The notes under the pieces were generated by a model. It had not been told where the DNA came from, ran no database searches, and saw nothing but the letters and a program-made list of their open reading frames with translations. The position numbers and the translations under genes are program-made. Source: Macrostomum lignano (Eukaryota). From it: a DNA stretch of 64,000 nucleotides. The stretch covers positions 37,296 through 101,295 of the forward strand of contig NIVC01003373.1 of NCBI GenBank assembly GCA_002269645.1, given 5' to 3'. The first letter of the stretch is position 1; each line of letters starts with the position of its first letter. Positions 1 to 64,000 of this stretch are shown here, one piece after another.

Positions 1-465
1 ACTGAATCTCAACCAAATCTCGACTGAATCTCAACTGAATCTCAACTGAATCTCGACTGAATTCCAAACTGAATCTCAGCTGAATCTCAACTGAATCCCA
101 ACTGAATCTCAACCGAATCTCCACTGAATCTCAACTGAATCTCAACTGAATCTCGACTGAATCTAAACTGAATCTCAACTGAATCCCAACTGAATCTCAA
201 CCGAATCTCCACTGAATCTCAACTGAATCTCAACTGAGTCTCAACCGAATCTCAACTGAATCTCATCTGAATCTCAACTGAATCTCAACTGAATTCCAAA
301 CTGAATCTCAACCGAATCTTAACTGAATCTCAACTGAATCTCAACTGAATCTCAGCTGAATCTCAGCTGAATCTCAACTGAATCTCAGCTGAATCTCAAC
401 TGAATCCCAACTGAATCTCAACCGAATCTCAACTGAATCTTAATTGAATCTCAACTGAATCTCAA
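1..465. repeat. 11-bp satellite (CTGAATCTCAA)n, runs off the window start
   Basis: Direct reading of the tandem unit; inverted relative to 853-2765. Confidence 0.95.
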
Positions 466-852
466 GCCAAAGTATGCAAGCCGTGGCTCAACTAAATTGG
501 AACTATTTTGAAAGTCGATACCATGAAGTTCATTCTTTCACCTGCGAACTGATTAGAATAAGCAGCTCAATGCCGGGAACCCAATACGATCTCTCAGTCA
601 GTTTGCGGACTGCGTCACCGATAGCAAAATTCGAGTTGATTTGAATTCAAGCATTGAGCGTGTTTACATGCAGCTGTTCTACCTGTCTGTGAATCTCTTG
701 ACCGATTATGCAAATTGGCTGCTTGTTGAGTGACTTCTCTGAGCTGGAGAGGTGTCACCTTGGATCATCAGTTTCCATTAGTAATGAGTTGCAATTTGCT
801 ACTTTCTTTTGACTCGTTTGAAAATTGACTCAATTTAAACAATTGAGATACG

Positions 853-2765
853 TTAAAATTCAGTTGAGATTCAGTTGAGATTCAGCTGAGATTCGGTTGA
901 GATCCAGTTGAGATTCAGTTGAGATCCAGTTGAGATTCAGTTGAGATTCGGTTGAGATCCAGTTGAGATTCAGTTGAGATTCAGTTGAGATTCAGTTGAG
1001 ATTCAGTTGAGATTCAGTTGAGATTCAGTTGAGATTCACTTAAGATTCAATTGAGATTCAGTTAAGATTCAGTTGAGATTCGGTTGAGATTCAGTTGAGA
1101 TTCAGTTGAGATTCAGTTCAGATTCACTTAAGATTCAATTAAGATTCAGTTAAGATTCAGTTGAGATTCAGTTGAGATTCAGTTGAGATTCAGTCGAGAT
1201 TCAGTTAAAATTCAGTTGAGATTCAGTTGAGATTCAGTTGAGATTCAGTTGAGATTCAGTTAAGATTCAGTTGAGATTCAGTTGAGATTCAGTTGAGATT
1301 CAGTTGAGATTCACTTAAGATTCAATTGAGATTCAGTTAAGATTCAGTTGAGATTCAGTTGAGATTCAGTTGAGATTCAGTTCAGATTCAGTTGAGATTC
1401 AGCTGGGATTCAGTTGAGATTCAGCTGAGATTCAGTTGAGATTCAGTTAAGATTCAGCTGGGATTCAGTTCAGATTCAGTTCAGATTCAGTTCAGATTCA
1501 GTTGAGATTTAGCTGAGATTCAGTTCAGATTCAGTTCAGATTCAGTTCAGATTCAGTTCAGATTCAGCTGAGATTCAGTTCAGATTCAGTTCAGATTCAG
1601 TCGAGATTCAGTTAAAATTCAGTTGAGATTCAGTTGAGATTCAGTTGAGATTCAGTTGAGATTCAGTTGAGATTCAGTTGAGATTCAGTTAAGATTCAGT
1701 TGAGATTCAGTTAAGATTCAGTTGAGATTCAGTTGAGATTCACTTAAGATTCAATTGAGATTCAGTTAAGATTCAGTTGAGATTCAGTTGAGATTCAGTT
1801 GAGATTCAGTTCAGATTCAGTTCAGATTCACTTAAGATTCAATTAAGATTCAGTTAAGATTCAGTTAAGATTCAGTTGAGATTCAGTTGAGATTCAGCTG
1901 GGATTCAGTTGAGATTCAGCTGAGATTCAGTTGAGATTCAGTTGAGATTCAGTTGAGATTCAGTTCAGATTCAGTTCAGATTCACTTAAGATTAAATTAA
2001 GATTCAGTTAAGATTCAGTTGAGATTCAGTTGAGATTCAGCTGGGATTCAGTTGAGATTCAGCTGAGATTCAGTTGAGATTCAGTTAAGATTCAGCTGGG
2101 ATTCAGTTCAGATTCAGTTCAGATTCAGTTCAGATTCAGTTGAGATTTAGCTGAGATTCAGTTAAGATTCAGTTGAGATTCAGCTGAGATTCAGCTAAGA
2201 TTCAGTTCAGATTCGGTTGAGATTCAGTTCAGATTCAGTTCAGATTCAGTTAAGATTCAGTTGAGATTCAGCTGGGATTCAGTTCAGATTCAGTTGAGAT
2301 TCAGTTAAGATTCAGCTGGGATTCAGTTCAGATTCAGTTCAGATTCAGTTCAGATTCAGCTGAGATTCAGTTAAGATTCAGTTGAGATTCAGCTGTGATT
2401 CAGCTAAGATTCAGTTCAGATTCGGTTGAGATTCAGTTCAGATTCAGTTCAGATTCAGTTAAGATTCAGTTGAGATTCAGCTGGGATTCAGTTCAGATTC
2501 AGTTGAGATTCAGTTAAGATTCAGTTGAGATTCAGTTCAGATTCAGTTCAGATTCAGTTAAGATTCAGTTGAGATTCAGCTGGGATTCAGTTGAGATTCA
2601 GTTGAGATTCAGCTGAGATTCAGTTCAGATTCAGTTCAGATTCAGTTCAGATTCAGTTAAGATTCAGTTGAGATTCAGTTGAGATTCAGCTGGGATTCAG
2701 TTGAGATTCAGTTGAGATTCAGTTGAGATTCAGTTGAGATTCAGTTGAGATTCAGCTGAGATTCA
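853..2765. repeat. 11-bp satellite (TTGAGATTCAG)n in SLC5 intron 1
   Basis: About 1.9 kb of tandem units with TTA/TTC/CTG variants; reverse complement of the 1-465 unit. Confidence 0.95.
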
Positions 2766-2830
2766 GCTGACATCTACGTACATCAAAAGCAAGCTGTCAG
2801 TCTTGTAATCATTACATGACACAAACGTAC

Positions 2831-3020
2831 CTAGCAGAGAAATGGCGGACCAAAAGGACACGAGAATTGAGATGGCCACCGGTAGCAACTGCAGATTTCG
2901 GTTGCCAAGCAGGTACTCTCTGGTAGTTTGTTGCCGACCGCCAGTGCACGAGGTGTACACCCCGATAGCAACAGATGACAGGCAGATCAAGGCGATAAGG
3001 ACGTAGTCTATGGGGTGCAT
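2831..3020 (-). CDS. Sodium:solute symporter (SLC5A6/8/12-like), exon 1 only; rest of gene would lie left of the window
   Basis: MHPIDY..TM1..EYLLGNRNLQLLPVAISILVSFWSAISLLG matches the SSS-family N-terminus; phase-1 donor CTAG|GTACGT at 2831/2830. Confidence 0.85.
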
Positions 3021-3164
3021 GACGGCGGGATGGAGGAAATGTTTGGGAAATGTTGCTGTGTCGAATAAGAATCGAATTTGTTTAAATATAGAATAGAGTT
3101 CTTTCTGTATTGCGAGTGCGCGTGGTGTTGCAGATAGTATAGGTACGCTCTGATTGGCTCCATT

Positions 3165-3165
<1 letters not shown>

Positions 3166-3208
<43 letters not shown>
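3166..3208. repeat. (CT)n microsatellite
   Basis: Direct reading. Confidence 0.95.
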
Positions 3209-3211
<3 letters not shown>

Positions 3212-3324
3212 AGCTCCTCATCAACTGAGGTCAGTTTCCTTGACATGACCATCAAGTAAAGCTGAAAACAGCTTCACAACACAACTGTTTTCGAAAGAAA
3301 CAGACACTCATAGATTGTTGCACC

Positions 3325-4806
3325 TGAAGAGATCGTTTTAGCACACTAGAGAGAGGGAAAGAGAGAGAGAGAGAAAGAAAAGAGAGAGAGAATTAAATCT
3401 AGTGTCTAAACGCACGAACTCCCACTTCCAGACCTCAAGCCTGGGAACAAAGTTCAGTGTTCACCTACTGATGCGGGCTCCTCTTCTTTGTCGCGCAGGT
3501 TTTCCGAGCTCGTCTCTTCAAATCCTTTTCCTCCGGAGTAGTCTTCTAGAATCGGCCGAATATGAGAGCTTAATAACTTAGTCCATCGACGTCAATATAT
3601 TCCTCGAGTGCAGAAATCGATATATTCCTCGAGTGCAGAAATCGATATATTCCTCGAGTGCAGAAATCGATATATTCCTCGAGTGCAGAAATCAATATAT
3701 TCCTCGAGTGCAGAAACCGATATATTCCTCGAGTGCAGAAATCAATATATTCCTCGAGTGCAGAAACCGATATATTCCTCGAGTGCAGAAATCGATATAT
3801 TCCTCGAGTGCAGAAATCGATATATTCCTCGAGTGCAGAAATCAATATATTCCTCGAGTGCAGAAATCGATATATTCCTCGAGTGCAGAAATCGATATAT
3901 TCCTCGAGTGCAGAAATCAATATATTCCTCGAGTGCAGAAACCGATATATTCCTCGAGTGCAGAAATCGATATATTCCTGGAGTGCAGAAATCGATATAT
4001 TCCTCGAGTGCAGAAACCAATATATTCCTCGAGTGCAGAAATCAATATATTCCTCGAGTGCAGAGATGCGCCCTAATAACAAAGTCAACTCTATAACAAT
4101 AACGAGGTCCTCCGAAAGGGCGTCTTCTTCTAGAAATAATGGAATCGGAGTCGTGTGCTCCTATCGGTTACTTTAGGGTACCAAAATCAATCAATCAGTA
4201 ATCGACTAAGAGTATCGGAATCGGTCCGCAGATCCTATCCAATCCCTTCGGAATAGAGAGGCCTCAAATTCAATAACTCAATAAATCGACTGATCAGTAA
4301 CGACCGGCAATGACACAGCTCTCAATAATCGAATAACAAAGACTCAAATAACAAAGACTCTAACAAAGGCTTACCAATTGGTGTTTGCCTCTCTCAGAGA
4401 TATAGCCTTGCTTAGTAGTTCTGGCTAAGCCTAAGATCTCTTAAGGCTGCTCCGAGTCAGAGGTTTCAGCTCGGATTTTCGCTTGTATTTATACACGATT
4501 TCATTCGACCTTGAGCTTCAAACTGGTTTTATTGATAAGAATCAAAAGATGGCCTTTGTCTCTTGACTGGTGGGGTTTTAAATAGAAAGGGGTAAAGCCT
4601 AGATCGCATTTAAATTGACATTTACGAGTACCATATTTGGAAATATAGGTTGAAAACCGGTTTTTGGACTATGTAATGATCACTCGCTGTTTATGTGATA
4701 TTGCATGTATTACTGAAAATGGAGTATGACGCATGTTAGTTTTAAATAGTATTCATGTTTTTATCTTGCTACTTTTAGTAGCCAACTAGGCTTGGAGATC
4801 TCTACA
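3325..4806. mobile_element. Solo LTR, 1482 bp, probably Gypsy-type
   Basis: TG...CA ends; TGAAGAGATC / GATCTCTACA 9-of-10 inverted termini; 4-bp TSD CACC at 3321-3324 and 4807-4810; no coding content. Confidence 0.75.
3592..4064. repeat. 25-bp minisatellite ATATTCCTCGAGTGCAGAAATCGAT inside the solo LTR
   Basis: About 19 tandem copies; explains the ORFs at 3570-4176. Confidence 0.95.
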
Positions 4807-4991
4807 CACCGACAGTCCTTCCATCCGTCACACACCTTCAAGGGGGTAGTAAAATCCCAAGTCCTTCGGTACGCTCGTATCTGTGATGACTACAAGTCTT
4901 TCAACGATGCTTTCAATTCTTTAAAATCGAAACTCAAGCAATTAGGCTACTCAAAGATTTTTTTAGAAACTGCAAAGGACAGAATAAGATA

Positions 4992-5762
<771 letters not shown>

Positions 5763-5777
5763 GTCTTCTGTCTCTGT

Positions 5778-6057
5778 CTGTATATACTAAAGTTGACGTG
5801 TTGTTTGTCTGTGTCTGTCTGTCATTTCGACAACTTGAATAGTGGCAACTCAGCGTTGAAACTTATATGGGAAGATTGGAAATATCCGAGGTCGGCTATA
5901 GGCTATTTTAATTTTTAATTTTCACATTTTAACATCCCTAAAAAAGCAGAAAACTGCTTTTTTAACCCCCAATAACCTTCTTTTGCCACTCTGCCTGGGG
6001 GGGGGGGCGTGGGCTAGCCAGACAATCCACTAAACAAAAAATACGTGGCTAGCTAGT
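5778..6057 (+). mobile_element. Possible non-autonomous Helitron-like element
   Basis: 5' TATATACTAAAG followed by a GTCT-rich tract, 3' end GCTAGCTAG|T; no clear 3' hairpin. Confidence 0.3.
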
Positions 6058-6216
6058 GAGTACACGTGTGGACCCACACAGGCTAGTCCTTGAGAGTTCA
6101 CACAGTGCGCATAGTGATAGTACGCTAGATATGCCAAAGAACGCTGCTATTGGTCCGTGTGGGCTGGGGTGGGCTGGTCGAGTGCACCCGCGGACGGGAA
6201 TGAGAAGTCTGGGAAT

Positions 6217-6696
<480 letters not shown>

Positions 6697-6703
6697 CTAA
6701 AAA

Positions 6704-6770
6704 TTGGTCGAGTGGCCAGTGCGCCTGACTTGAAATTGGAAGGTTTGAGGTTCGAATCTTACTTTGCATT
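6704..6770 (+). mobile_element. tRNA-derived SINE head or degenerate tRNA
   Basis: A box TGGTCGAGTGG, B box GGTTCGAATC; acceptor and anticodon stems not intact. Confidence 0.45.
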
Positions 6771-8648
6771 CGATTCTTGATGCAAATATCGTGGGTGTAA
6801 TAAAAACAGAACATGCAGAAAAGCAGAAATTAGAATTTGAGTGAACAACGTTAAATTATGGTAATGAGGATTATTATTAAGATTAGAGGATTATTAGGTT
6901 TAAGCGATGAAAATACACGGATTAGAAAAGTAGTATCGAAAAAGTAAAAATTTTTATTTATTCGAACATAAATAAAAAAACGGTGGAAATGATTTTTTTA
7001 CATTTTAGTACTAGCATCCATACTTCTTCGTCTGTAATCATAGCACTTTAAATCAGTAGCTCATTTTGGGATTGTAGAATTTAAGTGATTAAGCCGGTGA
7101 TAATGCATTGGAGAGCCACTCAAGCCAAATTGATATCAGGTTAGCCAATAGCCTAATATAATACTAAGATGCACAGCACAGGTAAGGCTCCTTGCGTGCC
7201 AATATCAGCAGCAGTCTGAGGGGTAAGCTCAACCGCCTGCAAGTTAGCGATGTGGCAGTCCATTAATGTGGTAGTTGCAGGCCTAAAGTTAAGTAACTCT
7301 CATGAAGTCATGGACTCATCACTCATGGTCTCTGTTTTATTGGCTTTTGTTTTGGCACGGTTTGAGCCTAGCAGCTTGCTAATATTGAACACATAGTAAT
7401 CTTTTGTAACACTTCGGGTGAAGCAAATTTAGTTCCTGTCATATTTATTGTCATTGAAGTCGAAGATCAATTATACCGGTACCGTATCGACGTATCGTAT
7501 TATTTTTAAAAAATTAGATTCTATATTTGAAAGTTAAACTGTTGTGCTACCTTAGATACATTTTTTCTGGTACAAAAGTCTTCAGTTTTAAATGTATTGT
7601 GATAAAACTTAAAAACTCTCCTGCTTCTATCATGAAAAAGTTATAAAATCGAAAGGTAAGTCTAGTTTTGTTAATGTTTTCCGTAAAGCTGTTGACAACA
7701 AGAATGAATTACCTTTTTTATTTGTGGCAGGCGGGATGCCACTGAGTTGAGTAGTTTTTTTAACAGTCGATGACTAAATCTTTATTTTGGTCAGTCCGTG
7801 CGCTGATCAATAAATTATTTTCCCTTGCTTGGAGTTGTCCAGCCGATGCTCCATCGAGTGTTCCACGCTCTGTACGCTCGCGTCCCCGCGCGGGAACTTT
7901 GTTGGAATCACAGATACTAGAACAACTAGTTGTTCTAGTATCTGTGGGTCTACCAGTAGACAATGAATCAAGAACAGGCTGAGCGGAGAGTCCCAGACAC
8001 TGGGAACGCAAACGAACCGGAAAGGAGGAACAAAAAAGGGGGAGCGCAGGCAGCCAAAAAGACAACGGGACGGGAGAGGGAGAACGGGAGGGAGCTAGAG
8101 GGAGAGCTGCGGCCAACAGCTCAGATGGGTCTTTTGTGTTGCGTCAGACACGCAAGCTTAAAGTAGAAGTCCTTGAGCGGAGAGTTTATGAGTTAGTTAG
8201 CACGGTATTGCAATCTTGCAATCGGAATTGCGAATACGGGGCTGGCTTAAATTCAATTTAAATAGACAAGGAGTAAAAGCCCGAAAAGCACTTTTATATA
8301 GCGTTCGTATATATGTATATATTGATATAATATTTCACCATGTCTACTTCCGCTCAGAAGCAATTGTCAGTAGCATAAAATTAAACGACAATAAAATGTT
8401 ACATATACTGTATCGCTCGTACATGTACAAATCAGAGGAAAAAGCAAGTCATAGCAGTTTGAAATTGAGCGTGCATGAAAGACAAAAAGGTGGGTTGTAC
8501 AATATATAAATAAAGTAAGTAAGTCAATGGGGATGGCAGCGCCGGAATAAAAGTTAAAAGCTGGACCCAATGTACTTTAAAACATGTTTAAAATTAGTTA
8601 CAGGTGGGGCGCGCACCTGCTGCTTGTTTTTGTTAATCTCTAAGCGTT

Positions 8649-11600
8649 CTAAGCAACGCCGAAATGAACCGATTTCGAGCGTCGACGAGCAATCAATCGG
8701 CTGCGTTCGGTTTCGCCAAAGGCTCGAATTCCACGGAATAGCCAGTAGCCCGCGCAGAGCACCAGGCACAGAACGTACAGGCCGAGCCAGTAGAACCTGC
8801 GGCAGTGCGGATGGCCTTACGGTGACTTCATAGATTGGGCAATGGAGGATAACATTATAGCTAGTCCTTAGGGTGTGTCCCAGTTCCAGGTGTGACTGAG
8901 CATAGGGTGTGTCTCAGTTCCAGGTGTGGCTGAGCATAGGGTGTGTAACAGTTCCAGGTGTGACTGAGCATAGGGTGTGTCTCAGTTCCAGGTGTGGCTG
9001 AGCATAGGGTGTGTAACAGTTCCAGGTGTGGCTGAGCATAGGATGTGTAACAGTTCCAGGTGTGACTGAGCATAGGGTGTGTAACAGTTCCAGGTGTGGC
9101 TGAGCATAGGATGTGTAACAGTTCCAGGTGTGACTGAGCATAGGGTGTGTCTCAGTTCCAGGTGTGACTGAGCATAGGGTGTGTAACAGTTCCAGGTGTG
9201 GCTGAGCATAGGGTGTGTCCCAGTTCCAGGTGTGGCTGAGCATAGGGTGTGTAACAGTTCCAGGTGTGGCTGAGCATAGGGTGTGTAACAGTTCCAGGTG
9301 TGGCTGAGCATAGGGTGTGTAACAGTTCCAGGTGTCACAGTGTCTCACAGGGCATACCTGGACACAGCCAGAGGCTAACACACAGGTGTCTCACAGTGCA
9401 TACCTGGACACCAGACAGAGGCTAACACACAGGTGTCTCACAGCGCATACCTGGACACCAGCCAGAGGCTAACACACAGGTGTCTCACAGTGCATACCTG
9501 GACACCATCCAGAGGCTAACACACAGGTGTCTCACAGTGCATACCTGGACACCATCCAGAGGCTAACACACAGGTGTCTCACAGTGCATACCTGGACACC
9601 ATCCAGAGGCTAACACACAGGTGTCTCACAGTGCATACCTGGACACAGCCACAGGCTAACACACAGGTGTCTCACAGTGCATACCTGGACACCAGACAGA
9701 GGCTAACACACAGGTGTCTCACAGTGTATACCTGGACACCAGCCAGAGGCTAACACACAGGTGTCTCACAGTGCATACCTGGACACCAGCCACAGGCTAA
9801 CACACAGGTGTCTCACAGTGCATACCTGGACACCAGCCAGAGGCTAACACAGGTGTCTCACAGTGCATACCTGGACACAGCCACAGGCTAACACACAGGT
9901 GTCTCACAGTGCATACCTGGACACCAGACAGAGGCTAACACACAGGTGTCTCACAGTGCATACCTGGACACCAGCCAGAGGCTAACATAGCAGACGCGGC
10001 CGTCGCTCTCCCGCACGGCCAGGTAGCCATAGGCCACCTCCAGAGTGCCCATCCGGTAGGAGCAGGTGGGCGAGCCGATCTCATACACTATGCCATCAGT
10101 GAGGGTAAACTTTGCCGAATCGAGCGGCTCAGTAGCGTAGGGTCCACCGCGCTTATCAGGATAGGGCGCCATAGTCTCGGCGCCGGCGGTGACCAGCAGC
10201 CGTCGCAGCGCAGAGCGAATGCCCGATGCCTGTGACCGGTGATGACCAGGTGAGGCCGGAGCAGGCGCAACAGGGGTCTAAACTGGGTTGGCCGTTGGGT
10301 AAGCAAATTGGCGTGATTGGCTAGGATGCGAAATCCGGCCGACCCGGTCTCCGGCGTGTCTGCAATATTGCCGATTTATACTACTTAGTAAGTAGCTTAA
10401 AATACTCCGCGTTTGCTTCAATATTGGTGGTCGGTTGGCTGTCCTGCTTTTCATGCACCCATGAGGGCCACCCCCCCCCCCCCAAGGGACAGTGATTGTA
10501 CATGCCTGACGATTAGAAAGTCAAAGGTCGCTGTACACTCTGTGTGAGCGTGTGTAAGAGTGCTCAGGAGTGAGCGGAACGGGTACATGGTTGTTGGCAC
10601 ACATACTAAAACAACTACAATATATTGGCCACTCAGGCATATATTACTTAGTAAAACAGCTTTCTACTTTCAGTTCAGTAGCAAAGAATACATAAGCATT
10701 TTATAAAAATAAAGGCAGCTGAAATGACTTTTATAAGTTTAGAAGCCCAGCAAGCTTACAGGCGTAAACAGCTTGCTAATTGGTTCAGCAATAATGTACA
10801 TTAGCCAGTCCACTAAAATGTACGTGGCAGCTTTAGGCTGGAATTCCGAGAAAGGCAATAAAAATTGAGGTGGGGCGGAGGGAGGTGGGTAGTTTGGAAA
10901 GGCGCGGTTGGAGGGTTTAAGCTGGGGGGGGGGTAAGAGCCAATAAATGAGCCTCGGCTTTAAAAGTGCATTAGAATGCTCCTGTTTAACTTACTACTGA
11001 ACTGAAAGTAGCTAACACGCCAATGAGCTGAGTGGCCCATCTAGTCTAGTCTAGTCTAGTTATTCTAGTGTTTGTGAACGTTGTAGGACAATGTCACCGA
11101 TGACACCACAACCCTCCCTGCGAATATTTCTATCTAACTTTTAGAGATCTTCCCATGCCCAAATGAATTTCTCCCAGGCGGCTTACTAGGCGCCAGGTGA
11201 GCGTAGGCGGACGCAACGTGGCGTTCGATCTCCCGCTGACAGCGAAACGCATCAGCGTAGAAGCGCAGCCACAGCATCCGCATGGACTGGCCGGCCTTGT
11301 CCGAGCCCTCCAGCCGGCCGAACTGTCTCTCGTAGTCGGCCACCCGGCCGGAGTTGACCGGCTCGGCCTCGCCGCCAACGTCATTGTCGCCGGCCAAGAT
11401 GAGCCAGCGGCGCTTCGGCCAGAGGAACAGGCCGCGGAATCTGGCCATGTAGTCGGACAGAGCAGCCGGCGGCGCGGACAGGCCCTCGTCGATGAGGTCG
11501 CCGGGAAACAGCACAGTGGAAGGCTTGGCGGCGCTCAGTGCGGCGGAGTAGCCTTTGAAGAGGAACCTGCGACGGGCCATGGATTAATAAACTCTACTAT

Positions 11601-11755
11601 ATTTATGGACCTGAGCTGAGGGATCAAAGCCTCCACCAGCTTACATGTCCGCGTCCCATCTGGTCAACCAGCCGAGCGCCTGGCTCTCGTCCCGATAGCC
11701 CTGAATTTGCGGATCCGACGCAATTAGAAAGGTGACTTCTCCCATAGGTGAGCCG
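8649..11755 (-). CDS. Metallophosphoesterase-1 homolog (MPPE1/Cdc1-like); exons 11755-11645, 11566-11187, 10359-9964, 8796-8649; one frameshift; true first exon uncertain
   Basis: Motifs ASDPQIQG, WDADMFL, GDLIDEG, GDNDVGGE, GHRH, PTCSYRMG and a C-terminal TM helix; GT-AG junctions and phases fit except that the 396-nt exon is out of frame between 10230 and 10172. Confidence 0.8.
8866..9335. repeat. 34-bp intronic minisatellite
   Basis: Unit GAGCATAGGGTGTGTAACAGTTCCAGGTGTGGCT. Confidence 0.95.
9340..9986. repeat. 47-bp minisatellite made of the exon-intron junction
   Basis: Minus-strand unit TTAGCCTCTGGCTGGTGTCCAG|GTATGCACTGTGAGACACCTGTGTG, about 14 copies. Confidence 0.95.
10490..10625 (+). 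mobile_element. Fragment of the SINE family seen full length at 45113-45464
   Basis: Shared TGTACATGCCTGAC..GTCGCTGTACACTCTGTGTGAGCG..CTCAGGAGT..GGAA domain. Confidence 0.65.
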
Positions 11756-11859
11756 CTGAAGATTTCAAATATTTATTCTAGCGATATACACACACACATC
11801 CACTTTTAATTGTTCTTATTAGTAGCAAGTGGAGAAATTAAAAGTAAAAAGTAAAGAAG

Positions 11860-12385
11860 GGCAATTAAGTTGGGCTAGGTAAAGAATGCAATTAAGGTTG
11901 GCTAGGTAAGAAAGGGCAATTAAGGTGGGCTAGGTAAGGAAGGGCATTTAAGGTGGGCTAGGTAAGGAAGGACAGTTAAGGTGGGCTAGGTAAGAAAGGG
12001 CAATTAAGTTAGGCTAGGTAAGGAAAGGCAATTAAGGCGGGCTAGGTAAGGAATGCAATTAAGGTGGGCTAGGTAAGAAAGGGCAATTAAGGTGGGCTAG
12101 GTAAGAAAGGGCAATTAAGGTGGGCTAGGTAGGAAAGGGCAATTAAGGTGGGCTAGGTAAGGAAAGGCAATTAAGGCGGGCTAGGTAAGGAATGCAATTA
12201 AGGTGGGCTAGGTAAGAAAGGGCAATTAAGGTGGGCTAGGTAAGAAAGGGCAATTAAGGTGGGCTAGGTAGGAAAGGGCAATTAAGGTGGGCTAGGTAAG
12301 GAAGGGCAGTTAAGGTGGGCTAGGTAAGAAAGGGCAATTAAGGTGGGCTAGGTAAGGAAAGGCAATTAAGGTGGGCTAGGTAAGG
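11860..12385. repeat. 26-28-bp minisatellite
   Basis: Unit AATTAAGGTGGGCTAGGTAAGAAAGGGC. Confidence 0.95.
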
Positions 12386-12779
12386 AATATACAAAAATAC
12401 AATGAAATGTCATAGATACAATAAATTTGCAAAATTCTATACTACTCAATGAACAGTAGCTTAATAATAATAGCGCATATAAGGTAGATTGACATAAAGA
12501 TAAAGTGCGACTCAAACATCTCAATAAGAAAATGTTGTTTAATGTTACATATCGGTAGTTCAATTTATACGAGCTTAAACACAGCTGAAGCCATCATTAA
12601 TAATGTCGTTGAAGACAACTACGGCAAAAATAATTTTCAATTCCATTGGCCAGCTGGCCAGCAATGGCCGAAGTTTGGACAATCGCATTGCGGTGTCAGC
12701 AGCTGGCAATAGTAAATCTGGTGGTATAAATTACAGCTTCCAGTTGATGGGATAAAAAGGAATGATGCAATGCATTAGC

Positions 12780-14795
12780 TACGAGGTGTATTCTAAGTTC
12801 TTTTCGGTCCTTTGGCATTCATTTTTAGAAAGCGTTGTGAAAAGAAGTTCAGCGATTCACCAAGTTATATCTATAGCCTAAACGTTCCTAGGGTTTTAAG
12901 CCTCAATCAAGGAATTCTAAATCCTACTGGAATGACAACTGAAACAGAGGTGTGGACTTTTTTATACAAGATGAGGCTTACTCCGATTGCCACAGACATA
13001 GGATTTGTTTGCCACTAAGAAGAATCAGCTTCGTTCGCCTTATTTAGTCTTAGCCTGTAGGAGTGACTTTCCTGAAGCCAAGTCTCTGCGTCCTCTGCAT
13101 GCCAAATAAATGCGCCGTTTTTTGGCTGCAACTCCGGCAGCGAGTCTGCAACGGCACGGTCAGCGAGGACTTCATTCCACAAGTTTTCGAAGCTGGAAAA
13201 ATTGTTAAAGAGCATTTCCCTAGAAGCAACTTTCAAGCCATCGAAGCACACTCGAATTTGCTCTCTTCACTTCACGGAATCAGATATCGAATATCGAAAT
13301 ATCGATGCATATCGAAAAAAGAAGCGACACGAAGGTTCAAATCTTGTAAAAAGAAGATTAAGAGAGGGTGCAGTTCCCATCCAATACAGCACGATCAGCA
13401 GGCCATCATATTTAACAAAAAGTCCACCAGCTTCGCGATCAGGAAACGCATCGTCGCAACGGCGTCACGAGATTGATGTCGCACGGGTGGAACAACAAGA
13501 GAGATTATTTTTCCAGTGAAAGAATTCGCTCACTTAATGATTTGGTCGCTAAGTTTTCGAAAGAGAAGAAGCCGTCCGGATTTGCTTCGCATCAATCAGC
13601 AGACACTCTCAGCATTATGCTCATACGCTCGTAGCTAATGGTCTATCTCCAATGATCAAGAGTTCCTTGCCTCAGTTTGCAACTAGTGTTTGAGCAGCGA
13701 ACCTTTCTATCAGCTACCATTCAATTTTTTGGCCATGGCTGAGCTGAATCATTTTCAAAAACAAGACGTTCGAAGCTTGATGAAGTTTCAGTTTTTGCGA
13801 GGAGACTGAGCAGACAGTTCGAAAATGGTACCGGCTGTTTGCTGATGGAAGAGAGCGTTGAGGTCTTTGATCGCTCTGGAAGGCCGATGACTGACTGCAA
13901 CCAACGAGACTGCTGTGAAGAAAGTGCAAGAGCTCCTGGATGATGATCGGCGATGGACTTGCGAAGACTTTGGAGAAGACGTTGGTGTGTCAGTAGGAAG
14001 CGTCCACACCATTCTGACTGAGCGTCTTCACCTGCAGAAAAAGTTCTGCAAGTGGGTGCCACAACTGATGACAGGTGAGCAAAAGATGCAGCGAACTCTG
14101 GCTTCAAGCAGCCACCTGCGTCGGTTCCATCGAGAAGGGGAGGATTTTCTATCAAGATTTGTTGCTGGAGACGAGCCGTGGGCTTACAGCTGGGATCCTG
14201 AGACAAGGTCCCAGTCTGCCGAATGGCTTCCAGCACATTCTCCAAGACCTCAGAAGGCCATCAGGAAGATCATGCACGTCATGTTTTTTGATTCCCAAGG
14301 AATCCTGCTAAACTGGGCAGTCCCCAAGGAACCACCATCAATGGGGACTACTACAAGTGGATTCTGCAGAAGTTGCGCCCAGCAATACGAAAGAAGCGCC
14401 CTGGTCTGCTGGAGTCTGGCGTGATCCTGCTGCACGACAATGCACCAGCACATCGCAAGCACAACGTCGTGGAACTCCTGAGCAAATGGGTCTGGGAAGT
14501 GATCCTGCAACATCCACCCTATTCGCATGATTTGCCACTGTGCGGCTTTTTCTTATTTTCATCGGTGAAGAGGCACCTTCGGGGCATTCGATTCGACAGC
14601 GTCGAGCACATCGAAGCTGCTTGTAGTCAAGCTGTGTGGTGTGAGTTCCGGAATCAGAGGCCTGGTACATCGCTGGCAGAAGTGCAAAGATATTTGCGGT
14701 GAATATGTTGAGTGTCAGAATCATGTTAAACAATCTAACAGTGTTTTCATTGTTCCAGTGGTTTTGTGTTCAGTTTTGTAGGGCACCGAAAAGAG
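12780..14795 (+). mobile_element. Decayed mariner element; transposase about 13735-14715 with several frameshifts
   Basis: WVPQL, GDEPW, HDNAPAH, HPPYSHDL and GEYVE motifs; candidate 5' TIR TACGAGGTGTATTCTAAGTTCTTTTCGGT at 12780 and a partial inverted match ACCGAAAAGA near 14785. Confidence 0.85.
13099..13519 (+). pseudogene. Degenerate THAP zinc-finger domain
   Basis: MPNKCAVF/GCNSG..SFHKF..FKPSKHTRICSLHF..RRLREGAVP; extra T in a T run near 13120; conserved Pro/Trp segment missing. Confidence 0.85.
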
Positions 14796-15150
14796 CTAAT
14801 TAGCTAATGGGGAAAGCTAACTAACTGATGGAGAGCTAAGTCGCTAATAGGGAGAGCTAAGTAGCTAATAGGGAGAGCTAAGTGGCTAATGGGGGGAGCT
14901 AAGTAACTAATGGGTCGAGAGCTAAGTGGCTAATGGAGTAATGGAGAGAGCTAAGTGGCTAATGGGGAGAGCTAAGTAACTAATGGGTCGAGAGCTAAGT
15001 GGCTAATGGGGAGAGCTAACTAACTGATGGGGATGGGATCTAAGTGACTAATGGGGAGAGCTAAGTGGCTAATGAAAAGAGCTAAGTGGCTAACTGAGGA
15101 AGCTAAGTAGCTGATAGGGACCGTACAGTGGCTAATAGGAGTAGCTTAGT
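14790..15150. repeat. About 22-bp degenerate minisatellite
   Basis: Unit GAGAGCTAAGTGGCTAATGGGG. Confidence 0.9.
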
Positions 15151-15501
15151 AACTAAAATCGCATTAATTGACTGCAGGGATCTATCCACCTTGAAGTTAA
15201 TTATAAAAAATTAACCAACAATAGACACTCAACAATAGTTTTTTTAACTAACAAAGAAACAATTTTCAACTTGAAAAAATGCAACTTTATTATGAAGTAA
15301 TATTCAACGCAGTAATTTCCCAAGTTGTCATAATAGTAAAAGTAGGGAGAGAAAGGCAGCACCAAGCAGATTATTAATGACGCAAGCTTTAAATGAAGCG
15401 GAAATTATGAAATTATTTGGGAAAACTATAACTCCAGTAGACGGTTGCCCCAGTCTGAATTGTCTGAATTGAATTTCCGCTAGTTTTTTTTAGAACTGGA
15501 C

Positions 15502-17510
15502 TTAGATCAAAATTGAACGTGAAAAGGTGCACTGAGCAGGCAGGCGCCGAACCAGCAGTTCCGGATCGGTCGATTCGACAACAAACCGATCGAGTTCCGG
15601 CTCGGCATCCGGATTAGCTGGTGGCGGATTTTGACAGGCTACTTGAACCACTGCGTCCGGGATCTTATTGAGGCTGGCCAGGGTCTCGCCGGACACCAGG
15701 CCGAACTGGGCGGAGGTCAGATGGTCAATCAGTTGAGAGTGGAAGCGGCGAAGGCGAAACATGGGCACCTCCATTGGCGGGCCGGGCTTGTCGAACAGTT
15801 GAATCTGTGCAGGTGTGGATTGATTTTGCAGTGCAGCTGGGCCGCTGTGTGCTACAATATTATAGATAGGCAAGCATGAGTCATCGGCAACTCAGCGCTT
15901 GGCAAGCACACGGAATATATGTACACACGCTCATGGGTCTACGACTTTAGACTGAGAGAAGACAACAATTCAGCTGACACAAACTGACTGCCGACCCTAA
16001 TCCTAACCTAAACTCTAACCTAAGCCCTAACACAAACCCTAATATAAACCCTAACACAAACTCTAACCTAAGCCCTAACACAAACCCTAATATAAACCCT
16101 AACACAAACTCTAACCTAAGCCCTAACACAAACCCTAATATAAACCCTAACACAAACTCTAACCTAAGCCCTAACACAAACCCTAATATAAACCCTAACA
16201 CAAACCCTAACCTACACTATAACACAAACCCTAACCTACACTATAACACAAACCCTAACCTACACTATAACACAAACCCTAACCTACACCATAACACAAA
16301 CCCTAACCTAAACCCTAATAACACAAACCCTAACCTACACCATAACACAAACCTAACCTACACTATAACACAAACCCTAACCTACACCATAACACAAACC
16401 TAACCTACACCATAACACAAACCCTAACCTACACCATAACACAAACCCTAACCTAAACCCTAATAACACAAACCCTAACCTAAACCCTAATAACACAAAC
16501 CCTAACCTACACCATAACACAAACCCTAACCTTAAACATAACACAAACCCTAACCTACACCATAACACAAACCCTAACCTACACCATAACATAAACTCTA
16601 ACCTACACCACAACACAAACCCTGGAGACCACAGCAGAACGGTGGTCTCCTTCATGACGGTCTCCGGCACGGCCTCCAGCTGGCTGTCCAGGGTGTACAG
16701 CCACACGAATCTGCTGCCGTCGGAGCCGAAGCGCAGAGCGGTGAACTGCTGGCCATCGATCAGCCCGCCGACGTCCAAGAAGGCGTCGGCCTCCTCGTCC
16801 GCGTCGCTTTTTTCGTTGTCGCCGGCGTCCTCGAACTCGGTGGGTTCAGCTGCCTCGCTGGCGATCTCGCTAGCAACTTCGAATCCCCATTCGTCCACTT
16901 CCGGCTCGATAGTTGATCTTGGCTCAGCGGAAGCGGAAGAAGCAGAAGCTTTAGAAGCCGGCGGGTCTCGGCGAATTGATTATTGCAGGCGTTTTGGGCG
17001 CCGCAGCCGCCGGGATCAGTACGGAGTCATCAAGGTTGACCGGATCGCCCGGATAGTACATCATGCGGCCGAGCACGTCTTCAACGCGCAGGGCGCCCTC
17101 GGCCACCAAGCTGGCTTCCAGAGTCTGGCACTGAGCTGGCAGAGCAGTGCCAGATTGCTCGGCCGCCTTGCGCCAGAAATAGTTGCGCTCGGTGCCGCGC
17201 GGCTGTATCAGGCTTCGCGTGACTGCCAGCAGATCGGCGTAGTCAGATGGATCAGGCGCTGGCTGCTTTGGTTGTACAGACGAGATCGACAGGTTCTGCG
17301 TGCGCTGTTTCAACGGTTCCTCAAATGCCTCAGACGGTTGTCGCGACCTGGGCGGCGACGGGCCCAACCGGGACTGCACCGGAGGGCGCCGCTCGGACTG
17401 TATCGACTGAGTCGACGATGACGAAAACGAATTCGACTGCGCGGCTCGAGGATTAGCGGCGAAGATGAAACTCTTTTTATCGCCACCGCCGGCACCGGCG
17501 CCTCTGCTAT
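15502..17510 (-). pseudogene. 3' part of an unassigned gene, possibly LOTUS/Tudor-like; blocks about 17510-16621 and 15950-15502, with frame disruptions
   Basis: GC-rich coding-like blocks; +1 shift near 16975 (frame A stops at 16951, frame B continues to the donor at 16621); stop/shift near 15940-15875; family identity is inference from two wHTH-like segments. Confidence 0.55.
15990..16620. repeat. 24-bp (locally 48-bp higher-order) intronic minisatellite
   Basis: Unit CCTAACCTACACCATAACACAAAC, beginning at the splice donor 16620. Confidence 0.95.
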
Positions 17511-17733
17511 TAAAGCCACAGAGCACACAGAGAAACCAACATGATGATGCTGAAGCAGCACACAGAGGAGCCAGAGTGATGGGGCTGCAGCAGCACACAG
17601 AAGAACCAAGATGATGCTGCAGCAGCACACAGAGAAACCAAGATGATGATGCTTAGGATGCTTAGCAGCAGCAGAGGGGTGATGGTGCGAAGAGCAGGCA
17701 GTACACAGGTGCCAATCAATCCGGAGGCCTCAC

Positions 17734-18801
17734 TTGCAGGCAGAAGTTGATCCGCTGCTGAAACTGGTCAGCGGGCTGGGCAGTGCCGTACAGGTCGGCG
17801 GTCTCCCGGCTGCTCAAGGTGCCGCCGGCCTTGTGATCGATGATGGCCTCGATCACGCCGTCGCGAATAGCCTTGGCGGCCACGTATTCGGCTTCCTCGG
17901 CCGAGTCCAGCTGCAGCTTGGAGGCCACGGCGGCCAGGGAGATGCGGCTGTAGGACAGGGCAACCTTGCGGACGCCGACCTTGATGACATTGTGCCGCAG
18001 GCGGACGCACAGCAGCCAGGTGTTGTCGGCTTTGAATCGGGCCGCATTGTCGCGTAGTACGGTGTTGAATTCGACAGCCTGGGTGAGGCGCAGGTAGGGA
18101 GCCAGCGGCCGGCGGAATCCCTGCTCGCAGAACGCATGACGATCGGGGGTCTCGCCAATTAGAAGTTGCACCACCACCTGCGGATTTTAATAAAAGTACT
18201 TATCACAGTCAAATTAAAGTACTAGAGGAGTGGGCGATTACAGTGACTCTATAATGACTATGGGGCGCCTCTATACTGACTCTGGGGCGCCTCTATAATG
18301 ACTCTAGGGCGCCTCTATACTGACTCTGGGGCGCTGCCATGAACCAGCTGTAAGCAGTAACAAACCTGCATTTTGGTGCAGATCTGACGAAATCCCAGAG
18401 CCCGCTGACCACTGGCAGCTTTAGCGCAGCGCCTGCTGCAGATGCTGAGCGGCCCGGCCCAGGTAGAATTGGTACCTGGCCAGCTCGTGAATCGGCGCCA
18501 GCTCGGGAAAGGCGCACTTGTCAACTAGCCTGGCGGCCTGGTCTAGCAGGCGGTCCATCAGGTAGGAGCGCAGCAGGCAGTTGGTGAGGGTGGCGCAGCC
18601 GCTGCAGCATCTGGGGCCGTACGGTGGCCAGCTTGGCCAGCTGAACTGGCCAGTTGAACTGGCCGGTGCGTTGCTATAGCAACTGGGAACAGCTTACAGC
18701 CTCAGCTTGGCGATTCGAGTCGAGCAAGTGTAGCAGCAGCAATAGGTGAAGAAACACTTCCGTTTCTGGGAGCAGGCGGCGGGAGGCCTGAGCACTCTGG
18801 C
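17734..18801 (-). pseudogene. PSMD3: 26S proteasome subunit Rpn3 internal fragment; exons about 18801-18698, 18673-18366, 18177-17734
   Basis: LLPETEVFL, ATLTNCLLRSY, ARYQFYLGR, RLRHNVIK..SYSRISL..KLQLDSAEEAEYVAAKAIRDGVIEA; frameshifts near 18605 and 18422, in-frame deletions, no 5' or final exon nearby. Confidence 0.9.
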
Positions 18802-18964
18802 CTGTTGGGTGGGGGGGGAGGTTTACAGTTGGAAGTGTGGCATACAAGGGTTTAAATCAATAATAAAGAGGACATTGTGCCAGAACGACTTCTGATAGGG
18901 TCAGGTATACCCGTTTCGGTGACACCAGAGCAAGCAACGCACACGTATCACCCCGAAAACAGCC

Positions 18965-19260
18965 TAATTTTAAGCCTGTTTTTCTCCCTACGGGCGGCCT
19001 ATCCCCCGCTCCCCCGAAGAAAATTTCCCTTCCTAGGGGCGGTCTAATCTCCCCCCCCCCAAAGAAAATTCCCCCCTCCTATGGGCGGCCTAATCTCCCC
19101 CCCCCTCCCGAAGAAAATTCCCCTTGCTATGGGCGGCATAATCTCCCCCCGAAGAAAATTCCCCTTGCTATGGGTGGCATAATCTCCCCCCCCCCGAAGA
19201 AAATTTCCCTCCCCAGGGGCGGCTTATCTTCCCCGAAAAAAATTTCTGGCTAAGCACCTG
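18965..19260 (-). mobile_element. One end of a non-autonomous DNA transposon with about 40-bp subterminal repeats
   Basis: Terminus reads CAGGTGCTTAGCCAG on minus; tandem GGGCGG..CCCCGAAGAAAATT units; second end and TSD not found. Confidence 0.4.
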
Positions 19261-19264
19261 ATAC

Positions 19265-19370
19265 GGATCCAGTATGTACAAAGGCTCCAGCTCACGCCGG
19301 GTGTACAGCGGCCCTGACTATCTCCATAGTCAGACATGTACACTCTCTGTGCAAGCAAGATTCAAATGTC
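19265..19370 (-). mobile_element. Fragment of the 45113-type SINE family
   Basis: GTGTACAGCGGCCCTGAC..CATGTACAC domain. Confidence 0.6.
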
Positions 19371-19377
19371 ACAGCTA

Positions 19378-20075
19378 CGAGTTGAGATTCAGTTGAGATT
19401 TAGTTAAGATTCAGTTGAGATTCAATTAAGATTCAGTTGAGATTTAGTTAAGATTCAGCTATGATTCAGTTGAGATTCAGCTGAGATTCAGTTGAGATTC
19501 AGTTAAGATTCAGCTGAGATTCAGTTGAGATTCAGTTGAGATTCAGCTGAGATTCAGTTCAGATTCAGTTCAGATTCAGTTCAGATTCAGTTCAGATTCA
19601 GTTCAGATTCAGTTCAGATTCAGTTCAGATTCAGTTCAGATTCAGTTCAGATTCAGTTCAGATTCAGTTCAGATTCACTTAAGATTCAATTGAGATTCAG
19701 TAAAGATTCAGTAAAGATTCAGTTGAGATTCAGTTGAGATTCAGCTGGGATTCAGTTGAGATTCAGCTGGGATTCAGTTGAGATTCAGTTGAGATTCAGC
19801 TGAGATTCGGTTGAGATTCAGCTGAGATTCAGTTGAAATTCAGCTGAGATTCAGCTGAGATTCAATTAAGATTCAGCTGAGATTCAGCTGAGATTCAATT
19901 AAGATTCAGTTGAGATTCAGCTGAGATTCAGCTGAGATTCAGCTGAGATTCAGCTGAGATTCAGCTGAGATTCAGCTGAGATTCAGTTGAGATTCAGCTG
20001 AGATTCAGATGAGATTCAGTTGAGATTCAGCTGAGATTCAGTTGAGATTCAGTTGAGATTCAGCTGAGATTCAGC
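19378..20075. repeat. 11-bp satellite (TTGAGATTCAG)n, second array
   Basis: Same unit and same position relative to SLC5 exon 1 as 853-2765. Confidence 0.95.
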
Positions 20076-20138
20076 TGACATCCACGTACATCAAAAGCAA
20101 GCTGTCAGTCTTGTAATCATTACATGACACAAACGTAC

Positions 20139-20330
20139 CTAGCAGAGAAATGGCGGACCAATTAAGGACACAAGAATTGAGATGGCCACCGGTAGCAACT
20201 GCAGATTTCGGTTGCCAAGCAGGTACTCCTTAGTGGTTTGTTGCCGGCCGCCAGTGCACGAGGTGTACACCCCGATAGCAACAGATGACAGACAGATCAA
20301 GGCGATAAGGACGTAGTCTATGGGGTGCAT
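20139..20330 (-). pseudogene. Second SLC5 exon-1 copy, frameshifted
   Basis: Near-identical to 2831-3020 but 192 vs 190 nt (CAATTAAGG vs CAAAAGG near 20161), giving TAG at 20141-20139; no further SLC5 exons seen downstream. Confidence 0.8.
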
Positions 20331-20529
20331 GATGGCGAGATGGAGGAAATGTTTGGAAACTGTTGCTGTGTCGAATAAGAATCGAATTTGTTTAAATATA
20401 GAATAGAGTTCTTTCTGTATTGCGAGTGCGCGTGGTTTATGCTCGTAGTATTAGGCTCGTAGTAGGTATACGCTCTGATTGGCTCCATGAGAGTATAGTG
20501 CAGGACCAAAACTCAATCAAAACAAACTC

Positions 20530-21085
20530 TCTCTCCCTCAGCAATCTCAGCAATCTCACAGCAATCTCTCCTCAACAATCTGCTCAGCAATCTCTCAGCA
20601 ATCTCTTAAACATTCCCTCAACAATCTTTTAGCAATTTCTCAACAATCTCTATCACAAACTCTCAACAATCTCTTAAAAATTCTCTCAACAATCTCTCAA
20701 CAATCTCTCAACAATCTCTCAACAAACTCTCAACAAGCTCTCAGCAAATCTCTCAGCAATCTTTCAGCAATCTCTCAACAATCTCTCAACAAGCTCTCAG
20801 CAAATCTCTCAGCAATCTTTCAGCAATCTCTCAACAATCTCTCAACAATCTCTCAGAAATCTCTCTGCAATCTCTCAAGAAATCTCTCAGCAATCTCTCA
20901 ACAATCTCTCAGCAATCTCTTAACATTCTCTCAACAATCTCTTAGCAATCTCTAAACAATCGCTATGACATTCTCTCAACAATCTCTCAGAAATCTCTCT
21001 GCAATCTCTCTAGAAATCTCTCTAGAAATCTCTCAGCAATCTCTCAACAATCTCTCAGCAATCTCTCAGCAGTCTCCCAACAATA
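20530..21085. repeat. Degenerate about 11-bp repeat (CAATCTCTCAG/A)n
   Basis: Direct reading. Confidence 0.85.
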
Positions 21086-21873
21086 TCTCTGGGTCTGTGA
21101 GGCTTCTATATTTTTTAATGACACGCATTATAGATGTAGCCATCAATTTGTTTTCAAACTGTCTGTTTTTTATTATTTATATTGTAGTTCAATCAATCTG
21201 GGACAACCTACTTATTAATTAATGGAATGGTTTTCTGGTCTGTTTATCAAAATAAATGGTTCAGAAAGTCGTCGATTTGTATTTTTAGGCAGAGCTAAAA
21301 GTTTAAAAATATATATTTAGGAGTATTACCCACCTCAGTATGTCTTGTTAAACTGAACAAGTTAGCGTTTGTTTTTCTGTTAAGTCTAATGAATTTAAAA
21401 TATCTTTTTCAAAGAAACTCGACAAAATTTAATTAAAGTTAGATCAGAACCAATAATAATACTCATTCATTCATTCGAGTGCTTGTACGAGTGTCTGAAG
21501 AAATTGACTTAGTTATATGTTATTATTGTCAGTCTTAGTGTTATCGAGATTTTTGTGGTAGTTTGATTATCAGAAGCTGGCCCTATGCTTTGGTTATAAA
21601 TATAAAATATATATCATATTCAAGTTAAAATAAAGTGAATCGCCTTACCTTAGCTCAAAGCCTCATTTTTTATTTTTAGATTCAGTTGGATCTAGGCCTA
21701 GTAGAGTCATTAAGTTTAAAAATGCATATACTACTGTAAATTCACAACCGAAACAAATCATCAGTCAATTAAAAAATGACAATGAAAGCCTTTGGATTTA
21801 TTATATAATTATATATAAGTATTGGTATGTTAAATTGATAAAACAGTTGGCGTAATTATATAGAACTAATAAG

Positions 21874-24800
21874 ATGTCTACAGCAAATGAGTCTGTAAAA
21901 TGGCAGGACTTATTAGAAAAAGAGTTTGACAAATCCTTTGCTGATCTAGAGCTTCTATTGCATAAAAATCTATCATCTAACAAAGAGTTATATACAAATA
22001 TAACAAACTATCTAAATACAATCTGTAGCACATTTTCTCAATTGAACCAGCGTGCCTTAACAATTTTCTATAATAATGCAAAGCTTGAAGTAAGTTGCCT
22101 TGCTTTTAAATTAATTTTTCTTACTATCATATATTTAAACTATATAATGTAGGTCTATGCCACTAGACCTAGGCTTATAGCATTATATATTTAAGCCTGT
22201 GCTATAAATAGTTGCCTAATATTTTTAATATTAAGATGTACTTAAAATTCTTATTTACTACACATTTTAGCATCTTAACAATAGACAAGTAGGCTAGGCT
22301 TTGTTGTTGCTTTTATACTATAATTCAGATTGTATATTAGTGTATGCCAAGTTTAATACTGGAATAAATGATGAGACCTCGTTTGTATGCCAGGTTTGTA
22401 TGAAATGCCAATATAAAAAATTGTTATTTGATATGTTATATATGCTAGTATATATCTTGATTCTTGATATATAGGCCTATGCTGAAAAATGGTAAGACCT
22501 TTGTTGTATGCCAGCCTTCTAAACTATGGCTTTTATAAATATATCTCATATAAGTCACTCTTAAAGATATGATAGCTATGTTTATAATGCAAAAACTTAT
22601 AGGCCTAGAAATGTCAACTGTCTTTAATAGTGCCTAGGTTTATACTTATAGACATGCCTACTATTTATATAATTAGAGCCTATAAACATGGCAGCTATGT
22701 CTTTAATATAAAATGCATATTATATTAGTGATGTATTGTCTGTGTCAATAAAGTCTATATAGTGCCAATGGCCATGTTAATATTTAATGGGTTTATACAT
22801 AGACTTAAAGATATAGAAGGTGGCTATGTTCCTAATATAAAATTCATTTGGCATTAAAGTCAATGGCTATCTCTTTATTGCCAAAATTTAAAGCCATGGT
22901 ATACTATACGCAGTATAATACTCAACCATGGGGATACAATTACCTTCCTTTTAGGTAGAGACAAAAAAAGGCAAATGGTATCTAATCCAATTTTTGCCAA
23001 AATAGAAAGCCATCAATTTGCCCTTCCTTCCTTTGCTTTCCTTGACTTTCTAGAATCTATCCTCTCAATAAACTTCTAGTTATGCTATTGAAAATAAATA
23101 AAATGGCTAGTTAAGAAATGTCTATTCAATGTTTTTTTATACTTGTAATACCTTTTATATTCAATTTATCTTTTCTTATATCTAAAGCTAAGTGGGTAGA
23201 CTGTTAGGTTTGATGCATATCTTCTCCTAGACAGCTGGCAACTCAAATATAAATGAAAGTTAATTTATATTAACTTAGTTATAACTGAAGAAGTTAAAGG
23301 TTCTTTTCATAGGCTCTGAAATTTGCAACATTCATTTATTTACTTATTGCTTTACCCTTTACCAATGAAATCAAAGGCTTTCAATAGTCCTTTAAATCAC
23401 AGTAAGTAAGTGGCCAATATTAGCAACCAGATGCAACATATATATATATACCCTATAGATATGAAGCGCAGTCTGGACCTAGGCATTATTAGAGACAAGG
23501 TATATTTATATCTCTACAAACTTTATCAACAACTTTATTAACAACTTACCTTGTGTATATCCAAATCAATGGCAGAAATCTAAGCTAAAGAATACTATAG
23601 TAAATATGGTAAAATGGGTATCTATAATGGCTATATTGGTATATATAAAAGCTAACAACTGCTCTTATGCCTTTGACAATGACAATATAATGTAGTCTTT
23701 AAATCTATCAAAATACTTATCTCTATCCTACCCTTTATATTTCTAAACCTCTGACCTATAGAAGCTTTTAATCTATAAACTCTATGTTTAAAATTAACTA
23801 TTGAAATGTTTTAAAATCCACAAAATCCCAAAACGCTCCAGAATATTATTAATTATAGAAATATGGAACTGAAATTACCTAATGTAAGGCTGTTCAGTCC
23901 AATGACTAGGATGGGGGGTTGCCAAACAGCCCTCAATTACCCCAGCTAATTTTGGCACCCAATTTTACAGCTGGGTGAACTAAAGCAATGTAGAGTTAAG
24001 TGTCTTGCTCAAGGACACAAATTGTTCCAGTGGGATTTTAAGAATCAAAACCCTGACCTTACAGTTGTAAGACTGGCTACAACCCTCTATCACAAAACAC
24101 TGAGCTTATAAGAAGGCTCTAAATTGTCTGTAAAGTTATACAATAAATAGGTAACATGCATTTACTATAATAGTAACTAAAATGTACTTTCAATAAAAGT
24201 AACCACGCACCAGCCTCTAAATAAAAAGTAAAACTTGATGAATCAGTCTGCCATAATGGTATTGTAAAAAAGACAACATTTTTTTAGGCTCAGCTGGTAT
24301 CCATGCGCACAGACCTGGCCTCTGCTCAGGCCGCAGCTGCAAGCTCTGCTGGTGCAGCATCAGCCAAGGCTTCATCATCACTAGCAGATGTTGATGCCCA
24401 GCCTCCACAGCCCGCATCCTCAGACTCTGCCAAGTCTGAGATTCTGAAATTCGAACGGGATATTGTTGTGAATGAGAACGCTGAGCTCAGACGGTACTGC
24501 CTGGCTCTGCAGACTGAGCTGTATGCTGCCCGCCTGACTGCCAAATACCTCAATAAGGAGCTGGCAGGTCGTGTGCAACAGATGCAGCTGCTGACTGCCA
24601 GCAGCAATGGGACTGGTCTGGGTGAGTGCCAGCCTTACTGGGCCAGCCTCCCAGATCCTCAGTTGCTGGGCCAGCCTCCCAGATCCTCAGTAGCTGGGCC
24701 AGCCTGCCAGATCTTCAGTTGCTGGGCCAGCCTCTCAGATCCCCAGTTGCTGCGCCAGCCTCCCAGATCCTCATCAGTTGCTGGGCCAGCCTGCCAGATC

Positions 24801-27324
24801 CTCAGTTGCTGGGCCAGCCTGCCAGATCCTCAGTTGCTGGGCCAGCCTCCCAGATCATCAGTTGCTGGGCCAGCCTCCCAGATCCTCAGTTGCTGGGCCA
24901 GCCTCCCAGATCCTCAGTTGCTGGGCCAGCCTCCCAGATCATCAGTTGCTGGGCCAGCCTCCCAGATCATCATTGTCTGGGTCAGCCTTTAAAACGCATC
25001 ATCAACTCCAATCAATCCATTTCAACCTTTAATTTTTACATTTCAGACGGTGTCAGCGGTGGTGGCAGCGGAGGCAGCGGCGGCGGCCGTCACCCGATGG
25101 GCCCTGGCGAGCGCAGGCGGCTGTGGTCGCAGCTGGAGGCTGAGATCCGACTGCACAGGTGCAAAACTTTGCTTCGAGCGAGTCGCGGTCGTTCCGTTGC
25201 CAGGTCGGTGAAATCTGCGATTGACGATTGTAAAGACTGACTCGCCTGACCTTGAGCACAGGCTATTATTAATCTTCCCCGATTCCCCTTAAAAATCTCT
25301 CCCTATTCCTTTAAGAATCTCTTCCAATTTCCCTTGAGAATCTCCCGAATTCCCTTTGAGAATCTCCTGCCAATTCCCTTGGAGAATCTCCCTAATTCCC
25401 TTTAAGAATCTCCCCACCATTATCTTGAAAATCTCCCCGAATTCCCTTAAGAATCTCCCCTGAATTCCCCAAGAATATCCCCATTCCCCTTGAGAATCTA
25501 CCCCAATCCGCTTGATAATCCTTCCCAATTCCCCTTGATTATCTCCCCCAATTCCCGTTGAGTATCTCCCCCAATACGTATAGAGAATCTGCCACAACCC
25601 CTTGGGAATCTCTCTCAATTCCCCTTGAGAATCTGCCATAATTCTCCTAAAAAATGCTTCTCGCTACTTTTAGTAGACAAAACTCAACAAAATGCATTTT
25701 AGGTTCCTACCAAACAACGGCTTGGCACCGGGTCAGGAGGAATCGCTGACTGACTGTTCACCGCGTCAAGTCAGCGTCAGCAAGGACCCCGGTGAAGGCT
25801 TAGGCGTGTCCATTGTTGGAGGCCGCGAGCACGGGGCCCCAATTCTCATTTCCGAGCTGCATCCGGGTCTGCCAGCTGCTCGATGCGGTCTGATTCATGT
25901 TGGCGATGCCATTCTGTCTGTTGACGGAGTGTCGCTGAGAGAGGCTCGACATCACGACGCTGTGCAAGTGCTGAGTCATCTTCGAGAGTCCACTGTGGAA
26001 CTCACTCTGGTCTTTGTTGCCGATGTTGACCAGCCAGGGAGTGCTGATGATGACGAAGTGACTGATGAAGATGAGGACGACCGGTTTGTGGATCTGGCCA
26101 CTGGATACAGGTGGGTTGTGTCTGTGGGATACAGGTGGGTTGTGTCTGTCTGTGGGATACAGGTGGGTTGTGTCTGTGGGATACAGGTGGGTTGTGTCTG
26201 TGGGATACAGGTGGGTTGTGTCTGTCTGTGGGATACAGGTGGGTTGTGTCTGTGGGATACAGGTGGGTTGTGTCTGTGGGATACAGGTGGGTTGTGTCTG
26301 TCTGTGGGATACAGGTGGGTTGTGTCTGTGGGATACAGGTGGGTTGTGTCTGTGGGATACAGGTGGGTTGTGTCTGTGAGATACAGGTGGGTTGTGTCTG
26401 TGGGATACAGGTGGGTTGTGTCTGTGAGATACAGGTGGGTTGTGTCTGTGAGATACAGGTGGGTTGTGTCTGTCTGTGGGATACAGGTGGGTTGTGTCTG
26501 TGGGATACAGGTGGGTTGTGTCTGTGGGATACAGGTGGGTTGTGTCTGTGGGATACAGGTGGGTTGTGTCTGTCTGTGGGATACAGGTGGGTTGTGTCTG
26601 TGGGATACATGTGGGTTGTGTCTGTGGGATACAGGTGGGTTGTGTCTGTGGGATACAGGTGGATTGTGTCTGTGAGATACAGGTGGGTTGTGTCTGTCTG
26701 TGGGATACAGGTGGGTTGTGTCTGTGGGATACAGGTGGGTTGTGTCTGGGATACAGGTGGGTTGTGTCTGTGGGATACAGGTGGGTTGTGTCTGTGGGAT
26801 ACAGGTGGGTTGTGTCTGTGGGATACAGGTGGGTTGTGTCTGTGGGATACAGGTGGATTGTGTCTGTGAGATACAGGTGGGTTGTGTCTGTGGGATACAG
26901 GTGGGTTGTGTCTGTGGGATACAGGTGGGTTGTGTCTGTGGTATGCAGGTGGGTTGTGTCCGATGCACACTAGTTATTGCTTAACTTAATTACCCTCCAG
27001 GTTCCGCATGTACGATGATGAAATGACAACTTGTCATGGAAATCAGTTACGAAAGAAGTTGAAGAACAAAACTGAAGTCAAACTCCAGCCAAGGTAATTT
27101 TTTTTTACCATTGCAAAAACGTTTTTTTATAATCATTTTGTCTATGCCAGGCTGTTTTTTAAGTTTCACTGTGGTAAAAAAAAATCGCAAAATAACAATT
27201 CTTTTTTATTTATTTCAGCTGTAGCACTCAAGAAGGTAAAGTCTCAGCACAGGCAGGTTGTGCTAATAGTGCCAACGATGACAGGTACTTCTCTGCACCA
27301 GACAGTCTGGACAAATTGGGCTGA
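21874..27324 (+). CDS. GOPC: Golgi-associated PDZ and coiled-coil protein; exons 21874-22089, 24288-24621, 25047-25203, 25703-26110, 27001-27093, 27219-27324
   Basis: LLEKEFDKSF, LYAARLTAKYLNKELAGRVQQ, LWSQLEAEIRLHR and PDZ GLGVSIVGGREHGAPILISELHPG; all GT-AG junctions and phases consistent, no disruption. Confidence 0.95.
23890..24085 (-). mobile_element. CORE-type tRNA-derived SINE
   Basis: Reverse complement of GTGTCCTTGAGCAAGACACTTAACTCT..CAGCTGTAAAATTGGG; matches the copy at 29696-29905. Confidence 0.7.
24635..24975. repeat. 28-bp minisatellite in GOPC intron 2
   Basis: Unit GGGCCAGCCTCCCAGATCCTCAGTTGCT. Confidence 0.95.
25280..25650. repeat. Degenerate about 20-bp repeat in GOPC intron 3
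   Basis: Recurring TTCCCTTGAGAATCTCCC variants. Confidence 0.85.
26103..26960. repeat. 24/28-bp minisatellite containing the GOPC exon-4 donor
   Basis: Unit GGGATACAG|GTGGGTTGTGTCTGT, about 34 copies. Confidence 0.95.
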
Positions 27325-28279
27325 GAATGATCTGTCGCAATCCTCCTAGCTGAAAAAAATTGAAAATCTTGAAGACATCTGGCTTTGCTTTGTTACTAAC
27401 GGGTCCATTCGTGCCATTTGATACTTTGCCTGGGTCATATATGTATATTATTTTTGTTTTAATGAATTGTTTTCTATTATCAATTACCGTAAGAATCTAT
27501 TCATAAGTAGTTAACATCTATCAAATATATTTTTATCTGATTGTTTTATAATTGATTACAAAATGAACTTACTGGATTACAAGCTAAATATATTTGATAT
27601 ATTTAAAACAAAGCATTGTACAAGCGTACGTGTAGTAATATCATATGTCATATTTTGCAACGGGAAAAAGCTTACATTAGTGCAAAGCAAAAGTGTCACA
27701 ATTATATCAGCAATTCCATGTGTTTTTTAATTTCAGTAATTTTCTGATAAATTTTGTATCTGTGATTTTTCTATTTTCATTTCATTTAATTTCTTGTTTT
27801 AATCAGCACTATCACCCGATTCGAATTCACAAATTCACAAATTCACAACTTATTCAGCATTTTGTCTTTCTATCTGTGTCGGAGCAACTGTTGAAACACT
27901 CCTGAATATCATATGCAGAACCATAATTGGCATTCATAGTTTTAATCCATGCCTTTTATTTTACAGTGGTCGTGTCGCATATAAATGTGACCTACTTCGA
28001 CCAGCAAAAACTATATTTTGTTAATTTCAGCTTTATTTACCATTTTCCATTCCTGTAGTAGGTATAGATGGTCACAACGAATAATTTATACGGTTTTATG
28101 AAACTGTCAACTACTGTGAGGTGATTAATTGGTATTAATGAAATATATACTCAGTAAAGTGGTGTTTGCTAACTTATCAAAACTATTGTTCTTTTTTTAT
28201 TTAAACTTTTTCTTAGTTTCAATCGTTAAGATTTCTAGGAAAAGATTGTAAGAAAGATCTTTGAACGTCACGTCATTCG

Positions 28280-28540
28280 GGTGGTTCTGATTTGATGAAG
28301 GCCGCAGTCAATGATCATGACTGAGACCTTGAAGTGCTCAGCAGTTTCACTAGTCGTGAAATTTGGCTGAGTTTTTTATGAGCAGTTTCAGCTGCTGAAG
28401 ATCGAGCTCAGGGGGGAGACTTGAGCGCCTTTTGTTTTTCATTGATTCGTCACCCTTCTTCAATAATTGGGCAAACCACCGGGAATGGTATAGCTTTCGA
28501 TGCACCTCCGCTGCCGTGTCTTCTCTGGGTCTGGGTCATT
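28280..28540 (-). mobile_element. Mariner transposase N-terminal HTH remnant
   Basis: RWFAQLLKKGDESMKNKRRSSLPPELDLQQLKLLI /shift/ TSETAEHFKVS..LHQI resembles the mariner RWF..F..GD..L....RSG.P..LD...L..LI..T..ELA..L.VS pattern. Confidence 0.6.
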
Positions 28541-28966
28541 CCGTTGCTGAGTTCTAGCTCATTATTAAGTGACGAGGTCCAATAAAGTGTACTGCGATTT
28601 CGACCTGAATACTACCCGAGAAAAAACTTTGTCTATGGCCGCAAAGATTTATTCTTACAGTCAGTTTCAAGCTGAGACGCATTTTTATGCAAAATATTTA
28701 TCCATTGAGGACGATCACCGTCGCCAACTTCCCAGGCAGCTCATCGATGGCCTAGCAGTAGACAGCGAGAAGGTCATGTGAAGCACTAAATGTTGCTCTT
28801 TAAGCTGAAAAGCTATACGCAAACGATCACTATCCCAAGCAGATGACCCTTGTAGAATCTTTTAACTAATAAGTCTCAGTGACTTATATAGGCTAGCTAC
28901 GCTTCATAGACGTGAAGAATCGAATGTCTTAAAGGGTGCTTGACCTTTTTGATCGTATAAAAATTC

Positions 28967-29566
28967 ATGTCTCAACAACCGCAGAAATCAGCTGGTTCCG
29001 CTTTGCTGCGAAAAGCCCTAACAGCTTTTAGTAGCGCCAACAGCAAAGAAGCCAGTTGTCAGGATGACGGATGGAGCGACGCTGAGGACACGGAGGCGTC
29101 AAAGTCTAGCGTAAAGAAATCTTCCGCTAACACAACTGCTATTAGAAGCAGCAACATCGGAGTCGCTCGCAGGCGCAGGGCAGAGAAACGACGCGAACTG
29201 GCTAAGCGAGAGCTGACCCTGCGAAAGAAGCTGGTCAAGTCTCGAACCGATCGGCTTGTTGAGTCAGCCGCCGCTGCAGAGGCCAACTCAGCCGAAAAAC
29301 AATCGGCTAAACTTCGATTGAAAAAATATCGCACTTTGCTTCAACAAGCTACAGTGGAATTGGAGCGCGAACTCGCGACCTACAAGTCGGCCGGTCTAAT
29401 TAAAGGTGGCCGAGGTAATAAAGCGATCGATAAACAAGCCGAAGCGTCTCAGGCTAAAGATAAGCGACAACAGAAACAGCTGGCTCTGGCTAGAGAGCTC
29501 GACTTTAAGCGGTTCAATCAGAGTCTCAGAGAAATCCTTGTGTCCACTACTGGTTCCGCTAAGTAA
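28967..29566 (+). CDS. Orphan 199-aa Lys/Arg/Ala-rich, probably coiled-coil protein
   Basis: Non-repetitive 600-nt ORF with ATG; TATAAAAA just upstream; no recognised domain. Confidence 0.45.
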   Translation: MSQQPQKSAGSALLRKALTAFSSANSKEASCQDDGWSDAEDTEASKSSVKKSSANTTAIRSSNIGVARRRRAEKRRELAKRELTLRKKLVKSRTDRLVESAAAAEANSAEKQSAKLRLKKYRTLLQQATVELERELATYKSAGLIKGGRGNKAIDKQAEASQAKDKRQQKQLALARELDFKRFNQSLREILVSTTGSAK

Positions 29567-29695
29567 CACTGGTCTTTGTTTGGCAATTGACAGTAAAGCT
29601 TTGATAACTGCGATCGAGTAATGATTGAAATAAAACGGCATTTTTTCCTATTTTTAACTTGCAGATTTTGACTCGGTTGTTTTATTGCTATTTTT

Positions 29696-29905
29696 TGGGG
29701 TTGTAGCCTAGTGGTTGGAGCGTCCGATTCTCGACTTGAAGGTTGGGGGTTCGATTCCCTATCCCACTGGAACAATTTGTATCCTTGAGCAAGATTACTT
29801 AACTCTGCATTGCTTCGGTTCAATCAGCTGTAAAATGGGTGCCAGCATTAGCTGAGGTAATTGAGGGTGTGTGGCGACCCCCAGTCCTTGGACTGAACAG
29901 CCGTA
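29696..29905 (+). mobile_element. CORE-type tRNA-derived SINE
   Basis: A box TAGCCTAGTGG, B box GGTTCGATTCC, CORE-like TCCTTGAGCAAGATTACTTAACTC..CAGCTGTAAAATGGG. Confidence 0.75.
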
Positions 29906-29954
29906 CGCAGCCTTCAGATGCGCCGCGCAATAGCTGCGGCTGAGCTTGCGCTCT

Positions 29955-30132
29955 TATTTCAAGTGCATTTGCATTAATTTCGGGCTATATTGAAATCTCG
30001 GCTGGGGTCTGTTCGTGCAATTAACGCCCTTAAGGGCCAGGCACCAAGGCTACCGATAAATAAAGTTATAGGGCGGCTGTACTTGCTGTGTGTGCCTGCT
30101 CAGGTGAGTCGGCGGAATGGGCAGTAATGAGC
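29955..30132 (+). mobile_element. Partial copy of the 45113-type SINE
   Basis: Shared CATTAATTT..ATCTCGGCT..CGTGCAATTAACG and TGCCTGCTCAGG.GAGTCGGCGGAATGGGCAGTAATG. Confidence 0.75.
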
Positions 30133-30165
30133 CTTGAAAATACTTTAATTTCAGATCTTTCCGAT

Positions 30166-30846
30166 ATGCCACCAATTATCGAAAGCGGCTCTGCAGGTCG
30201 CATTAGAAACTCTTGTAAATCAATCAAGTGTCTTATATTCTACCTAGCCTGTCCTGTCCAGCTTCTATGTGGCTTCATTATAGCCGGATGCCAGTTGCTA
30301 ATTCACAGTTTAGGAGGCGGCTCCTCTGACGACAGTCTGGTAGCTGTTGGCTTGGTCACAGGACTGCTGCTTGTTGTTGCCAGCTTGGTTGCCATGGTGA
30401 ACTTGTCAAGAAGAAAACTCCATATAGCAAGTACTGCTGTTAAAGTACCGCCTTGTCTAGTTGCTAGCCTGTTGCTAGGGTTGGCCTGCCCTCCGGGTTG
30501 CTTAGCAACCGGGATCATCCTGCTGCGTCACAGTTTGGCTTCATCAGTCAGCCAGGAAGCTGCGTGCGGTGACCCACCCCTGCTAAATGAGATCGCTTCC
30601 GGTGCTAACTATACTACTCAGTCTAGCCGCATCGCCAGTAGTAGTAGCATTGAAGCGCCGCTAATCTGGTCTCGAGCTTGTCTGCTAGCCTCTCTATCCG
30701 TTGCCATGGTAACTGCTTGTTTGTTAACTGTCGCTCTGGCGATGGAAATTCGTAGATTCCGTCGGATGAGGCATCGAATGGAGCGAACTCTGCTGCACCG
30801 AATGGACTCAGACGGGCACAGATGCGATGATGGGGCTGTGGCATGA
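30166..30846 (+). CDS. Four-transmembrane protein of 226 aa; in-frame upstream ATG at 30127
   Basis: Four hydrophobic spans, a long TM3-TM4 loop with an NYT sequon and a basic cytoplasmic tail; acceptor TTTCAG at 30154 precedes the ATG. Confidence 0.7.
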   Translation: MPPIIESGSAGRIRNSCKSIKCLIFYLACPVQLLCGFIIAGCQLLIHSLGGGSSDDSLVAVGLVTGLLLVVASLVAMVNLSRRKLHIASTAVKVPPCLVASLLLGLACPPGCLATGIILLRHSLASSVSQEAACGDPPLLNEIASGANYTTQSSRIASSSSIEAPLIWSRACLLASLSVAMVTACLLTVALAMEIRRFRRMRHRMERTLLHRMDSDGHRCDDGAVA

Positions 30847-31109
30847 TGCTGGGGAATTGAATTTTTTGTATCTCCCATCTTCTCTGGCTAATCTCAGGTT
30901 CTGTGCGTTTTCATAGATAGGTTTCTATCAATTCGATGTTCATTCACGTGTAAATTTAGCATAGTTAGATTTCGGGGCTGGCTCTCATGCTGCTTCAAGT
31001 TTTGTGTATAAAAATGTCAATAATCTTGCAAATAATATTTTTAAAAAGTATTTTTAACCTCTAGCGATAAAATTTCAATAGATAGCTATTAGCGTTCATA
31101 TTGCTCACT

Positions 31110-32775
31110 TAAGTCCCTATCGGATCCCGATTCCCCTCATGATACTCCCCGAAATTCCCTATCGGATCCCGATTCCCCTCATGATACTCCCCGAAATTCC
31201 CTATCGGATCCTGATTCCCCCATGTGGGGTTCATGATCTGCCCGAAATTCCCTATCGGATCCTGATTCCCCCATGTGGGAATCATGATCTGCCCAAAATT
31301 CCCTATCAGATCCTGATTCCCCCATGTGGGGTTGTGGATGTGGGGTTCATGATCTGCCCGAAATTCCCTATCAGATACTGATTCCCCCATGTCGGGTTGT
31401 GGATGTGGGGTTCATGATCTGCCCGAAATTCCCTATCAGATCCTGATTCCCCCTTGTTGGGGTTGTGGATGTGGGGTTCATGATCTTCCCGAAATTCCCT
31501 ATCAGATCCTGATTCCCCCATGTGGGGTTGTGGATGTGGGGTTCATGATCTGCCCGAAATTCCCTATCGGATCCTGATTCCCCCATGTGGGGTTGTGGAT
31601 GTGGGGTTTATGATCTGCCCGAAATTCCCTATCAGATCCTGATTCCCCTCATGATACTCCCCGAAATTCCCTATCGGATCCCGATTCCCCTCATGATACT
31701 CCCCGAAATTCCCTATCGGATCCTGATTCCCCTCATGATACTCCCCGAAATTCCCTATCGGATCCTGATTCCCCTCATGATACTCCCCGAAATTCCCTAT
31801 CGGATCCTGATTCCCCTCATGATACTCCCCGAAATTCCCTATCGGATCCTGATTCCCCCATGTGGGAATCATGATCTGCCCAAAATTCCCTATCAGATCC
31901 TGATTCCCCCATGTGGGGTTGTGGATGTGGGGTTCATGATCTGCCCGAAATTCCCTATCGGATCCTGATTCCCCCATGTGGGGTTGTGGATGTGGGGTTC
32001 ATGATCTGCCCGAAATTCCCTATCGGATCCTGATTCCCCCATGTGGGGTTGTGGATGTGGGGTTCATGATCTGCCCGAAATTCCCTATCGGATCCTGATT
32101 CCCCCATGTGGGGTTGTGGATGTGGGGTTCATGATCTGCCCGAAATTCCCTATCAGATCCTGATTCCCCCTTGTTGGGGTTGTGGATGTGGGGTTCATGA
32201 TCTGCCCGAAATTCCCTATCGGATCCTGATTCCCCCATGTGGGGTTGTGGATGTGGGGTTCATGATCTGCCCGAAATTCCCTATCGGATCCTGATTCCCC
32301 CATGTGGGGTTGTGGATGTGGGGTTCATGATCTGCCCGAAATTCCCTATCGGATCCTGATTCCCCCTTGTTGGGGTTGTGGATGTGGGGTTCATGATCTG
32401 CCCGAAATTCCCTATCAGATTCTGATTCCCCCTTGTTGGGGTTGTGGATGTGGGGTTCATGATCTGCCCGAAATTCCCTATCAGATCCTGATTCCCCCTT
32501 GTTGGGGTTGTGGATGTGGGGTTCATGATCTGCCCGAAATTCCCTATCAGATCCTGATTTCCCCTTGTTGGGGTTGTGGATGTGGGGTTCATGATCTGCC
32601 CGAAATTCCCTATCAGATCCTGATTCCCCCTTGTTGGGGTTGTGGATGTGGGGTTCATGATCTGCCCGAAATTCCCTATCAGATCCTGATTTCCCCTTGT
32701 TGGGGTTGTGGATGTGGGGTTCATGATCTGCCCGAAATTCCCTATCAGATCCTGATTCCCCCTTGTTGGGGGTGG
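31110..32775. repeat. Compound minisatellite of related 42-bp and 65/66-bp units
   Basis: Shared core CCCGAAATTCCCTATCGGATCCTGATTCCCC. Confidence 0.95.
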
Positions 32776-33154
32776 AATCCCCGTTGGGTTTTAAACCCCT
32801 CATAACACTCATTCCCTATCTGATTCAACCATAGAACTATACCGTACGTTATTTTCATATCTGCATGCTTTTTTAGTACCATGAAACTTATTAAAGCTGT
32901 ATTTTTCATGTTTTATCTTATTCACTAACATATTTATAAACGTAATAATAAGCGCAATCATTATTTAAAATTCGTAAGCTTATCTGGCACTCGCTATGTG
33001 TATGACGCGTTAGCGCAATTGACTGATAGTTTTACAATAAACTTGTTGAATAACACGATTACATGTAGCTCTGCACACAGCGCAATTTATATGTTGAACT
33101 TTTTGGCTTACATTTAGTATTTTTTGTCTGTAATTTTCATTTTGACCCTAAGGG

Positions 33155-34557
33155 TAGGGGGCGACCGGGACGGCCAAGGTCGGGCCCGGGTCGGGCCTCG
33201 GGAATTCGGGACAAGATCTTTAGGACAGCTCAATAATTGGAAAAAAATCATAATAAATCTTAATACTTTTAGCATATGCGGATTACTATTAAATATATAA
33301 TAAATATATGAATATATTAAATTTAATATAATATATTAAATGTATAATAAATATATGATAAACATTAAATATATTATAATAAAATATATAAGTATATTAA
33401 ATATATAATAATATATAAATATAATAAATGTAATATATTATATTAAATATATAATAAATATTATTATTATTTAATACATTAGTTAAGACTTCAGAATAGA
33501 TAAGAGTTACATTAAAAGACCTAATACTCAAATATCAATACACTCAATAGTTCACATTCAATGTCACTGTGTGGCACAAGTACTGTGTGTGTGCCAGTGA
33601 CAGTGACACTAACAGGCAGTGAGGTAGACAAGCAGGCACTGCAGCAGTGCGGCTGGCACTGGCAGTGGCAGTAAGCAAAAAGAAGAAAAGCTGAAGCATT
33701 AAGTGTAAGGCACTTGGCATTGGAAGCAGTAAGGAAGTAAGAACCAAATCAATTGATTGATTCTTTTATTTGAATTTTTAGTTCCTTTACATAGCTTCAA
33801 TGTAAAGAGCCATGTACACAGTCAGTATTCAGTAAGACAACAAGACAAGACAACAGAGCAGAACACAAATGAAGTGACAACACAACACAACACTCAACTG
33901 TCTCAACAGAACAGGCAAACAGACAATGGAAATACAAGTAATTAGCTGATACCTGCCTACCTGCTCACCTACCCACCTAAACGAATATGATTACGAATAC
34001 GATACTATGAGTCTACTACTACGACTACCTACGAATACGATACAAATATGAACACGATTACAAACTCTGATAGATAGCAAACTTCTTGGAAAAATGGTTG
34101 CCTTGGCCCTTAATAGGTACTTCTTGGAATGTAAATAGGAAATGTTATTTACAAAAGCTTAAAAATGACAAATCAACTTTTTAAAGAATCATATTTTTGC
34201 TTTTAGGCTGCAGCTTGCAGCGTGTAAAGTGGAATCAATATTGCAAAAAAGTATTGCAAAACTGTTTTAATTTTATCTTCCTGGAAAAAATCCGATCTTC
34301 CTGGAAAGTGGAAACTGGCTGTGGCTGACGCTCACGGTCACAGACAGTTGCAGTTGCAGTTGTATTTTCCTGGGGCTGGAATTAAAGGTAAATTAGTGTG
34401 AATGTGTTGAAAAATAATTTTTTCTTATTCGCACGCGGTTAGTGCCTTTAGGGAAAAAAGACTTGTCCCGATTTCCCGACTTTTTAAGGGTCGGGCCACG
34501 ATTTTGGTCGGGATTCCCGACTTTTCGGGCCCGGGCCCGGGACTGGGTCGCCCCCTA
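33155..34557. mobile_element. Non-autonomous hAT element, 1403 bp
   Basis: Perfect 12-bp TIR TAGGGGGCGACC; 8-bp TSD CCTAAGGG at 33147-33154 and 34558-34565; TCGGG subterminal repeats. Confidence 0.92.
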
Positions 34558-34574
34558 CCTAAGGGATCCTATCG

Positions 34575-35530
34575 GCGTGTCACTTCCGGTGTGGGACATC
34601 ATGTGTCACTTCCAGAGTGCGTGTGTGGGATCATTTGTCACTTCCCGTGTGCGGCATCATTTGTGTCACTTCCGGTGTGCGGCATCACTTGTGTCACTTC
34701 CGGTGTGCGGCATCACTTGTGTCACTTCCGGTGTGCGGCATCATTTGTGTCACTCCCGGTGTGCGGCATCATTTGTGTCATTTCCGGTGTGCGGCATCAT
34801 TTGTGTCACTTCCGGTGTGCGGCATCACTTGTGTCACTTCCGGTGTGCGGCATCACTTGTGTCAATTCCGGTGTGCGGCATCATTTGTGTCACTTCCGGT
34901 GTGCGGCATCACTTGTGTCACTTCCGGTGTGTGGCATCATTTGTGTCACTCCCGGTGTGCGGCATCACTTGTGTCACTCCCGGTGTGCGGCATCATTTGT
35001 GTCACTTCCGGTGTGCGGCATCACTTGTGTCACTTCCGGTGTGCGGCATCACTTGTGTCACTTCCGGTGTGCGGCATCACTTGTGTCACTTCCGGTGTGC
35101 GGCATCACTTGTGTCACTTTCGGTGTGCGGCATCACTTGTGTCACTCCCGGTGTGCGGCATCATTTGTGTCACTTCCGGTGTGCGGCATCATTTGTGTCA
35201 CTTCCGGTGTGCGGCATCACTTGTGTCACTTCCGGTGTGTGGCATCATTTGTGTCACTCCCAGTGTGCGGCATCATTTGTGTCACTTCCGGTGTGCGGCA
35301 TCACTTGTGTCACTTCCGGTGTGCGGCATCACTTGTGTCACTTCCGGTGTGTGGCATCATTTGTGTCACTCCCGGTGTGCGGCATCACTTGTGTCACTCC
35401 CGGTGTGCGGCATCATTTGTGTCACTTCCGGTGTGCGGCATCATTTGTGTCACTTCCGGTGTGCGGCATCACTTGTGTCACTTCCGGTGTGCGGCATCAT
35501 TTGTGTCACTCCCAGTGTGCGGCATTTTTT
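34575..35530. repeat. 28-bp minisatellite
   Basis: Unit GTGTCACTTCCGGTGTGCGGCATCA(C/T)TT, about 34 copies. Confidence 0.95.
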
Positions 35531-36216
35531 TATCACTTTCGGGTGTGCGAAAACGTTAATTTCACTTAAATGTATGGTCCTATACAGCAGCAGCATCTGT
35601 GTCAAATCTACATGTAAAAAAGCCTTTAGATTCCTTTTTTGGCGAGCGCCTTCAGACTCAGACTTGAGTCCTACTGGCTATGTTTGACAAATGGTTGTCA
35701 CCGTTGTTTCCTGTCGAAATTCGGACTCAGTTCTAAGGTCGAATTTGCATTACGAAACATTTAAATTAAATTTTAATTCAATTAGTATACTGTTAGTTTA
35801 CACAATTTCAAAATCAGGATTCAACAAACAGATATGCGTAATTTTCCAAAGGATTATCTAAATAACGAATATATTGAATAAAACCATATTTAAATTTCCT
35901 GCTTATTGTTTCTACCTACAGTGTTATCGAAAATGTTACTCTTAGTAGGGTCTTCAGGGATTTTATTCTTTATTAGTAAAAATGTAAATTTTCCGCCTGA
36001 AAGCTGAAACTGTAAAGCATGCAGCAGCTCCATAGATAAAAAAATTAGGCCAATACTGAATGAAAAGTTCAACTTTTTGTACTAGGAAAATATTCGAAAA
36101 ACTATTAACTATCGATTACTCAAGGAATCAAATCACCTGAAGTTCGTACTGAAGTTACCAATTCTGAAGTCTTGTTGACGTAAATAAGTTTTTTAAATAT
36201 AGTTTCTTGTTTGCCT

Positions 36217-38963
36217 TCAGTTGGAGAGGTATGGCTTGACGATGTTCTGAGTAAACCAGGTGTCCGTGAACTGCAGGTGGTCGCCCTCGCAGGCCAGGAA
36301 CTTCAGCTTGCCGGCAGCATCCATCGCTTTCAGACCCAGACGGTCCTAATAATTTGCAAAATATTTTATTCATTTTTATGTATTGCACCATATTCTATAC
36401 TTCAACCTTTCCCTTGTTTTGTGTCCAATTAAGTTCATCTAGCTATTCAGTAAAATCCAGTCACTCAATGAACTTCAGTTCACTCCCAAACCCATCAGGC
36501 ACTCCAGGAGCTTCAGTTCACTCCCAAACCCATCAGGCACTCCAGGAGCTTCAGTTCACTCCCAAATCCAGTCACTCCATGAGCTTCAGTTCACTCCCAA
36601 ATCCAATCACTCCATGAGCTTCAGTTCACTCCCAAATCCAATCACTCCATGAGCTTCAGTTCACTCCCAAATCCAGTCACTCCATGAGCTTCAGTTCACT
36701 CCCAAATCCAATCACTCCATGAGCTTCAGTTCACTCCCAAATCCAATCACTCCATGAGCTTCAGTTCACTCCCAAATCCAGTCACTCCATGAGCTTCAGT
36801 TCACTCCCAAATCCAATCACTCCATGAGCTTCAGTTCACTCCCAAATCCAGTCACTCCAGGAGCTTCAGTTCACTCCCAAATCCAGTCACTCCATGAGCT
36901 TCAGTTCACTCCCAAATCCAGTCACTCCATGAGCTTCAGTTCACTACAAAATCCAGTCACTCCATGAGCTTCAGTTCACTCCCAAATCCAGTCACTCCAT
37001 GAGCTTCAGTTCACTCCCAAATCCAGTCACTCCATGAGCTTCAGTTCACTCCCAAATCCAGTCACTCCATGAGCTTCAGTTCACTCCAAAATCCAGTCAC
37101 TCCATGAGCTTCAGTTCACTCCCAAATCCAGTCACTCCATGAGCTTCAGTTCACTCCCAAATCCAGTCACTCCATGAGCTTCAGTTCACTCCCAAATCCA
37201 GTCACTCCATGAGCTTCAGTTCACTCCCAAATCCAGTCACTCCATGAGCTTCAGTTCACTCCCAAATCCAGTCACTCCATGAGCTTCAGTTCACTCCCAA
37301 ATCCAGTCACTCCATGAGCTTCAGTTCACTCCCAAATCCAGTCACTCCATGAGCTTCAGTTCACTACAAAATCCAGTCACTCCATGAGCTTCAGTTCACT
37401 CCCAAATCCAGTCACTCCATGAGCTTCAGTTCACTCCCAAATCAGAGGGAGCAATTCAAATCTTCAAAATCAGTTTAAATTACCATAAACAATACATGTA
37501 CTTAAATATCAAGTCGCTCACCTGAGTGTACAGAGTGGTATTTCGCAATGGTAGCACCGTCTTGTCCTGGCCAGGCTGATAGAACCCGAACCACTCGCTC
37601 TCCCGCGGCTGCACCATGCTGTCGCTGAGGAACTTCACCAGCACCAGATTCTTCAGGGTTTGCAGATTGGCTGCGTAAGACCGGTTTACAGTCTGAAGTT
37701 TTAAATCAAATTGAAGAAAAATGTACTTTTGTTGTCTGTGTATAAAAGTACACATTGATATGTCATACCAATTCATTGTTGATGTCGGCGATGAAAATTG
37801 ATTTCTGCTTATATTCCTCTTCGTTTAATGGATCGTGCCAGTATTGGGCTTGGATGAGGCTGGAGTGGATTTGAATATGATTAATTATGTTATAGTTTAT
37901 AGGCAGGCAAATCCCTTGTGCATTGATATTGTGATTCTTCATACAGTGCAGAACTTATTCAACGAATTGGCGCCTCATCCAATCAACTGGCGCCTCAGCC
38001 AATGATCTGGCGCCTAATACAATGAACTGGCGCCTCATCCAATCAACTGGCGCCTCATCCAATCAAATGGCGCCAAATACAATTAACTGGCGCCTCATCC
38101 AATCAACTGGCGCCTCATCCAATCAAATGGCGCCTCATCCAATAAACTGGCGCCTCATCCAATCAACTGGCGCCTCAGTCAATGATCTGGCGCCAAATAC
38201 AATGAACTGGCGCCTCATCCAATCAACTGGCGCCTCATCCAATCAAATGGCGCCTCATCCAATAAACTGGCGCCTCGCTAATAAACTGGTGCCTCATCCA
38301 ATCAACTGGCGCCTCATCTAATGAACTGGGGCCTCGCTAATGAACTGGGGCCTCGCTAATGAACTGGGGCCTCGCTAATGAACTGGGGCCTCGCTAATGA
38401 ACTGGGGCCTTGTCCAATTAAATGACACCCCATAAAATAGAATCTGAGGTCTGAGCTCACTTGTTCTGTACGAAGCTCACGTAAGCTCCCAGATTGAGCA
38501 GCTCGCGGACATAGTTGCACAGCGTTACATTGGTGCCCGGACACCTGGGGAAACCGTACACACCCTGGTGCTGGCCGCCGATGGACACCAGGTTTCGCAT
38601 TGGCGGGTTCGGGCAGCGCTGCACCAGAGCTCGGAGAAACTGAGCTCCCTGCGAGAACCCGATGGAGTTGTAGCCGCCCTTCAGTTTGGGATCGGCTCTG
38701 ATTGTCTGGCACACCTGTTCCACCTGCTTGTTGGCGTTGGACAGGAAGCCGTTCTCGATGTCTTCAACCATGTTGTTGCCGATCTGGACCGAGTAGACAT
38801 ACACACCCGGCAGCTGCTTCTCCAGCATGCGCTTGATGGCGCCCAGAGACAGCGGGTTGCAGCAGCTGTCGCCCATGCCGTGCCATAGCACTATGGGAGT
38901 GACAGCTTCGGTGATTGATAGCGAGCTGGCCAAGGCTAGGACTAGACAAGCGATAAGTCTCAT
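36217..38963 (-). CDS. PPT1: Palmitoyl-protein thioesterase 1, 297 aa; exons 38963-38461, 37859-37769, 37692-37522, 36345-36217
   Basis: Signal peptide, [16 protein letters not shown] nucleophile, [22 protein letters not shown]; phases sum to an intact 894-nt CDS. Confidence 0.97.
36455..37441. repeat. 35-bp minisatellite in PPT1 intron 3
   Basis: Unit CAGTCACTCCATGAGCTTCAGTTCACTCCCAAATC. Confidence 0.95.
37965..38410. repeat. 20-bp then 19-bp minisatellites in PPT1 intron 1
   Basis: AACTGGCGCCTCATCCAATC followed by AATGAACTGGGGCCTCGCT. Confidence 0.92.
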
Positions 38964-39861
38964 TGTGTCGGCTCTCTCTGTGTATGCATATGAGGGTTGT
39001 TGCGGATTTTAATAAACGTTTGTTTTAATGACAGCTACATGTATAATTACGAGTACTAAAATTTCCATTTAAAATCGCCAAATTTATTTTAATATTTGAG
39101 TGACGTTTGCACGAATGTACTGTTTTGCCATAGACAGGGGAAATTGTGGGAAATATTATATATATAATATCTTATATAGTATATCGTTCTTATATTACGA
39201 TACCATTAACTGTTTAAAGTACAAATAACATTTAAATTACACTACAGCAAAACTTTCATTACTTTTTTAACTTACCTTCAATTATGCTATACTGCGAAAT
39301 CTTCAATATCAAGATATTATGCGCAGGTCAATTACGGTTGAATTTCAGTTGGAATTTTTGCAGTAAATAGCTTATATGAAATTGCTGGTGGTTTCAAAGT
39401 TAATCGCAGGGTAAGAGAGCTGCCGTAGTGACTATGTACATTAATTTAGCCAGCAATGTACAGAGCTGCCCTGCAGCAAAAGCCAATTCTCTTTGACCAA
39501 CTGATACAGCAATAAGTGTCAAGCAATATAGCCCTATACTATTTTGTTTATCTACATGTAGTTTAGATTCTATTTAAATATAAACCAAATCTATATGTGT
39601 ATCTACATGTACATGTGTCTAACATTTTTGCAGTGAGTTATTTTGTTTGAATTTGATTTTGGCCGATATTATCAATTAGTGTAAATAATATGTATGACCT
39701 AAATCGCCACGGACCCACTCGCTAAATTCAAAGTCACACACCAAACTGCCAAAATTGTGACTGACACCCAGAACGAATAAAATTTAGCATAATTTGGCCT
39801 CAAAACTGTTGGCTTGCATTGATATAATTTCTCTGTGAACTATACATTTACTGAACTCTAG

Positions 39862-42800
39862 GATGGTGGCAAATCGGACATCAGGGAGGTGGAAAATCGG
39901 ACATCAGGGATCAGGGATGGCAAAGCGAACATCAGGGAGGCGGCAAATCGGACATCAGGGAGGTGGCAAATCGGACATCAGGGAGGTGGCAAATCGGACA
40001 TCAGGGAGGTGGCAAATCGGACATCAGGGAGGTGGCAAATCGGACATCAGTAAGGTGGCAAATCGGACATCAGGGAGGTGGCAATTAAATCGGACATCAG
40101 GGAGGTGGCAAATCGGACATCAGGGAGGTGGCAATTAAATCGGACATCAGGGAGGTGGCAATTAAATCGGACATCAGTAAGGTGGCAAATCGGACATCAG
40201 GGAGGTGGCAAATCGAACATCAGGGAGGTGGCAAATCGGACATCAGGGAGGTGGCAAATTGGACATCAGGGAGGTGGCAAATCGGACATCAGGGAGGTGG
40301 CAAATCGGACATCAGGGAGGTGGCAAATCGGACATCAGGGAGGTGGCAATTAAATCGGACATCAGGGAGGTGGAAAATCGGACATCAGGGATCAGAGATG
40401 GCAAAGCGAACATCAGGGAGGCGGCAAATCGGACATCAGGGAGGTGGCAAATCGGACATCAGGGAGGTGGCAATTAAATCGGACATCAGGGAGGTGGCAA
40501 TTAAATCGGACATCAGGGAGGTGGCAAATCGGACATCAGGGAGGTGGCAAATCGGACATCAGGGAGGTGGCAATTAAATCGGACATCAGGGAGGTGGCAA
40601 TTAAATCGGACATCAGTAAGGTGGCAAATCGGACATCAGAAAGGTGGCAATTAAATCGGACATCAAGGAGGTGGCAAATCGGACATCAGGAAGGTGGAAA
40701 ATCGGACATCAGGGATCAGAGATGGCAAAGCGAACATCAGGGAGGCGGCAAATCGGACATCAGGGAGGTGGCAAATCGGACATCAGGGAGGTGGCAAATC
40801 GGACATCAGGGAGGTGGCAAATCGGACATCAGGGAGGTGGCAATTAAATCGGACATCAAGGAGGTGGCAAATCGGACATCAGGGAGGTGGCAATTAAATC
40901 GGACATCAGGGAGGTGGCAATTAAATCGGACATCAGTAAGGTGGCAAATCGGACATCAGGGAGGTGGCAAATCGAACATCAGGGAGGTGGCAAATCGGAC
41001 ATCAGGGAGGTGGCAAATCGGACATCAGGGAGGTGGCAAATCGGACATCAGGGAGGTGGCAAATCGGACATCAGGGAGGTGGCAAATCGGACATCAGGGA
41101 GGTGGCAATTAAATCGGACATCAGGGAGGTGGAAAATCGGACATCAGGGATCAGAGATGGCAAAGCGAACATCAGGGAGGCGGCAAATCGGACATCAGGG
41201 AGGTGGCAAATCGGACATCAGGGAGGTGGCAAATCGGACATCAGGGAGGTGGCAAATCGGACATCAGTAAGGTGGCAAATCGGACATCAGGGAGGTGGCA
41301 ATTAAATCGGACATCAGGGAGGTGGCAAATCGGACATCAGGGAGGTGGCAATTAAATCGGACATCAGGGAGGTGGCAATTAAATCGGACATCAGTAAGGT
41401 GGCAAATCGGACATCAGGGAGGTGGAAAATCGGACATCAGGGATCAGAGATGGCAAAGCGAACATCAGGGAGGCGGCAATTAAATCGGACATCAAGGAGG
41501 TGGCAAATCGGACATCAGGGAGGTGGCAATTAAATCGGACATCAGGGAGGTGGCAATTAAATCGGACTTCAGTAAGGTGGCAAATCGGACATCAGGGAGG
41601 TGGCAAATCGAACATCAGGGAGGTGGCAAATCGGACATCAGGGAGGTGGCAAATCGGACATCAGGGAGGTGGCAAACCGACCATTAGGGAGGTGGCAAAT
41701 CGGACATCAGGGAGGTGGCAAATCGGAAATCAGGGAGGTGGCAATTAAATCGGACATCAGGGAGGTGGCAATTAAATCGGACATCAGGGAGGTGGCAATT
41801 AAATCGGACATCAGTAAGGTGGCAAATCGGACATCAGGGAGGTGGAAAATCGGACATCAGGGATCAGAGATGGCAAAGCGAACATCAGGGAGGCGGCAAT
41901 TAAATCGGACATCAAGGAGGTGGCAAATCGGACATCAGGGAGGTGGCAATTAAATCGGACATCAGGGAGGTGGCAATTAAATCGGACATCAGTAAGGTGG
42001 CAAATCGGACATCAGGGAGGTGGCAAATCGAACATCAGGGAGGTGGCAAATCGGACATCAGGGAGGTGGCAAATCGGACATCAGGGAGGTGGCAAACCGA
42101 CCATTAGGGAGGTGGCAAATCGGACATCAGGGAGGTGGCAAATCGGAAATCAGGGAGGTGGCAATTAAATCGGACATCAGGGAGGTGGAAAATCGGACAT
42201 CAGGGATCAGAGATGGCAAAGCGAACATCAGGGAGGCGGCAAATCGGACATCAGGGAGGTGGCAAATCGGACATCAGGGAGGTGGCAAATCGGACATCAG
42301 GGAGGTGGCAAATCGGACATCAGTAAGGTGGCAAATCGGACATCAGGGAGGTGGCAATTAAATCGGACATCAGGGAGGTGGCAAATCGGACATCAGGGAG
42401 GTGGCAATTAAATCGGACATCAGTAAGGTGGCAAATCGGACATCAGGGAGGTGGCAAATCGAACATCAGGGAGGTGGCAAATCGGACATCAGGGAGGTGG
42501 CAAATTGGACATTAGGGAGGTGGCAAATCGGACATCAGGGAGGTGGCAAATCGGACATCAGGGAGGTGGCAAATCGGACATCAGTAAGGTGGCAAATCGG
42601 ACATCAGTAAGGTGGCAAATCGGACATCAGGGAGGTGGCAATTAAATCGGACATCAGGGAGGTGGCAAATCGGACATCAGGAAGGTGGCAATTAAATCGG
42701 ACATCAGGGAGGTGGCAATTAAATCGGACATCAGTAAGGTGGCAAATCGGACATCAGAAAGGTGGCAATTAAATCGGACATCAAGGAGGTGGCAAATCGG

Positions 42801-43635
42801 ACATCAGGAAGGTGGCAAATCGGACATCAGGGAGGTGGCAAATCGGACATCAGTAAGGTGGCAAATCGGACATCAGGGAGGTGGCAATTAAATCGGACAT
42901 CAGGGAGGTGGCAAATCGGACATCAGGAAGGTGGCAATTAAATCGGACATCAGGGAGGTGGCAATTAAATCGGACATCAGAAAGGTGGCAAATCGGACAT
43001 CAGAAAGGTGGCAATTAAATCGGACATCAAGGAGGTGGCAAATCGGACATCAGGAAGGTGGCAAATCGGACATCAGGGAGGTGGCAAATTGGACATCAGG
43101 GAGGTGGCAAATCGGACATCAGGGAGGTGGCAAATCGGACATCAGGGAGGTGGCAAATCGGACATCAGGGAGGTGGCAAATCGGACATCAGGGAGGTGGA
43201 AAATTGGACATCAGGGAGGTGGCAAATCGGACATCAGTAAGGTGGCAAATCGGACATCAGGGAGGTGGCAATTAAATTGGACATCAGGGAGGTGGCAAAT
43301 CGGACATCAGGAAGGTGGCAATTAAATCGGACATCAGGGAGGTGGCAATTAAATCGGACATCAGTAAGGTGGCAAATCGGACATCAGAAAGGTGGCAATT
43401 AAATCGGACATCAAGGAGGTGGCAAATCGGACATCAGGAAGGTGGCAAATCGGACATCAGGAAGGTGGCAAATTGGACATCAGGGAGGTGGCAAATCGGA
43501 CATCAGGAAGGAGGCTAATCGGACATCAGGGAGGTGGCAATTAAATCGGACATCAGGGAGGTGGCAAATCGGACATCAGGAAGGCGGCAAATCGGACATC
43601 AGGAAGGTGATAAATCGGACATCAAGAAGGTGACA
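39862..43635. repeat. 3.8-kb 23/27-bp satellite
   Basis: Unit GGCAAATCGGACATCAGGGAGGT with recurring variants; source of all ORFs at 39863-43633. Confidence 0.97.
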
Positions 43636-43639
43636 AGCT

Positions 43640-43865
43640 AGACAATGGCCAATCCCCATTAGCGCCGAACTCCAAAGACACAGCGAGACATTCCTAACAA
43701 GTAGAAACTCGGGGCCGCTGTACACCCTGTGTGAGCTTGTGTACGAGCGCGTGCCTGCGCTATGTATGTCCTCAGGAGTCAGTGGAATGGGCAGAGTTGC
43801 CGTCAGTCCGGCAGGGTGCGGGTCGATGTCAACATAAACAACCTTTTAACAATATTTAATTAATT
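43640..43865 (+). mobile_element. Partial copy of the 45113-type SINE
   Basis: GGCCGCTGTACACCCTGTGTGAGC..CTCAGGAGTCAGTGGAATGGGCAG; absent from the paralogous junction near 55990. Confidence 0.7.
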
Positions 43866-44335
43866 ATTACAGACAGATCATTTGAGGATATTCGGAGTTC
43901 GATTCATCTTCAATAGCAGATTAGCGGTAGCAGATTCGATCTGCCAATATAACTCGCAATGTGTTGAGAAAGGAAGCGAAAAAATGGCATTGCTACTTCC
44001 AGTAATATGTACGGTATAAACTATGTAATAAGCTTTCAAAACACAAAAAAATTAATGCCCATTTTTTAAGCAGTCTTACATGTGCTTAGCTACACAAAAA
44101 CTTTCCAAATAAAAAGTTCTGTAAATTCTCAATAGCCACGAGTCGTAACTTCGCGGGTAAAAACATTTTGATGATCCAACAAAATGGTAGCTGTGTAACA
44201 GGTCGCTTATTATCGGTAGTCTCTGATTATAACAGTTTTTATTCCTGCTATCTTATGCTCACAAGCCAGAAAGAATTTCTAACACACTGGCCTCTGAGGG
44301 CCCTATTATGAGTGTGAGGCTCACATCTCCGAATC

Positions 44336-44676
44336 GGGTCCATGTGAATTGCCCGCGAGTGAATTGCCCGCGGAGTTTTTCCCGCCGAGGTTTGCCCGCA
44401 AAGCTTTTTTTTCCTGCAGTGCGTTATTTAGCCACGTGGCAGATTTTGTCTGCATTGCCTTCCCAATGCTTAGTACATGTACATTTAGATCTTGATAGAG
44501 ATTTACACGATCAAAACGTTTTGATAGTAACTGCATATCAAATGCATATTTTTTGGTAAAACTCCGCGGGCAACTCGCTCGCGAGCAAATTGCACTGCGG
44601 GAAAATCTCGGCGGGAAAAGCTCGCGGCGGGCAAATCTCGGCGGGCAATTCGTCTGCCGGCATTTTTCGTGCTCCC
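44336..44676. mobile_element. Mutator-like MITE, 341 bp
   Basis: 9-bp TSD CTCCGAATC at 44327-44335 and 44677-44685; GGG...CCC ends; inverted subterminal AATTGCCCGC repeats. Confidence 0.8.
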
Positions 44677-45112
44677 CTCCGAATCTCTCTGTAGCCGCAA
44701 TTTATTCAAGACAGTCAAACAAGCAAATTGGTTTAGTTGACAAAATAAAGAGCAATGCATAATTTGAGCGGGGCAGGACTATCGCTCGAGTAGTTTTATC
44801 TGTCCCGTTGTTAGGCAACCATATCACCCTCACCCTCCCCCCAAAGCATTGCTGAGAGTCTGTGTCACGTGACACGTGTCACGCGTTCGCAGGCTGCTGG
44901 CTTGGCCTTCGAACCTCAGCTTTGTTATCTGTCCTTTAGTGTAGGGCTGGTCTGGCTGGATTGCACCGGTCAAGAAAAGGGGAGAGCCTCGTTTTATCGC
45001 TTCGATCTAAGCACAATGAAGCTTATTTCATTTTCTACACTGTATAACCATATGCTGAAAGACTGTTTTTTGCACATTAATTAAGCCACCCGGAATTATC
45101 ATCAATTGTTCT

Positions 45113-45464
45113 TTTTTATTAGAGGCAGGGGGGTTGTGTGGCGCACTTTAAGCGACATTGGCACACAACCGGCGAGAGGCATTACTGCCCATTCCGCCGA
45201 CTCCCCTGAGCAGGCATACAAGCGCGCGGATACGTACGCAGGCACACGCTCACACAGGAGTGTACAGCGGCCCTAACTTTATATTATCGTTAGGCATGTA
45301 CACTTCACTGCGCCTTGGGGGTTGGCTCTCAAGGCCGTTAATTGCACGAGCAGAGCCAAGCCGAGATTCCAATTCAGCCCCAAATTAATGTGACTGCACT
45401 TGGAATCGAGCCTGGGTCGCTGGCACACCAGAGCAGCTGCGCTACCGCTAGGCTACGGCCCCCC
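45113..45464 (-). mobile_element. Full-length tRNA-derived SINE, 352 bp
   Basis: A box TAGCCTAGCGG, B box GGCTCGATTCC, AATAAAAAAG tail; TSD CATCAATTGTTCT at 45100-45112 and 45465-45477; empty site present in the paralog near 56775. Confidence 0.92.
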
Positions 45465-45591
45465 CATCAATTGTTCTGTTAGACAGCCATTGGTTTCGCT
45501 TTGCAGTGACGCTTAGGCGGTTGCCATGGCCAGTCACTGTGAAAGCTACTCACACGGATCGCCACGGGAAGGCTGCTGTCTGTGGATCCGC

Positions 45592-45629
<38 letters not shown>

Positions 45630-45686
45630 CAAAAAAAAAACTAGAGGAACTACTGAAGTAGCTTAAGTTTATTTGCAACTTATTTA

Positions 45687-46013
45687 CTAATTATCAGAGT
45701 TAAAATATTCAATAATATAATCAATGGTTTGAAATATCCTACTAGGATCTTCTCTGTAATAGTTCAATAAACGATTTCTTGCTACCTGAAAGATAGCAGT
45801 AAAAATCGTCGTAAAATTTCTCCCTCTCAACCTATCAGCAATTTCACGAATAATATCAATTCCTGTAATTATAAGATTTTGATTTTCTCTCAAAAAATTA
45901 AACAAATAAGTTGCAACGTTACTTAAGATGCTCCACATGTCGCCGTCGAGCCCAGAAGGCGTAACAAAAAAGCTTCCGTTACGACTTTGGTTTTCGACAG
46001 TAGTGTTAGACAT
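45687..46013 (-). CDS. Orphan 108-aa intronless protein, paralog A
   Basis: ORF preserved without gaps against the paralog at 57084-57413; TATA and CCAAT upstream; AATAAA at 45673-45668. Confidence 0.8.
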   Translation of the reverse strand: MSNTTVENQSRNGSFFVTPSGLDGDMWSILSNVATYLFNFLRENQNLIITGIDIIREIADRLRGRNFTTIFTAIFQVARNRLLNYYREDPSRIFQTIDYIIEYFNSDN

Positions 46014-46056
46014 GTTTGCCGATCCTCTAATTACTTCTGCACTCGCCCAAAGCTAG

Positions 46057-46109
46057 TTTTATAATGAACTTCGCTTATCTCTGTCCTCGGCAAGGTCTTC
46101 TCCCATTGG
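46057..46109 (-). promoter_or_regulatory. Pol II core promoter of orphan paralog A
   Basis: CCAAT at 46109-46105 and TATAAAA at 46063-46057; order and spacing conserved in paralog B. Confidence 0.75.
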
Positions 46110-46689
46110 CTGGGCTGCACAGCCACACGCAGAGGCCAAGCAATAAATGTATCGCATACAGCAGCCTTATCAGCACTAGCGCAAATTCTGTGTTTATCAA
46201 TGCTGTGTTCACCAATGCTGTGCTCACCAATGCTGTATTCACCAATGCTGGTGCCTAAAAATAAAAACGTGTAATCAGATTGCCTTACAAGTATTTATTA
46301 CAAAATTAATTTTAATTTATTTACAAAAATTAAAATCAAAATATCTTTATGATGCGGCAAGTCCAGATATGGGATCCCAAAGGTAGGACAGGTAGGGGAG
46401 AAAGGTAGAGAGAGTATATGGTAGTCGGAACTTCTCACCGTTTGCTTGTCACTGACTTTCATTTTCATTGAATTTATCCAACATTTCTATTGCCTAGCCA
46501 TCATATACAGGTTCATTCACACTTCCGACCCGTTTTTGCTCATGGGCGCAGGAACATTTCAAACACTGGGGGGGGGGCAGGTTCAGTGGCGGATTTAGGG
46601 GGGCACAGGGCACGCCCCCCCCGTCGAGTGTGATTTTTTATATGGAAAATGCACATTATCATGTACCGATTATTTTCAGGATCGGTGTT

Positions 46690-47450
46690 GTCAGCACTCA
46701 TTTTAGCGCCAAAAGCATCCATTTTAGCGCTGCAGGCACTCATTTTAGCGCTGCAGGCACTCATTTTAGCGCTGCAGGCACTCATTTTAGCGCTGCAGGC
46801 ACTCATTTTAGCGCTGCAGGCACTCATTTTAGCGCTGCAGGCACTCATTTTAGCGCTGCAGGCACTCATTTTCGCGCTGCAGGCTCTCATTTTAGCGCCG
46901 CAGGCACTCATTTTAGCGCCGCAGGCACTCATTTTAGCGCCACAGGCACTCATTTTAGCGCCACAGGCACTCATTTTAGCGCCGCAGGCACTCATTTTAG
47001 CGCTGCAGGCACTCATTTTAGCGCTGCAGGCACTCATTTTGGCGCTGCAGGCACTCATTTTAGCGCCGCAGGCACTCATTTTAGCGCCACAGGCACTCAT
47101 TTTAGCGCCGCAGGCACTCATTTTAGCGCCGCAGGCACTCATTTTAGCGCTGCAGGCACTCATTTTGGCGCTGCAGGCACTCATTTTAGCGCCACAGGCA
47201 CTCATTTTAGCGCCACAGGCACTCATTTTAGCGCCGCAGGCACTCATTTTAGCGCTGCAGGCACTCATTTTAGCGCCGCAGGCACTCATTTTAGCACTGC
47301 AGGCACTCATTTTAGCGCTGCAGGCACTCATTTTAGCGCTGCAGGCACTCATTTTGGCGCTGCAGGCACTCATTTTAGCGCCGCAGGCACTCGTTTTAGC
47401 GCTGCAGGCACTCAGTTTGTCGCCGCTTCAGTGAGGCACTCATTTTAGCG
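46690..47450. repeat. 21-bp minisatellite
   Basis: Unit GCACTCATTTTAGCGCTGCAG. Confidence 0.96.
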
Positions 47451-47534
47451 ATGCCAAGAAAATTTGCTGCTCCTCAACTCAAAACCGCATCGCAACATTT
47501 CAGAGATCAGAGATGATAAAAGACAGAAATTCGG

Positions 47535-47995
47535 AATCTGATGGAGAATGGGGAAGCTGAGCTGGGATCTGATGGAGAATGGGGAAGCTGAGCTGGGATC
47601 TGATGGAGAATGGGGAAGCTGTGCTGGGATCTGATGGAGAATGGGGAAGCTGAGCTGGGATCTGCTGGAGAATGGGGAAGCTGAGCTGGGATCTGATGGA
47701 GAATGGGGAAGCTGTGCTGGGATCTGATGGAGAATGGGAAAGTTGAGCTGGGATCTGCTGGAGAATGGGGAAGCTGTGCTGGGATCTGATGGAGAATGGG
47801 GAAGCTGTGCTGGGATCTGATGGAGAATGGGAAAGTTGAGCTGGGATCTGCTGGAGAATGGGGAAGCTGTGCTGGGATCTGATGGAGAATGGGGAAGCTG
47901 TGCTGGGATCTGATGGAGAATGGGAAAGTTGAGCTGGGATCTGCTGGAGAATGGGGAAGCTGTGCTGGGATCTGATGGAGAATGGGGAAGCTGAG
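47535..47995. repeat. 31-bp minisatellite
   Basis: Unit GGGATCTGATGGAGAATGGGGAAGCTGAGCT; 2-3 degenerate units also near 51890-51965. Confidence 0.95.
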
Positions 47996-48614
47996 TTTTC
48001 CTCAGCTTTGCTGACTGGGCGCTTGCATAGGCTAGAAGCAAAATCCTGTCTTGCAGCAGAAAATATTTCACTTCAAAATGTTGCAGAGTTTCAAAAAATG
48101 TCAAGAATAAGCAATGCTGGATTTGTCAAAAACTCCCAGTGAATTTCGCTTGCAGAAGCAAAAGGTTTTCGAAATGCTATGGAAAGAGTCTGGTGAGCAA
48201 CAAATCCATGAGCAGGTGGTGCGTAGGGTCAAGGCTTAGCGTCAAAGGCCTGGCTGAGCATGCTACCTGTCGGAGTCACCTAACCGAGGCAGGCGGAGGT
48301 CAGACTGGACACTGGGGTTCCAGTGAGGTGTCTCCCGAAGACGATTACCAAACAAAAGCTTCAGATTCGCAGCAAGGACAAACCGAAAAGGGCAAAAGTG
48401 CCACAGGTGGCACCTCAAGGCAGACACTGTAGAAAAACAAGATAAGTGGAGCCACCGAAGCTGCACCTGAGCTCAGATCAAGCAAGGTCTTCCCGATAAG
48501 AGAGTCGACCGATAAGGGAGCTCACCTGAGAAGAGCAGTCATGCAGCCCCAAGAATCAGCTGACACTGACGTCAATAGTCGTAAGCAACACAGCTGCATT
48601 CGAGTTAGCTCAGA

Positions 48615-50445
48615 GATGGGCTGATTGAGAGTGCTCAGAGTAGGGCTGATTGAGAGTGCTCAGAGTAGGGCTGATTGAGAGTGCTCAGAGTAGGGCTGAT
48701 TGAGAGTGCTCAGAGTAGGGCTGATTGAGAGTGCTCAGAGTAGGGCTGATTGAGAGTGCTCAGAGTAGGGCTGAATGGGAGTGCTCAGAGTAGGGCTGAA
48801 TGGGAGTGCTCAGAGTAGGGCTGAATGGGAGTGCTCAGAGTAGGGCTGATTGAAAGTGATCAGAGTAGGGCTGATTGAGAGTGCTCAGAGTAGGGCTGAA
48901 TGGGAGTGCTCAGAGTAGGGCTGAATGGGAGTGCTCAGAGTAGGGCTGAATGAGAGTGCTCAGAGTAGGGCTGATTGAAAGTTATCAGAGTAGGGCTGAT
49001 TGAGAGTGCTCAGAGTAGGGCTGAATGGGAGTGCTCAGAGTAGGGCTGATTGAAAGTGATCAGAGTAGGGCTGAATGGGAGTGCTCAGAGTAGGGCTGAA
49101 TGGGAGTGCTCAGAGTAGGGCTGATTGAAAGTGATCAGAGTAGGGCTGAATGGGAGTGCTCAGAGTAGGGCTGATTGAGAGTGCTCAGAGTAGGGCTGAA
49201 TGGGAGTGCTCAGAGTAGGGCTGATTGAAAGTGATCAGAGTAGGGCTGATTGAGAGTGCTCAGAGTAGGGCTGAATGGGAGTGCTCAGAGTAGGGCTGAA
49301 TGGGAGTGCTCAGAGTAGGGCTGAATGGGAGTGCTCAGAGTAGGGCTGATTGAAAGTGATCAGAGTAGGGCTGATTGAGAGTGCTCAGAGTAGGGCTGAA
49401 TGGGAGTGCTCAGAGTAGGGCTGAATGGGAGTGCTCAGAGTAGGGCTGAATGGGAGTGCTCAGAGTAGGGCTGATTGAAAGTGATCAGAGTAGGGCTGAT
49501 TGAGAGTGCTCAGAGTAGGGCTGAATGGGAGTGCTCAGAGTAGGGCTGATTGAAAGTGATCAGAGTAGGGCTGAATGGGAGTGCTCAGAGTAGGGCTGAT
49601 TGAGAGTGCTCAGAGTAGGGCTGAATGGGAGTGCTCAGAGTAGGGCTGAATGGGAGTGCTCAGAGTAGGGCTGAATGGGAGTGCTCAGAGTAGGGCTGAA
49701 TGGGAGTGCTCAGAGTAGGGCTGAATGGGAGTGCTCAGAGTAGGGCTGAATGAGAGTGCTCAGAGTAGGGCTGAATGGAAGTGCTCAGAGTAGGGCTGAA
49801 TGAGAGTGCTCAGAGTAGGGCTGATTGAGAGTGCTCAGAGTAGGGCTGAATGAGAGTGCTCAGAGTAGGGCTGGCTGAATGAGAGTGCTCAGAGTAGGGC
49901 TGAATGGGAGTGCTCAGAGTAGGGCTGATTGAGAGTGCTCAGAGTAGGGCTGATTGAGAGTGCTCAGAGTAGGGCTGAATGGGAGTGCTCAGAGTAGGGC
50001 TGATTGAAAGTGATCAGAGTAGGGCTGAATGAGAGTGCTCAGAGTAGGGCTGATTGAGAGTGCTCAGAGTAGGGCTGAATGGGAGTGCTCAGAGTAGGGC
50101 TGAATGGGAGTGCTCAGAGTAGGGCTGAATGGGAGTGCTCAGAGTAGGGCTGAATGGGAGTGCTCAGAGTAGGGCTGAATGGAGTGCTCAGAGTAGGGCT
50201 GAATGAGAGTGCTCAGAGTAGGGCTGAATGGGAGTGCTCAGAGTAGGGCTGAATGAGAGTGCTCAGAGTAGGGCTGATTGAGAGTGCTCAGAGTAGGGCT
50301 GAATGAGAGTGCTCAGAGTAGGGCTGGCTGAATGAGAGTGCTCAGAGTAGGGCTGAATGGGAGTGCTCAGAGTAGGGCTGAATGAGAGTGCTCAGAGTAG
50401 GGCTGATTGAGAGTGCTCAGAGTAGGGCTGAATGGGAGTGCTCAG
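48615..50445. repeat. 1.8-kb 25-bp minisatellite
   Basis: Unit GAGTGCTCAGAGTAGGGCTGA(TTGA/ATGG). Confidence 0.97.
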
Positions 50446-50814
50446 AGAAGAATCCAAAGCTAATGCTAGAGAAAAACTCACCGTTAAGTAAGTTAAGTAA
50501 CGATTCTCAGCAGTTTGGTACACATTCTGGTTTGAAGGGCATTATGAGGCTTATGATCTGCTGCGAGTGTGAGGCCATTTCATTATTTTTTAGGTGAATA
50601 ACGCCTCGGTGAATGCAAGCGACTGGTTGATTGGTGCTTGATAAATTATTGAAACAGTTTCACTGAAAACTTCTAACTAAACCAGACTGCCATTTTGGTA
50701 TTAAATCTATTTCAGTTTTCATATTCTCCCTAAACTGGTTCTGTGTTATGCTATTGTTAGCACATAGACTGTTGAAGTACCTTGATACTCAGTTTCTTTT
50801 TCCTCAGTTCCTTT

Positions 50815-51030
50815 GGCACACACAGCTACAGCACTTAAAACAGCTACAGCACAAACAGCTACAGCACACACAGCTACAGCACACACAGCTACAGCACACA
50901 CAGCTACAGCACTTAAAACAGCTACAGCACAAACAGCTACAGCACACACAGCTACAGCACACACAGCTACATCACACAGCTACAGCACACAGCTACAGCA
51001 CACAGCTACAGCACACACAGCTACAGCATG
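50815..51030. repeat. 15-bp minisatellite
   Basis: Unit CACACAGCTACAGCA. Confidence 0.92.
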
Positions 51031-51068
51031 CAAATTATCCCTAATTGCCTCAATTCGCATCCTCTCAG

Positions 51069-51561
51069 ACCCGAAGGCCCCCCGTTCCATGAGCGCTGGG
51101 ACGCCGTTCGCCTCATCGGCCGCGGAGGCTTCGGCGAAGTCCACGAAGTTCGAACTGACACGGGCGTCACGTGCGCTGCCAAGACTCTCAGACTGCCTGT
51201 GCAGCTCGGTGATGAACTGCCCTCTGTGAGCACAGAGATCCAAAGAGCTGTCGAGAGCGAGAGAAACCTGTGCCAACATCGTCAGGTTCTTGCACATCGC
51301 TCAGCCGGAGCCCGCCACAGTCGTAGTGTTCATGGAGCTGCTGGACGGCCGAAGCTTGGAGAGGTTTATCGACAACAAGCCGCTGGACGAACCAAAGATT
51401 CGTGAGTTCAGCGTGTAGGCGACCATTGTGCATCCTTGATGCTCCTGTTCCATGTTCCCATGAATGATGACTGCTCACTGACCGACCGCTCGCAGATCTG
51501 CCGCGCGCTACTCTACCTGCACAGCCGGCAGCCGCCCGTGATCCACAGATCCGCTAACAGT
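51069..51561 (+). pseudogene. Ser/Thr kinase N-lobe pseudogene, STE/MAP3K-like
   Basis: IGRGGFGEVH, AAK, /shift near 51270/ ANIVRF..VFMELLDGRSLE, stop at 51415-51417, then ICRALLYLHS..VIHR-SAN with the catalytic Asp deleted. Confidence 0.85.
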
Positions 51562-53211
51562 ATGTCGGTACCTTTGCAACTGCCACCGCCGGAGCCTTTT
51601 GATAAACAGAAAGAGCCACATAACCTATCGGCAAGGTGGGCAGAATTGGCCAACCGTCTCAAGTGCTTCGTCACTTCATGCGGCATCGAGGACCCTACTC
51701 TACTTTTTTCCATTCGCAGTTAATTGAGCCTTTATCCAGATGAACCTTTTGGGAATGAACCCAGGCAGTAATCAACTAAATGTTCCTGCGAGAATAGAAA
51801 ATGTTAGAACTAGTCATGAAGTTGCTATAAATTCATGGAAGCAAGCAATCCATGTCCTGCGAAGTTGAAAGTCCTCAGGTTTGAATTCTGATGGAGAATG
51901 GGGAAGCTGTGTTGAGCTAGAATCTGATGGTGAATGGGGAAACTGTGCTAAGCTTGGATCTGATGAAGCAGAGAGCGGCAATCATTGCACAAGAGTTTTG
52001 CATTGGTTTCCACAGAAGTATTGAAGCACATTGGAGTTCATTCATTAGCTGAGGCAGGGTTCGTGTCCTCAGATTTGCCGGCTTGGCACTCGCATTGACT
52101 GAAAGCAAAGTCCTGACAGTTGAATTGGGATGCATTACAGCACAAATACTTCACTTCATCATGTTGCAGAATTGCAATAAATGCCAAGCATTAGCAATAT
52201 GTTGGCTTCTCAAACCTCCCAGTGAGTTTGGCTAAAGTTTTTTTTCGGAATCGTATCGAAAGACTCTGCGCCTCATGTCAGTTTTTTGCTCTCCAAGAGC
52301 AGTAAAAGTCTCTTAAAGCAGATAAGCACTTATCAGTGCCCCGTGCATAATGGTGAAGCAATCTTAAAGTATGAACCTTTTGATAATTCATGACTGCCCC
52401 CAAGCCGAATCATGTGCATTTGAGTTTCTTATAAGTTAAACTTCTTCAGCTGATAACTTGTCTGCACATTTTCCATGCATTAGCCATGAGTACTTGGTTT
52501 TCATGATTTTATTAGAATGGAAAATCAGATCCATGACTTGCAGAGGCTGAGAGGCTGTCTTGGAGTGGAGCCTTTTGTTTCAAAGGCCTGGCTAAGCATG
52601 TTAGCTCGTACCTGTCGGAGTCACCTGACCGAGGCAGGCAGAGGTCGAACTGGACACTGGAGTGTAAGCGAGATGTCTCACGAAGACGATGACCAAACAA
52701 GAGCTTCAGATTCGCAGCAAGGACAGACCGAAACAAAAACAAAAGAGCCGCAGGTCGCGCATAAAATCAGACCCAGGAGAAAACAAAATAAGTTGAGACA
52801 CCGAAGCCGCAACGCAGCTCAGAGCAAGCTCTTCCCAATAAGAGAGTCGCAAAGAGCTGACCTGAGGAGAGCAGCTAGCCAAATGTAGCCCCAGGAATCA
52901 GCTGACACTGACGTCAAGGGTCGAAAGCAACACTGGGCAAGAGAGCTGCATGAGCAGCTGTTACACTGTTGACTATTTTGAGCAGCTGTGCGATCTTGTG
53001 CTGTTCAGAAATCCCTTGCTGCTTTCGCCTTGCATGTGATCATGATTAAGCCAGCTGGCTCCACTTTATAATACTATAAGAACTTATTAAAGATAAAGTT
53101 GCTTCTTTTGTTTGAATTTGAAGCCGAAAAAATCTGAGAAATTACTTTAGCTCTTATTATGCAAAATTTAAAATTAAGTGTGTAAAATTCTAATCGGGTT
53201 GAGCTTATAAG

Positions 53212-53478
53212 GTGCTGAGAGATTCTGAGATGCTAAGAGATTCTGAGATGCTAAGAGATTCTGAGATGCTAAGAGATTCTGAGATGCTAAGAGATTCTGA
53301 GATGAGGACAGATTATGAGATGATGACAGATTCTGAGATGATGGGAGATTCTGAGATGAGGACAGATTCTGAGATGAGGACAGATTATGAGATGAGGACA
53401 GATTCTGAGATGAGGACAGATTTTGAGATGATGACAGATTCTGAGGTTATGAGAGATTCTGAGATGCTGAGAGATTCA
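53212..53478. repeat. 18-bp minisatellite
   Basis: Unit GATTCTGAGATG(CTAAGA/AGGACA). Confidence 0.92.
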
Positions 53479-54314
53479 TAGCGAGAGCATCGCCGAATAT
53501 ACGTAAACAAGCAGGCCTTCAAATAATTTTGCGTTAATTGATCCCGCTTCTTTCACTGGTTGGAATATCGGCTTCACTCGCTAAGCGTCACCTACATTCC
53601 CCAGACCCCTAGTGGTCCGGACCGCCACAAGTCACATCCGGATAGCTTACCCAGCATCTTTGAGCAACCCGTACCCGTGACTGCCTGAACCTGGTCCTTT
53701 GCCTAAAGCTTTTTAGTGGCCTTAAACTCCAGGCTATCACGGAAGTTCACCAATACTCACTGCCAGCCCTACCAATTCTACTGAGGTCTGTTGCCCTGCG
53801 GAACCAGCATTGCGCTCTGTCAACAGTGCCGGTTCTTCCGGACGAGCTGCTTAGCACGGACCACTGGCTCGAGTCGCTCTTTGAGGCGATTCTTATTCTG
53901 AGATCAGACAGTTCCGCCCTTTTTGCCAGCTGTAAAACTTGACTCAATGTACGGCTGAGGAGGAAGCCCTCACCTGTTGCTCTTGTTGCTTCTACCATTT
54001 TTAAACCAATTGGGTGCTTCTGATTGATTTGCGCTACGGCGCTGACCGGCGTTTGTGTACGCTGCCCACCCCCTCGTGTGTTTGCATCTCCCCTCGCCAA
54101 CACGCACCCCTCCTTCTCGTGGGGGTGGGGCCGGGGGGGGGGTTTTATGCCGTGTTTTAGGGCAGTTGCCTTGCTTCCTTGGTTGATTTTTTTAAGATTC
54201 GTAGAATATTGCATGACGAATGAACGGGGTCAGCTTGCCGGTTTCTTTTGACTCTTTCGACTTCCTCGCTGAGAACTTAAAAGTAGCTGACCACTGTAGC
54301 CCTCTCAAACTGGA

Positions 54315-54590
54315 AGGCAACATTTTAAATCTACACCTCTTACCTTCCAACTCTCTGAACCTGAGACGAAGCTGCTAAATAAGAGACTCGATTTTATTCC
54401 AACCCAAGCTCCTGACACTGATGATCTGGGAACTGTATGCTGGAATTTCATTGCACACTTTTTCAGAAAGACTTTTTCAAACAAAGGGATCTTACCAAAA
54501 GCAGCCTCCCCCTTAGAGAAATCAATGAAGAAGGTTTCCCCTGGATTTCAAAGTAATGAGTGCAACCTGTTTGCTCTTGAGAACCAGAAA
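54315..54590 (+). mobile_element. Penelope-like element N-terminal remnant
   Basis: NILNL/..LSEPETKLLNKRLDFIPT resembles the PLE NLS..L...E..LL.KGL.F.PT motif; frameshifted. Confidence 0.55.
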
Positions 54591-55011
54591 CTCGTAAATG
54601 ATCCATACCCGACTAGATCGGATGCTGAGATAATAAAACCGAGTAAAAAATAATAAAACTGGCCGAGTGACGTTGCTGTGTAAAGGTTTAATCAAAGAAT
54701 GCTACTGTAAGTAGAGCAATGCACACATGCGCAGCAAAACTTAAGCTATGAATCAAGTTACTATTTATATCTAACAAATGACACCCGCACCTCCTACACG
54801 CATTGCTCTGCACAGCTCGCAGTGCTGCACGGTCTGTGGATCATATGTGTAGCAGCCTATGAGATTCAGCACAGCCATCCCGTGGCAGTCGCAGCCCGCA
54901 GTCCTGCTTCCAGCCTTCGCTGAGGAGTAGTAGCTGTGCACCAGTTGGAGGCCAGGGTCGCAAAAGCCGAATCTGTTGCCAGCAGGCGTGTCAGCGATAG
55001 GCAGCACAGGG

Positions 55012-55990
55012 AGGGGGCAAATCGGACATCAGGGAGGTGGCAATTCGGACATCAGGGAGGTGGCAAATCGGACATCAGGGAGGTGGAAATTAAATCGGAC
55101 ATCAAGGAGGTGGCAATTAAATCGGACATCAGGGAGGTGGCAATTAAATCGGACATCAGGGAGGTGGCAATTAAATCGGACATCAAGGAGGTGGCAATTA
55201 AATCGGACATCAGGGAGGTGGCAATTAAATCGGACATCAAGGAAGTGGCAATTAAATCGGACATCAGGGAAGTGGCAATTAAATCGGACATCAAGGAGGT
55301 GGCAATTAAATCGGACATCAGGGAGGTGGCAAATAGGACATCAGGGAGGTGGCAATTAAATCGGACATCAGGGAGGTGGCAATTAAATCGAACATCAGGG
55401 AGGTGGCAATTAAATCGGACATCAGGGAGGTGGCAATTAAATCGGACATCAGGGAGGTGGCAAATCGGACATCAGGGAGGTGGCAATTAAATCGGACATC
55501 AGGGAGGTGGCAATTAAATCGGACATCAGGGAGGTGGCAATTAAATCGGACATCAGGGAGGTGGCAATTAAATCGGACATCAGGGAGGTGGCAATTAAAT
55601 CGGACATCAAGGAGGTGGCAATTAAATCGGACATCAGGGAAGTGACAAATCGGACATCAGGGAAGTGACAAATCGGACATCAGGGAGCTGGCAATTAAAT
55701 CGGACATCAGGGAGGTGGCACATCGGACATCAGGGAGGTGGCACATCGGACATCAGGGAGGTGGCACATCGGAAATCAGGGAGGTGGCACATCGGACATC
55801 AGGGAGGTGGCACATCGGAAATCAGGGAGGGGGCAAATCGGAAATCAGGGAGGTGGCACATCGGAAATCAGGGAGGTGGCACATCGGAAATCAGGGAGGT
55901 GGCACATCGGAAATCAGGGAGGTGGCACATCGGACATCAGGGAGGTGGCACATCGGAAATCAGGGAGGTGGCAAATCGGAAATCAGGGAG
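55012..55990. repeat. Second array of the 23/27-bp satellite
   Basis: Same unit as 39862-43635, followed by the same unique flank. Confidence 0.96.
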
Positions 55991-57083
55991 TTCGCTTCAT
56001 CTTCAATAGCAGATTAGCAGTAGCAGATTCTCCCAATATAACTTGCAATGTGTCGAGTAGGAAAGAGAAAAAAATGGTTTCGCTACTTCCAGTAATATGT
56101 ACTGTATAAGCTACATGTATGTAATAAGCTTTCATACTACTTAAAAAATTAATGCACATTTTTAAGCAGTCTGCATAGCTACACAACAAATAACAAATAA
56201 AGAGTCGTAACTTTGCGGGAAAAACATTTATTGATGATCCCACAAAATGGTACTGTAACAGGTTATCATAGGTAGTCTCTGAAGGCCTCTCACGCCAGCT
56301 ACCTTACACGCCTGCTACCCCTCTGCCTCGGCAGACAGAAACTTCGAAGAGCTGAGACAAGTCCTTCTCTTAGGTTTGAGCTCAAACTTTACTATACTCG
56401 GCAGTGGAGAAGCATTGTGCTGGGGGCAGTGTTGGGGTGGTGGCGTGATATTTTTTCGCCCCACCCATCTTGTTTGCTTGTTTGCATATATAGCTAGTTA
56501 GATGAATTAACACAGAGAGGGCACGCTGGGTCTGTGTGGCTGTTTTAGTGCAGGCAAATGGGTGGGTCTAACATGAAATATTTATGATAAGTTTGTAATA
56601 GCATGTACTCGTATCAGCATCAGCAACCTTTGATTTATACTGTGCAGTTTTAGTGAAAATTGGTTAATGAAAGTGAACCTCGTTCATGAACCTTATTTGT
56701 TTTTTGTACACCGTGTATAACCATATGCTGAAAGACAGTTTTTTGCACATTAATTAAGCCACCCGGAATTATCATCAATTGTTCTGTTAGACAGCCTTTG
56801 GTTTCGCTTTGCAGTGACGCTTAGGCGGTTGCCATGGCAGTCACTGTGAAAGCTACTCACACGGATCGCCACGGGAAGGCTGCTGTCTGTGGATCCGCGC
56901 ACTACTGTTTTTTGTTGCTTTTGTTGTTTTTATTGTTTTTTTTTGTTTTTTGCACATTAACAGAATGCAAATAAACAAACATAAACAAAAACAAGAAACA
57001 TGCAGAAAGGAGATGGAGAGTAAAAAAGCAGCAGTGCGAGAGCTACCTCAAGTACGAGCATATACAGTTTGTTTGCAATTTAT

Positions 57084-57413
57084 TCAATGATTATTACCAG
57101 AGTTTAAATATTGAGTAATATTGTCAATGGTTTGAAATATCCTACTGGGATCTTCTCTAAAATAGTTCCAGAAACGATCACCCGCCACCCAAAAGACAGC
57201 AACAGAAAGTCTATTAAAATTTCCGCTTCTTAATCCATTAAAAATATCACGGAAAAAATAAACAACTGCGAATATCGTAGTCGGATTTGCTCTTAAATAA
57301 TTACATGAATAAATTGCAACGTTACTGAAGATACTCCACATGTCGCTGTCGCGCACAAAACGCGCAGCAGCAGAGCTTCCGCTAAGGCTTTGGATTTCGA
57401 CAGCGGAGGACAT
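57084..57413 (-). CDS. Orphan 109-aa intronless protein, paralog B
   Basis: Shares DMWSI.SNVA and NY.REDPSRIFQTID with paralog A; AATAAA overlaps the stop codon. Confidence 0.8.
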   Translation of the reverse strand: MSSAVEIQSLSGSSAAARFVRDSDMWSIFSNVAIYSCNYLRANPTTIFAVVYFFRDIFNGLRSGNFNRLSVAVFWVAGDRFWNYFREDPSRIFQTIDNITQYLNSGNNH

Positions 57414-57466
57414 GTGTGATAGTGTGATAGTAGCACTAAAACTTCTTCACTCGCCCAAAGCTGTAA

Positions 57467-57518
57467 TTTTATAAGAAACGTCTCTTCTCAGCCCTCGGCA
57501 ATGGTCTGCTCCCATTGG
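57467..57518 (-). promoter_or_regulatory. Pol II core promoter of orphan paralog B
   Basis: CCAAT at 57518-57514 and TATAAAA at 57473-57467. Confidence 0.75.
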
Positions 57519-57724
57519 CTGGGTCACACAGCCATTCGCTGCAAGGCCAAGCAGTACGAGCCATCGCACTGCAGGCTTCTCAACACTATAGCGGAATTTC
57601 GTCTATTGCTCACGCTTGTACAGTGATAAAAAAAATTCAGAGAAATGAGGCCTCAATTGATGAGGAGAGAGTGAAGAGTAATCGCTAGAGTTGGATTAGA
57701 ATTGGAACACATCTGAAGGCTCAA

Positions 57725-57955
57725 ATTCTGTGTTCACCAATACTGCATTCACCAATTCTGTGTTCACCGATGCTGTGTTCACCGATGCTGTGTTCACCAA
57801 TACTGTGTTCACCAATACTGTGTTCACCAATGCTGTGTTCACCAATGCTGTGTTCACCAATACTGTGTTCACCAATACTGTGTTCACCAATACTGTGTTC
57901 ACCAATACTGTGTTCACAGATGCTGTGTTCACCAATGCTGTGTTCACCAATGCTT
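57725..57955. repeat. 15-bp minisatellite
   Basis: Unit CTGTGTTCACCAAT(A/G); only about 4 copies at the paralogous 46185-46250. Confidence 0.92.
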
Positions 57956-60900
57956 ATGCTTAAAAATTTGTAATTAAAATACTTTTAAATACGTTCTATC
58001 CTTGCGGCCTTTTTTTCTGCAAAAATTAAGATCAAAAAGTCTTTATGATGACGCGGCGAGTCAAGATATGGGATCCCTAAAGTAGGAGAAGTGAGGAGAG
58101 AGGTAGAGAGAGAGGTAGTCGGAAATTGTCACCGTTTGATTGTCACTGACTTTCATTTTCATTGACTTTATCCAACATTTCTATTGACTTGCCATCATAC
58201 AGGTTCATTCACACTACCGACTCGTTTTGCTTGCAAAAATTGATTCGTTCCATTCTGATGCTTTTGTTAAAAAAGTGTAGCATTGTAAGACTCCACTAAC
58301 TTTGGCACCACCCAGTGTAGAAGTGCTTTTTTAAGTAAAATATCACCAAATTTTAATCTTAAAAGCTCTCGATTTCATACTTATGCAATCGCTGGTCTCT
58401 GTTTGCTGTTTGTTTTAAATGTCGAAAGCTCGAGCTGACAAATTCTTTCCTCTGGTCTGAGCGAACTCTTCGCGGCCTGCATTTTGTGCTTTTCAGACCT
58501 CACTACTTCTGCTGCTGAAAGCTTGCTAGTCCTTAGTGGTCTTTTACAGCACATCGCGTCAGTCAGTCAGTCGCGTCGGGGCGAGTTGCGGCACGAAGCT
58601 CTGAGCTCGACAGCTTTTGTCTCCAAAGCCTGTCACTGCTACTGCATGAATTGAGGCTCTGGATTTTGCTATCTGATAACTCATTATACCCTCCCAATGC
58701 AGACAGCGTAGCAGAGTCTATACTGCCCAGTGTGTGGACTTCAATTCTTATACTGAGTTGTAGCTCGTATAGCTATGGAGTTTTTGCTCAGCTCAAACTC
58801 AGGCTGGCGCAAGCAGGTAGCTGCAGAGTAGGTGGGGCTTCATTGTCTGCCCCACTCTTGCCAGCGGTAAAATTCCACTGCTCTGACAATGGCTGGCGGG
58901 TCGCTGCACTTGGCTGGCGGGATGAGTGAGTGAGTCATTCAGTACTGCCATTTTTTTGTCCGAGTTTGCTAATATTCTTGCCGCTGAGTTTTGCACTCAA
59001 CCGAACTCGCCATGTGTGCCCTTCATAGAGATCGTTGAATTGTGAGTAGAGTCCCCAATTCCATTGCTCCAGTGTCTCTGCGTTCCTTCACTATCTTTTC
59101 TTTCTCTCTCTCCCTCACACTCCCTCTGTCTCCCTCTCCCCCACTCTCCCTCTCACTCTCCCTCTCTCCCTCTCTCCTCATCTCTCTCCTCATCTCTCTC
59201 CCTCTCTCTCCCTCACTCCCTCTCCCCCATTATCCCTCTCACCCACTCTCCCGCTCACTCCCTCCCTATCACAAAATTCCCTGTGCTGTGTCACGATTGA
59301 GATTCCCTATGCTGCGTAGGATTGAAGTGCTTTTGTGAGTAAAATATCTCCACATTTCAATCATAAAAGTTCGACATCATACTTTCTACAATCTTAGAAT
59401 TCTGCTTTCAATATGCAGCTCCAACGATAGCTCAAGGTGAAAATTTTTTCCCTGGTCTGAGTGAACTGTTAGCGGCCTGCGCTTTGTGCTCTTTAAAATT
59501 GCTTTGAATGCAGACCGATCACTTCTCTTGATTTATTACTTGTGGCTTACAGGCAAACTTTGGCATCACATCGTTTCATGTGAGGATGGATAATCGCATG
59601 CTCACTAACTGATTGCATTACAGTGACATATGCGAAAGTTCTGTGTCGTTCGTCCATGATTTTTCTAGACAGTTACTTACCATATATAATTTGTATAATT
59701 ATTAGCCGCATGATTAAAAAACAATAAGATTCACATCATAACGGATATCCATCTTTGGCTAACTTCGAAGCAGCTTCGCCTCCGTGAAGATATCCGTGTC
59801 GATATCGGGTCGCTCGCTGTCGCTGTCAGTGTCATCTTCAGTCAGGTCGGCATCGCTAAGCAGTGCGAGTCCGCTGCCGCAGCTGTCAGACCAGCTCATC
59901 ATCGGCGGCTTCAGCGGTCTTCGAGCAGCCCCAGATCCACCGCCATTACCTCCTTTTGTTTAGCATCATGAGAGCAAAAACACAGTTTCTGTCGGTCTTA
60001 AAAAATTTCTACGGATACAAGTATATTTCAGCTCTCGTGTTCTTGTCTGGTATTCTAGTTCCCATCATGAATTAAAGCTCAGCTGGCTAATTTTTAAACG
60101 CCATCATCTCATTGCAGCAAACTCTACAAGAATCTTCGAGGGGGTTGTGAATGAGAAGGCTCGCCCGAGACACACCCCCTGTGTAAAAATGGAGGCACCT
60201 GCAGAAATTAGTTTTAGCATACAACAAAACTTGAAATTAAAAAATGTCTTGAAAGATAATGAGTTACTTTACCACGAGCACCGGGACATATAATATTCGA
60301 TATATATTTATATCGACAATCTGTCTTCAGACACGTTTGAATCTGAATCTGCTTTACAGCAATTCGTTCTCCGTTTTCAGTTACGAATGTCCTGAAGGCT
60401 GTGCATGGCAAGGCTCGTCTTGCTCAGAGTCTGCACCCTAAACACGGGCGACGGCAAGCACCCCCGGCCCCGCTAACAGTGATTGGCCAGCCAATCTACA
60501 CTTATTACTAATATTAGGCAGTAGCAAAATTTTAATGTTTCATTACAGAAAAATGGTGATAAAGTAATCATGGTATCGTATTGCAAATTAGTAAAATATT
60601 TAAGCCCTATTGCAGCAGTAATACGAGCTAAAATCATTCCTATTACTGAAATGAATGAGATTTTCTAATTCGTATATGCTGTGTTTTATACCGAAGCGGC
60701 TGCGATTTAAGCAGGTACGACATTTCGTGCTATGGGCATAATCTTCGACTAGAAAGCTTTAAGAAATGAATTAGCACATTTAGCTCTGAAAGCGTAATTA
60801 TTTTTGGCTTATTTTAAAGCCCCTAACGATTCTAACTATTATAACTATAACTATTCTAATTAATATTGACTAATGAAATTGATTCAGAACAATCAATATC

Positions 60901-62253
60901 TATAGCATTATCTATATCTTTTATTAATCTGGTAATTCTTTAGGTATCAATAATTAATTAGGTAATTCTTTATTTATCTGCTGACGAATCTATCAACTGA
61001 TTTTATTGACGCGTGACTAAAGTCCAGCTAAAACGATAAAAACACCAAATAATCACAGTAAGCCTTTTTTTAAATGTCCCAAAAAATCGAAAAATTGCTT
61101 CCGAGATTACGATAGCTTTAATAAATCAGCAATAATTTGATAAATTTAACGGGGCACAAAAATTCAAATACGCTCGTACGAAAGTTTAGGTAGACACAAA
61201 AAAACAAAAATTCGCAACTTAAAACAAAATTGAAGGCAAAATCAGAAGTACAACAACAGTAGGGTATAAAACCTACTAAAGTCAAACCGAGAACAACAAA
61301 AGTCCAACAAGATCGTTCTAGTGTTCGGGAAGGATTGCGTACTTGTTGGATGCTTTGTTACGCGACTGCTCTAAAAACTGATCTAATGGTTTTACTGCCA
61401 GAGACTAGAGGGATTTTTCTTACCAGAGACCTACCTAGTGAATGAAGACGCTGGTCGTCTTCAAGGTGGGACGATGGTTTATTTGCTCTTATTCTTTATG
61501 TATTAGGTCTAAATTAAGCACTAAGAAGATTACTGGGCTATATTTAGTATAGTTGTGTCCATGCTCGATAGGAAATCTCAATAAAAAGGTCACTCGCTTT
61601 AATGGTAGGTTAATATGAAGCACGAAATCAAGTTAAGTCACTCGACCACACCCCTGGAATTAGTAAGTCTACTGGTATAGTGGGGGCTCGCCGCCCGCAC
61701 ACTCTTTCTTTCTTTCTTTAATAAAATTTTCTTAAATAAATCAAAGCAATCACATGTAGCTAAAGACTAAAACAGACCTGCAAAACAGTAAAGGAAATAA
61801 ACAATAAAAACATCTGGTTTTAAATGAAAATTGATCTGTCACTCTATAATATTATTAATAATATGAAAATACGATATTTTAGAATATGAAATGACTGATT
61901 TTAAGATATCAAATGATATTACAATATCATTTTTACGAACGTATTTTTTGGTAAAATCGACTAGTACGAGTATTAAATTGGCTCCGTTGGGTTCAATTGT
62001 CTCCACATATACAAGCGTACTTTGAATATTATGCCAACTTAATTATCCGGAATATTCGTTAAACAATCAGATCTTAACTATAGCTACATGTAGTGTACTT
62101 CTAGTGATCATTTTAGCAAATATTGGAAATTTATAACAAGTATTTAGTAAAGACAACATTATTCAATGTACATGCGTGCAATTAAAGTTACTACGGAGAT
62201 TGTAATTTGGGAGAGACGACGCGCCTGGCATCATCCGGATACAGTCATGCCGT

Positions 62254-63568
62254 TCAAGCTCGAGATTCCCTCTTGTATTCGGACGTCTGCTGCGTTAGTT
62301 TGTCATCCAGATTGCTCCAAAACTTGAGTTGTTGTCTGACTTTGCGTAGCTTATCCTCTTTTTCCGGATTTTTCATCAACCCATGCAGAGTGTCGGACTC
62401 GGGCAGGAGCGCGTGAATCGAGTCCATCTCTTCCGCCAGCTTGTAGCTTAACTGGTACTGGATTGTTTTGGCCACATTGTCAACAGTTTGATCAGCGAGA
62501 ATGAGCAGGTACTTTGTTAGAAGTACATAGATTAATAGCTCATTTTCGTCCATGCTCTGTCTAAACGACTGTGGAATGTCATCAGCGGCGCTGTGCTCTC
62601 CATCTTCTTCATGATCCGGGAGGTCTTCACTGGAGAAGCTTTCTCGCGGTGCAGGTGGATTGTGACTACGATCGAGAGGTTTTATTATGTGGTTTGCGCT
62701 GTAGTACGAGTATAAATTCGTAATTCTCAGGGCAACTATCTAGAGTAATAAATCGCAGGCAATGGAAAATCACTATTTTACATTACACCGACGGCCAAAT
62801 GACATACGAAGTGTACTTAAGCTAAACAAAAAATGTTATGTCCTGCGGTGATATCCGTCTATTTGTTACAGTAGACGGCTATTTAAGTCAGGTTACACGA
62901 CGATACAACGTTATAATGTAGTACGATTGTACAGTCACAAGAGCGTCATGATTGTAGAGTTCGTACTGACTGTTCGTACTATTGAATTTAAAACAGATCA
63001 CCTGATGCCTTCCATTAATGATCAAATTCAAGTATTTGAAGCCTATGCAAAGTACTATAGGATTTTCAATAATTTCATACATAAGCTGTTTTATGCTTCT
63101 GTTCTACCGTAAAAATATTCACACGTTGACAAAGAGTTTCGTTAAATTTTGGCAATGCCAATGACATTTACATGTATCATAAACTAAAAATTGAATGTTG
63201 AAAGTAGTAAAAACTCTCTCACCCAACTCGATTAAACTGTCGTTCCGGGTCTGAACGCAGGTCGCCTCCATTTTCAAGACATTTTCGAGCCACTTGCGGG
63301 CATCCGTCTTGATCGTAGTTGTTTTTTTAGTCAGCCTCTCCTTCATGTAGTCTCTGAAGGGCGGATATTTACCAAAATTCACGTCGGCCAGTTGATCCAT
63401 GTAGTCAGTCACTGCGGTGCAAATTTTCTCGAATACACCCATTGTCAATGGCCAGAATTTATCATTGACCAGATTTTTTACGATGCGGCGCAGTACCGGA
63501 AATATTGGCCACCTGTTTGAACTCGCAACCGCGCTGGTCTTTGAACTCCTCCTTGACTTGCTTCAGCA
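62254..63568 (-). CDS. Mx/dynamin-like GTPase, stalk and GED exons only; about 63568-63223, possible 63042-63002, 62739-62254; one frameshift
   Basis: QRGCEFKQVAN/FPVLRRIVK has the same register as Mx RGRELPGFVNYRTFETIVK; ARKWLENVLKMEATCVQT; GED-like KYLLILADQTVDNVAKTIQYQL..LMKNPEKEDKLRKVRQQL; 1 extra nt near 63503. Confidence 0.7.
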
Positions 63569-64000
63569 CTGTAAATTGGCCGGGAGCAGACAAAATAGCT
63601 CAGTTGTGCACTGCTGTTCATGTGTGCTTGAATATTACAGGGAGCGGCATTGAATTGGCATCCAGAGATCGACAATGACTGGAGCTAAATGCGTTTAAAG
63701 ATTTGGTTGTTTCTCGCTATGACGGCCTTCTCAGAAAAAAATTGTCAAAAGGTTTCTGTCAAAACAGAAAGCAAAAAAGTTTAGCTTCTCAAGAAAACAC
63801 TTCTGGAAAATCTTCATGGAGCCAGTCGCAGAGTATTTACATGTACGTCCTACTATCCATGCGATGTCACTCCTGCGGCTGGACGTTTTTCGGCCCTTTT
63901 CCGTTTGTCGCGACTCTCGAAATCATCTCCTAAACTCATCTGCTCTCGTTCCGCGTCTCTCTGATTACTGTCCGTCCACTCTTGGTTTCTGGGGTTCGAT

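Follow-up and report, generated by a model that had tools for sequence, protein, structure and literature searches.

Only about five nucleotides are conserved among HDV-like ribozymes (PMC4870747). The structural descriptor of this class places U19, C23 and G24 in L3, with a U-G reverse wobble (PMC6326823), and the G of L3 is important in HDV-like ribozymes (PMC3774820). Non-LTR elements that are headed by such a ribozyme are described as being co-transcribed from an upstream cellular promoter (PMC3774820; PMC3414825; PMC4035085). At the protein level, two papers describe the concept of lysine-desert or lysine-less proteins, which avoid ubiquitylation (PMC10169902; PMC10665810), and two others describe reproduction-related genes of Macrostomum as fast-evolving and as losing detectable homologues (PMC7336406; PMC8662610).

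Here we describe a locus of the flatworm Macrostomum lignano in a 64-kb window, by which we mean the whole stretch of DNA that was analysed. The best explanation of this locus as a whole, which we hold with moderate confidence, is a lineage-restricted single-exon gene pair with an HDV-like ribozyme candidate 3' of each gene. The gene pair had been noticed in a preliminary description of the same DNA; the ribozyme candidate is new here and was absent from that description.

Results

Two tandem paralogues within a segmental duplication

The window contains two copies of a short open reading frame, ORF A and ORF B. Both look intronless and are accompanied by conserved promoter and poly(A) motifs:

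45687-46013, minus strand: ORF A, 108 aa, without lysine; AlphaFold2 predicts four helices after a disordered N-terminal tail
57084-57413, minus strand: ORF B, 109 aa, paralogue of A, lysine-free, with four helices predicted as in A
46014-46109, minus strand: promoter-like region of A, 81.7% identical to that of B, the motifs themselves being identical
46105-46109, minus strand: CCAAT promoter motif of A
46057-46063, minus strand: TATAAAA promoter motif of A
46040-46054, minus strand: AGCTTTGGGCGAGTG, initiator-proximal motif of A
57414-57518, minus strand: promoter-like region of B, with CCAAT at 57514-57518, TATAAAA at 57467-57473 and AGCTTTGGGCGAGTG at 57448-57462
45668-45673, minus strand: AATAAA of A, 13 nt past the stop codon and followed by a U-rich tract
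57079-57084, minus strand: AATAAA of B, overlapping the TGA stop codon

The two ORFs are tandem paralogues, and they are confirmed as a real pair: tblastn matches them with 49% identity over 106 aa (E = 2e-26), their overall identity is about 50% in protein and about 75% in DNA, and the C-terminal 84 aa of their alignment contain no gap and 45 identical residues (53.6%, counted as invariant alignment columns). These are the only two copies that tblastn returned from the 64-kb window; no further ORF copy was found there by tblastn or blastn, and a third occurrence of the promoter motif is likewise absent. The preliminary description had reported an intronless pair with these motifs and open frames, in which the last 84 aa are gap-free and about 54% identical, and all the features that it listed are present in the sequence, on the minus strand. 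It had also called for a tblastn check for paralogs; this recovered A and B, and the proposed "family" did not extend beyond two members in the window searched.

The motif AGCTTTGGGCGAGTG, already noted in that description, is identical between the copies at 15 of 15 positions, and the AATAAA that it placed near each gene is found at both A and B. The CCAAT and TATAAAA boxes are kept in both copies as well, the spacer between them being 41 nt long in A and one shorter, 40 nt, in B rather than the 41-42 first given. The start codon of copy A stands in the context ACATGTC.

The ORF pair is not free-standing, being embedded in a larger colinear tandem segmental duplication that is interrupted in copy A by a SINE:

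39857-46540 (approximate), no strand given: duplicated segment A, comprising a minisatellite, unique DNA, the conserved block described below, the ORF, the promoter, a 15-bp minisatellite and unique DNA
55007-58232 (approximate), no strand given: duplicated segment B, colinear with segment A
45113-45465, minus strand: tRNA-head SINE, present in copy A alone and flanked by a 13-bp target-site duplication without mismatches, AGAACAATTGATG

The SINE separates the ribozyme candidate of copy A from the tail of the conserved block, and its insertion postdates the duplication. Parts of the duplication stand at three divergence levels (1.5%, ~15% and ~35%), which suggest later gene-conversion tracts on top of any selection; a gene-conversion mosaic with tracts of different ages would fit the divergence pattern equally well. 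The window also holds a PPT1 exon, with 84% identity to Macrostomum lignano PPT1.

Divergence of the coding region

Counting substitutions only, the ORFs have diverged by 25.2% (81/321) and the pooled alignable flanks by 14.9% (128/857; Fisher P = 7e-5). Divergence reaches 36.6% in codons 43-83 (P = 9e-8 against the flanks), whereas the two conserved ends of the ORF, at 13.3%, are at flank level (P = 0.70); these region boundaries, like the lysine count given below, were chosen for testing post hoc, after seeing the data. The clustering of differences in the core exceeds chance (scan permutation P = 0.003), and the bias of the aligner on divergence, calibrated by simulation, is small. The "hypervariable core", which corresponds to the central helices, is real, as is the earlier impression that the core is mostly replaced while the non-coding flanks are more similar.

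The same description had read this pattern as rapid diversification. Within the gene, dN/dS (omega) is 0.77 overall and 0.79 in the core, with a value of 2.9 in the N-terminal segment, where sites are few. The differences are spread over codon positions 1, 2 and 3 as 26, 30 and 25 (chi-square 0.52), and synonymous divergence within the gene is also high (pS 0.28-0.41). In the core, non-synonymous divergence is 0.35, over twice the value of the local non-coding DNA (0.15; P = 4.5e-6). Since synonymous sites are raised too, the core divergence does not show positive selection. The comparison of dN/dS by region with flank divergence finds a core that changes faster than its flanks and no omega above 1 in that core, and "rapidly diversifying" in the sense of positive selection is not shown.

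A predicted lysine-free helical protein

The AlphaFold2 model of ORF A (mean pLDDT 66.6) has helices at residues 19-43, 45-64, 69-88 and 90-105, and that of ORF B (mean pLDDT 53) has four helices as in A. Polar residues (S/T/N/E/Q) make up the first 22 positions, which the models show as disordered. Net charge is -2 in A and +1 in B, and there are 9-10 arginines, mostly encoded by AGA. By inspection, neither protein has a signal peptide or a transmembrane or strongly membrane-active segment, and all their hydrophobic stretches are broken by R, D, E, N or G. The effector role (defence, membrane-active or reproductive) that the preliminary description had suggested finds no support in these features.

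No homologue of either protein was found in a word-index search or with a HMMER profile against 1.84 billion representatives, and exact protein look-ups of A and B gave no match. The best scores in Pfam (E = 0.11), PHROGs (0.047) and PDB sequences (0.35) were not significant; the best Foldseek E was 0.17, the structural matches being generic helical bundles. The initial view of an orphan protein made of helices, with no signal peptide or known domain, agrees with all these results. As a best guess, its biochemical role would be that of a small ubiquitin-resistant helical-bundle binding protein.

Two other gene classes were considered. A replication-dependent histone-type gene came into question on account of the CCAAT and TATA boxes, the lack of an intron, the tandem copies, the length of about 100 aa and a 3' hairpin; it was rejected on the absence of lysine, the net charges given above, the lack of a histone fold and the lack of a Pfam histone match. 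As for a processed retrogene, an A32 tract lies about 45 nt past the AATAAA in copy A, an upstream promoter is present, and no duplication, parent gene or homologue was found.

Both reading frames are open. When neutral substitution is simulated, the frame stays open in 2-12% of trials, and in about 4% with the substitutions split over two lineages. Only 2 indels separate the ORFs, each of 3 nt and in frame, against 12.5 expected at the flank rate (P = 3.5e-4), and replacements tend to keep the hydrophobic or polar class of the residue (12 switches among 40; permutation P = 0.011). Lysine codons number 0 in each copy, with 5-6 expected in A and 3-4 in B; out of frame, AAA or AAG triplets occur 16 times in A and 12 times in B. 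Statistically, selection maintains the open frame, the freedom from indels, the hydrophobic patterning and the absence of lysine. The GC3 of the ORFs is 30-33%, compared with 46-80% in conserved genes of the same window, and the out-of-frame translations of A and B are as similar to each other as those in the true frame, or more so.

An HDV-like ribozyme candidate 3' of each ORF

On the same strand and 3' of each ORF lies a block of about 197 nt that is 98.5% identical between A and B (baseline ~85%) and is the best-conserved part of the duplication. It begins about 96 nt past the stop codon in A and about 186 nt past it in B. Over its first 110 nt, most of the positions that the HDV-like descriptor fixes are satisfied, and the active site is of the CPEB3 type. 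The block and the sequence before it comprise:

45481-45591, minus strand: ribozyme candidate A, with G1 at 45591, the predicted cut at 45592/45591 and the candidate catalytic C at 45498
56789-56898, minus strand: ribozyme candidate B, with G1 at 56898 and the candidate catalytic C at 56806; Rfam CPEB3 score 16.6 bits, E = 0.071 (narrow scan)
45041-45112, minus strand: tail of the conserved block in A, about 72 nt, 97.3% identical to B
56714-56788, minus strand: tail of the conserved block in B, contiguous with the ribozyme candidate
45593-45640, minus strand: U16 followed by an encoded A32 tract in copy A, which can pair as a hairpin ending one base before the predicted cleavage site
56899-57038, minus strand: long imperfect hairpin in copy B with U-rich and A-rich arms, the 3' arm ending at the predicted cleavage site

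The candidate is predicted to form a nested double pseudoknot with a P1 of 7 bp (GCGGAUC/GAUCCGU), a P2 of 7 bp (AGACAGC/GCUGUCU), a P3 of 3 bp (GCC/GGC) and a long P4 (CUUU.../...AAAG, extended by CAGUGAC/GUCACUG); MFE folding recovers the nested helices, P1+P3 and P4. In A and B alike, the partner of G1 at the predicted cleavage site is a U, a pyrimidine as expected. L3 reads UUCCCGU, which fits U19, C21, C23 and G24 of the descriptor (PMC6326823), and J4/2 opens with CGAA at ribozyme position 94 in A and 93 in B, a catalytic C followed by R-R-A. J1/4 is long, at 8 nt. In P1.1 only C21-G36 can pair, positions 20 and 37 being U and U, where the descriptor wants two C-G pairs; since the CPEB3 consensus shares the U and the GU, the departure resembles a variant of the CPEB3 type more than a defect.

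The structural descriptor, which was tuned after seeing the candidate, finds these two sites only in the window, compared with 2 matches in 200 shuffled windows; a version requiring at least 5 continuous bp at the base of P4 misses both. Among the 4227 Rfam families, the only ribozyme models that align to the block are two HDV-like ones, neither of which reaches its curated gathering threshold (CPEB3, 11.6-16.6 bits against 35; HDV-F-prausnitzii, 14.8-14.9 against 44). With so few conserved nucleotides in the class, low Rfam scores are expected for a new lineage. Rfam at gathering thresholds and tRNA scanning returned nothing over the whole window, the ribozyme core as an exact pattern had 0 matches in metagenome contigs, and a scan for bacterial promoters and terminators, irrelevant for a eukaryote, gave nothing. 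Covariation is absent, there being just two near-identical copies of the candidate. A hammerhead ribozyme was rejected, as the CUGANGA core is absent by eye and there is no Rfam match.

Selection on a ribozyme was also rejected as the sole cause of the 98.5% identity. Conservation is just as high in the distal portion of P4 and in the tail of 72 nt, both dispensable for catalysis, and near-identity that spans such parts points to conversion or recent origin instead. An AUG that lies 13 nt past P2 starts a short ORF; the 20 residues at its N terminus, MIIPGGLINVQKTVFQHMVI, are identical in both copies, and no homologue of this ORF was found. Downstream of the candidate there is no reverse transcriptase or endonuclease ORF, nor any long ORF. 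An A-rich stretch follows the tail in both copies; no convincing target-site duplication or clear 3' tail was seen, and the copies number two in 64 kb. That a mobile element entered the same site twice, once in each copy, was rejected because the flanks are homologous on both sides, which means that the block predates the duplication or was homogenised within it. The most likely origin of the candidate is the 5' head of a ribozyme-processed retroelement remnant, co-transcribed from the promoter of the gene; that it serves to form the 3' end of the gene itself is a less likely alternative.

Non-canonical 3' ends of the MALAT1 type arise by structure-specific cleavage, by RNase P, beside an encoded A-rich tract. 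At the present locus, the hairpin of copy B has an MFE of -38.9 kcal/mol (z = -2.7), and 3 of 200 shuffled sequences fold as well. Terminal inverted repeats around the unit were searched for, and only the U/A tracts were found.

Discussion

We propose that this flatworm genome carries a lineage-restricted RNA polymerase II gene, made of a single exon and present as two tandem paralogues. Transcription of a short mRNA would be driven by CCAAT and TATA boxes together with the conserved initiator-proximal motif, and the mRNA would encode a cytosolic, lysine-free protein of about 108 aa, in which an N-terminal tail of some 22 aa, disordered and rich in Ser/Thr/Asn, precedes four amphipathic helices. 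Residues of the tail and of the two central helices may be nearly free to change, or may be driven to change. The copies arose with a segmental duplication of several kb, and later conversion tracts may overlay any selection. The candidate ribozyme, judging from its structure, would cut a read-through transcript 5' of G 45591 and G 56898.

The coding half of this proposal has to be weighed against chance or decaying frames in AT-rich duplicated DNA, whether a dead gene or a sequence that was never translated, with conversion tracts and local differences in mutation rate producing the uneven similarity. We consider such nonfunctional ORFs somewhat unlikely. Indels are depleted and stay in frame, both frames survive a divergence of about 25%, hydrophobic class is conserved, in-frame lysine codons are missing from both copies and the CCAAT, TATA, initiator-proximal and AATAAA motifs are retained, all of which argues for a maintained gene; what favours nonfunctional ORFs is an omega not clearly below 1, uniform codon-position differences, out-of-frame translations that are equally similar, a GC3 below that of the neighbouring genes, the lack of any homologue among the 1.84 billion representatives and three discrete divergence levels that fit conversion tracts. 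A real gene whose N-terminal tail and central helices are under diversifying selection, for example in a reproductive, defensive or selfish-element conflict, is an unlikely reading. It would account for the excess of core non-synonymous over local non-coding divergence, for the high omega at the few sites of the N-terminal segment and for ORF ends at flank level, and fast evolution with loss of detectable homologues is what has been described for reproduction-related genes of Macrostomum. However, synonymous divergence inside the gene matches the non-synonymous, which brings omega to less than 1 when neutral sites of the gene itself are the reference; the comparison covers two sequences, and the "effector" has no signal peptide or membrane segment.

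As to the conserved block, there is a low probability that it is no ribozyme at all but either a plus-strand Pol III-type small RNA ending in a T-run or a recent conversion tract with a coincidental fold. The plus strand does run into T32 in copy A and into T6 nine bases on in copy B, the MFE z-score of the whole block is only -1.3 and the Rfam scores are sub-threshold; but no Rfam family matches the plus strand, the tail holds an internal T6, and the G1-U of P1 turns into a C-A mismatch on that strand. The double pseudoknot, moreover, would occur by chance about 0.01 times per window on structure alone, and less often with the fixed L3 and J4/2 nucleotides. If the block is a ribozyme, gene and ribozyme could form one unit in which self-cleavage after the encoded U/A hairpin or A-tract makes the mRNA 3' end, replacing canonical cleavage and polyadenylation or acting besides it. 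This is improbable in our judgement, even though the hairpin ends at the predicted cut (in A one base before it) in both copies despite differing sequence, the ribozyme block is the best conserved in the duplication, and it lies on the same strand 96-186 nt past the stop. The canonical AATAAA that each copy has at its stop codon or shortly behind it, joined in A by a U-rich downstream element, suffices for 3' ends of the ordinary kind; tracts of A and U, as found here, are low-complexity DNA of the kind that expands by slippage; conservation extends 72 nt beyond the ribozyme, which a shared unit would not need; and in copy A the ribozyme is closely followed by a SINE. Very improbable is the fuller version of this idea, in which a lineage-specific, lysine-free and fast-evolving gene has an HDV-like ribozyme of its own that ends its transcript, or processes the read-through, exactly at the foot of the encoded hairpin. 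The ribozyme would stay near-identical in the two paralogues against a diverging coding sequence, and the locus would provide a natural case of an animal mRNA with a 3' end set by a ribozyme and protected by a hairpin.

Provided that they are translated, the ORFs represent a new protein family, lysine-free and with a strictly kept frame, half of which changes faster than the adjoining non-coding DNA; they would then offer a small, tractable case for how orphan genes are maintained and what benefit lysine avoidance brings. If the 3' block self-cleaves, it would be a gene-proximal, CPEB3-type HDV-like ribozyme from a free-living flatworm, with which one could ask directly whether such ribozymes work for a retroelement, for the 3' end of a host gene, or for both. 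Should neither be the case, what remains is a segmental duplication that is diverging in the ordinary way within a genome rich in repeats.

Among known systems, the closest to the 3' block is the mammalian CPEB3 ribozyme (Rfam RF00622). The candidate shares with it the helix order P1, P2, P3/L3, P1', J1/4, P4, J4/2, P2', a 7-bp P1 opening with G1-U, a 3-bp P3, CGAA at the start of J4/2, a 7-nt L3 (UUCCCGU here, UUCACGU in the CPEB3 consensus) and a GU after P1' that would leave one C-G and a U-U in P1.1. Unlike CPEB3, the flatworm candidate adjoins an orphan gene rather than lying in a CPEB3 intron, and has a much longer P4 (about 48 nt), a J1/4 of 8 nt and sub-threshold scores. As in ribozyme-headed non-LTR retrotransposons and their non-autonomous derivatives (R2, RTE, L1Tc/NARTc, R2-derived elements), the HDV-like candidate forms the exact 5' boundary of a conserved block, is placed for co-transcription from an upstream promoter and is followed by an AUG after 13 nt; unlike such elements it occurs in two copies only in the window, at homologous positions in one duplication. 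MALAT1-type ends resemble the locus in that, directly before the predicted processing site, an A-rich tract is encoded and has a U-rich partner upstream with which it can pair. They differ from it in that the cut here would be made by a candidate cis ribozyme and not by RNase P, and in the canonical AATAAA upstream.

The protein differs from lysine-desert proteins in that any link to the ubiquitin system would be putative, the two copies are not independent and lysine was counted post hoc; like those proteins, both A and B are without lysine although their coding sequence is AT-rich. Seminal-fluid candidates often have a signal peptide, which A and B lack. With the taxonomically restricted reproduction-related genes of Macrostomum, the pair shares its lineage, the absence of detectable homologues and a high divergence between close copies (PMC7336406; PMC8662610; PMC10092323).

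Genomic setting of the duplicated ORFs

The window is eukaryotic and minisatellite-rich; M. lignano is known to carry a heavy load of simple and tandem repeats (PMC5730564). Arrays with periods of 11-65 bp are dense across its whole length (for example at 1-2770, 19380-20078, 26103-26960, 31273-32771, 34577-35525, 36453-37443, 39865-43636, 46694-47426, 48608-50447 and 55019-55974). One array of 11-bp period is present both at 1-2770 and at 19380-20078, and a 24-bp minisatellite at 15996-16623, CCTAAACCATAACACAAACCCTAA, has a telomere-like CCCTAA core at an internal location. Exons recognized in the window are:

17716-18177, minus strand: PSMD3/Rpn3 exon (PCI domain)
25692-26090, plus strand: PDZ-domain exon
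38457-38963, minus strand: PPT1 exon (Pfam PF02089, 3e-43; best database match Macrostomum lignano PPT1, 84% identity)

These features place the source among the macrostomid flatworms or close to them; the collections searched did not include its own proteins. A 169-aa ORF on the plus strand (13915-14424), which we take to resemble a mariner-type transposase fragment, gave no Pfam match at E <= 0.001.

Self-comparison of the window places two paralogous ORFs, A and B, within a colinear duplication (~39857-46540 versus 55007-58232) that comprises a 23/27-bp minisatellite, unique DNA, the ORF, its promoter, a 15-bp minisatellite and further unique DNA. Both segments open with the 23/27-bp array. 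A second short duplicated stretch lies between the gene copies (48242-48591 versus 52580-52933, 79% identity), so this interval had more than one duplication event.

46013 to 45687, minus strand: ORF A, 108 aa
57413 to 57084, minus strand: ORF B, 109 aa

The two proteins are 49% identical over 106 aa (E = 2e-26, tblastn against the window), and in this search, suggested earlier as a way to find more paralogs, each matched only itself and the other copy. Upstream of each ATG lie a CCAAT box, inside CCCAGCCAATGGGAG, a TATAAAA box and a third motif, AGCTTTGGGCGAGTG; both longer sequences are identical between the copies at 15/15 positions, and the start codon context is ACATGTC in both. An AATAAA signal is found 13 nt past the stop codon in A and overlapping it in B, and the alignment is gap-free over the final 84 residues (45/84 identical, counted as invariant alignment columns). 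The preliminary description of the motifs, open frame and alignment is thereby upheld; its CCAAT-to-TATAAAA spacing of 41-42 nt fits A (41 nt) and needs correction for B (40 nt).

No relative of the proteins was found by word-index search of 5.8 billion proteins, by HMMER profile search of 1.84 billion representatives, or in Pfam, PHROGs and PDB sequences, and Foldseek with an AlphaFold2 model returned generic helical bundles only (best E = 0.17). The locus is an orphan pair, probably of real genes, with an over-diverged core. This upholds part of the earlier interpretation, in which positive selection and an effector role are hypothetical.

Divergence is concentrated in part of the ORF

Defined segments were compared with a single gap-aware aligner, counting substitutions only; in a simulation, the bias of the aligner towards higher identity was only 1-3 points.

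Identity between copies A and B by segment
Distal upstream: 84.3%
CCAAT to ATG: 81.7%
ORF: 75.0%
3' UTR: 77%
First 120 nt past the conserved block: 83%
Far downstream: 90.9%

Relative to a pooled divergence of 14.9% in the flanks (the alignable non-coding surroundings), the whole ORF diverges by 25.2% (P = 7e-5), codons 1-22 by 28.6% (P = 0.007) and the core, codons 43-83, by 36.6% (P = 9e-8), and differences cluster in the core (scan permutation P = 0.003). The N-terminal tail and central helices are over-diverged, in line with the original observation of a central stretch mostly replaced between more similar flanks. The two ends described as conserved are less diverged than the core, but at 13.3% (P = 0.70) they stand at the local baseline and are therefore not specially conserved.

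In the proposed dN/dS comparison, omega is 0.77 overall (Nei-Gojobori, A versus B). Non-synonymous divergence in the core is 0.35, above that of the flanks (P = 4.5e-6), but synonymous divergence within the gene is also high (0.28 in codons with the same amino acid, 0.41 in the core by Nei-Gojobori). The core value of 0.35 would favour diversifying selection there, with a synonymous estimate perhaps blurred by multiple hits; the synonymous values count against it. Alternatively, the duplication may be old, with flanks later partly homogenised by gene conversion that spared the core; the two sequences fit either reading.

Evidence for and against translation

Several properties are evidence against protein constraint. 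Besides the omega of 0.77, the 81 nucleotide differences in the ORF fall almost evenly on codon positions 1/2/3 (26/30/25), out-of-frame translations of A and B resemble each other as much as the real-frame proteins do, and GC3 is 30-33% versus 46-80% in the window's conserved exons, with 52-80% in the PPT1, PSMD3/Rpn3 and PDZ exons. Even the non-coding DNA around the ORFs is less AT-rich than they are.

Other properties are evidence for translation. When substitutions of the observed number and spectrum were placed at random, the frame stayed open in 2-12% of trials (~4% if they were split over both lineages). The 33 indels per 857 aligned nt in alignable flanks predict 12.5 in the ORF, where only two, both of 3 nt, are seen (P = 3.5e-4). 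Hydrophobic/polar class switches, at 12 of 40 replacements, are fewer than under random pairing (P = 0.011). Both proteins lack lysine entirely, where base composition predicts 5-6 residues in A and 3-4 in B (P between 0.002 and 0.05 per copy); AAA/AAG triplets occur 16 (A) and 12 (B) times out of frame and never in frame, and the 9-10 arginines per protein are mostly encoded by AGA. AlphaFold2 predicts for both, at modest confidence (mean pLDDT 66.6 for A, 53 for B), a disordered tail of ~22 residues followed by four helices. Weighing these tests, some of which were picked after data inspection and all of which concern two copies of common ancestry, we lean towards a translated gene.

A candidate HDV-like ribozyme 3' of each ORF

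Conservation across the duplication is highest in a block of ~197 nt just 3' of each ORF, on the ORF strand, with three differences between copies; the preliminary description does not include it. In copy A it is split by a SINE into two parts (99.2% and 97.3% identical to B).

45592-45466 and 45112-45041, minus strand: conserved block A
45113-45465, minus strand: tRNA-head SINE with A-tail, 353 bp, copy A only
56899-56714, minus strand: conserved block B

The SINE arrived later, in copy A specifically, and its perfect 13-bp target-site duplication (AGAACAATTGATG; 45466-45478 and 45100-45112) suggests a recent insertion. Fragments of this SINE also occur near 10479-10554, 19273-19344, 29956-30129 and 43688-43794.

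The initial 110-111 nt of the block can be folded as an HDV-like double pseudoknot, with a predicted cut 5' of G1 at 45591 (A) and 56898 (B). The helices would be P1, GCGGAUC/GAUCCGU including a G1-U pair; P2, AGACAGC/GCUGUCU; and P3, GCC/GGC, closing L3 UUCCCGU; GU follows P1', P4 is long, and C-G-A-A opens J4/2. MFE folding reproduced P1+P3 and P4. A structural descriptor found no sites in the window but these two, versus 2 matches in 200 dinucleotide-shuffled windows, a rough guide only since the descriptor was refined after the candidate had been seen. The block is a good candidate for a self-cleaving ribozyme, and we regard the predicted cleavage as fairly likely. Its 98.5% identity is unlikely to reflect selection on catalysis alone, because dispensable parts are equally conserved. 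A simpler cause would be concerted evolution or a recent gene conversion.

Relation of the ribozyme candidate to the gene

Between AATAAA and the predicted cleavage site, both copies carry a U-rich and then an A-rich tract that can fold together. In each copy the hairpin extends to the predicted cleavage site; its sequence and length are very different in A and B.

45593-45640, minus strand: hairpin A, U16 versus A32
56899-57038, minus strand: hairpin B, span ~140 nt, z = -2.7
45041-45102 (A) and 56714-56775 (B), minus strand: short ORF beginning 13 nt after P2

We favour an origin of the block as the 5' head of a retroelement remnant that is processed by its ribozyme and transcribed by read-through from the gene: it begins exactly at the predicted cut site, and an AUG follows P2 by 13 nt. 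Against this, no reverse transcriptase and no clear 3' end of an element were found, and a search for homologues of the short ORF (25 aa in A, 41 aa in B; initial 20 residues, MIIPGGLINVQKTVFQHMVI, identical) found none. The ribozyme might instead form or trim the 3' end of the gene itself, where the hairpin has its foot, a less favoured reading given the canonical poly(A) signals and a conservation that extends 72 nt beyond the ribozyme.

Comparison with known ribozymes and genes

Out of 4227 Rfam families, just two ribozyme models aligned to the block. Both are HDV-like and fall far under their gathering scores: CPEB3 reached 16.6 bits at best (E = 0.071, scan of 311 nt) and HDV-F-prausnitzii 14.9 bits. 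The sole other match in the narrow scans, the bacterial sRNA model CrcZ (16.3 bits), lies mostly on the A-rich tract that precedes the predicted cleavage site and not on the folded block. HDV-like ribozymes share very few conserved nucleotides (PMC4870747), so a new lineage would be expected to score weakly. Compared with the published HDV-like descriptor (PMC6326823), the candidate has G1-Y, U19, C21-G36, C23, G24 and C-R-R-A, and differs only in the second P1.1 pair, which is U-U; the CPEB3 consensus, as aligned by Infernal, also has U-U there.

What raises interest in the locus is the lack of lysine in both proteins and the near-identical ribozyme candidate that follows a hairpin in each copy. 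Taxonomically restricted, duplicated genes and HDV-like ribozymes are kinds already known; a coupling of the two would be novel only if shown to be functional.
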